DNA from: Phoronis australis
Lineage: Eukaryota > Animalia > Phoronida
Length of the DNA: 64,000 bases
Direction of reading: 5' to 3'
Assembly: GCA_002633005.1 (NCBI GenBank)
Contig: NMRA01000349.1
Location: forward strand, 275,106 to 339,105
Within the stretch, counting starts at the first letter, position 1. Every line of letters starts with the position of its first letter. Below the pieces are notes generated by a model, which was given only the letters and a program-made list of their open reading frames with translations, did not search any database and was not told the DNA's origin. The translations under genes and the position numbers were made by a program. This document shows, in pieces, positions 1-64,000 of this stretch.

Positions 1-1345
1 TGGATTTGACGTAGTTTACGCCACCTAGTGGTCATTTTTACTGTTTTCGAGTCTGTTGTTTTGCATCCAACCCTCTATCAACCAAACCGCTCAAAGGATG
101 ATTGTGAAAATTGGCATGTATGTGTTTACTATGTAGAGGACGGTAAACGATGATTTTCCAACGATTTCGACTGCTGTGGTGCCTCCTAGTGGCAGTTTTT
201 TTTTTTTTTTGCACCTATAGCTGTATCTTCTTAACCGTTCGTAGGATCTTTACGAAATTTAGTAACTTAAGTATATTTACATGATGTTAACAACGGACGA
301 CGACGACTTTTGGACGGATCCGACTACCGGTGTGCCCCCTAGTGCCAATTTTATTTTTTTTTACGTTTACCTTTGTATCTTCAAATGTCCATAACGGATT
401 TTCATGAAATTTGATATGTAGACACCTATTAGTGAAATGACGCTATCCTCCCATTTTCGGTTAGATTTGACGTAGTTTGCACCACCTAGTGGCCATTTTT
501 ACTGTTTTTTTTGCATCCACCCCTCTATCAACCAAACCGCTCAAAGGGTGATTGTGAAAATTGGCATTGTGCTTACTATGAAGAGGGCGGTTGACGATGA
601 TTTTCCGGTGATTTCGACTACTGTGGAGCCTCCTAGTGGCAGTTTTGTTTATGTTGCTCCTATGGCTGTATCTCCTAAACCGGTCGCAGGATCTTAACTT
701 AATTTAGCAAGTGTATTTATATGATTTTGACTACGGATGACGATGACATCTGACTACTGCTGTGCCCCCTAGTGGTAATTTTAGTTTTTTTACTTTTAAC
801 AAAGGTCCTCAACAGATTTTCATAACATTTTTAATATAGGCATCTATTGGTGTGTTGAGGCTATCTTCCTGTTTTTGAATGGAATCGAGGTATTTTGCTG
901 TTTTCAGATCTTGTTTTTGGCGTCCACCCCTGTATCAACCAAATCATTTGAAAATTGGCATATTATGTTCTCAGTGTGAAGATGACCTTTGATGATGGTG
1001 ACTGACTACTGTGGCGCCTCCTAGTGGTAGTTTTGTTTTGCACCTATAGTTGTATCTCCTAAACCCACTGCAGGATCTTTACTAAATTTAGTAAGTGTAT
1101 TTATATGAAAAAAACAACAGAATACGACTTTCAGGCGGATCCAACGGACACTGTGCCCACTAGTGGTAATTTCATTTTATTCTGTTTTCCTTTATTTCTC
1201 TGAATTTCCTTGACAGATTTTTATGAAATATGGCATATTCCTGTTTTTGGATGGATAGTATGTTTTTGCGCCATCTAGTGGCCATTTTTATGATACAAAT
1301 ATGTGACCCTAAAAGCACACCATTTGCAATGCATTCGTGGCATGC
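1..1345 (+). repeat. HINE-family internal tandem array (~150-bp monomers in ~460-bp triplets). Further fragments at 5278-5626, 7060-7425, 9290-9647, 17393-17817 and, inverted, 57350-57730
   Basis: Recurrent GCGCC(A/C/T)C(C/T)TAGTGG, (AAC)CAAACCGCTCAAAGGATG and CATGAAATTTGG blocks. Confidence 0.8.
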
Positions 1346-1424
1346 TATGAACAGTCCCACTAAATAAGATTGGTCCTAACCCCGCTCGTCAAGGTAAACG
1401 GTGGGGTATGGAAAATTGAACTAG

Positions 1425-3013
1425 ACCGTATTTATCCACCTTGGCTGAGTCGCGCTCAGCTCACGATCAAACGGGATGCCACCAAGCTGCTCTATTCATC
1501 GAGTCACGAGGGAGGATAATTGGCTTCGCTCATGCGGATATGATCAGCTGATTACAATCTACTTAGCAGACTGTACTTTTTATGGAGAGAGTTACAAGTA
1601 GTTTTTACTGTAATATTTGAAAAGAGGAGCGAAAACAAATATGACTACAACTTTGAATTTTTCAAATCAGCCCAGAATAAGAGATTTTGCAACACAGCAA
1701 CACTCACGATTACTTTCAATCGAACAAAAATATAGGACCCAAGTTATTTAGATTTTGAAACACATGCATTGCAATATTCAAAATACGTTTATTATGAATC
1801 TTACAAGCTGTAAAACGACGTTGTTTAATTTCATTGTGCTCATTCATTGTCATCCGTCAAATCGGCAATTTCCGAGATGTGATCTGTGGCGTGCGCGTAT
1901 GTGTACAAAACACGTGATTGTTATGTTCCTGAAGTACGAAAATTAAGAAACTTTAGCATGCCGTTATTATTGACAGGGACACGATAAAACGAATTTGGAT
2001 TTTGACTATAGTCTTGATACAGCGAGCTTGCTGACCACTGCGTCAGTGTCTCCGTTAGACCCCGAAATTTCACACAGCCTGGGTAGTTCACTTCGTTCCC
2101 AACATGTAGATCAATACTCCACGGTAGAGCTAACGACCATCGGCCTGTGCACACAAAATCTGTGAGTTAACCAGCACTCACCTTGCACGTTGCATCCGTT
2201 TAAATGAAAAAACAATCTAGTAAACACCATTTTCCTGCATAATCCTCCGCCTTTTGTAACAAAAAAGTCTATCGTCGATGACCCACACACGCACGCTCCG
2301 GCACTCACTCTCTTACGCAGACGAACTTCAAAACAAACGTCACGTGACAACAACATGTGTGTTCATCCAGAGATTTTTCTCGTGTTGTGGGGTACGATGT
2401 AGCGCAGATTTGCACTTAATCGCAATTAATCTGGAATCCACATGAACTTTAAAAATTGTAGAACATAAGGAAGATTTCAGGTAATTTGTTGAGTCGAAAC
2501 TATATTTTTATTCAAGAGTTCAAGTTTTCCTATTGACGATGGCGATTCAGCGACGCATCAGTCGGCAAGTTTTCGCCCTGTGATGAGCACAACTTTTTGA
2601 AAAATTATCGTAATTTAACAACGGAAGTTCGTAGCAATGCACCACAATTTTGTAGAAAGACTGTCATAGGCTAAAAATATGTCACAGAGCATAAATTTTA
2701 TGAATCCTAGCTTCCGATTTTACCCATTTGGGAAACCGGCTTTCAACTGCCGTAGGCTACAATAAGAATCCCCTCCCCGTGAAATTTTCTAAGCGTTTAT
2801 TAGAGCCAATACAGTACACAGCTTTCCACCAAGGCTAGGTGATGCTAGGACATTATTCTTTGTTGCATTAGTAACTGGTCTTGGCTAATTATCATTTTAT
2901 GGCCTGGTCATCCATTCAGCCAAAAGTGGTTCTAGAGGTGGCTTATCAGCCAATTATTCACGCATGCTGACTCACAATAGAAGCCTGATCAGAGTGAAGG
3001 TGGATAAATGCGG
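1425..3013. mobile_element. ~1.6-kb TIR element
   Basis: ACCGYATTTATCCACCTT inverted at both ends; internal 2060-2230 resembles 10615-10790. Confidence 0.55.
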
Positions 3014-3289
3014 TGTTCCTACAGTTTCTTGTGCTAGTGGATGTGTTCACGACATGGGGCGCATTTCAACGCTCCGCATTGCTCTTGTCAAATTAACTTA
3101 GACGTACCTTTTTTTTGCACGGAAACCATTATTTAAAAGTGTTTTGGACTCCCAATTGACATGTTAACTTTCTTACATCTACTTGTCGGAAGTCAGTATC
3201 GCACAATAGCTCGATGACTGTTTGAAAGTCAGGATACAAAATATTGGGCTGTGAAAAGGCTCGAAATAGATAATACTTTCAAATACACA

Positions 3290-3515
3290 TGGGTTAACAG
3301 TTGAACAAACAAGTTAGTTTGCAAACAGACAGGTTACTTAGTTAAGTTTTGACACAGAAAGGTTATTTAGAGAACGAACAAGTTACTTGCGCTGAACAGA
3401 CATGTTACTAAAGTACTTGTCGAATGAACATGTCAGTTCTAACAAACAGACTGGTTAGACGTCGAATGAACAAGTTGGTATTGCCAAACAGATGTAGTAG
3501 CGAAACAGACAGGAC
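3290..3515. repeat. ~40-bp degenerate tandem repeat
   Basis: GAACAAGTTA...AAACAGACAGGTTA units. Confidence 0.6.
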
Positions 3516-4859
3516 AGAAGGCGCTGTCACAATTCAAGAAATAGTTAACGTCACTAAGTCATTGGATATCATGAGCTCAGTAATGAGCACAAAAATTCCA
3601 CAAACTTCTTTTTGATGGTCTTCAGTGAAGAATTTCCTTCATAAGGCTGTTCTCAATTTGTCATCAAGCTCTCAATGTAATCCTGATGCGTTTGCCTCTT
3701 GAAATGAAGGTTGATAAATTTATCAACCTTCATTTCAAGAGGCAAACACATACACGTCTTCAAAGCTTGGTTCAGTCACGCTGCTCAAATAATTGTCACT
3801 CCATAATTGAAGTGAAATTGTTCATTAAGACATGCAATTACGGTTGATCTTGTTTATAGCTATTTTGTGATTGCATTTTATTGGTATATCTTGCCATTTT
3901 AATGATAGTCTGAAGATGACATCTTTAGCACTCGAAGGATTTCACCTCATCTTTACGTCTAGTCTTCATCAAAATTTGACAAAATATGAAATTTAGTTAT
4001 CTAATTTTGTATTCGCTGTGCTGCAGCAATTTTAGTTTTTCGTACTGTATATACTTGACATTTTTATTTCAGATTTTAAAAAGCATCTGTCACTTCCTCC
4101 AGTCCTTAAACCCTTAGACGTACTTACTAGTGAATTCTTGATTACTGAGAGTTGTGAATTCTTGCCTTAATTAAAACACTGCACAAACATTGATAATCAC
4201 AAACTCAACATTTTTTGTTAAAAAGCATATTAATCTGAACTTTTGTTTTCGAAAAACACAAATGCACGGTCAAGTTTATATTTGAACTTTATACTCTAAC
4301 TGCCAAACAGGAAACCATTTCTCAGATTTTGTCTACACTCTAGCAAAGGAGAAATCAGCCATCAAAATCTTTCAAACAGCATCCCAAGAGATTTTGTTTT
4401 TGATGGCTTATATCTCCCGACCATTATTTTAAGGACAATCAAAAATCTATCTGAGTCTCAGTGTTACTGGCCATAAACCACAAGATGAGTGTAAATTTTT
4501 ATTTGAATCATCCCATGTTATAAAGAGAAATCCGTGTTCAAAATTATCTACTGACACGATTGAAATCCAGAAGACCTAAAAATGTCCAGTATGCTATTGA
4601 AATCCATTTGAATTTCATATAAAACAATGACATACTTTGTTGTGCGCAAATCATGTGTTTAAAGAAATATTGTGTGTAATAATGGAAAATAAATTAAAGT
4701 GTGTTTCATACAATATGTTAATGTTGCATTTGTCAACAGAAGTTTTCTGAAGGTTTACAATAACCTTAAATTTTTAAATCTTTCTTGTAAGGGAGCTTGT
4801 AGTACCCCTCGTTGTTTGACATTTGATTGTACTAAACTCTTTCCCATTGTCTTTCCCAG

Positions 4860-4965
4860 CTTCTTCAGGCAGCCAAGGCTGATGCTGAAGAGAAGGCTAA
4901 GGAGCAACAGGATCTTGAGAAGGCACAAGCAGCTAGCTTCAGCTTACTGTTTGATGAGTTCCAAG
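4860..4965 (+). CDS. FAM114A2: FAM114A exon (LLQAAKADAEEKAKEQQDLEKAQAASFSLLFDEFQ)
   Basis: ttcccag| acceptor, |gtaac donor, 106 nt, phase 0-1. Confidence 0.85.
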
Positions 4966-7900
4966 GTAACGTTTGTTCATGGAGGGTTTGTAGACACCTT
5001 GAGAAGGCACAAACAGCTAGCTTTAGTTTACTGTTTGATGAGTTCCAAGGTAACGTTTGTTCATGGAGGGTTTATAGACACCTTGAGGAGGCACAAAACT
5101 GCTAGCTTTAGTTTACTGTTTGAGGAGTTCCAAGGTAAGGTTTGTTCGTGGAGTGTTTGTAGTGCATCTTGAGAACGTGAAAACAGCTAGCTTCAGTTTA
5201 CTGTTTGATGAGATCCAATGTGAGGCTTGCTCATGGACAGTTTGTAGAGCACGCAGGGATATACCTGGACGTCAAGTTTTTATGTGCCCACATATTTGTA
5301 TCTGGGTGCATATTGCCGTCATCTCTGTTTGGGCGTCCGTGTGTCTGGCATCCGCGGCTGTATCTCCTAAACCTCTAGAGGATCTTAATAAATTTGGCAG
5401 GTGTGTTCCTATGGGGTTGTCGACTGAGGGTGAAGAGTTTGGGACCGACCCGAGTACCGCTGTGCCCCCTAGTGGCAATTTTAATTTTGTGCATTTGCCT
5501 CTGTATCTGCAAAGGTCTTCAACCGATTTTCATGAAATTTCATTGGTACTTAGGCATCTATTAATGAGGTGAAGCTATCATCCGGTTTTCGGATGGATTC
5601 GAGGCATTTTCCGCCATCTAGTGGCCATTTTTATGCGCCCACATATTTATATGTGGACGCATTATGCCGTCATCTCTGTCCGTCCGTCCGTCCGTCCGTC
5701 CATCCGTCCGGGCGGCGTCCGTCCGGCGTCCGCTGCTCTATCTCCAAAACCCTTTGACATACGTTCATGAAATTTGGCACATATGTTCCATTCATAAATG
5801 GGACGGCATGTGCGAACTTTCGGACGGATCCGACTACCGGTGTGCCCCCTAGTGGCAATTTTAGTTTTTTACGCTTACCTTTGTATCTTCAAAAGTCCTG
5901 AANNNNNNNNNNNNNNNNNNNNNNNNNNNNNNNNNNNNNNNNNNNNNNNNNNNNNNNNNNNNNNNNNNNNNNNNNNNNNNNNNNNNNNNNNNNNNNNNNN
6001 NNNNNNNNNNNNNNNNNNNNNNNNNNNNNNNNNNNNNNNNNNNNNNNNNNNNNNNNNNNNNNNNNNNNNNNNNNNNNNNNNNNNNNNNNNNNNNNNNNNN
6101 NNNNNNNNNNNNNNNNNNNNNNNNNNNNNNNNNNNNNNNNNNNNNNNNNNNNNNNNNNNNNNNNNNNNNNNNNNNNNNNNNNNNNNNNNNNNNNNNNNNN
6201 NNNNNNNNNNNNNNNNNNNNNNNNNNNNNNNNNNNNNNNNNNNNNNNNNNNNNNNNNNNNNNNNNNNNNNNNNNNNNNNNNNNNNNNNNNNNNNNNNNNN
6301 NNNNNNNNNNNNNNNNNNNNNNNNNNNNNNNNNNNNNNNNNNNNNNNNNNNNNNNNNNNNNNNNNNNNNNNNNNNNNNNNNNNNNNNNNNNNNNNNNNNN
6401 NNNNNNNNNNNNNNNNNNNNNNNNNNNNNNNNNNNNNNNNNNNNNNNNNNNNNNNNNNNNNNNNNNNNNNNNNNNNNNNNNNNNNNNNNNNNNNNNNNNN
6501 NNNNNNNNNNNNNNNNNNNNNNNNNNNNNNNNNNNNNNNNNNNNNNNNNNNNNNNNNNNNNNNNNNNNNNNNNNNNNNNNNNNNNNNNNNNNNNNNNNNN
6601 NNNNNNNNNNNNNNNNNNNNNNNNNNNNNNNNNNNNNNNNNNNNNNNNNNNNNNNNNNNNNNNNNNNNNNNNNNNNNNNNNNNNNNNNNNNNNNNNNNNN
6701 NNNNNNNNNNNNNNNNNNNNNNNNNNNNNNNNNNNNNNNNNNNNNNNNNNNNNNNNNNNNNNNNNNNNNNNNNNNNNNNNNNNNNNNNNNNNNNNNNNNN
6801 NNNNNNNNNNNNNNNNNNNNNNNNNNNNNNNNNNNTATGTTTCTGTGGTGCTTTAAGCAACTGGTGTATAGGATGTGCTTGTATTATGAAGATTACTCAC
6901 ATTTTGCCCCTAGCCTATTGAGGAGACAATGACCATGCCTTTCCATTTTGCAAAGTATGCCCTCTACTGGCCACTTTATGGTACCAATAAACAACCCTAG
7001 AAGGATACCGTATGCGGTGCAATTGTGTGCGCATTTCAACGCTCCGCGTTGCTCTTGTTACTATTTTCAAGTCCTTTTGTTGGCCCCCTGTCAACCAAAC
7101 CACTCAAAGGATGATTGCGAAAATTGGCGTGCGTGTTCTTACTCTGAGGAGGACGGTTGACGATGATTTTCCGATGACTTTGACTACTGTGGCACCTCCT
7201 AGTGTAAGTTTTGTTTGGTTTTGCGCCCATGGCTGTATCTCCTAAACGCTCTACAGGATCTTTATTAAATGTAACAGATGTGTTTATATGACGTTGACAA
7301 CAAACGACGACGACTTTCGGACAGATCGGACTACAGGTGTGCCCCCTAGTGGCAATTTTATGTTTTTTACGTTTACCTCTTTATCTTCAAAGGTCCTCAA
7401 TGGATTTCTATAAAATTTGGCACAAGCACGCTTCACGGAACACGGCCTGAAGTGCACCAATTTCCGTGAAAAAAAACTTTCCATCTGCACGCTACATTAG
7501 AAAAGAACAAAAATATCGGATAGCAGAGACACTGAAAGTTTTCCTGTTGCAGTCTGTATAATGGTGATCTTTAAGTGCCTTCAAAAAATCTTTTCCGTGA
7601 AATTGCTATTTCATGATTTCATAATTATGCAGTCAGCACTTGAATCTGATTAACGTACATACACCGATGGTTCCCTGCATGTCGCTAGATGGCACCAGCG
7701 AGAGTACGTCCATAGACCGATGGTCGTACCCAAAATAAAGTTTATCAATATACTTCAACCTAGGTACGGTGTCCAAAAAGAGAGGCCTCGACAAAAAAGT
7801 TTTGGGTAGTCCTGGAAACCTGAAACTTATTGGTGTATATATTAAGATGTTTCCCAGCCTAAACATCAGGTTGAGTTGTCAATGAGTTCACAGTGAAGTT

Positions 7901-10900
7901 ATGTTAATCCCATTTGACGTTTTCTGAGTAATATTTTTAGATTCAGTGTAACTAAAAGTATGCAGGTGATGAATTTGGTATCGGAAAGAGCAGACAATGT
8001 TGTATTATTTTGCTTATTTTTGGTTAAGTTCTATTGCAGGAAACTGAAATATTTGACTCTAAATGTGACCCGACTTCCACTTGTAGGACTGGAATTGTGG
8101 CGGTGTCACACTGAGTCGCAACCCCGTCATATTGGAAATGGGTCAGAATGTTGCATTGGTATCATTAAGTAAACAAATATGTCAGCAAGCGAATAGGAGA
8201 AGTGGTCACAGGAAGCTTATGTGTTGTATGCCTGGCTCCTTTAATAACATCGAGATAAAAGATTAGCTGTACTAACGAATTCCCGAGGATCAAGATCTTC
8301 GTTAAAATGAATCCAAAACAATGGGTATAACTGAGAACAAAGGGCGGTTCAGTGAATTTGCTTCAGAGTACCTCGGGGCTTGAAGTAGGCAGCGCTCATG
8401 ATTTTGGAACATATAAGAAAATTTATCCCTATAAGAAATAACAACAAGCACTCCACGGTTGACGGAGGATTGTGAAAAAAAGATGTTTTTTGCTTCATCA
8501 AAACACAGAAGACCTGAGCATTCTCCCCATTGATTCTGCGTCTGGGACCAGGAAAGTGAAACCGGATACCAGAGTGACTGCAGTTCTGACCTGCGAGCAC
8601 AGCTAGATGGCAATGATATTGTTAAGAAAAGTAACAAAATTATTGACAGTATGAGGTCAAGAATAAGTGAACTAGAGGAGAAGTTCTCGAATGTGAAAAA
8701 TTTTTGGATGTAAACAAGAGCTATATCGCACTGCCAAAAAATTGGGTTAAGAAATGAATAACTGGCAAAGAATATATTATCATCTGCTTATTAAGCTAGA
8801 GTTAAAATGTGAGAAGTGGGTTAGACGGAATAAAAAACAAAATTGAAATAATTCATTCCACACCGGTTTCAACCAATTAAGGTCATTTTATGTAACTATT
8901 GTTGGTTATTAGAAAGATTTCATGGCATATATATGTGCACAAACAGATTTAATAACGTCATGGGTAAAAGTAACATTAAGCAGTGAGCCAGAACCCTGAG
9001 GCTTCTTATTCACACTAAATCCAGGCCAACCTAGCTGGTAAAGACAACATATTTCCAGTGCTGAAAAATTAAGTGTAAAAAGCCGTGCCGTGCCAAACAC
9101 TCGTGTGTTTCCAGAAAAAAGATGAGCGGACAAAAACAGCGTCACTCCTCCCAACAAGGGTTTTTCCGCACCCCTTTAACAAGAAGGTGGTTATCATATA
9201 ATTAACCAGCGATTTTCTGTTTTGTATTCCGTGCCTGCTATGTTCCGTCTCTGCTATGTTCCGTCCTTTTTTATTGCGTTATTGCAGTCATATTTGTATG
9301 TCCGGCATCGGCAGCTTGCTGTATCTCTTAAACTCCTCACAGGATCTTGATGAGATTTGGCAGATGTGTTCCTGTGAAGCTGACGACAGATGACGACAAA
9401 TTTCGGACCTGTCCAACTACTGGTGTGCCCCCTAGTGGCAATTTTATTTTTTTACGCTTACCTCAGAGTCTGTATCTTCGCAGGTCTTCAACAGATTTTC
9501 ATAAAATTTGGTAGTTAGGCATCTATTAGTGAGATGATGCTATCCTCTTGTTTTCGCACGGATTCGAGGTATTTTGCGACACCTAGTGGCCGTTTTTGCT
9601 GTTTTTGAATGTTTTTGGCATCCACCCCTCTTCCAACCAAACCATTGTACAGCACACATCACGAATTTATGTCCGACCGGTCGGACATTGGTCGACGGTA
9701 GTCTAGCCGACCAGCAGCCAACCAACAACGGTCGGCTAAGAGCCGTCTGCTGAGTCGCCTCTGTGGTCAGCACTTGGGTCGCCTAGCGTAGACGACCAAT
9801 TCGGATTAAACGTGTCCTTGGTCGGCAATTACCATTTTATTACTTACCGGGTGAACTTTGGCCAAACAAACATTTAAATGTTCGCTGTTCGTTCACCAGT
9901 GGCAACTCCGGTCTTGACATCAGTTTATCAACTTTTGTTAGAACTATTGAAAGGAGGTAAAATCGAATCAACCTACAAATACAAAGTGCATGACATTACA
10001 CCAGCCTAAAACTTTATGTTGAATTAATGACGGCGTGGTAAAATCAAACGTTAAGTGATATCGCGGAAGCATAATTTCTAACTTTAGATATGAGACTTCT
10101 TATACAGTACATTATGCATAAAAAACAAGCACGAAATTTGAAATTTTACAGTAAAATTGCATAAAAATCAGAATACAACGCTGGATGTTTCACGACCTCA
10201 AGTGTTTTCATGCCGCGGAATGCTTGACAAGCAGCACGCATTTGCGCTCATCCGTTATTGCTCTTGATCCTCACTTTATCACGCTGTATATTGCGCTTTA
10301 CCACAGATAATTATTGTTTATTTCTGTATAATTTCTTAATATGTTGGTACAGCAATAGAACCCAAGTTTATTTTAGGAACAACATAAACAATGGTTTGAA
10401 CATAGCGCCGATATTAAGATCATGGGCGCATGAAAATGGTAGAATGTGATCGGTTTATGGTGTCATCCATCGTCCATCATCATTCTGAATTTGTTGTCAC
10501 TTTCGCGGTTAAAAAATCGTTTCGAAGCTAGAGCCTCCCTATCTAGCCAGCTAGCTGTATGAAGACTATTTTCAAAATACAGCAAGGTGCCACTGTGTAT
10601 TGAGCTCAAACAGACCTCGAAATTTCACACAGCCCGGATAGTTACGCTCGTTACCTCTTCGTGAAGCTTGTATCAACATGAGCTAAAGACCGGCGGGTGT
10701 GCATGCAAAATCTGGAAGTCAGTTGGCATTCAACTTACCCGTTTTGGCCGTTTAAGCGAAAAACATCCAACGTCATCTTCTTGTGGAGTGCCTTTTGAAA
10801 CGAATGTTGTCGTTTTGAAAAGAGTACATTCGTGACACGCGCCACTTCCAAAATGTTTTCGACATGTCCCATTAGATGATGGCAACATCTCAACAATACT

Positions 10901-13900
10901 GATATCAAAATTCCAAAAACATATAATGAAGTGAAACCAATTCTGATCATTTGTTGTGACGTTTACTCAACCTCGAGGTAGAATGTTTGATTGAAGAATC
11001 TGGGAAAAAGGAACTGGTTAATAGGTGACACAATATTTCATTGCGTCGAAAGTCGATGCAAATGATCACATCATAACTTAAGCAGCTGAATAATTGTAGA
11101 AAATCAATTTTTGCAGGGCTGGTAAATAATTTAGATTACTCTAGGAAGATTTTATTCGGTCAGTTTTTACCCCCAACGGCGCAAATTTGTATATTTGATT
11201 TAGTAAACAGCTTCGTACCAAGGCTAAAGCCTTCCGAGCCCTTTGGCGTAACAACACAATACTTGGCGTTTCGCGTATACTCCAAGGGGTAAAACTTTGA
11301 AAATAATATTTTCGGGGTAACTTGGTACATGTTATCCTAAAGAAAGTAGTCTGTGTTTTCATGTAGAGCTTAAAAATGATTAACCCAGTGATTCAAAAAG
11401 AACACTCTCGCAAACAAAAACGCACGCAATTTTCAGTTCTATTACACAGGTTAAAAATCAACTTCTATAAGTTTATTGCATCGATTCTAGTGATCACCAG
11501 GGCAAGTCAAAACTCATAAGGGGACGCAATTTCAAACCTTTGGCAGGAGTCAGTGTTATAAAAATGGATTTAGACCGACGTTTATTCATCAGCAATGTAG
11601 ACACAACAGTTACAGACTCTGACTGCGTTTGTTAACGTCTTGTGGCAATGATAAAAGTAATTGTTTCTACTATGACTGATAACAAGTTTTACTCTGATGA
11701 GGTATGAGGCAATATGCATGCCTAATATGGAGATCGGCAGTTGCGAAAATATTAACTGGGTTTAATGAATCCGTTTGTTATGAACCACTGCAAAAGTATG
11801 ATTACTAATTGTACATTCGAAGCACACCTCATTAGAATAAAAACATACACATGCTTGATGATCCTGGGAGTACCTCTATTACAGGCAGGAATGAAGATAC
11901 ATAGTTGTTAAGCCATAGAGGATAATAAGGCTTATACATAATATCACACTGAGCCATCTACACCAGGCATATACAAATGATACAATATTTCAAAAGAAGC
12001 CTCAACTACTCATTTTTCATAGTATTACTAAATCACAAACACCTAGATTTATATAAGAAGTTACATAGTACAATGCTACACAACCTGCTCTCCCACATTT
12101 ATGGAAGGCCTAAGTGGAAACATTAACGAAATACCGTAATCGTTCGGGTTAATGCCCATGCTCAGTTAACCGCCCACCCCCTACTTTAAGTGGATTTTCG
12201 ATTTAACCGCCCACTGCTCGGTTAAGCGCCCCCCTGCGATTTTTGAAGATTTCCAGCTAAGCGCCCACCTCTCGGTTAAGCGCCCATGCCTGACTTTTAA
12301 AGAATGAAGATTTAGCGCCTAGTGCTAAGGAAACGCGTGATTCCCCGACTTTTAGAAAAAGATCGATGATCACAATGAGTGCAACGACGCCGGGACTTCG
12401 AGACGGTGGCTTAGCAATCTGAATTACAATACAGGTAACGAGTTATTGTCTTGGGTCATGAACTCACTTCAAAATATAATACTTGAACCTTTTTGTCTCT
12501 GTATTTTCTTCCCTTGTTTGCAAAGTTTAAGAACGTCACCTTCGTCAAAACCTCCACTTTCAGCGACTTTGTCTGCCGCGCTGAGTTTCCGTCTGCAGTG
12601 CCCTAGATAAAACATATATTCGAAAAAATCAGGCCAGAGAAATGTGACAATGGTTTTGCCAACCCTCCAAATTCTATTAAGATGGGAAGCTCTCGTATTT
12701 TGAACAAATCTCAAAATTCACGGAAAGATGTCAAATTCTCAATATTTTGATAAATATAACTGCCGGGTTGTAGAGGATGTTGGGCGACGGAAGGGAGAGT
12801 ACAAGTGCCTTACTGGGTTACCGATTTCGTTGCTGCCTGTCGATTTCTGAATTCAAACGTTGGTAATAATGTATGTTTGTGTATGATCTTGAAGTAATAA
12901 AAAACGGCTAGTCAAATTTTGTTTTCGCTTATTGCATCTCAGTCAAACTGGTTAGCAGATTTAACTAATGTCGCTGGCTGTTCTTTACTATTTCTTGCGT
13001 CAGCCCCCACGTAAGCGTGACTGTGTGAATTATCATTTCCACAGTCCCCTTTTTAGCCATCCAGAATAATTTTGTTTATACATTGGCCATTTTCAGCCTG
13101 AACAAAAATTCTTACCATTCGAGTAAGAAATATCTACGACGTAGACTGCTTGACGATAGTGGGTAGGAGATTCACGCAGCTAGTTACAGGGACGGGCTTA
13201 GGGAGCATCGAGCAGGGAAATATGGGAATAGACTTGACATCGCAGTTTTGGGGAACACTGGCAATGGAGGAATATCGTAAAGAACTGGGTCTTTCGTAAC
13301 AACAGCTTAAAAGTACATAGTCACACCCGTTTTTGTTACTTCGGACTGTCGCTATGTGTGACTGATTTGTAGTGGTGCACGTGCGCAAGTTCCCACACTT
13401 TGGAGTGCATGTTACCTTGACACCAACATGTGATTGACAGGTGACTCACACGTAGGCCCAATGTGTGTACTGAATACGGCCACTATCTTTGGCCATAAAA
13501 AACGAAATGCATATCGAAAGAGGCCATTATATTACTTGATGGCATTTCCAAGTCACGATTGTCAGCCTACTGAGACATTGCGCGATAACAGCGGGACCGA
13601 ACAGGGCCTCAGTGCGATATTACAAGTGATATAAATAGGATAATCTGGACATCTTGCATGAAAAATAAATGTTTTTCCACCACGAAGTTTGGTAAGATGA
13701 TCATTTAAGAATAATGAATTGAAACATTGCTGTTTTCTGACGTTTTGTAACATATTTATGCAGTTGCTCGAAATTTTATTCTTGATCGACGACTGGCTCG
13801 ACCACCCCCGATCATTGTCTTACTTCTTTGCATAGCATGTTTGGCGCAACGGCAAGAGAGCAATGCCAGGCTGTCGAGATAAGACAGCTAGCCCCAGAAC

Positions 13901-16900
13901 CATACGTGGAGTGTCGACTATAACATCCCAAACACAAAAAAACAGCAGAGTTAAGCTTTTCAAACTTTTATTACAACCAATTTTAAAACTGCTCTCTGAC
14001 TTCTGAAATTGACAGCTACATATAGTACGAGACTATAACCATAAATTTGATGTCTGACCTTTGCAACTCGTGAAGCTTGCTGCTTAAGCAGGGTCACATC
14101 TTGAAACAGTTTTAATTCTAGTGGAGGCTGCGTGGTCACTGGTCGTCTGCGCACCGCAGGATGGCACGGGGTTATTACTCAGCAATTTTGTAAATTTAAT
14201 AGTGAATGACTAATCTGAGGGCAAGAGAACCTTTGTTGGGATCATCCGCTGTTATGACGTTTTCACAGTCATTTGGCGAAGTGACGATAAAGCTCTTTGA
14301 AAAGGGCTACGCGTTCCTAGTATGAGTGTCGTGTCGGGATTTAGATCGCCAGGTAAGATTAACCGCCCAGGGCGGTTGTCTGTCCTAATAAGCGCCCATG
14401 TTCGGTTAATCGCCCATCCCCTACTTTAGGTTGATTTTCGATTTAACCGCCCACTGCTCGGTTAACTGCCCTCCCCCGAGTTTTTGGGTTCGCCAATTTA
14501 ACCGCCCAGGGCGTTAACCCGAACGATTATGGTATATTTTCTATGCAAGATTAAAACCAAGCAATACATGTTAACTCTCCAGGACCAAAAATAAATATCT
14601 CAAAACCAGAACTTTTACTTTAGCACGAATTAAAGCAATCCAATACATTGAGATTGTTTTCACACAGAAGACCAAAGAGCAAATCAAGACTAAAATTCAC
14701 CACATCAAGACTGAAAATTTATCACATCAGCTCCTATAACTTATCAAGTGAGGACCAAAAACTCTTCACTTAAGGATCAAAATAAAATACGACTGAACTA
14801 AGAATTTAATAAGTCGGGTTCAAAAACTTACCATGTCAGTAATTTTTTACGCCAGGACACCACATCACCATCCCCAAGCATTGATCCTTCAAAGTAATAA
14901 TATCCGTACTACACGTATAAACAAGGGCTAAGTGTTCAACCTCTCATATTGTCTTGGAAATGCGGTTGAATTTCGTCTAATCCACGTTTTACAATAGATG
15001 CCAATGTATAGGTACATACTGGATTGTCAGCATTGCATAATGGGTGATCACGTAGTCTCCGGGCTTGAAAACAATTCTCTCCTGGCGTGATAAGTTTTCT
15101 GACGCAAAAAATCCTGGTTGCCAATTGTTTTTGATTCAACAGATTTCAATTCCTGAATAGAAAATGCGTGTCCTGTATTTTGCTGCTTCAGCTTTCCATT
15201 CAGCCAACTAGTGCACAGCACAGTTTTTATGCGCCCACATATTTATATGTGGACGCATTATGCCGTCATCTCTGTCCGTCCGTCCGTCCGTCCGGGTGGC
15301 GTCCGTCCGGCGTCCGCTGCTCTATCTCCAAAACCCTTTGACATACGTTCATGAAATTTGGCACCTATGTTCCATTCATGAATGGGACGGCATGTGCGAA
15401 CTTTCGGACGGATCCGACTACCGGTGTGCCCCCTAGTGGCAATTTTATTTTTTTACGCTTACCTTTGTATCTTCACAAGTCCTTATTGGATTTTCATGAA
15501 ATTTGGTATGTAGGCACCTGTTAGTGAGATGACGCTATCCTCCCATTTTCAGATGGATTCGACATAGTTTGCGCCACCTAGTGGCCATTTTTAGTGTTTT
15601 CGAGTCTGTTTTTGTGCGTCCACCCCTCTATCAACCAAACCGCTCAAAGGATGATTGTGAAAATTGGCGTGTATGTGCTTACTATAAGGAAGACAGCTGA
15701 CAATGATTTTCAGATGATTTGGACTACTGTGGCGCCTCCTAGTGGTAGTTTTTTTTTTTTTTGCGCCCATGGCTGTATCTCCCAAACCGTTTGCAGGATC
15801 TTTACTAAATTTAGCAAGTGTATTTATGTGATGTTGACAACGGACGATGACGACTTTAGGATGATTCTGACTACCGGTATTCCTCTAGTGGCAATTTTAG
15901 TATTTGCCTCTAGTGGCAATTTTAGTATTTTACATTGACCTCTGTATTTTCTTCAGGTGTGTACTTTGTGTTACTTCGTGACTATGAAGGAAAAGTTCCA
16001 AGTAGAAATTTGTTTCTGGCATTCTAATGCTGTGCTAATCTCGTCTGCTGGTAAATTTGTTTTTAATTCTATGTTTCTGTGGTGCTTTAAGCAACTGGTG
16101 TATAGGATGTGCTTGTATTATGAAGATTTCTCACATTTTGCCCCTAGCCTATTGAGGAGACAAGGACCATGCCTTTCCATTTTGCAAAGTACAACATACT
16201 ACATATATGCCCTCTACTGGCCACTTTATGGTACCAATAAACAACCCTAGAAGGATACCGTATGCAGTGCAATTGTGGGCTCATTTCAACGCTCTGCGTT
16301 GCTCTTGTTTTAACATCCCGTCGTGGTTCCACTGCAAAGAATCACTTCTGGTACAACTTTCCCTAAATGACATTCGTATTTTGCACATTTCTTCGGGGTA
16401 CCAGTTTTCCAAGAGCTATATATTCATTGGACAAGTTTCTGTTTGGTATTCGGTTTTATTTTCTTTCTCAGGTAGTCCTTGAGCTCATGCTCTGAAAGTT
16501 TTGAAAACGCAACTCTTCCTTTACGCAGATACGTTTTCTGCCATGGGCAACAACTCGCTGAATTCATCAACCAAACATTTATTTTTGAAAATGCTTTCAA
16601 AAGTGGACTTTTTTAAAACACGGTGTTGACCATATTCGTCAGTGTATGGAAGCGAAATGAACAAATTTGTGCACACTGCTCAAAGCACTTTTTGAACATA
16701 CCGAAACGCCAACGTCTCTGTCTTACAACACTGCGTGTGCTTGGCATTTCTGGTAAAGCGCTCTCATGCTGGACATTTTTTAAGATTGAGCACCGTTTCA
16801 AAAAATTGTATTTCTTCTTACAGCTGAGTATAGAAGAAATATTCTGCGATTTTAGGACCGAAATGGAACCAAATCTCGAGTGGTGACTCATTAGAATGTG

Positions 16901-19900
16901 CAAAACTCGGGCGGGGGGTGGGGGTGGCGATACAAGCATGATTTTTTTTGTTTTTGCGCCAAACATGTAGTTGCCACTTGTCATTCAGCGTCACTTACTG
17001 TTGTGTACTTAGTCACACAATAACAGGATGTTTGTAGGTTGTTATTGTTTATGAGTTCAGTAGTTTATTTGGTATTATGTCATGCGATTCCTGGTATAGG
17101 AAGTGTGTCATAGGTAACGCATCATATGTTGTTATGTAGTTGTGTGTATATATATTGTTGTGATATGTAGAATAAATCAGTTCAGGGTTCAGTTCAATTC
17201 TGTTCGTTTCACTGCGTAGTTCATGGAGTGTCTACTTTATTTGACAAAGTAAGATACACAACACTTACTACCTAAGGTGGCCAGATCATACGCTATAAAT
17301 ATCACTAGACACTTTGCTTCTCAAAAGTGCACCTTGATGTATTTCCTATCAATTTCCGACCGGTCGGACAAAAATTTGTGATATGTGCTGTATGGATGAT
17401 TTTGAAAATTGGCATTCTCAGTGTGAAAAGGACGGTCGATGATGACGACTTCAACCACTGTGGCGCCTCCTAATGGTTGTTTTGTTTTGTTTTGCGCCCA
17501 TAGCTGTATCTCCTAAACCCACAGCAGGATCTTTATTAAAGATAGTAAGATTGAAGTGAACAACAGGGAACGCTGTGCCCACTCGTGGCAATTTCATTCT
17601 ATTCCATTTTTTGTTTTGCTAAAGTTCCTTGATATTTTTTATGAAATTTTGTAAATAGCTTTCTATTAAAGAAGCGATGATATGTTCCCCTTTTCGGATG
17701 GATTGGATGTTTTTGCACCATCTAGTGGCCATTTTATGATACAAATAAACATCCCTAGAAAAACCCTGTTTGCTGTGCATTTGTGGGTGCATTTCAACGC
17801 TCCTCGTTGCTGTTGTTTCATTTTGTTGTAGAGTGGAACTAGTCTAAGCTAAAACGAAAAAAAATTTTGATAAGACGAAAATCTTGATTTTGAGTCTGAA
17901 TTGTGAAGTTTGAAATCGGCTTAGACCCCATGTCATTTCTGCGTGCGCACCGCAGGTAAATAAAAGAGAGCCCTCCTGGTCGGCTACAATTTGCGCCATT
18001 GTAAAACCACGATGTTGAAAAACTTTCTTTGCAGTAAAGTTGTCTTAAATGGGCGCTTTTTTACAGAATAGGTGATTTATCAAGTTCTTGAATATTATAT
18101 TCAGTCAAAATTGGCGCCAGTTTTGAATCAATGCTGATGAGGCCTGGCTTTTTCTTGTTTCGTGATGAACAACAATGAGTTGATTGCTTTTCTTTACAAA
18201 ACTGGCAGATCACATTCACGCTATTCCGCAAATAACACCACTGTTCATGTAGAGGCACAAATTATTCTTATTTATATATTTTCTAATTGCTCCCAGATAT
18301 TTATTATGCTCAGGCCTGCACATCTCAAAGATCAATCATCCACTCCTGTTACCTCTATCAGTCCCTGTAGGCTTTGCGCGGACTAATTTCCGGACATGCG
18401 CAATCGTTAAACCGATTCAGCTGCAAGTCCGCTATTTAATAGGCCTACGTACAGCAAGCTTGGCATTTTTCGATACTATGTGCAGCTTCCATTCTTTGGA
18501 AATATTGATCTTTGTATTTTTTTCAATATTAATTAAGCTCATTGTCTGAACACTTATTGATCTATTTAGAATTCTGTTCTTGAAAGTGTGATTGTCTCTT
18601 GACTGTTTTAGTGTTTTTGTCAATATTAATTATTAGCACATATCTGAACATTAATTGATTTCGTTGGAATTCTGTTATTGAAAGGGTTATTGTCTCTTGA
18701 CTATTGTCAGTATTAAGGACATCTGAACACTAATTGATCTCTTTAGAATTCTGTTCTTGAAAGGGTGATTGTCTCTTGACTATTTTAGTATTTTTGTCAA
18801 TATTAAGCACATATCTGAACACTTATTGATTTCACCAGAATTTTGTTGATGAAAGAGTGATCGTGACAGCAGACCACGATTGAAGCCGAACTCGGAGTAT
18901 GCGAGGCATTTTCTATGTATTGGCAAGTCCAGATTAGTATGTCATAAATTCAATGATCTTTGTTTGAATTCTTTTGCACTCAAAATTAAATATATTTTGA
19001 AATATATTTTGAAATATATTTTGAAGTGTTTTCTCTGCACACTGCATGGTTCCCGCGAACTTATTCTCTGCTCACTGCATGGTTACCGCGAACTTACAAG
19101 TTCATTGGAAACTACATGGTATTAAGTACGACCGTCGATCGAGACACATAAAAATTTAAGGGCTGACTCCATTTGTTCTTTATCTTTGGTTCATGTCGCA
19201 ACTATCCTTCTAAAATCTGGGCCGCCTAGCTTTTAGTCTGAAAGCTAGTGGCCCAGTTGGCAACTAGTCAGTTTGGAGTTCCAAGGTAAAGTTTAAATGG
19301 AGGGTTTGTAGACACCTTGAGAAGACACAAACAGCTAACTTCAGTTTACTCTTTGATGAGTTCCAAGGTTAGGTTACTTTGTTCATGGAGGGTTTGTGGA
19401 GCACCATATGAAGGCACTAACAGCTGCTGTAGCTTCAGTTTACTGTTTGATGAATCTCAAGATAAGTTCTGTGGGCGCCTCGAATGTTCATTTAGGAAAT
19501 ACAGATCTGATCGTTATGTCTTCCAGTAAATCAGTTTTGACCAGCTCAGTCTTTCCTGGTTGTGCTTCTCTGGTAATTTTGTTCTCTTTGTATAGGTCTA
19601 GCCCTGCTGGAAGCCTTGGAGATGTTAAGTGGTCAGAGTGAGTCCAAGGTGATCAGCCTACTGGACAGTCTGCCATCTGATGTGGCTAACGAGGGTCAGG
19701 AGTTGATGGATGACATGGAGCACAGGTTCAACGTGGATGATGTCGACGATGTGGAAGGTGACTAACTTTGACATGTAGCAATTGCGCGATTTACCATACT
19801 CATCCAGAGTTCTGTTTCAGGAGAAGTGACTCAAGTCGGAATTTTGGCCTTACGCCTCTACTTCATAATTGACCTATCTCAAGCTCTGTCCCTTGCGAAA

Positions 19901-22900
19901 AGTTTTACCTGGCAACATGTTGTTTGTCGGGTAAAATGGCGGCTTGAAGGTTGGTCAAGAATACTGCGTTCTGATTGGTCAGTTAAACCGTTACTCAAAA
20001 TCATGGCGATAGGTCAATTGCTGAAAAAAGGTTGTAAAGTAATTATGAGTGTAATTGGGTATGATACGCTACATAAAACACTTTTATTGTACTGACTTCT
20101 GTCCCTGTTTAAATTCAGGGTAGACTGTAGCACCATCTGAAGTAGGCCAGCACGCCTGGCATAGACAAGGATCATCCCGTAGGGTTGCCATGTTGGAATC
20201 TTTTTTGGCAAATTATGTCTCACTTACTAAACCGTCAATTCTCATCGCTGTAAGTACCTTTTGAGCATAAAGGGACACCTTAGGAGGCCATTGATGTCTT
20301 TAATTCCTTCTGACTTGTACAAATACTTCAATTTGCAATTAAGATTTTTTTCTGAATATATATCTATTCATTTGTCAATGATGCCATTTTGTCCAGGTAC
20401 AAGGGGTACAATCCTGGCGTCCAAGTTTCACGCACTTTCTAGCAAACTCTGGTGGACCACCAGTATAGTGCATTATTGATTGGCTTATTGTGGAGTTCAT
20501 GGATGTCGGCCGTGATTTAATTGAAAATTTTACATGCAATTGAAAGAAAAATGGCTCTGTTCCCGATTTCGGTAACTGAAAGAAAAACCATTCAGAAAGA
20601 AATGTTGATTGAGGAAGTATTTGCTCGAGTTCGAAAGACTACTATAGACTTCAATGCCCTCCAAATGTGTTCATCTACACTTAACTGGTACATATAGTAA
20701 TTTAACTTCGATAATTTAACCAAGGTTTAGCATAAGTTGCAGAAAATCTTCCAGCATACAGGCTACATTTGGGTGTGCCATTGCCTAGATTCAGGGTTGA
20801 TTTGTCCACTACCTCTTGAGGTGGAAACTACCGTAGTAAGCCTTGTGCTTTGACCTCCTGTGGGTCAACTCACTCAGCTCCTCCCATTGATCTTGGCATT
20901 GATTATTTATATGTCTGAGTAAGATACATTTATTTAGGACAAAAACCTTTTCAGTAGAACTGTTCTCCCATAAGGTTCTGATAAGAAAGAAGTATTTGAA
21001 ACTCATTAAAATAGTATTACACAAGAATTAAAATCAGAATATCAAGCAATAAAAAGATTAACAACAAACCTGAAACAAGAGAATGAACACACATTACAAT
21101 TAAGGTACCTGTGCTGTGCATCAAAATCAAGATGGCCACACGCACGCACACACACATTCACCCACACACACCCAAACCCCCCCCACACACANNCCCCCCC
21201 CCCCCCCAAACACACATATAATATATTCTATACCTCGTCCTCCTGCCCTTGTTACAATCAAACCATCAAATACAATAGCGGTAAGTGTCAAATACTAACA
21301 GTAATACAAGCTCTTAATATTCACATGAATGTGAACAAAACATATTTACATGTTGACTATGTAAGATCTTTTTCCTTCATAATGAAGTATAGGCAGACTA
21401 TCTTACAATCAAATAATTTCAAACTAACTTTAATGGGGAGTGCATTAAAACCATTGACATTTTTCCTCATGGAATTCACTGCCTTAGCAGCCTGTAGATA
21501 AAGTTTTCTGTGTGCAAGACCACATCATGGTTATCTAAAAAGAAGTGACGATGGGTTGCACGGAAGAAAAACTTGATTTGAATTAATGCATAAGATAGTT
21601 ATTCCAGTACTATTATGTAGCCAAAACAAAAACCTAATTTTAGTGTGCACATATGGTTATTTCGGAACTCCTGTGCAGCCTTGCAGTTTTTCTGTGAACG
21701 CTTAGATCCATAGAATGTTCAACAAAGTTATACAAGGTTCACAAAGTCATGCTGTCTTATCAGAGGGCACATCCGACATCAGATCTGCTGTCTGAAAATA
21801 GTCCACTTCACACGTGAGCTCCGTCAGACATCTGTCATCTTATTGGACTCCATATCAGACTCCATGTCAGACGTTGCATTTGCCATCTTACTGGCTGCAT
21901 TCAAAGGAGTCACGTAACTTGCATTTAAGCTCTGTTCGATTGCTATGACTGGCAGATCATGCATTGATTTCATGCTGACAATGCAAAACTCATAAGATGG
22001 CTGATGGAACACCATTGTAAACACTAGTTTTAAACTGCTGTCCTATCTGCCTTCTTGTACAAATTCCATATCTGACCAGTGTTATTGTGGCCTGCTGTTA
22101 CGTGAAAGTTCTCTTATTTGGGACAGTCTCTAAAATTTGGAACACAGAAACTTGGTCAAAAATTTAATTAAATTAGGACAAGGGCAATTTTGGCGTTACT
22201 AATAGTTCTCAAATTTCTGACAATGTCTCTTCAGTCTACAGAGTTTACAATTTTGTCATCTTTTAAGTAATTCTTGAATTTGGGACTGCCAGTATTACCT
22301 ATTTCTAGAATTGGGGACTGGCTTCAACCTTGCGCAAAATAATCGATTTTTCACTCTCAAATTGGAGAATTTTTAGTAGTTACCATGTGTGGCCAAAGCG
22401 ACTCTCTGCATTCACGCCCACATTCGGTGCAAGCTTAACCATCATTCCATAACTCTGCATCTTCATCATCATTGTCATTGCCACAATTAAGTTGATATGT
22501 TTGCTTGCCATATGTGCGCATATGGCGGGTTAGTGCAGTTCTATTACTACACACACGCCCACACAGGTGACACACTGTGTCATTATTATTCTTATCGGAC
22601 ATGTGGTCGTCATATTCATGTGTACGGTATGTGCGCAGCTGTACACAATCGGAAACCGCCTTGTGCATCATTGCAAAAGTTTGTGTCTTACCGCCATTGC
22701 TCCCACCATCATTGGTTTGGTACAGATGGTGAGGCCAAGCCAGCTTCACTACTGTACATACCCCCATACCTGGCACTTTCTGCATCATCCCAGGACTGTT
22801 CACCACTGAGCTTCTTATAGTCATCACTATATTGGTGCAAACGGTAGCTATGTGTAATGGTATGTGAGGTTAAACTATCTCCGCTGCTATACACAGATTC

Positions 22901-25900
22901 ATACCTGGCGCTTTTTGCGTCATACGAGGACTGTTCTCCATTGAGTTTCTTATAATCATTACAAATGGTAGTCCTGTTGGCGTGCATGTGAGGTTAAACT
23001 TTCTCCGCTGCTGTACACAAGCTCATACATGGCACTTTCTGCATCATCCCAGAACTCTTTTTCATGGAGTTCTTTATAACCCCACTGAATTGGTACAAAT
23101 TATAGTAGTCCTGTTGGCGTGCATGTGAGGTTAAACTATCTCCGCTGCTGTACACAGGCTAAAACCAGGCACTTTCTGCGTCATCCAAGACTGTTCTCCA
23201 TTGAGTTTCTTATAATCATCATTGGATTAATACACAAGTGGTAGTCGTGTGTGCGTGCATGTGTCATTAAACCTTATTCACTGCTCTTATTCAATGGCTG
23301 CTTGATTGTTGACCCCTCGTGGTTCACCTTCTTCTGGAAATTGGGTGTCGTCCTGTGATCCATGCTTGTCAAGGAGAGGCATTAATTTGCCTATTTGTGT
23401 CGTCAATTGGTCTATTTGACTGCACAGTTTGTCTGTTTTTGTGCCCAGTGGGTCTTTACTTGTTTGTGTGCTCAGCTTGTCTATTTGTGTGCTCACTTGG
23501 TTTACAAGACTGCTCAGCTGGTCTATTGGTCTGCTCGAAATATCGAGGACAGCTAATAGTGGTTTGTGGTCCAAAATGTTCTCATCTCCTTCCCCAAATT
23601 GGATGTTGCAGATGTGATATTGTGGCCCATTATATAATAAATAATCGATCTTCTTTTCTCCGGCTTCATACAAATGGAATTGTGGGTATTTTGCTAGGAC
23701 ACTTTGTGCTTTGTCGCTTTCATAGTTGAAGTCGCCTCCAACAAGTACTTTAAATCCATTCTGTTTGCTCATATAGTCCAGCAGGAACAGAAGCTCATTT
23801 AATATGGATTCCTTGACATCTTTTGCTTTGTAACGGCCATGGTAAGTGGCCACAAGAATATAGGTATCCGACATGCCCTTTATCCAAAACTTTCTGATGA
23901 ATAGCCTTGTTGCAAATTCACTGTCCTCTGATATATGTTTAAGTATGCAAAGCCTCTCATGCATGTTAATGAAGTCGTGTTCTTCAATCAGCACATTATT
24001 TAAGTTGTACACAAAACTTGTGTATCCTCCAGCACGGTCTTTTCTCCCCTCCCATACTTCGTAACAAGCAGGTTTTAGGGAATCTGCATGTGTGTTAAGG
24101 TAGCTTAGTAACATTTTTGCACTGCTTAACTCTTGCAGAAACACCAGGTCTGGCTGTTTGTCCTTCAGCAACCCGTGTATGTATTCATATACTTTGTCTG
24201 TGGTTACACCTTTTTTACGGCCTGCATTCAAGCTTATGAAATCAATTGCCATGATTGTTTGATGTCTGCTTTTACGTCAGATAGGGTGGTTGATGGATAG
24301 TTTTTTTACTGTTTGCTGTCTGAAATGTGTCACGAAAGAATATGTTATGCAAGAGTATAGAAGAAAATTTGAAAGCTAGAAAATGGATGTGGTTTGAATC
24401 ATTTGTATTTTTTGGAGTTCTGTAGTTTTTTCTTGTTACAGCATAACAGTGTTTAAAACTACAGGACGACAAAAACGTATTAAACAGTCTTTAACTTAAC
24501 TGTAAAACGCCTTTCATTTTTGGCTTTTCATACTGAACGTAAACTACTCAAAAAAGTAAATGGATGTTGTTGTTCACTACTAATTACCTGGAAATTGAGA
24601 AGTTCAACATGGATGTAGTCCATACAATATAGGTGTTTGCCAGGAAATTTTCCAGACATTTTGAAATGTGTCTGAGGAATTTTTGTCTGATGTTGAAAGA
24701 ACAAGTTTTTATGAAAATTCACTAGTCAGAAAACGAAAGTCACAAAATTTAAGAGATTTAACCAGTGCAGGTTCCTGGTTTCTTGGAACTATTGGTGGTC
24801 TATTAGTTGCTTGTGCCTAAACTATACTCACTTGTTGTTTCCTAAGGTTCACACAATGCCAGTCACCCTCACATATGCAGTTCTAGTCACGATTCTAAAC
24901 TTTGTCAGCTGAAAATGTAAGGTAGTGTTAACACAGTTGTGCCCTTCCTCAGCACTAGGAACCAATTTAACACGTCACAGATAGTTCATGTGCCAGAAAA
25001 AAGGAAAAAATAAATTAATTTATCATCAAAACTTTAGAAACATTTAGAAAATATATTTCGTGGAACATAAAAAAGTTTCAAGCCAGCAATTTCTGATGTT
25101 AAAAATGGAAGTATTTCCATATAGCCGAGCCTTTTGTCTTGCTCCGCCATTTTGGATTCAAGGAAGAGCAACTACAAGATTTCTTGTCCTAATTTCATCA
25201 GCATGAACACAATACCAAACAAACAGTGATAATATCTAATTAAAATGTGTTTTCAACAACATGGCATGCACGAACGCTTAAAATTTAATCTTGTACACCA
25301 AAGCTACTTGTTTTCTCTCACCTCGTCTCTCACCTTTCGTCTCAAAACACCAAGCGTACAAGTCCCGGATGTAACGCTAAGACGTGTGGGATTGCTCACC
25401 AGCCAAATGGCAGCAATGACCGAAACCAATTATGGGATTAGTGAATAGAACAAGTGTTTGAAAATTGCAGGTTTCTATATTCCTTCTCGTATTGGTTCCT
25501 AGCTCAGCATTACATTTCCTGGACTGTTAAAACCAAGAAATTTCCAATATGTCATATGATCTGATCTAAAATAACATTCCATAAACTTGACAAACAAGCC
25601 TATTGTGTTGGTGCACAATGCTCTGTTAGTATTGAAGTATGTCAGACTTTATGTATCTAGTCTCCTGGAGCTCCAATAAACTTTATTGTCAAGCAAGCTT
25701 TTTGTGTTGGTACACAATACTGTGGTTAAGCATGCTATGCTAGTCAAAAGAGCTTACAGTCACACAAAGGAATTAGTAGATGAAAGTTAAGTCTAATTTC
25801 TCTGAAAATCAACTGTTTTTCTCCAGTCCACATTTTTTGGTGACAGTATTTTATACAAAGCACATCTGCTTCATGGCATTTGTTGAAAGCCGTTTACAGA

Positions 25901-28900
25901 TGGTATTTTTAAATATGGGTTAGCATCAGGTCACTGTTTAAAACATCCTTGCTGGATTACATGAGCATCAGATGAAAGCAGACAATAAGAAAGCTGGACT
26001 TTGTAAACATTGGTTTGCCACTGTCAAACTGATAACAACAGGGCTGTATCCTGACTGACCAAGCAGTCAATCAGGAATCAGCAGTTTAAAGTTAAGTCTA
26101 ATTTCTCCCAAAGTCAACAACTTTTTTAGTAATAGCATTTCATAAAGAACGTGGTTGTTTGCATTTCTCATAGTGCTAACAGATGAGGGAAATCTGACCT
26201 AGGGTAAACATGCCCTAAAAGCCAGAAAGTTGAGCATCTTTTATCCATCTTTGCCTAAGGGCTGGTACTCCATTTGTGAATCAGCCACCTTGAAATTCAC
26301 CCCATGGCTGATGTGGGGCTATTTCCATTGGGGTGTCAGGTGACTATAGTCAGGATCCAGGGGCGGATCCAGGATTTTGAGTAAGGGGCGGGGGGGGCAG
26401 GACAAAGGAATAACCAGAATTTCGCCAGCCTAAAATGTACAGATGTAAGGGGTCTTGAAGTTTTGGGACCTTATGACTAAAAAAACGGGTAAACTCGGTG
26501 TGTTCATGGCCGCTATGCATTGTGCATTCCGCCCCCTCCCCCAATCCCCTCTAGGTGCGCGCATGTTCCAGTCAGCAATTCGTACCCTGAACTGTAATTT
26601 CTAGAACGGCGGACCTTTGATATTTTGCAAATATCGACACTATAGTTTTTGTTAAGGCCCTTGATGCAGCTTAAATAGGGGAGAGGTAAAGCTATATACA
26701 CGATGACACTCAGCTCTATGTTCCTGAAATGAGACGGAATTCATAATACCAGAAATGTGGTTACTCACAAAGAACAGCACTTAAATTCGGATGTTACGTG
26801 GTCCAGAAAGAGTACATTCTCGCATTACCCCAGCCAATGAACTTTCAAATCGGTCGCACTTAAATGAGTGATAACACCTCATTTCATATTCGGACGAAAC
26901 TATGTGGTCGGAGAATGACTCGAAATTTTTATCTGGTTATATTTTGCATGTTACTTAAGTTGCTTAATGGCTGAAAACGGCAACAGCCCAGTATTCCAAT
27001 GGTTCACTACTCTGAAGGTTCACTACTCCAATCAAAGGTTCATTGCACGAAAAATATCTATAATTTCGGATTCAGCTGTAGTTTTTTAACATTTACGGTA
27101 TTAGATGTACTGAGTGGTGTACCAGCATAACCGAAACAAATTTCGTATTTCATGTGCATGAGAAATTGCCTACATCTGTGTCTTACGAATTTGGAAAATG
27201 AGTACAGTGTACTTGCATTTTTAAAGGAATATGAAGTAGGAATATTGAATTATCAACCATGGCATTCATCAAATTCATATCAAGATTGCATCATTTCACA
27301 GCGCAACTGAAAAGTTAATTAGGGCCGCTGCACCTCAATCTCACCCGAGCCCGCCGGAATCACGCTCGTGGCCGAGCTGTAGGGTGCCCTGTCCTGGTCA
27401 GTTTTCATGAAGTCAAACAGTTCCATTCAGTATTCTCGAATTTAAAATAAAACGGAAGAATGGAAACGCACACACATGTACAAGTATGGATGTCAATACA
27501 CCAATCCACTATTAAAGTCGACACTGGATGAACAACTTATTTGACAATCACTAATTTGATGAAGCGCTTGAAAATTATTACTAACTTGGTTATAATTATA
27601 GTTTGTACCAGTATCAGCAACAATTTTTTGTTGTTGCCCACTTATGTCCTATCATTAACGGATAGGCTGAGGCTGGACCTTTTCTGCAGGGGGGGTTTTC
27701 GAACCGCTGAACCCCCTGGCTACAGGCCAGTGTCCCAAATGCAGAATTTTTACCGGTTACCATGTGTGCCCATGTGCCGAGTCAGAGCACCTCTGTTACT
27801 GCACACATGCCCACACTGGGTACAAGTTGTGTCATTCCATAAGTCTGCATCTTCATCATCATTGTCATCACCACCATTAGGGCAATATATTTGCTTGTCA
27901 TGTGTGCGCATGTGCCAGGCTAGTGCAGCTCTGTTGCTGCAAACACGTCCACACTGAGTGCACACTGTGTCATTCCACGAGTCTGCATCTGTGGTATCTC
28001 CATTGATAGGTTAGTGTGTTTGATTACCATGTGAGCGCAGGTGTGAAATGAGACCTGCTCGGTTGCTACAAACACACCCACAAATTGTGCATGCTGTGTC
28101 ATCCCAGGAGTGTTCTTCATCAGACATGGGGTCGTCATATTCAATCCACGATTCTGCTTTATTTACCAACTCGTTACCATGGTCACTGTGTTGGCGTATT
28201 TGATTGACGTGTGTAGGCATGTCTAGAGCACCTCTGTTGGTGCACACGTGACTATAAGAGGTGCGAAATGGGACTTCCCAAGATAGTATTTCATTGGGTA
28301 CATGCTTATTTTCTTCAGTCGTTTGGTCGCCATATTCATGTGTATGTGTGCCGCTGTACACACCCAGAAATGTTATGCGTTCTGCATCAGTCCAAGAGTT
28401 TGTTTCATGAAGTGTCTTACCGCCATTGCTCCCACCATCATTGGATTGGTACATATGGTAATTATGTGCATGCCTATGTGAGGCCACGCCAGCGTCACTG
28501 CTGTACATAGTCCCACATCTGGCACTTTCTGTATCATCCCAGGACTGTTTTCCATTGATTGTCTTATAATCATCACTGGGTTGGAACAAACGGTAGTCGC
28601 GTGTGCGTTTATGTGAGGCCAAGCCATCACCTCTGCTTTACATAGGCTTATACCTGGCACTTTCTGCATTATCCTAAGGATTGTTCTCTACTGAGCTTCT
28701 TATAGTCGTCACTAGATTGGTACAAATGGTAGTTACGTGTGAATGTATGTGAGGTTAAACTATCTCAGCTGCTGTACACAGGCTCATACCTGGCACTTTC
28801 TACATCATACCAAGACTGTTCACCATTGAGTTACTTTTAATCATTTAACTGGATTGGTACAAATGGTAGTATGTCGTCTGTGCGGGTGTAATTCAATGAC

Positions 28901-31900
28901 TGCTTGATTTTTGTCCCAGCATGTATGGTTCACCATTTTCTGAAAATTGGGTTTGCTTGTGTGATCCAGGCTTGGATTAATGTTAGGAAATGTTAAAAAT
29001 CATTTATTGCAAATGGAGAGCCATTGGTGTGTCTGTTATTCTTTTGCCTATTTGTAGGTCTGTTAGTCTAGTTTTCAGGTCTATTCGATTGGTATTCAGG
29101 TCTATTAGTCTGGTTTTCAGGTTTTTTTGTCTGGTTTCCAGCTCTATTAGTCTGGTTTCCAGGTCTATTAGTCTGGTTTCCAGGTATTTTAGTCTGGTTT
29201 CCAAGTCTATTGGTCTGGGCATATTCAGGACAGCAAATAGCGGTTGGTGGCCCAAACATTCAGGTTGTGGTTTTAATTTGACCTTGGGAATGTCAGTTAT
29301 TAATCCATTATATAAAAAATAGTCGATCTTTTTTTCTTCATTGTCTGGGTACAAATGGAATTGGGTGTGTTCTTCTAAGACTTTCTTTGCGTTGGAGATC
29401 TTAAAGTTGAAGTCGCCTCCAACAAGTATTTTCAATCCCTCCTGTTTGCTTAACTCATCCAGCAAAAGCAGAAGCTCTTTGAATATGGTTTCCTTTTCTT
29501 CCTTCTTTACTTTTAAATGACGGCCGTGGTAAGTGGCCACAAGAAGTTTTAGATTCGGCTCGGGCTTTGATTGTAACTTTGTGATGAACAGCCTGTTTAA
29601 AAATTCACTGTTATTAGATACCAGGGACGTCTCGAGAAGTTCCTCATGTTTGGGCGTTAAGTCATATTCTTCAGTCTGCAGTTCATTTACATCGTACACG
29701 AAACATGTTGATGAGTAAGGTCTGTCTTCTTTTCCCTCCAATACCTCGTAACACCTGGGTTTAAAGGAGTCTGCATTTTTGTTCAGGTGTTTTTTTTTAA
29801 ATCTATCTGCATTGCTTAACTCTTGCAGAAACATCAGGGCCCGGTCTCCAATCTTTTTACTCGAAATGGAACTCGAAATTAGGTTTGGCATTTTCTACTC
29901 TACTTTTGGGCGAACTCAAGATAAGTGTCTATTATTCTATGCTCGAGTATACAATAACTTACGTAGATAATTTATTGCCCTTAGTTCACAGTTTGTAAAC
30001 CCAATATTAAAGCAATAAGTTCGAGTTTGAACTCGAAATTTCGAGTTTTTACTCGAGATTGTAGCACGAATATAAGGGTCTTCAAGGGCAAACTTGAACT
30101 AGAAACTCCTATGCATTAACTATAATGTATTCGAGCACAGTCTGATAACCAATTATCTTAAGTTCGCACAAAAGGAGCAGAGAAATTGCCAAAAATAGTT
30201 TCGAGTTCGTTTCGAGTACAAAGATTAGAGACCGGGCCCAGATGTGGCTTTTTTGCCTCCAGCAAGTCGCGTATGTATGTATATGCTTCCGTGGTGTTCC
30301 CTGATTTAGGGCCTGCATTCAAGTTTATTAATTTAATCTTCATGATTGTGTGATGTATGTTTGTCTGCTTTTATATCAGATGGGTGGTTGATGCATATTG
30401 TCTTTGCTGTATGCTATCTGAAATGTGTCAAAAAGGAATAATTAGTTATAGAAGAGAACAATACATGGAAATATGAAAAATGAATGTAGTTTGAAATCAT
30501 TTTTTATGTAGTGATATTTCCTTGTTACAGTGTAACAGTGTTTAAAACTACAAGACGCGATTATCATATTTAACAGAGTGTCTTTACTGTAAAACAAAAT
30601 TTATAGGTGTTCGTACTGAAGTAAACTAACCAAAAAATTAAATGTACACCATGTTGTTGTTGTTCACTACTAATTACCAGGAAATAGAGAACATGGATGT
30701 AGTCCATGTAGGTGTTTGCCAGGAAATTCCCGACATTTTGAAATGTCTCGGGAATTTTTGTCTGATGTTGGGAGAACAAGTTTTTATGAGTATTTGCGAG
30801 TCAGAAACCAAAAGTCACAAATTGGCAGATTTCACCAGTGTGGGTTCCTGGTTTCTTGGAATTATTGATGTACCATAATTTGGTTGTGCCTAAGCTATAC
30901 TTACTTGTTGTTTTCTGAGCTTCACACAATGCCAGTCACCCTGGTATCTGCTGTTCTTTTTAAGATTCTAAACTGTGTCAACTTAAAGGTAGTGTTATCA
31001 CAGTTGAGTCCTTTCTCAGCATTAAATTCCCCTGGACTGTTAAAACCAATACCAGGATCCAATATAGATTCATGTTCCATTATACTTGACAAATAAACCT
31101 ATTGTGTTGGTATACAATGCTGTGGTAGTATTTGTACATTGTGTACCACTATCCTAGAGTGTAAAAATCAATTTCCACTATCACGATCTAGTCTAGAATC
31201 ATTCTCCCATAGTCAACCACTTTTCTCCATTTGAAGTTTTTTTAGTAATAGCATTTCATGAAGAACACGTCTTCTTCACATTTGTGGAATGATGTTTAGA
31301 AATAGTGTTTTTACTTGGCGGAATTTTAATTCCGCCAAGTATGTTGGTCTGACAGCAAGTTTTTCTTTTTTTGTTTGTTCGCTCTCTACAGGTCGTCGTG
31401 TAGATCGGGAAGTACTGGAACGCTATTGTTTTTGGTCATGATCGGATTCAAAATGGCAGACGTGGCAGCCATTTTGTTTCCAATTTCACAGTCAAATGCT
31501 CGTAGAGGCCGCATTTTTCGACGTACAGGGCTGAAACGTGGTACAATTATTATAGAACACGTGCTACAACTGTGCCGAAAATCGTTGACTTCCAGTCAAA
31601 GATGGCAGAAATATTGACGATGGCGCATGTGCACCTTGATATCTGGCCAAAAACGTTTTCCCCTGTAGAGGGCGCATTAGCGAACCAATCACTTTCAAAC
31701 TGGTCACGTGTTTCTTGGAATTGATCAGCTTTTACAAAATATTGTTTAACCGGAAGTCACTTTCAAGATGGCGGCTCTGGCGCATTTTCACCCATTTTCA
31801 ATCGTTCTGCTGTCGCCTTTTTAACGGGAAGAGCAAATTGTTGTGTACTTAGTCACAATAACAGGATGTTTGTAGGTTGTTATTGTTATGAGTTTAGTAG

Positions 31901-34900
31901 GTTAATTGGTATTATGTCATGCGATTCCTAGTATAGGAAGTGTGTCATAGGTAACGCATCATATGTTGTTATGTAGTTGTGTGTATATATATTGTTGTGA
32001 TATGTAGAATAAATTAGTTCAGTTTTTCAGTTCAATTCTGTTCGTTTCACTGCGTAGTTCATGGAGTGTCTACTTTATTTGACAAAGTAAGATACACAAC
32101 ACAAATGACGTGAATTTTTGCATGTAGATTCCTTGAAGTATGCTCTTTCAAAATTTCTGGGATAACGGTTTCCTCAGACTTACCGTTTTCGAGTTATTTG
32201 ACTTTGAATTTCAAAAAAATACAAAATTTCAATTTTTTCGATAAATTTATGGAATGTTAAAACTATCAATTTAGATAGAATTTCGAACGGGCTTACAGAA
32301 GATATTGTCCATTTTTCGCTAGATAATACAACACAAGAGAGCAAAGCAGTCATGGTACCTGAACATGGCCAAATTTCTTTTAATGATAGTGTTCAAGATG
32401 AAATATCAAAAATGTTGCCACAGTTTTGTATGTTTTTTCATGAAAATCTTTATAGTTCTATTTTGTTGTGACCCTGCATTGTAAAAATGGAAAGTTTAAA
32501 AAAAACAAGTCCTAACTGTACTGTGGTTTGGATCATAAACCATCACATGTGAAAGCTTATATGAATTTAAATAGCCATTTCTGAGATGTGATGTTCTGAA
32601 GTTGGCCAAATTTGGACATTTATCTACAGGTCCCTCTCAACCTCAGTATCATGTGATTCACAGAACTATTTGCTATCAGTGCCATTTTGAGAAAACTTAG
32701 CCAAAATAAATCACTCTAGTTCATGTCTTGGTGATCTTAAGATCAAACACAAATTCAAGCATGGTATAAATTACCATGTAGATGTCTGAGGAACTATTGA
32801 TGCACTATAACCGGCTTGTGTCTAAATTGTACTTACTTATTGCTTCCTGGCCTTCATTGCCAGTCACCCTGACAGTCCTATTTAAGATTCTAAACTGAGC
32901 CAGCTGATTAATAAGGTAGTGTTACATAATTGTGTACTTCCTGGTTGTTTGCATTTCTCAGTACTAACAGGTTGTGAGGCAAATCTTACCTCAGGTAAAC
33001 ATACCCTAAAGGCCAGGAAACTAACCTGTTTGGCAACTTTTATTCACCCTTACAGGAGTGCTGATACTCCATTTCTGAATCAGCCAAATTGAAATTCACC
33101 CCATGGCTGATGTGGGGCTATTTCCATAGGGGTGTCAGATGACTAGTCTGAGGCTGATATAATGAGAGTGCTTGATAGATTTCAAAACATACCAACTTCA
33201 ACCTCTGCATGAGTTCAGTTTGTTAAAACTGCAAAAAATTTAAGTAAAAGCAATTAATGTATTAGTTATTAGAACCAACAACTGATATTCATGTTCGTTT
33301 GAACATCTCAGTTACTGTAAACTGCAAACATTAAATGATTTGATGAAAAAAACTTTAATTTTCATCTAAGCATCATTACAACAGAAGTTAGGTCTAGTGG
33401 ACTTTAGTATTGACTTAGTCAGAATAATTAAATAAATATCCATGCTGAGCAATTTGGCAACAAAGTTGTAACTTTTGTCGAAGCTGAAAACTTTCACAGT
33501 GACATTAACACATAAGTAATTGCCCAGTTGTATACCTTTCAGATGAAACTGAACACGACTTTGTCAAGTTGGTGACGAATCATTTAACTGAAGTTCACCT
33601 TGGGACTGCTCCTGACAAACTGAACCAGGTAGGATTGGCTGGCACAAGTTCGTCTAAAAGTTAAAGTCTCCAGGTGGCTCTACTTTGGTCGTGTTCTCAT
33701 AGTGCAGCAAATCAAGTTCTAGGCGCAAAATCTGTCGTTAGTTGGGTTACGTAATCATGTTTTTTGTTGTACGTTTGTTAGAAAAATGAGAAGGTACATT
33801 CATTTGATACAACACTGGGTATCAATTACTGTAACAGTTCTTTGATCAAATCATACAAAGCAGTAACAGTATGTTATGCCTAAAGTTTGTTTTTGACCTG
33901 TGTACCAGCTTTTCAGCCTCAGAAAACCTAAACGTACTGTGTAAATGCTAAGGCTCGTCTCCTTTCGCGTGAACTTTAAACCTGTACTTACATCACTTAT
34001 TTCAGAGGTTACACAAACACTTAGACATCCTCAGACTAATGTCACGTGACTGCAAGATTAATTTGTTAATTAACTGTATGCTGAACAAAGTTAAGATCAC
34101 TGCGCTCCGCCCAGATTTCGTTAACAAGCTGCTTCACGTGATTTCTGTTTCTCTGTTATTTTAAATGAGGATAATCTTACTGTAATATGCCGTTTTTTGT
34201 CACTAATATAAACATGATTATAGATAATGAATGAAGGTTCACTGTATTGTGAATTGAGTATGAACTGTAAGTACAGCTGCAGTTAAGTTCTTCTGGACAA
34301 CACCCTGGGTATTGAGGCTGACATTAAACTCCACTCATTTCTGGTGAAAATCAGAATAACGAGTGTCCCTTGCGACTCCTGGGTACTAACGTACGCATGG
34401 GCGTATGTTTTGCGTACTGCTCAAAAAGCTGAGATAGATGAAATATCGAAGACATCACATCAAGGGACCATTACAGAAATCTCCGTCTTAAACCCAGCCA
34501 CTGGTTCATCTTTCAGGCTCACCTGCAAACACGAGAATGGTTGTCCAAGTGTTTCCTAGAGCAAGCAGCGGGGGACAGTGTAGACCCTCAGGTCAGTGTA
34601 GTAATCTGCTGTTGTATTAATTGTCTGGTCACAATGAGGAAATATGTCGCCAATTGTGCTTGAGTCGAAATTCACTAACAGTCCTAAAAAGCAATATCGA
34701 TGACTTGTCGTTAAAAGTGATTTTATGCTCTTTAAAATTCTGATGGTTTACGAAAATGTTTAACTGAGGTCTTGATCATCATTTATTTTAAGCTTTGGTT
34801 TGAGTTAAAGTCTCCTCAGGATCTATAAGCAATGCGGACACAAACCAGTGGCCAGAGTCACAAATACATCAATGAGATGTAGGTGATTACCAATCACAAC

Positions 34901-37900
34901 ATTCACTATGTTCATAGATTATAGACAACAGATTTGCAACTCCGGCATATTCTTACGAGCCGAGTTGACCTCTCCTAACCTATCTGCTGCAGTTTCCGGT
35001 CAGTTTTAATTTGACGAGAAATACCTGCATCTACTTTACTGTCCAAAACAGCGAAAAAAACATTACTTTATATTAATTTCGGTATTGAAACGCTCTTCAA
35101 AATCTTTCAATAGTAGAAGTGTTGGTATTGTGAGTACTTTTGGCAATGCTACTGGTAATTAATTTCAAAATTCAAACTTCGGTTCCGACCTTTTATGTCG
35201 TCTGCTTGCCCAATAGCAGCATAGTTATCGGACAGTTTTTGATTTACGGTTCACATAGGCCTACTGAGAAAACTACGAAAGCGTGTTTATAAATCAACAT
35301 TCTCAAGTGAGCAGTTCTTCTGGGCAGTGTTGAGTGGCCCTTAAAAGGGCCGTTGGTTGTAGGTATAGCGTGAAATGGTTCTTAAAAGAACCGTTGAATA
35401 ATTCAACATAAATCACACAGTATGCCATGCTCACTCAAGTACTGAAGGTCCTCTTCATTAAAGTTTTCATCTGGAAAGGTTGGATGAAAACAGAGGAGAT
35501 GACAATATCGATGACAGTTGTAACACCTTAGATAGATATCACCGTTCACCAACGTTGTCACGAACCCTGCATCGTTCAGTTCTTGTTCCTGTATCCACAA
35601 ATAATCCTGAACTGTAGGAAAAAAATGACAAACAACACAACGAATCAAATTTCGAAAATCATCGCCTTCGTACGATTCCGTGTTGCTGTCACCAGACTGA
35701 TGTTCTTCCCCAACGTCCATCGTAAAAAATCGACGTTGCAAGTGATGGAAACTTGTCTACGCTCTCGTCCTTTGTTTCTAACCTTTAACCCATTTTTTAA
35801 TAAAGGGGTGTACTGTTTTTGGCTCATGTTGATAGTGCATAATCTATGATTTTACAATGTATTAATAGTGTTAAATGCATATATATGAACTGGTCTCATT
35901 GAGGTGCACAGCAAATAAATTAACTATAACAAATTAAAGTTTTGAAAATATAAAGAGCAGTAACAGACTCCCTAAAAATTAGGCTTGTTTTCGAAAGGTT
36001 TGCGCCATTGGTGATCCGATTGGTTCAATCGCTTGCGGCGGGAAAATTGATAGACCCAGTTATTGTGCGCGTGTACACTGTATCAATGCTTTGTATCTTA
36101 TTCTTATTTGTCTAATCTGTTGATACAGTAAATTTCCTTATTTATGCCCATCCTGATTTAACCCCGACTTGAGCTCCTTGGGTTTTACCATATTGGGGCT
36201 GTCCAGGGACTCACGTGCATGCGCGCACCCAGTCTTCAAAATGGGGGGCTCGAATTCCTGACGTTATGGAACTGTTGTTAACAAGAGAGCGGGCAGACCT
36301 TTTTGCCCACTTCGCCAAATGGGGGGGGCTCGAACCCCCCCCCCTCTGAGTGGCGCACATGACGTGGTGCTTACTCGAATGAGTTTCATTTTAGCGGCTA
36401 TTTCCAATTGTGTAGGTGAAGTAAATTAACAAAGTGGATGATTATCATCACCGGTATTTCATCATTAGTATTTTTGTCGGCCTCTCAAGTTTTCCGTGGC
36501 TAGGGATTGTCACATCTGTAAGGTAGACGTGTTTCAGTGAACCTCCATGTTTGTGGCGTTATTTATACCTGACCAAACTTTGAAAAAGAAGCCCGCGTTT
36601 AAACCAGGAGCTGCATTGGGTGCAATTTGTGTAGACGTTTCATGCGCGCACCCAGCCTCTAATACGGGGGCTCGAATCTCTGGCAAAGTGGACCTTTTGC
36701 TAACAAAAAGCGTGAGAACTAAAATAAAAAACGGGGTGCTGCCGTATTGTGGACTTTCGTCTCTTTCTCTTGGACTTTTCCCCTGGGTGCGCGCATGCGT
36801 TTGTCTACGTTGCTAGTTTTTATAAAGGTGGGCCTGTCTGTAGCCAACTACGGTAAATTCATAAAAGGTCACGTGCAGTGCAACTCAAGTTCATTACAAA
36901 TTAAAAATCCGAACTTTCAAACCGTTTGATCTGAGTTGACATCTCAAATCAAAATTATGAAAATGCCACATAAAAGTATGAAATTGAAAATTAGCACACG
37001 TCAGCTTCACGTCCCTACCACCCCCTTTATCTTGCTTGCTACCTCTTAGGGTTCATTTCCCTTGCTTCCGAGGTTTTTCGTTATTCTGGTATTTTCATAG
37101 ACTGCAGCGTACTTGGCTAAGATGGTTCAAGTTTTGTGCGGCATACAGTCGACATAAATAATTGAGTATGTAACCTGCTGTTGAATTGCGGGATAGATTT
37201 TGACAGGTCCAGGTATTTATTTCTGAAGTATTAATGTAATCTTTATTTATGTTAAAGGTTTTACTAGCGTCCTATTTATTTGTACACGAATGTGAATTTG
37301 TTGAAATCGCTGATCCAAATCCTGGCCAAATCTGCGCATTATGCTGAGACCAACCGTCTGATCAGGGCCACCTAAGAGTAATTTGGTTAATTCGCTCACT
37401 AGACTATGGCTGAAGGTCCTCGTAAGGACAAGAGTTCACCAGTCACTACCATTGGAAGAAATTTAGCGGACATTTTTCGTCAAAAAGTTTACCAGATAGT
37501 TTTCATCAAAACGGAGAAAAGAAAAATGGATTTGTGAAGACAGGATTAAGTAGTAGGCCTACCAGAGCCTCTTAAAAAACACCCATCTTCGAAGTGTCGT
37601 GAACAAATGTATGAGTTTTTTTTTGGAAGAAAAACTTCCATTCACGTCGACGCAAGAACATAACTTTTTCTCCCAAAGCGGATTTTGTGGTCTTCGTACA
37701 CTATGGAAGCTAACGCCTCTGCATTTCGCCTGCGTAGCCGAACAACCGGCCACACAGCAACCGACCATGATTAGCAGCTATGTTCAGTCATAGTATTCAG
37801 TAGTCTGACGTATAATAGTTTTAGTTTGGCCTCAGGATTTGAAAACCTGCCATACCGAATATCTACGAATTAAGCCCAAGCACATAACATATGATTGTGA

Positions 37901-40810
37901 AACTGTCAGAATTGGGCACGTGCACCTATGTGTGTATCACTTGTCAAAACCAAAAGGCTAAGATTTTAAAATAGCCTGTGTTTGAAATTAATTATCTAAA
38001 ATAAAATGTACTCGGGAATCTGTTCTTAGTGTAACGTCAACTGTCCAAATGTGACCTGGCAAAATTCACATATCTTCAAATGGTGACTGAGCTCGCTAAA
38101 CCTTGTTGGCAAGAGATGAAAATGAAATCCATGAGATACTTGAAGTGAAAAGTCAGCAAATGTTGGTTAGTCAGTATTTTTGGCTCAAACCAAAATTTAG
38201 GAGCATCCCTGCATGCTCGTTGACTACTAATTCCCCCCCTTGGTTGGCGCATAGGCTCACCTGAGGCAGACTAACTCGATCAGGCCCTTCCGATTTTTGC
38301 CTAATGATTCCGACTTCTGTCTACTTCCTGTAGTATTTTGAATGCATGCTCGTATGTCATGTGGTGACTTCGTGGCGATTGAAACTTTTAGCCGCTCTCC
38401 AAACAAAGTCTGAGGTCACATTTGTGACTTACATGTCGTCAAATTGAGCCCTAACCTGTGTGCTGTAAATTGATGACAGAGTATGGTAGTGGAGTGTAGT
38501 TGAAATAGTATTGTGAGTCCCGCCATTGAATTAGTTTGCCACCCTGAGCATATCGACTGGTGCAGAACATTTTGTTTTCTGATAAACTAATTTGAAATTT
38601 TTCATTCAATTGTTTTTCAGGATATCCACGAGAGAGCGCTACGGAGTCTAGCTGAAATAACTGCAAAATGTGTAGAACAGTTTCACAAAGCTGGAGAGCT
38701 GATTTTACTGCAAAAGGATAATGACAAGAACCATCTGAGTAGAGCTGAAAACTTGGCAAGGTATAGCTCATTTTACTAGATTCATGATGAATGTGATATT
38801 TGTCTCGTTAGCCAATACATGTTGAGACTGCTTCATTGGGCATCACATTTCGCAACTGGTGACTTTGAAATCATACTCTTTGAGATTGCAGTTGGTACTT
38901 ACCACTGTGTCTGTAACTTGACGACCAGCTTTTTTTTGGGGGGATTAGGGGATAGCTGCTGTCTGTTTTTGTCAAATTTTTTTCCGGCCATTTAGAAACT
39001 GCAGACTATGAAAACTAAATTTGTCATGATTGAAAATTAAATTTTTCATTGTTTTAAAAGCAAGAATAGGTTTACTACAACAGGGATATTAGGAATAATG
39101 CTTATTGCAACTTTTGCGATCTTTTGTTGATATGTCACAACCTTTATTGTGTAGTTTGACTGAGAAACACAATGGGGCGAGTTAAATCTTGTATTACGCT
39201 ACTGATTATCTGAGAAATCTGAATACCCCCGAAGAATGCAGTGAAATTTGAATTTGGGAGCTCATCGCGGGTGGCTGTCACTTGTTGCAGTGTGATGTAA
39301 GGTTGTAGCTATTTTTTACAAATTGTTTCCTGTTGACTCTCTTGAAGGTGTACTTGTGAACTGTAGAATATCTTGAAATATAATATTTCAAGATTGTTTA
39401 TCAACGTCTTTATCAACATCACTTTCACTGTCTCAATGTTTACTACACTTTTGTTGCACTGAGTCAATCTTGTGATCCTAAGTGCTGTTAGGTATCGTAA
39501 TGACTTTTGATCTCACTTGGTTCAGTGTTGACGTCCTATTGGCAATGGGGACTTGAAACAGGCCGAGACATCTTTTAAAAAATACTTGTTAATAGCTCTG
39601 GAGAAAAAAGTTTTTGTTGCGGCGGGTTGGCATTCCTGAAATTAATAATCAAATTAACACAGTATGGTCTGATTAGAGTTAATTTAAATTATTTAGCTTT
39701 TGCTCCTTGATTCTGTTCTGCACACTGATTTATCCGAGTTTGGAGTTTAAACTTTGCCTGTCTATGTGACTGGTTGATACACCTTGCTCTTTTTCTTGGG
39801 AATCATTTAATTGTTCTTGTCACCCGTTGTGTTCCAGCCTGACACGCGTGGTATGCACGGAAGTACAGATACTGTCCAACAAGTTTACAGCGTGCCTGAC
39901 TGCAGCAGCGGTAAGACAATTGTATAGTTCTTTTTTGTCAAGCAATTGTGTTAATTGACGAATGGCAGCAGTGTCAGGAGTGGTGATCGAACTCTTATCA
40001 TGAGATGGGGAACGCTTGTTTTGGAGAGTTACCCTTACACGGAGGGATTGGAGTATGTCTCATCACTCACTGTTCTTTGCCTAAGAAGCGGAATAACTAC
40101 CCCAAACAGGCACACTTGACCTGCACCGTAGTGTGTGGAAAGGGTTCTTGCGGTGCGTGGTAAGTTTTGTGGAGAGTGGTAAAGGGTTCTGCTCCCGTGG
40201 GAAAGAATCTCTGGGTTAAATGTTGTATGGCCCGTGATAAGTGTTCTACTTTCTGTGGTTAGTGTTTTGTCACTCCTGAGTGTTATCAGAAACTTGTGAC
40301 TTGAATTTGTGTTCAAGCAAACTTTCATAACTTTGAATTTTAAACATTTTTCTCCATTAGTCCCAAATAAATACATCAATTCGAATCAACGAGCAAGGCG
40401 AGAAGAAAGTTGCTTCCATAGCAGCATCTCTCTTTCGTCCAGTTTCAAGACCTGACCTTTGTTGTTAATTTATATTCTTCAAGGTTAATGGTAACATAAT
40501 GACCATTCATGGCAGGAGTGATGTGTGTGAATATTTTTAAAAAGGGTGTGTTGAAACAATTTTTAGAGTTATGTTCGCAAAAGTGCAGTGTAAAGCGTGA
40601 TGTCAGTTGGTACTAGAACACAAGCCAGTGTAACACTTAATTTGTTTTCAGGAAGACTCCGATGAGGTCAACCCTTTGCTGACTGATGTCTACCTGGAGG
40701 CTACCAACAGTAATCAGTACATAATGGACGCGTTCAAGTTGTTATTACCTGTCCTGCAACGGGCAGCACTGGAGGTGTTTGCCGACCGTTGTCAAGGCAA
40801 CTGTCAGTAA
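4860..40810 (+). CDS. FAM114A2: FAM114A family protein (FAM114A2/Noxp20-like), spliced, 5'-partial. Exons: 4860-4965, 19596-19757, 33543-33628, 34517-34591, 38621-38760, 39838-39910, 40652-40810
   Basis: All exons are AG/GT bounded with consistent phases. The spliced translation contains [70 protein letters not shown] and VNPLLTDVYLEATNSNQYIMDAFKLLLPVLQ. These match recalled FAM114A1/A2 motifs ([48 protein letters not shown]). Stop TAA at 40808-40810. Confidence 0.92.
4913..5250 (+). repeat. ~81-bp minisatellite overlapping a FAM114A exon end and donor; more units at about 19270-19465
   Basis: CTTGAGAAGGCACAA..GCTAGCTT..GTTTACTGTTTGATGAGTTCCAAGGTAA repeated about 4 times. Confidence 0.85.
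5627..7058 (+). mobile_element. Second, near-identical HINE copy spanning the assembly gap
   Basis: 5627-5902 matches 15225-15480 and 6836-7058 matches 16070-16310. Confidence 0.78.
5903..6835. other. Assembly gap (933 N)
   Basis: Run of N. Confidence 1.
12134..14532. mobile_element. 2.4-kb non-autonomous Tc1/mariner-pogo-like element
   Basis: TIRs CCRTAATCGTTCGGGTTAAYGCCC, TA on both flanks, subterminal TTAACCGCCC/TAAGCGCCC repeats at both ends. Confidence 0.82.
15225..16310 (+). mobile_element. Non-autonomous Helentron-associated (HINE/DINE-1/pearl-like) element, complete copy
   Basis: T-run start, 5' subTIR ATGCGCCCACA with its nearby inverted copy TGTGGACGCAT, (GTCC)n microsatellite, ~150-bp internal repeats, 3' subTIR TGTGGGCTCAT, 3' hairpin CAACGC..GCGTTG, then TT. 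Confidence 0.8.
16999..17263 (+). mobile_element. Solo LTR
   Basis: TGTTGTGTA...TACACAACA termini, internal AATAAA, 5-bp TSD CTTAC. Confidence 0.88.
18500..18865. repeat. ~80-100-bp tandem repeat, 4 units
   Basis: TCTGAACAC.TA.TTGAT...GAATTCTGTTCTTGAAAG.GTGATTGTCTCTTGACT recurs at about 18545, 18643, 18722 and 18814. Confidence 0.8.
19596..19757 (+). CDS. FAM114A2: FAM114A exon ([27 protein letters not shown]...DDVE)
   Basis: tgtatag| acceptor, |gtgact donor, 162 nt, phase 1-1. Confidence 0.88.
19868..20019. mobile_element. Short MITE with ATTGACCT termini; inverted relative at 49751-49929
   Basis: AATTGACCTATC...GATAGGTCAATT ends; internal sequence shared with the 49.8-kb copy. Confidence 0.65.
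22385..23285 (-). repeat. ~117-120-bp coding-like tandem array of degenerate C2H2 zinc-finger units, copy A
   Basis: Units translate as DDYKKLNGEQSWDDAESARY..VYSS...SH. The downstream unit CHLCGRVCSNRTALTRHMRTY is finger-like. Stops and frameshifts are present. Confidence 0.7.
23287..24252 (-). CDS. EEP-superfamily (endonuclease/exonuclease/phosphatase, DNase I/APE fold) protein with a C-terminal heptad coil, copy A, intact, 321 aa
   Basis: Motifs in order: SLNA, PDLVFLQE, ATYHG, VLVGGDFN, KIDY, LDHKP. The C-terminus has 7-aa repeats (IDQLSSL/IDKLSTQ/IDQLTTQ). Nested antisense in a FAM114A intron. Confidence 0.85.
   Translation of the reverse strand: MAIDFISLNAGRKKGVTTDKVYEYIHGLLKDKQPDLVFLQELSSAKMLLSYLNTHADSLKPACYEVWEGRKDRAGGYTSFVYNLNNVLIEEHDFINMHERLCILKHISEDSEFATRLFIRKFWIKGMSDTYILVATYHGRYKAKDVKESILNELLFLLDYMSKQNGFKVLVGGDFNYESDKAQSVLAKYPQFHLYEAGEKKIDYLLYNGPQYHICNIQFGEGDENILDHKPLLAVLDISSRPIDQLSSLVNQVSTQIDKLSTQTSKDPLGTKTDKLCSQIDQLTTQIGKLMPLLDKHGSQDDTQFPEEGEPRGVNNQAAIE
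27750..28890 (-). repeat. ~117-120-bp coding-like tandem array with three intact C2H2-type fingers, copy B
   Basis: CTICGCVCSNRAGLISHLRSH, CTQCGRVCSNRAALAWHMRTH and CTQCGHVCSNRGALTRHMGTH. ORFs 28011..28622 and 27750..27965 are in the same frame, separated by one TAA. Confidence 0.72.
29004..30343 (-). pseudogene. EEP-superfamily paralog, copy B, interrupted by a 401-bp MITE
   Basis: MKIKLINLNAG...KKPHL (30343-30239) joins in frame to MFLQE...ATYHG...GGDFN...KIDY...LGHQP once 29838-30238 and one CAG copy are removed. Heptads (LIDLETR)n lie at about 29050-29215. Confidence 0.82.
29838..30238. mobile_element. PIF/Harbinger-type MITE, 401 bp
   Basis: TIRs GGCCCGGTCTCYAATCTTTKTACTCGAAA at both ends; 3-bp CAG target duplication at 29835-29837 and 30239-30241. 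Confidence 0.88.
31307..32330 (+). mobile_element. Second family of HINE-like non-autonomous element, interrupted by the solo LTR
   Basis: T-run followed by the palindrome TACTTGGCGGAATTTTAATTCCGCCAAGTA, then internal repeats; right end uncertain. Confidence 0.5.
31839..32101 (+). mobile_element. Solo LTR, same family as 16999-17263
   Basis: Same termini, highly similar body, a different 5-bp TSD (CAAAT). Confidence 0.88.
33543..33628 (+). CDS. FAM114A2: FAM114A exon (DETEHDFVKLVTNHLTEVHLGTAPDKLNQ)
   Basis: ctttcag| acceptor, |gtagg donor, 86 nt, phase 1-0. Confidence 0.85.
34517..34591 (+). CDS. FAM114A2: FAM114A exon (AHLQTREWLSKCFLEQAAGDSVDPQ)
   Basis: ctttcag| acceptor, |gtcagt donor, 75 nt, phase 0-0. 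Confidence 0.82.
35336..35351 (-). promoter_or_regulatory. Histone 3' stem-loop (SLBP-type), distal copy, with a possible HDE downstream
   Basis: The minus strand reads ACCAAC-GGCCCT-TTTA-AGGGCC-ACTCA. A purine-rich CAGAAGAA follows about 13 nt 3' of the stem. Confidence 0.88.
35377..35392 (-). promoter_or_regulatory. Histone 3' stem-loop (SLBP-type), proximal copy
   Basis: The minus strand reads TTCAAC-GGTTCT-TTTA-AGAACC-ATTTC. The 6-bp stem and 4-nt loop fit the metazoan GGYYYU-UYUN-ARRRCC consensus. Confidence 0.85.
35403..35720 (-). CDS. Intronless 105-aa acidic Cys/His protein with PHD-like C4HC3 spacing
   Basis: ATG at 35720-35718 (MDVGEE...). CVVC...CYNC-HRYC-H-LL-C...CDLC gives C-x2-C/C-x2-C-x4-H-x2-C/C-x2-C. 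Histone-type stem-loops follow 10 nt after the stop. Confidence 0.65.
   Translation of the reverse strand: MDVGEEHQSGDSNTESYEGDDFRNLIRCVVCHFFPTVQDYLWIQEQELNDAGFVTTLVNGDIYLRCYNCHRYCHLLCFHPTFPDENFNEEDLQYLSEHGILCDLC
37560..37768 (-). pseudogene. THAP zinc-finger domain relic, probably a DNA-transposase N-terminus
   Basis: MVGCCVAGCS...GVSFH...W, then YICSRHFEDGCF in another frame across an A-run, giving the C2CH THAP signature. Confidence 0.75.
38621..38760 (+). CDS. FAM114A2: FAM114A exon ([30 protein letters not shown]...)
   Basis: ttttcag| acceptor, |gtatag donor, 140 nt, phase 0-2. Confidence 0.9.
39838..39910 (+). CDS. FAM114A2: FAM114A exon ([24 protein letters not shown])
   Basis: gttccag| acceptor, |gtaag donor, 73 nt, phase 2-0. 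Confidence 0.9.
40652..40810 (+). CDS. FAM114A2: FAM114A last coding exon (EDSDEVNPLLTDVYLEATNSNQYIMDAFKLLLPVLQRAALEVFADRCQGNCQ*)
   Basis: ttttcag| acceptor, 159 nt ending in TAA. Confidence 0.9.
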   Translation, partial: EDSDEVNPLLTDVYLEATNSNQYIMDAFKLLLPVLQRAALEVFADRCQGNCQ

Positions 40811-42683
40811 CCAATGGGGATCACTGTAGGTGCTTGCCGACCGTTGTCAAGGCAACTGTCAGTAACCAGAACATAAGAGATGCATTCAAGGTGTTAAAAT
40901 CTGTTCCGAAATGGGCTGCACTGGAGTCAATCACAGATCTTTTTCATGTCAACTGTAACCAGTACATGGCTGATGCATTCATGGTGTTGTTGCCCACAGA
41001 GGGCGCTGTTGAACAGTGATGTTGCTGTTATCGAGCCAACTACATCACCTCTACATACAATTGGTGCAACCATTGTCGGAGCTCACTGATTAATCCAAAC
41101 ACAAAACTTCTTAAAAATTTTAAGTACTAAATTGCCCCTGTGGTTACCTGAATCCAAAAAAAATCCAAGTATTGCAAAATGTTTAAAAATATGATGCAAC
41201 AACCTGCATTTCTATTCCTGTTTGTGGGTCCAAATGTCATCATAGTAGTGGCTGATACATCGTCACTAAACATCTGAGTAGTTCTAAATAATGTGTATGA
41301 GAATGTTCGTGCAACTTGCGTAATATCAAATACAATATTGTATGATCGAGCTTGGCAAACTTGTAGTTCATGACACGACCTCATGAACAAACCGTCCCGT
41401 GGTACTTTTTGCTGAAGAGCAATCTGTGAAATGCCATCGTCTCGAGGCTGGCTGAACGTTATTTGTGAAGCCAGTGATGCTTAGGGATATCAAATTTCCT
41501 CAGAATTGATAAGAAATCCAGCTTTTATGCCAGCGATGTTGGGCTACATCAGATATTTTTTAAATGACTACGAATACGTGTTGGCGTGCTACTCAACAAG
41601 TCAGTCACTTGCAGACTTGTCATGTCAGCTGCCACTAGAAGTTAACTTTGGTCCTTTTCAAATGGCCTTTTTACATATAAAATGCGATGTCACATTCACA
41701 ATGGGTTGTGAGAAACTATTCGCACAAAACAGATGAGACTACGTTTCCAGCCAACAGGTGGTGCTATTCTAAAACTTTGTTATTCTCACTGGCACATTTT
41801 CCATGTTTATGTAAAGAAGTGAAAATAGTTTTGATGCAAGACTAATTGTTTAAAGCTGTCGAAGACTGCCCTGGGCAGTTATTCACATATCCCCATTTGC
41901 CTGGTTGCGATTAAATCCATGTTTTTCAAATAGTTTAATTCCTTATCATCCGAGAGCCTGGTGTTCCTGGTCTTATTTTCTTTAATTTGCCAAATGGTGT
42001 TGAATTTAGATTATTGTAAATGAATCTGACTAACGCCATTTCCTACTTTCAGTCAGTTGATGTTATCAAATTGTTGATTTACAGGACGTGCTCCTGTCAC
42101 AAGATTTTATGCATTTTTTATTTTGTTTGCTAACATGCTTTGAATGATGTTAAATGTAAGGCTACAACTCGTGTTGCATTCCGAAAATTGCACATGGTGT
42201 CAACGTCGCACACTGGTGATCGTTGCTAAGACTGTATTACAGTAAAACTCTCAGAATTTATGTGGGAGGGATCTTTGCAAAATTCTGTGGTACCACGTCA
42301 TGCACTTACCCCTTCAGATAGGGTGGATAAACTGTCCAGTTGGGTCAGACTTGTGCGACTACCATACCCTTAATTTAATATTGCACCCTTTCGTACCACG
42401 TGCATGGCTGTAGTTGGCAAAGAATTGAGCAAAAATTGTGACCAACCTGTTGAATGTGAAAACGGCCATTCACTCAGGACCACATCTCATGATAGCGTTG
42501 ATAGATTCAGAGAAGGAATAAAATAACTTTGAAGATGCTTTGAAAGCAATTCATGCATGTTTTATTTCTTAATAGCACATACCATTCAATGTGTACATTA
42601 TATTCATGTTCCAGAGTTTCAAACATGTAAGGACAATGTCCACACGCGTTAAGTCCACTAAGACATCAATTCTATGACCTTCC

Positions 42684-42862
42684 TCAAGACCGTTTCCCTC
42701 GTTTATTCCCCGTGGGTGGTGATTGCAGCTGAAATCCTTTATTGACATTCGTTTGACCAAACGCAAACGACGTGGATCCACTCGCGGGTGCTGAACCAAG
42801 ACTGAATCCAGTGGATCCTCCACTCAGACCGGTTGCGTTTCCAAACAAACCGGTCCCTGCCC
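42684..42862 (-). CDS. NUP58: NUP58 last coding exon (...SFAFGQTNVNKGFQLQSPPTGNKRGKRS*)
   Basis: 179 nt, ttgcag| acceptor, TGA at 42686-42684; carries the diagnostic Nup58 C-terminal motif. Confidence 0.92.
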
Positions 42863-45800
42863 CTGCAATGAACGGCTATTGTTAGTTTATGCTCCATTAA
42901 TATGTCATAAACTAAAACTTAAAATCAGCTCTGCATCAGCTTTCTGCTAAAATAATTTACTTAAAATTTATAGCAGTTGCCGCTATGATTTTGGTCTTGA
43001 CTTTCTAGTTTAAGGATTCTTGTAATTTTTTAACATTAAAATATCCTATGAAATCTATTAAAAATACTGATAAATACAACATAAAGAAAAGGCGAGATGA
43101 GATAATTACGAGGTCTTTATATTTAGTTTAAGTCTTACCCCTACAATACTTGCCACACGTGGTCTATCATAAATTATCGGTTATATTTTATTACATCCAT
43201 GTTCCTGTTGACAAAGGACATTTAATTGTAAAGTTTCAGAATCCCTGGTTTGTTATTCCTAGTACTCGTATACCAGCCATCGTATTCAATTGTGGGACTG
43301 ATTTATCTTATCTCTAAATTTCCTCGGTTTAAAAATGACTGAGCTTGGAAAGAACTGATAGCTTCTTCATGTCTCGGTCTAGTGAAGCCTTCCACGGAGG
43401 CAAGACACTCATGAGCACAGCTAGTGTGATCATTTGTTTTGCTCGTAATACGTGGGGATATCTCGCCAAACCTTGCAAGATTTTGCTTTCTTAAAAAAAT
43501 TGGATAATTAAAACTTCTCAATTATTTAGTGAAGTAAGTATTAAGGGCGGGGGGCAGGGCAGAGTATTACCCAGGATTCTGCCCGTCAGACATTTGCACC
43601 CCAGAACTGTCATAAGGAATCTAGGAGAATTTTGGGAGGCCACCACTGAGTATGGCTGGAAATGGACTGGTTCTGAGATTAAACACTAGATGGAGATACC
43701 AGCTGGCACATAGAGACTAATTTTATGATGATTAGCGGTAAACGTCTAGATATTTTTACAAAAGGCAGATGCACAGCAGCTATGACGGAGACAAATACTT
43801 TAAATTAAAAGTGGCATTGTGCCCTGTTTAGCAGACTAAAAAACAATCAAATGAAAAGAGGCTTTATACACTCATAAAATCGGTCTGGTAACATTTCTGA
43901 CTGTGATATTATTCTGTTTCCTTTTCCATACAAGAGAATTGGCAACTTGAGATTAAGAAAATGCGTCAAGTTATAACCAAACGGGCAAACTTAAGCTTAA
44001 AAATTTTCAAAACGAGTTTTCCTTTGCAAATAAGAAAACAAGTTATTACAAAACCAAGTAATTGGGTTAGCAATGATGGCAGGCAATGTAATTTTTGCAA
44101 ACGTGACATGTTTCAACGAGTGTAGCTGCTTTAAAAGATGTCACTTATCCATGACCACAGGATTGGCAAGCACGGTCTCCAAGCTAACATCTCGTCAGTC
44201 GATAAACAAACAAGACGGCAACGAAAGCAGGCTTGCAGGTTTTAATTAGCAGATTAAATGTGAGCTAGCGGTATGAGTGCCAAGAGGTGATTACGCAACT
44301 GAGTTACAAGCAATGATAGCAACGCTGGCGCGGCATTTCCAAAGCTGATCACTTTGCTGAGACTTTCATTTTTGGCTTAAGAAACTATCTGCGAGTTACT
44401 CAACCAAGACACAAGCACATATTATGTTTCCAGTAATGTCGATAAGAACACCATGAATCATAAACAATCACGTAATTCCCAACTAGTGGGAGACAGCTCT
44501 GGACGTTATCATAAACCTGCGTTTTGCCGAAACAACTTTTCAGTTGGGTCATATACCGTTACAACACCAGTCTTGACATATTCCGTACTCAGTTTAAAGT
44601 GAATTCTGTGAGAACAGCTGACAGTTAATTACTGCTCACAGCCAGCCTCAGATGAGCGTCGGTGACGAGCCAAAATGTTGAGCATGATATCGAGCACTAG
44701 CACACTACCACCTCTAACATGAGTAGGGAACAAGTTCAGACCAGTTAAACAATACTGCTAACAGTAAATGCTCGAAATCAACACTTGGTCTTTTAAGTTC
44801 AGTGCCTACTTCTTTACCGAGGATCGCGTTTCTTTTAACATCTTGAAATATTGCCAGTACGTAAATTCCTATATTTTTCGAATCCTTGATAATCTGAAGT
44901 CGATAATGTGATCGAAAAATATACTGGGGTTTTATGAACTGACAATCAATATTTCAAAAGATTATAAAAGAAACGTGGTCTTCAGTAATGAAGGTAGGCA
45001 GTGGCCTCAAAGGAAGATGAATTGTAGCTTTAAGGTTGTAGAAGCAGGAAACTTACTAATGATAGTTTAAGCTAAGTGGGGTCTTCAGGTCCACTCTTAA
45101 CCTGCATTAGAGAGTGACAGTTAAGTGAGAGAAAACAGAGTGTGAAAACGGCGTCGCCGCGTTCCCAAAGGTTAGTCCCACATGAGACCCCCGTGGCGTG
45201 TCTGACGAGCGAGCACCACGAGGCTAACACGCACACCACCTCCGAGACTAGCCTTAGAGTGTAGGACTTATCTAGCAAAGGTGTTATGAGTGTACAGCCA
45301 TGTACACTGGTAGGAGGATGGTAAAGCAGTGATCCTGCACGGCACTCGTCAGGCCATTGCTGCTATTTTGGGAGTTCACGGCAGGGTTAAAACCAAAAGC
45401 TTTTCTGCAATACCAGGTCACCCTTTGGGAATGGAAATAAATATCGCTCAGTATACAACAGTGAAAATTGTCTCTAAAGTTTTTGCAGTGTACTTCAGAC
45501 ATAAATTCAATGCACCTGCAGCAGACACAGCCAAAAGCTGTAACTGTAACGTTTGAACCTAAAAGAAAAAAGATATTTCCAAATGTTTGTTTCGTGAAGA
45601 TGATCTTAAAAACTAGATATGGGTGATTTATAATTTGGTTGCAAACTGTCGTGTATTGGAGTAATGAGAAGATAATGAAAGGATTGCCAAATTATGGCAC
45701 AACAATTTTTGTCAATACACATTAATTTAAAGTTCCACTATTTCCAAAACCCCTCCCAAATGAGCAGTATTTTGCTATACAGCTGGCGTTGACGTCAGCT

Positions 45801-48800
45801 AAAACTCAGCATTTATGAACCAAAAACGGTACTGACCCAACCCTTTTATTTTGCACAGACCAAAACTGCTGTGTGTGAAATTTCCACAGAAAATTCTTGT
45901 TTCGTGTTCAATCTTTTCGTAGAGTTAGCCTTCGGTTATCGATCACGGCGTGTGCAGAAAAACAGAAAACAAAGCACGTCGCCACACCACCACTGGCCAA
46001 TAAGTGACTGACAGCATACAGGTCGATTCGTAGTGTTTGTCAATCACGGCCTGGTCAGTTGAATACTACACCAACATTAAGTGAAGCGTCAACAGTTTGG
46101 GCGGAGTCACAAAGCGATACGGTAAAACTTCTTCAGTTTCGTACGCTATCGGTCGAAACATTTGTTTTATTATGGACTTCCTCGAAAAATAAATGGGAAG
46201 ACAATTTAATAATGTTATTCGCACAGTTTGCACTGTGCTGTTGCCATGAATCAACACATGGTTGAATGTCGTTATCTTCTACAAAATGGCAGATAGCTTT
46301 CCTACAAATTGAAGAACTTTTACCGCAAACAGAATGGAGAAGATGTCAAAAGAAGTACTGGACGTGTTCTCTAAAGCAATCACTACATTGAAGAAAAGCA
46401 ACTGAAAAACAACACAAGCCCAAGTGTAGCTGATAGCACTTGACTGATGGCAAGGCCATTCTTAAACTATTTTTGTTTTTCCTTGGCCTATTCTCACTCT
46501 TCTGAAATTGGTTCCCAAAAGGTAAAACACACCGAAAATTCCACATTTACGTTCAGCCGAGGTCATTTAGTACTTAGTGATTTTCTGCGACTTTAAAAAC
46601 GACTTCACAACAGTTGACCGTGGAACGGAAAACAAACTTAAAAGTTTAATTTGGGCCAAACGGAAAACAAATTAAAAAAGTTTAATTTGGGCCTAACTGG
46701 AGTACACCACAGTTACGACATGTTTCTTCAGCCAGCTTGGCTGACATGAGTGTTAACACACGGGCGATAGTGCATCAACTCACTTATGAAAGGAATGCGT
46801 AGCACACTTATCACTACTAACCTGAGGGTTTGGATGAGCCAAAGCTGAAGCCACCAGTACCAGTATTTGTAAACAGCGTAGTGGCTGGATTAACAAAATA
46901 AACAAGAGTTGTGCAATTAAAACCTCCCATTTAAGAAATATCAGAACAAAAGCAGTACCATAACAACTGTGTTAACTGTTTTCAAATGTACCATGCAGCG
47001 CCATCTTTAAACAGCATTATAAAACAGTTTCAGTTGGAGTTCTATTTTGAAACCCCTTTTCAGGTTTTTAATACGACAAGTCTGCGCTTCTCATTCAGTA
47101 TTAAGGGCCAGGTGGAAATCATTGATCACTTACACTGATCAGTTTGTCACCTCAAATGCAATTTCTTACCCATGACTTAAGGACTGCATGAGGCTTTAAC
47201 AATGTGGCAGAGCTTTGACNTGCAGCGTACTTCAGACATAAATTCAATGCACCTGCAGCAGACACAGCCAAAAGCTGTAACTGTAACATTTGAACCTAAA
47301 AGAAAAAAGATATTTCCAAATGTTTGTTTCATGAAGATGATCTTAAAAACTAGATATGGGTGATTTATAATTTGGTTGCAAACTGTCGTGTATTGGAGTA
47401 ACGAGAAGATAATGAAAGGATTGCCAAATTATGGCACAACAAGCTTTGTCAATACACATTAATTTAAAGTTCCACTATTTCCAAAACCCCTCCCAAATGA
47501 GCAGTATTTTGCTATACAGCTGGTGTTGACGTCAGCTAAAACTCAACATTTATGAACCAAAAACGGTACTGACCCAACCCTTTTATTTTGCACAGACCAA
47601 AACTGCTGCGTGCGAAATTTCCACAGAAAATTCTTGTTTCGTGTTCAATCTTTTCTTAGAGTTAGCCTTCGGTTATCGATCACGGCGTGCGCAGAAAAAC
47701 AGAAAACAAAGCACGTCGCCACACCACCACTGGCCAATAAGTGACTGACAGCATACAGGTCGATTCGTAGTGTTTGTCAATCACGGCCTGGTCAGTTGAA
47801 TACTACACCAACATTAAGTGAAGCGTCAACAGTATGGGCGGAGTCACAAAGCGATACGGTAAAACTTCTTCAGTTTCGTACGCTATCGATTGAAATATTT
47901 GTTTTATTATGGACTTCCTCGAAAAATAAATGGGAAGACAATTTAATAATGTTATTCGCACAGTTTGCACTGTGCTGTTGCCACGAATCAACACATGGTT
48001 GAATGTCGTTATCTTCTACAAAATGGCAGATAGCTTTCCTACAAATTGAAGAACTTTTACCGCAAACAGAATGGAGAAGATGTCAAAAGAAGTACCGGAC
48101 GTGTTCTCTAAAGCAATCACTACATTGAAGAAAAGCAACTGAAAAACAACACAAGCCCAAGTGTAGCTGATAGCACTTGACTGATGGCAAGGCCATTCTT
48201 AAACTATTTTTGTTTTTCCTTGGCCTATTCTCACTCTTCTGAAATTGGTTCCCAAAAGGTAAAACACACCGAACATTCCACATTTACGTTCAGCCGAGGT
48301 CATTTATTACTTAATGATTCTCTGCGACTTTAAAAACGACTTCACAACAGTTGATCGTGGAACGGAAAACAAACTTAAAAGTTTAATTTGGGCCAAACGG
48401 AAAACAACTTAAAAGTTTAATTTGGGCCTAACTGGAGTACACCACAGTTACGACATGTTTCTTCAGCCAGCTTGGCTGACATGAGTGTTAACACACGGGC
48501 GATAGTGCATCAACTCACTTATGAAAGGAATGCGTAGCACACTTATCACTACTAACCTGAGGGTTTGGATGAGCCAAAGCTGAAGCCACCAGTACCAGTA
48601 TTTGTAAACAGCGTAGTGGCTGGATTAACAAAATAAACAAGAGTTGTGCAATTAAAACCTCCCATTTAAGAAATATCAGAACAAAAGCAGTACCATAACA
48701 ACTGTGTTAACTGTTTTCAAATGTACCATGCAGCGCCATCTTTAAACAGCATTATAAAACAGTTTCAGTTGGAGTTCTATTTTGAAACCCCTTTTCAGGT

Positions 48801-51800
48801 TTTTAATACGACAAGTCTGCGCTTCTCATTCAGTATTAAGGGCCAGGTGGAAATCATTGATCACTTACACTGATCAGTTTGTCACCTCAAATGCAATTTC
48901 TTACCCATGACTTAAGGACTGCATGAGGCTTTAACAATGTGGCAGAGCTTTGACTAACTTCAGAGAAAAATATTTCTGCTGAAAGGCAGACACACAACCA
49001 GCTGGGTTGCAGTCTTGAGGTTAAACATCGACTTCTTAGAATTATGACTGCTACTAATACTACTGACCACCACCTCAAAAGATGGAGGTAACCAAAAGTG
49101 TGACAAGCTAGCTTTTTTCAATGCCACATGCTAATTTTTGACAAACGCTCGTCAGCATTTTGTAAGGCTGTCTTTTTTCGTTAAATGGGTCACAAAGTTC
49201 GGCAGAAATTTGATGAATGTACGGTTCAGACTGTACACCTCTTTGTAAAGCTGTCCATAACGGAGCAAATTTTAAAACAAAGTCACGAAACCCTACGATC
49301 CACACTCACATCCTCCAAACAGAGTTCCTGTATTGCTGGCTGTAGGCAGTCCTGTCACTGACTGAGCCTGAGTCTGAACTGGTCGCTGTAGCGACAACGC
49401 CAGCGCTGCAGCCGCCGGATTGGTCAGCCCAGCGAAAGGAGTGGGGCCGACAGAAGATGAGACGCTGCGGGATGAACGCGTTTTCTCTGCCATCTTTTTG
49501 CGAGCCTCGAAAACATTCGTGGTATCTCCGTGAATTGCCTTTCTGTAGTTTAAGTATTGTTCTTTTTGAGCCTGAAAGAAACGAAAATGAACTTGGAGTC
49601 CATAACAAAGTGAAAATAAGACGCAAGAAAAAGCTAGACTTGTTACAACAGTAAAATATCTCTTACTCTGGACACAATATGGCAATATAAATATATATCA
49701 ACGATCTTGAAGCTATTCTTTGAGTCAACAGTGAACTTGACAACAATCATAATTGACCTATAGCCAGGAGTTTGAGTGACGGCTTGACCGACCAATTAGA
49801 ACGCAGCATTCTTGACACACCTTCGTTTCCAAGCCTCCATTTTATCCGACAAACAGCACGTTACCAGGTAAAACTTATTGTTTGTTTGTCGACATTTTGC
49901 AAGAGGGCGGAGCTTGCGATAGGTCAATTGAACTTTTAGCATTTCGTACCATTAGTACTGGTTCAAATACTATAAACCATTTTGTGCCCTACGTTGCTCA
50001 AGTCAACGTCAACGTGAAGCAGACCACCATGTCTGCAGTGAACGTGATGGCAATTATAATAATGAATCTCCACTTTTAGCATCATTGCTACTAGTACTAT
50101 GTGTCATTTTCTACCCAACGTTGCCTCAACCCAATCTCAATGTGATGCAACCCACCATGCCACCGACCACCCCACCTTTACAGCTTCGTGGACCCCATGC
50201 AGCTGTGCAGCCAGTGCCACAAACGTCTCGTGGAGTTTCTTTAAACACGTGTTCAGCTCCTGCGGTGTGAACAAGCCTGGTTGGTGGAGCGCGACCAGGT
50301 AACTCTCCATCTCCTCAATCTGTTGACGGTACGCCGTCATGTGACTTTCGAAATCATCAACCAAACGGTGGAAATACCTGGAATAGAGAGTGGGGGATTA
50401 AAAGTGGATTTCTGGGAGGAATAAACTGGTGAATCAGTCACAAATCCGGCGAAATTTGTAAAACAACTGAAAGAGTGTTCAACTTAGACATACTGTCGAA
50501 GTAAAGGCTCTCCCTACACTAAGTGGTAAAGAATCATTTAGAAGTGGTTAAAATCAAATCGTACACAATTTCACTATCTCAATTTTGTGAGTCACCACAT
50601 AGTTTACGAATGGAAAAGGGTAGGTAGGAAATTAGCTCTTCCAAGGGAACACAGATAATGTGAATTGTGTTTAATGGTGAGATTAAAAATGACTACCATT
50701 TTCTGTCGTGAAACACTTGAAAACCTTAGGCAATGCACATTACCAGCATCTGAGAGAAGATTGTAGTCCTGAATAGATGCGCACCCTATTGAGATCCAGT
50801 GAAACCGTAGTTTTAAATTCAGAGGCAAAACAGGCTATTTTGGGAATGACACTACGAAAATGTGTGTTATAACAGGCATTATAACATAACTGTTTTGTTA
50901 TCTACGTAGCACATGCATCTGTATTTATTGACCGTGGTTGTCATGGTAAACAGGGGTTGGAATGACCAATGACTATAAAAGAGGAAAGTATTCCAGGTGA
51001 TGAATCGTTCCTCAAATAAATATGCTCTTGTGATAGAAACATTTTTGTGTTGTAAAATTCAGAAATAAACATTTTTACACAAAGTCAAAATAACGATAAA
51101 AAAGACGAAAAAAGAGGAATCTGGAAATCAAGTAAGAGGAAATTGAAACCAAAATAGAGGAAACAATATTGAAAAAAGAAAAAATTCAAGCCTTGGGTAA
51201 AATTGTGAATTCATGGTTTCAAAAGACCAGTGGCGTATGAAACTAAAATACAAATTCGCGGTGCAGATCTGGTTCAACGTAACGAGAATATGCAATGTTC
51301 TCCCTTCACTGATAGCAAACCATTTGACTTGGGTTACTGACATACGATCTGTGTAAGGTTAAAGAAGTTGCTCCCCAACCCCCAGGACTCAGAAGCAGAG
51401 TTTTAACAGTCTGACGATGTGTGTAAGCATAGGGAACCACATATAATCTCAGTTAGTTTAAGCACATAACAATGATTTTATGGCCTTTTTTGTTTGTGCA
51501 CCCAAATGCTCTTAACTCCACAAAATTTAATTGACAATGATAGTTATTACCAATCATTTAAGCTGTTAATAGAATTAGCCATCACGACTGGAAAATGGTA
51601 CTTTACCTGAATATTTTTGTCTTGTATTGAATTTCTAAGATTTTATAATTCAAGAGCCTTGGACATGTTTATACTGTCAGGAAGATTAAACAATTTTTAA
51701 TGTACAATGGTCAAGGTCAAATGCGTTACTGACAGAATTAAGTAAGAAAGTGGAACAGGCACCATTCAGCAGACTGGTAAACACTTGGATCAAGTTAGAA

Positions 51801-54800
51801 ATTAAACTGAAATCTGGAATATTGAAGACTTACATGGTGGGTGCCACATTCTCATACTGTAGTCCTGGGGGCGTGTCTCTTGTCCTCTGCGCAATCTCAG
51901 CATGCTTCAGCTCCTGAAGTAAATAGTTCACAAAACGTATAATATATATATGTGTATATGTGTACGTGTATCCCTATGTGTATACCACACAGTATTCCTA
52001 CACAACTCGTGGAACACTGAAACTAGATACTTTGTCATGGATAACTGGGAACACACTGGTTTACACTTTGTCTAGTTGGCCATTTAACAACCTATTATTG
52101 GCTGGGTTTGATCAGTTTTTTAACTGCTGGCTCTCTTCCTTCTTGTATGGCAACTTTATCCTGCGCATAGCCGTATTTCACATTAGAACGAAGACAATGG
52201 TCATAAAAATGGAAAATTTTATATGTTTGTGTTGAAAACTTTTGAACTGCATCCACCCGCTCACATCACACCCCGTTCCCTAATATTAAAACTACAAGAC
52301 CCCTACACTCACCATGGCCGACTCGGCCTTCAGTTTCTCCACTGCCGCAACACTCCTTTGTACTCCGTTAGACACGACGGCCAACATCTTGCGCAGACTG
52401 TTCACTTCCTCCTGGATTCCGGAGATCTCTCGCGAGGACACCCGTGCAATCTTCTCTCGCACGTCTTTTTGGTCTTTTAAAAACTTTCTACAACGAATTA
52501 TGAGTCGCAAAATGTCTGGAGAGCCGATAGAGCAACAGTGCTAATTACTGAAGTCCAGTCAAAGACCACAAGTAACACTTGAAATGCCACTATCATATTT
52601 GTATTTTAAACTTTTGAAAATTGAAGCAAAACCAAAAATCTAATTTTAAAATAACAGTTACAACCCTTTCCGTGTTTCTTGTTCCAAAGTCCACAAGCGA
52701 AATTTGAAGAAAAACTTAGGTATTTCAACGTCTCCTTAGGATTTACAAAATTGAAACCCCGATACTGACCCACCAATGCCAGAAAAAAATGACTGCTTCA
52801 GCAAAGGGAAGGAATAAAATACTTGAGTAAGACTAAACCGAAACCAAGTGCTCTGAGAATAAACAATCGTGTTAATTACGTGTCCGTTGTACTCATTTGG
52901 TTAAGGTCTTACTAAGTGCAAGAAATTATTATCTACTTAAGTGCGTTACAAGTGTTTTGACCATCAGTGGCTGTACCACCCTCAGTCGTGGAAAATACTG
53001 TGCACCGACTACTGATACAACTGTAACTGAACTCTGGGCAATTTTTAACCCATCAGTGCGACGTGCCTTATTTGGTCGATTTGGGCAATGTTCATACTTC
53101 ATATAACTGGAAAAATCACTGGGTGCATACATCGCGCAAGCTAAGATTTAAAATCTATCTGTGTTTTGCAAGTGCAGTACAGAGGTTTTCAAAAAAGTTG
53201 TGTGCATCTCGATGAAATACGTTCAGTAGCTTTGCTGAGGTTACGTTCAAATCTAAAAATTTGTTGAAAATAACCAGAAAATTATACAAGAATTTGGGCA
53301 AAAACAGAAGAAAGATTTCTCTTCTACATGGCACACTGCCAAAAATACTCAATATTTTGAATATATCTCAGCATCATTGACCAACTTTATGAACACTATG
53401 CGCACATGAATCGTCATCGGACAGTGACTTACTTGAATTTAGTGATGTCCTGGATCAGTTCTCCAGGGATTTGTTCCTCTTTGGCAGATTTTGTGCTACA
53501 AATAGTATAACATAAAACAGCCTGAACCTTATTTTAATAACATCTGAACAGCATAATGATTGTAAATACAATACATTAAAGAGGACATCAACCCCCTTGA
53601 ACTTCTGGGCCCAGTTCCATAAAAGTTATATGCTGTATAGCAACGACATCGCATTATCACGCAGCACGTTGTTATTGTTGAACAATGCACCCGACCTCAT
53701 ACAACAATCAAACTTATCCAGCAGATAATTCTGAAGTTTTATGCAACCCAGCCCTGCTTTAAGCCACTTCCCGTCCTAAAATTCATCTTCATGTTTCTTA
53801 TTAAGTCGAGACGTGATTCCTGGGTTTACAAAGAACTGCCATCCATTATTCCTTGAGAACAGGCTCTGTGTATACAGTAACATGATGCATTGCGACAAGT
53901 ACCCTTGTAGTCTGGTCTCAAGCAATAAGGAACAGTTCCATTGAAGCCCCGTTAGACCAAGGAACTATTTTACAACTGTAAGTGGTTTAAATCATTATTT
54001 GGAAGGCAGATTTATCTGCTTTAGTTCACGCTAAAAATTCTTTAATGTCCGACATTCACGCGTAGTTCCCAGCCAAAAAAATGAGGTCACTTCCACGATT
54101 TTAAAACAAATGAATTGTGCTGTTTTATGAAAAGCAATGGTATTCAAAAATATGGAAATATTTACAAACAAAACACCATTTCTCATTAATCAAAAATTGT
54201 AAAAATTATTTTCTTGCATTCAATTAATAAAAAATAAAGCTAAGTAGACTTCAGTAGAGAAACATCAATTTTTCGTTCACCTTTTACAATTGACCTTACG
54301 CCAGCAGAAGATCGCTCCCCCTATGTTGTCACGTGATGCGGAAGTCCGACATTAGAGAATGGCTTCGTCAAGCAAGACCGGTGTGCTAACTGATATTCAC
54401 GCACACTTTGGCAAACATTATCTTCCATATGAATCTCGCCATGACAAAGACAAAAGGCAACAGCCTTCAGAAAAGGTTCCAACAGGAATGGGGTGAAGAT
54501 TTACGTCGAGGACACCTGACATGTAAACCGCCCGCGGATGTTTCAGAAGTCAACGCAAATCCTACGAGCCTCATAGAGTTGACATCAGCGTCGACAAAAA
54601 CTGCACGAATGCGGTTAAAAATAATAGTAAAAATCCTTAATGAATAACAATTCTTCCCTCAAAGCAAAACGACTGTTTTACTAAAATATTTAGGGGAACA
54701 AGAAACCTACTGAGCTATAGCTGTAACAGTTCAGCAGAGAATTTCGTGTCCAGTGATCGCCAATGGTCGAGCCGGCGCCGTGACAGACACACGTAATAAG

Positions 54801-57800
54801 TCGAAATTCGGAGTCCCACTGTAACCATTCAAATTAACCTTTCAAAGGTAGTGATTTTGATGAAGCAACACCAGCCTAACCCGGTCAGTACTTGAGTGGT
54901 GACCATGATTATGACCTCCGAAGACAGACTAAACAAAGCTTGCCGACTGCGGAATGTTGCCTATGAATCTGTTGTTTTATATCTGAGTACATGTCAACCA
55001 CTAATACGGCACTGCGTATTTACTCAGTACGTGCTTGCCGTTTCTTCCACAGTGCAACGGCGTAGCGCCAAAATGCTACTTTTTCGGTAATTAATGTGCA
55101 TTTTCTTCGATGTTCATAATAAAGTTTTCAATCCTTAGCTTTGGCTTTTACAGGAAATATTTGTCGAGATAATAACAGTCACGAGCCAGTCGACAGGGTC
55201 AAGACTGAGGAGTTACGAAGGAATAGGAATAGGCCTATAACAACACTCAGTCAGTATAGATGTAAGAGCCTCTAATAGGTAAGTAGGATGGCATGCAATG
55301 CATTTTGACTCTTGATGGACTACATTTTAACTCGTTTTTGTCAGTGCTATGGAAATGGTTGTCATGTATGGTTATAATGAACCAGAAAAAGATCTTAGAG
55401 GCGGTGGGTCACACACTTAGCAAAGACTGTAATCCAGAGCCAAAAAATCTCTAATATTGGGAAGAAATATCAAAAAGAGCGCATACCTTAAAACATAGTT
55501 GTGTTTAGCTTTCGAGTGGTCAACAATGTTGACAGGTTAGGCTGCTCGTGCGGGAGTACACACAGTTTAGGTAATCCATCGTTTGCTCATTACAACGAAA
55601 ACTTTTAGGCTTTGGAAAAGGCCAAAAATTGACAGGACTTTCATCTCTGTCGGTATAACGACTGTCTGAATTACACACACCACAACACCTCTTGGCCATT
55701 TAAAATGCACATTGTAGTTGAACGTGTTTTGTCCTACAGCCACTAATGCTTGTCGGACAAGATGGCGACTTGAACTGCAGTCTGGATGAATGTCCGGAAT
55801 GCAGCATTCTGATTGGTCAATCACACCTGTCATTCATGTTCTGGCGTAAGGTCAATTAGTCTCAAAACAATCATTAAAAACAATTTCGAAATAATACTAT
55901 ACATCACATCAAAAATTATGTAAAGTCATTTGAAACTCACTTTGATTTTCCACCACTGCCAACAGCACCTGTGCAAATACAAAACACCATGTGAATCACA
56001 ACGTTCCACCTTCATGTATCCAAACAGGATGTTGCACCATGTTTGAAATGTTTTGCATCACGTTTGGAAAACTTGAGCCATGTTTGAAAAGCACAGAGCC
56101 ATGTTTGAAAAGCTCAGAGTCATGTTTGTAAAGCTCAGAGCCATGTTTGAAAAGCTCAGAGTCATGTTTGTAAAGCTCAGAGCAATGTTTGAAAATCTCC
56201 GAGCCATGTTTGAAAAGCTCCAAGCCATGTTTGAAAAGCACCGAGCCATGTTTAAAATCTCAAGCTATGTTCGACAAGCCAGAGCTTTTTTCTGCTTCAC
56301 AAAACAAATGATTTTGAAAGAGTGTGCCACAGTGATACCAATTTTATCATGAAAATGATAGTGATACGCTCAGCAAGTGGAAGTACTATGCAAGCAATTA
56401 TTGTTGTTTTTGTGAATTAACAGACATGAAATTAGGACGCAAAACACGACATGGAATTTGCACCATATTGAATTTTTGCTCAGGGAGAACCCTGAATCTG
56501 GCAATCAATGGCAAATAACAGAGAAAATCATCAACAATCAAAGGGGGGAAGTACAATAGAAATGAATCATGAAAGTTTAGCATGTTTCAGACAATCCAGA
56601 GATGAGGTATGGTAACAAAATCTAACTACAGACGGACTGGGAAAAAAGAAATCTTGAGATGGACAGCAGCACGTTTATGTAAATAGAGCGTGCGGTTTGC
56701 TAACAATTTTAGATTCGACAATCATCATGATTTCAACAGTCAATACAACCTACTACAGAAAAAAATATCTAAATGAGTACGCAATAACAAATATATCACA
56801 GACACCGGTACATTTACTGCACTGTATTGCTACAATCAGTCTTTCAACAATGAAGATGAATACCTGAAGCTGTACTGGTAGTTGTCGGATCAAGGCCCCC
56901 TAGACCTATCTTAGGAGCCACCGTGGCGGCGGCCTGTGACAGTGTAGAGGCTGCAAATAGAGGGGAACAAATCGTATCACGTTTGGTAACTGCTGGTAGT
57001 CAAACGATACCACAGCTTGTCAAACGATAAAACGGATAGCGTTGGCGATTTATCCTTAAGCTTCACACGGCTTGTACACACACATGTAGTAGGTGTAACC
57101 ACTCGACAGACTGAGTAACTGACACCAGGATTGTGGCTGGATAATTTTTACTTCTGCTTCAATCGTTAAAAATGCATTTACACATGAAGATAATGTGGCC
57201 AGATATCAGTAAGATAATAAACGCTAGTCTTTGGTTGTAAAGTAAATGGGAGGCAAAAGGAAAGAAATTCTAAACTGTGAATAAGGAAACGCCACAGTAG
57301 TCGGACTAGCCCCAAAATCTGCATCAACTGGAACACATAAACAATTTTCAAAGGTCCGTCAAGGAACTCAGAGGATATTGAGGTACAGTCAAAAAATTGC
57401 CACTGAGGTACTTGTCCAAAAATCTCGTCATCTGTGCGCTCTTCAATAGGAACACATGAACCACATCTAATGATGATACAACAAGCAATGTATCAGCATC
57501 GGTCACACTGTCCGCAATAAGAACACATCTGCCAAACTTCATAATGCTCCTTCAAGCGGTTTGGCAGATAAGAGAGGCAGATGCCACAGAGTGGGTGTAG
57601 AATACCTCAAATCTGAATGACACTGTAAAAGTGCTGCCATCACCTGTCATGGAACTAGGGAGATAGAGGCATAAGCAAAAAATTGCCACTTGGGGTACAG
57701 TGGAAGTCAGATCATAGTCGTCGTCGTCGTCATCTATAACAGTCATTCAAAATTTTAAGGTTGGCAAACTCTAATAAACTCTGTCAGAATTGGTTTTATG

Positions 57801-60800
57801 AGTCATCGGCAGTTTTGATGTTCTTTCTGGTAATGGAAATAAAATTCCATTACCCCAAGAAAATTATGGTATTATGTGATAGATTTTATGAGCCAGATAA
57901 CATACCTTGTGAAGAAGTGGCACCTAGACCAAGTGTAGTGTTACCCAGTGACAGACCAACACCAGGTGTGCCTGTAAAAAATAAATCACAGGTAATAGTA
58001 AGGACAGGTGAGCAGTTCAGCGCTGAAAAGGTTTAACAACTTTGCAACATTGTTCATATAACACTGCAACTGGCAACACACAACCATTATTAAATGGATG
58101 AGAGTTGAAATAAGAGTATGGGTCAAATTTCAAATCTCAGTCACTCGCATCAAATTTCAGACATGTATGTGCACACGCGTCCATATATTTAAACTATAGC
58201 ACACCCAGCAAGTCTCTAAAATGTCCCTCCGAAAAGACCACTTACACCGTAACACTGGAGTTATTTGATGAACTATCACTTCTTGCCCACCATAGAAACC
58301 ATTTCTAATCTGGGAAAAGAACGATGAAGCTGAAACCATTCTTGGACAAAACACTGCTCTGTTTTGACTGACACTAGGTGTGTAGCAGCCTTAAAGGGTA
58401 CCAATGGTACCATTGATAATTCAATGCACATTTCTCCTTACTTGTGTTGACTGCATTACCAAAGCTGAATCCACTGGTGCTAGGGGTTGTAGTGGTGGAC
58501 GCAGCTGCAACAAAACGACGACTAGAATGCAACAGCTACATAACAGTAAAAAATATATTAACGTTCTACTTTTTTTGCATACCTGCAGCGCCACTTCTGG
58601 GATACGGTTCCAAATAACTACCTTAACGCGTACATCTATTCAGATGTCCAGTTACTTCATTAGAATCACTTTGTAAATTTTAAGCAAGCTAATTTTGGAG
58701 ACAGGCTTGTGGTAAAGAAAAATACAAAATATTACTTCACAGACATAACCCCTCAATTGCGTACCTCAAAAGAGAACCATCAAATCCTGATTAGACAGAC
58801 TTTTCCTTACTTTTGCGGTGTGCGAACCCAGTGACCCCAGAGGCAGAGGTAAGAATAAAAAAGCACTTGCAAACACATTTCTAATGGATCCTACACCAGT
58901 CCATGAAGTCAGGGTGTCAAACCATATAAACAGTTGAAGGCACTCCAACACTTGCCTAGACCTGTCGGTTCATCTCACTAACACTAAGTGACTCACACCA
59001 TGAAAAAGAAAACCAAACGCAATACATCGCTCAATTCAAATCCCTTACTGGCATATTCTAAGTGAGGACTGCCTCGAAAATTCCTATAATCTCTGAAAAG
59101 ATTTCGCTGTCACAGCGAATCATAATTTAGCTGTCGAAACTAGCATGTGTAATTCTGTTGCTAATACTGAAAGTGGTTGTCGTTTTGTCCAAACTACTAT
59201 CAAAGACAAATAAAAAAAACAGTGCAGGTGGCCTGATGTCATTGCGGTGCATCAGACATGCGCAGGCCTCTAGGTTGGGCCCATTGCACAAAACACCTGA
59301 GACAAATATCACGTTATCATTGTATCATGATTTAAGGAATAGACTTTCAAAGTACTGGAGCAATAGCAGTGTCAGCAAATTTAGTAGTTTAATAAAAATC
59401 CCAACAAAGGTAACCATTTATTATGCTTTTTACAAAAGATCATCAATGTATCAAGAAATCTTTTTAAAGGTGCCTCTTTAGTATTATTTGTTAGAATTTA
59501 GGCTTTGGGCATCTTGCCTTGACTACATGAAATTTCAGGCATTTAATATTGTATTGATTTCTTGCGAGAGGCTCGGGAGCAAGCATACCCCAAAATAAAA
59601 GTAGTCTAATAAATATTAAAACAACCCATCACTTCACATATAGGCAGACCACCCCAATGGCACGTCTACACGGTACATTTAATAATAACTAAATACGCAA
59701 TCTCCTTACTTGTGTTGAGGGCATTGCCGAAGCTGAATCCACCGACACCAGAAGTCGTAGTGGTAGAGGCTGGAATAACACAATGGCCAGCATTCAGTCA
59801 GTGGGTAAGGAACAGTTACGGTAAATACACTGATATTCCCCACAGCTGTAGTCACAGAAAAACGATCATTATACCATCATCCAACTACAAGAAGGTACAC
59901 CACCTACAGCACCTTTTGGAAACGACCCCCGCAAACTGAACTTAGTGCAATTACTTTGTGAAAATCTGCAAAAATCCACTGATTAGACTTTGTTTTCCTT
60001 AGTTATTTTTGTGGCACACTAAAATGAGCAATCAACACTGGCAGTAATTCAATAATGTATTCAGCTGTGGAGCTGTTGCTGCTGGTTTTCCTGTAATTTT
60101 TCTGTTAGTTATTGAGGACTGGCGATTGAACAACGTGTTTGCACTGACAAGAACGACATCAAACAATGACATGAGTGTGGCCGCGAGTTTTCACTGATAA
60201 GCCGGGCAACCCAGTTTCGGAGGTAAACTCACAGAATTTTATATGCCACCTGAACTCGAAAACTGTTTTACTTCCCTACATTTGTCTCTTAAAAATGCTC
60301 AAATATGCTGCATATGAATGGAAAGTGAAAACAGGAATCCTTTGATCTCTCATTTTAGGGATAAATGAATACACAGACGTGAAATGCAGAACCACAAAAC
60401 AGACTTTAAAGAAGTTGATGACGCAGTCTTGTCAAGATAAATGGTGATTTTGAATTTGAGAATTTTTAAGAGACAAATTTTGAAAACCAAAACTGTTACA
60501 GCTCTTAAGTTCAGGTGGTACCTGGCACAAACAACATTCCACCAGCTATTTCATTACTATTTTTAAAGTTTCTGGGAATCAAGTTACTTAACGAAAGTTT
60601 AAAAACTTTTGTTAATTCCTTATTGTATGTACTCACTGGATCCGATGCCACCCAAGTTCAAGGCTGGTGTTGGATTTGTTACAGATGATACGACTGAAAA
60701 CACAAGAAAATGCACAGACAGTTAAGTGTGAACTGGGTATTAAATCTTGGAATGCGAGTTTTAACAGTTACAAGGAGTTGAATGCACATTCGCTTAGGGC

Positions 60801-63161
60801 TGCACAGATTACAGTAGACAACTACAAGAGCAGTTATTGGTGTATAATGTAAAAAATCTAAGCAAAGTCGAGAGTCAAATAATCCGTAAATGTCATTTGG
60901 AAAGACTGATGTAAATATTTCGTCCACTACAAGTCTCTATAACAAACTTCATACTTGAAGAGACAGTGGAAACCAAACTAGCAAAGTACAAGAACACACG
61001 ATTCCAACACCGTGACAAGCGGTGCGGACAAAAAAGCCTACTCAGGTACCTCCAAAGTTTACACTAGATGGCGCGGTGGTACTAGCCCTGCTCAGTGCCC
61101 CAAATGCAAACTTTCCTGATGTTGTTGTAGCTCCTAGGGATGTAGTCGACGTCCCAGCGCTGGTACCAAAACACAACCCTATAAGAAATTTAAAGTGACG
61201 CTATTCATGCACCACAATGTGGACTTACTGCTCAGACGATGATGATAACAGTCAACCTCAAAAGAACTCCAATGAAATGCTTTGCTAATTCCTCACCACG
61301 GCGACCAGATACAGGCACACAGAATAATTATAAACCGTTCATCACACAGGGTTTGGAATGACCAATGACAAAAAAAGCAGAAATTTTCTCGGCCCAAAAC
61401 GTGCGCACTCCCAGCATTGAAATAGTCGATGTGGACCTTTTGCCGACAAAAATAGGGGGACTAAAAAAAAAAAAAAAACGGTACCACCTCCAAAAGCGTG
61501 TGTCTGCATCTTTTTAGCTCGTCCGTTCACTCCCACCTCCACACATTTGTGGCTGCAGAGTCGTAGTATTTGTCACCGCGGTTTACAATCACACGAGACG
61601 CTTTTGAAGAAATCCACCACGTTAACCCTGCAATGTTGACAATTTACGTTCCTCCGAAACATAAAGAGCAACTTCCGCTTTTCGAGGTGAAAGTCGTCGG
61701 CAACGCCGCGGTAAGAAAGAAATTTGCCACGGAAATTTTACATCAAATCCCATTTTTTTACGCGCAAATATAATAAAACACGCGGACAGAACATTTGAAA
61801 AAAAGCGGAAATCCGCATTTCCACGGAAAATTCCAAGTCTTGATTACAGACAGAAATAAAAGGAAAACTTGACCAGTTTGGGAGGATGACGAGAAGGAAT
61901 TAGTCGGAATGACGAGTCACGACGTTCATTAGTTGTAGTTACACTTTCCCTACAATTTACTAGCCGTCATGACGAGCAAATGGCGTATATATAGTCCCAT
62001 TAATTAACGCAGGTGAAGCATTCACTGAGTGTAACTCTGACACAAGGCTAAGTTATAGTTATTGAGTAGATTTTAGTCTTTTGCATAAACGTAATAAATG
62101 TATTCATTATCGGGGTAAGATGCTATGAAAATCGACAGGTCGCATTTTTCGATCAAGCGAAAATCCCAGTATGTATTTTTGAATTCCAGCTCGCATTCAT
62201 GAATACCAGGTTGCAAAATTTTTGTGGCGTTTTTACTGGCCAAAATTGATTTTTTTAGAACATTGAGAAAATGTTTGGATTATACTCATACTTGTGGTGT
62301 TAAATACTCAAATTTCAGGTCATAAAATTGGGTTCTTACATGCAAGTACGGCGTACCGGTTCTAACTTATGACTAACAAAGAATCAAATGACTCGTTCTT
62401 GTTCAAGAATGATTCTTGAATCTTAGCATAGAATTCATACTTACCAGTATTCGCGGTTGAGCTTGTGGTGTTTGGCTCTGAAATGACACAAATGTTATCT
62501 TGGATTATTCAAAGTTTGCTGCTACAAAAACCAGTTACGAAACACCAGGAAGTGGAAAAATGATAGCGCCATAAAAATGTCAACAACAATCTCATTGCAA
62601 CTTGACACAAAATATTTCGGAGCTGGTCTTCGATGAATTTTAATCGAAAAAGAGGCTATAACTGTTACTGTACAGACGTCGAATTCAACAACAAAATTTC
62701 TTTGCGACTATGCGCTAAGTGCTTGTATCCCTTTAGAACTAAGTAACGAGCACTTTTTGACTAAAAGCTTTTACCAGTTTTAACACACATTGACTTAATA
62801 CCAACAAAAATGAAATAAGCACAACTAAGTGAAAAACCTAGTCTTAAATAAAATGGTTACAACAGCATGTTAGTACAAAGACACCACAGAAACAAAAAAA
62901 CTAACAATAAGGCACTTAGAAACTCGTCTAGTCAAAAATATCTCCTGTTTTTGCAATAGTAATAGTTTCTGAATGAAAAGAACTGTTTGTGACGAGTGTC
63001 TGACGCCGTGATCAGGTACTGCACCGTACACGGATCCTTACTCAGACTAAGACCTCCAGCATCTGACTTACTGGGTCCAAGACCACCAAAGCCAAATGTG
63101 CTTGATCCCGTTGAGGCTCCACCTAGTGAGAACCCCCCAGAAGCTGGGTTGGAACTTCCTC
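42684..63161 (-). CDS. NUP58: Nucleoporin p58/p45 (NUP58/NUPL1), spliced, 5'-partial. Exons 5'->3': 63161-63042, 62477-62445, 61178-61050, 59769-59710, 58504-58442, 57971-57906, 56950-56864, 55968-55941, 53495-53433, 52487-52313, 51913-51834, 50377-50176, 49571-49310, 48619-48557 (duplicate 46884-46822), 42862-42684
   Basis: N-terminal FG/GFSFG-rich exons, then GLGGLDP, then a coiled-coil core (ELKHAEIAQRTRDTPPGLQYENVAPTMYFHRLV...YRQQIEEME...LKKLHETFVALAAQLHGVHEAVKAQKEQYLNYRK...GPTPF) and a C-terminus FQLQSPPTGNKRGKRS*. All are characteristic of Nup58 as recalled. GT-AG boundaries and phases were checked by hand. Confidence 0.95.
45484..48954. repeat. 1.73-kb near-identical direct duplication (45484-47219 / 47221-48954) joined by a single N
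   Basis: The copies differ only by scattered substitutions and small indels; N at 47220. Confidence 0.92.
48557..48619 (-). CDS. NUP58: NUP58 FG exon (TTLFTNTGTGGFSFGSSKPS); identical copy at 46822-46884
   Basis: 63 nt, phase 1-1, atccag| acceptor, |gttagt donor. Confidence 0.82.
49310..49571 (-). CDS. NUP58: NUP58 exon (AQKEQYLNYRKAIHGDTTNVFE...GPTPF...TLFGG)
   Basis: 262 nt, phase 0-1; lies within ORF 49293..49685. Confidence 0.93.
50176..50377 (-). CDS. NUP58: NUP58 exon (YFHRLVDDFE...LHETFVALAAQLHGVHEAVK)
   Basis: 202 nt, phase 2-0; overlaps ORF 50137..50364. Confidence 0.93.
51834..51913 (-). CDS. NUP58: NUP58 exon (ELKHAEIAQRTRDTPPGLQYENVAPT)
   Basis: 80 nt, phase 0-2; conserved Nup58 motif. 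Confidence 0.92.
52313..52487 (-). CDS. NUP58: NUP58 coiled-coil exon (KFLKDQKDVREKIARVSS...EKLKAESAM)
   Basis: 175 nt, phase 2-0; lies within ORF 52292..52510. Confidence 0.92.
53433..53495 (-). CDS. NUP58: NUP58 exon (TKSAKEEQIPGELIQDITKF)
   Basis: 63 nt, phase 2-2, |gtaagt donor. Confidence 0.85.
53608..53753. mobile_element. Small Harbinger-like MITE
   Basis: Imperfect TIRs GGCCCAGTTCCATAAAA / TTTTATGCAACCCAGCC; CTG on both flanks. Confidence 0.55.
54288..55857. mobile_element. ~1.57-kb TIR element with ATTGACCT termini
   Basis: AATTGACCTTACGCCAG / CTGGCGTAAGGTCAATT perfect inverted ends. Confidence 0.7.
55941..55968 (-). CDS. NUP58: NUP58 micro-exon (GAVGSGGKS)
   Basis: 28 nt, phase 1-2; needed to connect the reading frame; |gtgagt donor. 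Confidence 0.75.
56035..56285. repeat. 21-bp minisatellite in a NUP58 intron
   Basis: (GAGCCATGTTTGAAAAGCTCA)n-like, about 10 units. Confidence 0.9.
56864..56950 (-). CDS. NUP58: NUP58 exon (STLSQAAATVAPKIGLGGLDPTTTSTAS)
   Basis: 87 nt, phase 1-1; contains the GLGG(L/I)D motif. Confidence 0.85.
57906..57971 (-). CDS. NUP58: NUP58 exon (TPGVGLSLGNTTLGLGATSSQ)
   Basis: 66 nt, phase 1-1, ttttacag| acceptor, |gtatg donor. Confidence 0.8.
58442..58504 (-). CDS. NUP58: NUP58 FG exon (ASTTTTPSTSGFSFGNAVNT)
   Basis: 63 nt, phase 1-1, |gtaagg donor. Confidence 0.82.
59710..59769 (-). CDS. NUP58: NUP58 FG exon (STTTTSGVGGFSFGNALNT)
   Basis: 60 nt, phase 1-1, |gtaagg donor. Confidence 0.82.
60245..60520. 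mobile_element. MITE-like foldback
   Basis: CCACCTGAACT...TTTGTCTCTTAAAAAT at the left, mirrored by ATTTTTAAGAGACAAA...AGTTCAGGTGG at the right. Confidence 0.55.
61050..61178 (-). CDS. NUP58: NUP58 FG exon (GLCFGTSAG...GKFAFGALSR...VNFG)
   Basis: 129 nt, phase 1-1; the donor (gtacct) is weak. Confidence 0.65.
62445..62477 (-). CDS. NUP58: NUP58 small exon (KPNTTSSTANT)
   Basis: 33 nt, tttcag| acceptor, |gtaagt donor, phase 1-1. Confidence 0.7.
63042..63161 (-). CDS. NUP58: NUP58 FG exon (GSSNPASGGFSLGGASTGSSTFGFGGLGPSKSDAGGLSL)
   Basis: 120 nt, phase 1-1, gacag| acceptor, |gtaagg donor. Confidence 0.88.
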
Positions 63162-63496
63162 CTGTCAATAAAGAATTACAGTGACAGTAGTCCCTATATC
63201 ACGGCGAATGTAACAGCACGGAAATCAAGCACTTATTACTATTCGCTTTTCATTCTGCACTTTGCATGTTCACCTAGCGATGAACTCTGGACCTCTACCA
63301 TTCACTAGGCTCATTACCTGGCACTGGGTTCACTACTAATTATAATATGTCATAAGGTCAAAACCTATGAGAATAAGATGGCCGACGGCTTTAGTCACCA
63401 TTGTTACAAAGAAGTGAAAAGAAGCGAAATATAATGAGGTAAGATGGTTCATGACGTCGTAAGTATGAAAATTTTGAGACATCCAGTTGAGAAAAC

Positions 63497-63803
63497 AGAT
63501 CAAGTTTGAGTCTAATACTGGAATAGAAAAATGTGAAGAAGACTGGTTCAAAGGGGGTGTAAAGGAAGCTCTCCATGAGCGCATTGAGAGTCCCTCTTTA
63601 AATAAAAGAGGCGGTTTATGATTCGATTTTGTCACACGTATGGGATGATGTACTGACGTCAATGCCGCGCCGTTTAGCCAAAACGCCACCAATTGGCCAG
63701 AATAACGATAACGTCACAAGCCAAGCTGAAGTCCGTGAGATGCGGACGCAACGTCGCTAATTTTTGTAAGTTAAAATTCCAGTATTAGACTCAAACTTGA
63801 TCT
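63497..63803 (+). mobile_element. Penelope-like element 3' end/pseudo-LTR relic
   Basis: Translates EEDWFKGGVKEALHERIESPSLNKRGGL*, resembling the Penelope GIY-YIG C-terminus (WFERGVKEA...PSLN..GG); bounded by a perfect 28-bp inverted repeat. Confidence 0.72.
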
Positions 63804-64000
63804 CACATCATAAGTACTTAACGGAACTAAACGGTTAGCAGCCCAACACTCAAGAACTACTTTGCACCTATGTCCATTTCACGGAATCTGGGAAAAAGTT
63901 CCATGTACCTTCAGCTCTCTTTGAGCTGATGTATGAGCCATACTGTTACTGGGGCCCATTATAAGCCCGTTGAAAAGTGACCAGGTAAGTATGGCCTAAT

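Follow-up and report, generated by a model that had tools for sequence, protein, structure and literature searches.

An intronic PHD-like finger gene of Phoronis australis whose layout resembles that of a replication-dependent histone gene

The window, by which we mean the whole 64-kb stretch of Phoronis australis DNA that was analysed, contains a host gene that matches DUF719 at 4836-5102 (E 2e-10) and that we take to be FAM114. Since RNA reads splice its exon at 34517-34591 both to an exon whose end is 33628 and to another whose start is 38621, the finger gene described here lies antisense within a 4-kb host intron (Table 1). It is a 105-aa ORF on the minus strand (35720-35403 in the ORF listing of the window) that is contiguous and does not require an intron, and no joints within it were among those listed from four RNA runs, in keeping with the initial annotation of the gene as intronless. 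The host gene itself has been partially duplicated: its DUF719 coding segment forms a tandem at 4836-5251 (an 84-nt unit in four copies) and is repeated 14 kb further on at 19268-19399.

Table 1. Features of the finger gene, its repeated unit and the flanking host exons.
Feature	Position	Strand	Basis
Host exon before intron 34592-38620 (DUF719/FAM114-type gene)	34517..34591	+	Spliced RNA reads
Repeated unit holding the gene; sharp left end at 34913; coverage continues to 36200, the end of the stretch examined	34913..36200	.	RNA reads
Left end of the unit; about 40 nt common to a more abundant repeat family with many left flanks and a different common right continuation	34913..34954	+	RNA reads
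HDE-like purine run AGAAGAA; possible base-pairing of its GAAGA to the U7 box UCUUU, including one G-U pair	35315..35321	-	
Histone-type hairpin 2; above the Rfam RF00032 cut-off; cleavage predicted near 35331, about 5 nt beyond	35336..35351	-	Scan, fold, Rfam
Histone-type hairpin 1; no HDE-like run behind it; putative extra SLBP site	35377..35392	-	Strict-pattern scan, fold, Rfam score
ORF, 105 aa; acidic N-terminus and C4HC3 PHD-like finger; last Cys is the protein end	35403..35720	-	ORF list, alignment, model, Foldseek, profiles
Left end of the unit repeated exactly, in inverted orientation, over 10 nt	35839..35848	-	Repeat search; RNA reads
TATA-like stretch, 165 nt before the ATG	35878..35885	-	
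Promoter-like cluster: E2F-like octamer, two CCAAT boxes, TTCGAA	35990..36046	-	Motif scan
Host exon after the intron	38621..38761	+	Spliced RNA reads

As judged from sequence profiles, the predicted protein is a member of a nameless conserved family of C4HC3, PHD-like fingers comprising 31 clusters. A search with the single sequence against 1.84 billion representatives gave eight matches, one of which (P0008) proved to be a spurious repeat protein and was dropped, and a profile search reached the 31 clusters, of 77-160 aa, from 2298 candidates; one of them is named, that of the mussel Dreissena polymorpha. The eight zinc ligands (C28, C31, C66, C69, H74, C77, C102 and C105), whose C4HC3 spacing had been recognized correctly at the outset, are all kept in at least 90% of 30 aligned family sequences, as is an acidic S-x-T-E-S motif at the N-terminus in the same 30. 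The relative P0001 runs out of frame after residue 82, and a weak search among 7983 candidates found no longer, fused forms of the finger.

Of the 30 family members, 25 matched PHD_NSD, 15 matched PHD and seven matched SLX1_C at E<=0.05, and the relatives P0003 and P0014 exceed the Pfam cut-off for PHD_NSD. The window protein itself scores below the cut-off for PHD (E 0.88) and for every other Pfam family, and Pfam gave no histone family for it, which agrees with the original remark that it has no histone fold. When its structure model (pLDDT 76.7) was submitted to Foldseek there were no matches at E<=0.001; the first 12 rows listed were PHD domains, the best being PHD6 of MLL3 (E 0.043, probability 0.97), and the first RING appeared at rank 48. 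Named matches in the Atlas were all PHD and all under 0.9, and the best PDB profile match was the C-terminal finger of Slx1, a RING variant (E 0.024). PHD fingers usually have a Trp two residues before the penultimate Cys; in the window protein, where this Cys is C102, an Ile takes the place of that Trp. Since the family matches PHD_NSD and PHD and the Foldseek rows are PHD domains, we consider "PHD-like" a fair label even though the protein's own scores are sub-threshold, with histone reading only putative. The family profiles and the ligands thus bear out the PHD-like protein of the initial annotation. With the PHD fingers (PF00628 and PF22908, the PHD6 domains of MLL3/MLL4 being the top fold matches) the window protein shares the C4HC3 ligands and a weak fold match, but differs in being a stand-alone protein of 105 aa below the Pfam cut-off, with a helical insert of 34 residues separating the second Cys from the third and a conserved acidic S-x-T-E-S N-terminus.

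Behind the ORF and on its sense strand lie two histone-type hairpins, both no further than 67 nt from the stop. Hairpin 1 (35392-35377) begins 10 nt past the stop and hairpin 2 (35351-35336) follows 25 nt beyond it, 51 nt from the ORF. Each folds into a 6-bp stem with a UUUA loop (z -3.72 over the 106-nt stretch). Counting both strands, they are the only strict histone-type hairpins in the window, where 200 order-3 Markov simulations of the window led to an expectation of 0.02, so that the initial observation of two such hairpins is confirmed and is far beyond chance. A loose GG..CC hairpin pattern occurred 15 times against 4.3 expected. When the Rfam Histone3 model, which had been suggested as a check, was run on the window, hairpin 2 passed as the sole Rfam match in the 64 kb (34.8 bits, cut-off 34), whereas hairpin 1 stayed below the cut-off (22.8 bits, E 0.0047).

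Two double changes (TT/AA versus CC/GG) distinguish the stems, which lie in a 30-nt direct repeat that is 73% alike. The double changes had been taken as compensatory; they are indeed there, but they represent a single comparison of neighbouring hairpins and not covariation across genomes. Between 35300 and 35400 there were two of the 40 substitutions and two of the 12 indels listed, all outside the hairpins, and evidence that variants avoid the stems is weak since a further 193 substitutions and five indels lie beyond those listed. Histone pre-mRNA is cut about 5 nt behind the stem-loop. The second G and the 3' A, needed by SLBP according to the accessible text of PMC10388802, are present in both hairpins, whose 5' flank is AAC, not AAA. 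The purine run AGAAGAA begins 15 nt after stem 2, a spacing of 14 nt that compares with 16 nt in a mouse H2a substrate (PMC7026596, accessible portions), and the U7 box is given as UCUUU in the available part of PMC5054213. The HDE-like spacing reported earlier therefore holds for hairpin 2; behind stem 1 there is no purine run, and by chance alone 5% of random 17-nt segments have a run of seven purines. AATAAA is absent between the stop and 34901, where one ATTAAA is present, at 35010. No histone-coding remnant was found before the hairpins, contrary to what would be expected had they been remnants of a decayed histone gene, an objection anticipated in the initial annotation.

Upstream of the ORF, the motifs at 36046-35990, which we take to be E2F-like, CCAAT and TTCGAA elements, form a cluster that occurs once in the window, at one of its four E2F-like octamers, in a scan chosen after the cluster had been seen.

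RNA depth in the intron is about zero from 34620 to 34875 in runs X9, X10 and X4 and is then unbroken to 36200 on both strands. With the host exon as the control for strand assignment, sense depth did not fall behind the hairpins (23-44 over the ORF and 18-33 behind it in X9; 20-26 and then 29-40 in X10), and antisense reads also covered the ORF (13-22 in X9); copies of the repeated unit are transcribed on both strands. An X4 contig (35294-35589) spans both hairpins. Clusters of molecule ends near 35331 or 35372 were absent from the RNA runs, the sole listed end cluster near the hairpins consisting of six molecules of the opposite class at 35362. The hairpin-ended transcript that had been envisaged was thus not seen, as reads cross both hairpins. 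The libraries, for which selection is unspecified in the records, nevertheless look poly(A)-enriched since intron depth is close to zero, and a histone-type message would therefore be hidden in them, so the missing RNA end is not decisive.

The gene's surroundings look like a dispersed repeat with a sharp left end that is likely to be multi-copy. In X9, 132 reads stop at 34912/34913 and continue in mixed sequence, most of them belonging to the commoner repeat that has only the first 40 nt or so in common with the unit. The 639 X9 reads placed comprised 89 that were at least 99% alike, 218 at 95-99% and 332 at 90-95%, with 166 places of change, a divergence to which the high polymorphism of the animal adds allelic differences; read identity in X10 and X11 was similar. 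Broken copies exist: in eight of 51 X9 reads a single base of a seven-base run is missing at 35619. Among the listed substitutions in the ORF four of nine were synonymous, against 19% expected (P 0.08), and in the raw-read runs, a subset chosen afterwards, four of six (P 0.015).

The right end of the unit was not found up to 36200. The exact inverted repeat of the left end, of which 0.01 are expected in the intron, was considered for this role and rejected: reads show no boundary at 35839-35848, both they and an X4 contig without differences (35727-36014) cross it, and the promoter would lie outside. Nor was there a target duplication at the inverted pair of 34913 and 35839-35848, the flanks being unlike. 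That the left end might be that of a Crypton was not supported by the literature checked; terminal repeats are not reported for animal Cryptons in the accessible text of PMC3212892, and there is no ORF in the intron of the size of a tyrosine recombinase. Directly upstream of the promoter-like cluster, a MITE-like unit at 36217-36798, with perfect 16-nt inverted ends and internal repeats, may hide the right end. The stretch 37745-37775 resembles the loose ends of 20-23 reads behind 35143-35145, and a related repeat joins both sequences.

A metagenome scan yielded two confirmed loci (L003 and L004) among 203 pattern matches, while L001 and L002 were dropped as chance 10-residue matches inside unrelated frames. 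The finger of L003 (186-2465) is identical to the last 60 residues of P0025, and 2 nt past its stop begins a 760-codon frame with one internal stop, the second half of which passes DUF7869. L004 (about 1450-2440) has the same gene order in decayed form and is 87% alike to L003 over 1208 nt. In Dreissena, the P0033 gene model carries 40 aa of a DUF7869-type protein behind the finger (60% identical, E 2e-13), as a fusion. The finger gene therefore stands directly before a DUF7869 transposase-like ORF in both relatives for which there is DNA, and a PHD-like ORF followed by a DUF7869 transposase-like ORF would represent a two-gene transposon layout of which we found no description. Our searches found no literature naming DUF7869 and, in the search listings, none on a PHD ORF in Sola elements. 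We take the motifs of the long L003 frame to be those of a Sola1-type DDD transposase. In the Atlas, one DUF7869 cluster is linked to DDE_Tnp_ISAZ013 through 11% of its members. When the DUF7869 protein was modelled from its single sequence the result was poor (pLDDT 41), and fold searches with it gave weak mixed matches. On the motif, DUF7869 and the 11% DDE_Tnp_ISAZ013 link, it is likely that the ORF encodes a transposase. The window holds no transposase remnant, there being no tblastn match below E 1.9.

No histone hairpin was found in L003 or L004, whether by pattern or with Rfam at E<=10, so that such hairpins are not common to the family as a whole. Homologues lacking them had been named at the outset as evidence against a histone-type end, and in part this is what was found; the absence is not decisive because the two loci come from a distant clade and have the transposase immediately after the stop. 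In a tree of 28 of 40 sequences (fragments, near-duplicates and the spurious hit being left out), the window protein and P0002 group on a long branch with 100/100 support, away from the transposase-linked clade. Resolution is lacking in most of this tree, and the order of events proposed below is therefore only inferred. An NY/NF tail ends 19 of the 28 tree sequences and in L003 abuts the transposase, whereas in the window protein, P0002, P0006 and P0039 the last Cys is the terminal residue.

Relatives were found neither in viral contigs, phages and BFVD nor in prokaryote genomes, and neither the hairpin pattern nor the unit's left end matched viral contigs. No polymerase, integrase or capsid ORF was present among the 29 ORFs of at least 80 aa in the window, five of which were profile-scanned, and the gene sits in a 4-kb host intron, all of which speaks against the Maverick/Polinton or viral origin suggested in the initial annotation. 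Its broader idea of mobile cargo fared better, with L003, L004 and P0033 pointing to a DDD-type cut-and-paste element in place of a Maverick/Polinton or virus.

In its layout the finger gene resembles a replication-dependent histone gene without being one. With such genes (RF00032, HDE, SLBP, U7 snRNP, CPSF73) it shares a short intronless ORF, the 16-nt hairpin close behind the stop, a purine run spaced like an HDE, CCAAT and TATA-like motifs and the lack of AATAAA. It differs in that the finger protein is no histone, the hairpins are two in tandem, the locus is apparently dispersed and in an intron, and the RNA end at the hairpin is only predicted. Histone messages are the sole known clients of the SLBP/U7 route according to the accessible parts of PMC4604434, PMC5054213 and PMC10388802. 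We found no report of a non-histone or transposon mRNA with a histone-type end in search listings and the opening lines of abstracts, a scope that excludes subscription journals and Repbase reports, and the accessible part of preprint 10.64898/2026.08.17.745202 has nothing on non-histone hairpins.

The DUF7869 (PF25273) DDD-type transposons, which presumably are Sola1, are the second point of comparison, as finger relatives lie directly before the DUF7869 ORF (L003, L004) or are fused to it (P0033). Unlike these elements the window has no transposase, and no AWWT duplication or long terminal inverted repeats were seen, the right end not having been found up to 36200; the transposase-linked relatives in turn lack the hairpins of the window gene; a 4-bp AWWT duplication is a hallmark of Sola1 in the available text of PMC3845634. 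A separate PHD-bearing gene beside a DDE transposase is also described, in the sources open to us, for RAG2L of the RAG-like Transib elements, but the finger has no kelch domain, the order is tandem and not convergent, and the transposase is of another family. The search listing contained no report of a histone-type 3' end for RAG2L.

We propose, with hopes and doubts about evenly balanced, that the finger is a transposon accessory gene that has lost its transposase and gained a histone-type end. It would have begun as the upstream accessory gene of a DUF7869 cut-and-paste transposon, and in the Phoronis lineage the transposase behind it would have been replaced by a doubled histone-type 3' end, on a repeated unit that is or was mobile. 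The E2F/CCAAT cluster may drive the gene in dividing cells, U7 would pair with the purine run and CPSF73 would cut about 5 nt behind hairpin 2, while hairpin 1, with no HDE, may serve as a second SLBP site. The message would then be non-polyadenylated and S-phase timed, and the read-through RNA would be a polyadenylated fraction from copies inside other transcripts. Most speculatively, the finger might bind histone tails on freshly replicated chromatin and so help the element family to spread or to escape silencing. A bolder version, which we consider less likely than not, is that a transposon-derived chromatin finger took over the whole histone programme (cell-cycle promoter, doubled SLBP hairpin and U7 site), such that a selfish element makes its helper protein in S phase only.

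The hairpins might instead be captured pieces of a histone-gene 3' end, with the message polyadenylated downstream and the hairpins inert or binding SLBP without U7 cutting. This is a possibility that we regard as doubtful. It would account for the reading-through of both hairpins in X9, X10 and X4, and it fits their absence from two of two relatives, the ATTAAA at 35010, the existence of broken copies and the 5% chance background of an HDE-like run. Yet both stems are perfect despite two differing pairs in a 30-nt repeat that is only 73% alike, their position and strand fit the ORF, no histone-coding remnant was found before them, and the near-zero intron depth suggests poly(A)-enriched libraries, which would miss the processed form. 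Similarly, hairpins that were DNA-level signals of an element or virus (Maverick/Polinton cargo) and merely resembled histone hairpins could be expected inside the repeated unit, where they are, but their distance of more than 400 nt from the known unit end, their base-by-base match to the histone consensus, the absence of polymerase, integrase or capsid ORFs from the window and the failure of relatives or hairpin pattern to appear in viral contigs, phages or BFVD make this very improbable.

Whether the unit was ever mobile, and what its protein does, can also be read otherwise. The family could be a domesticated host gene family, immobile, spread by ordinary duplication and expressed like histone genes, as the failure to find a transposase, target duplication or paired ends, the full promoter-like cluster and the long branch (100/100) of the window protein and P0002 away from the transposase-linked clade would allow; we nevertheless think it quite improbable, for the intron position with a sharp repeat boundary, the both-strand transcription and the frameshifted copies fit dispersed mobile copies. 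It is unlikely, though a little less so, that the protein acts as a ubiquitin ligase or adaptor of the RING-variant type (Slx1/MARCH-like C4HC3) and not as a histone reader, a reading compatible with either view of the RNA. The Slx1 C-terminal finger as best PDB profile match (E 0.024), SLX1_C matches in seven of 30 members and the Ile two residues before C102 in place of the Trp usual in PHD fingers point in that direction, against which stand the PHD_NSD (25/30) and PHD (15/30) matches, a Foldseek ranking with PHD domains first and RING at rank 48, and Atlas named matches that are all PHD, if under 0.9.

Should the bolder version hold, a non-histone message would be served by the U7 pathway, and mobile DNA would have put that pathway to use. 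A second SLBP/U7 client would change the histone-only rule, and its transposon origin would suggest how and why clients arise, namely for S-phase timing, high poly(A)-free output and access to replicating chromatin. What is new here is the traceable transposon link of a gene with histone-type hairpins and a nameless 31-cluster family of small PHD-like proteins beside likely DUF7869 transposases, together with the prediction of an exact RNA end near 35331.

The window has other features worth recording. Two ORFs without introns on the minus strand, at 23287-24252 and 29004-29891, encode endonuclease/exonuclease/phosphatase proteins that have coiled-coil tails (Exo_endo_phos E 1.6e-07 and 0.0017) and share 114 identities in 254 columns. 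Behind each stand a 135-nt repeat array and an ORF for a C2H2 finger (22435-22824 and 28011-28508), antisense in host introns, and no reverse transcriptase was seen. The second endonuclease ORF is cut at its 5' end by a MITE-like insertion at 29831-30245, the inverted ends of which measure 36 nt (92%). A near-identical tandem duplication of about 1.7 kb at 45484-48710, beside a single N at 47220, is possibly an assembly artefact. Positions 1-17700 carry modular repeats of a dispersed family, the common core of which is present in at least 8-10 copies, 3686-3751 is a near-perfect 33-bp palindrome without spacer, and a 21-nt tandem array at 56054-56284 contains a 90-aa open frame.
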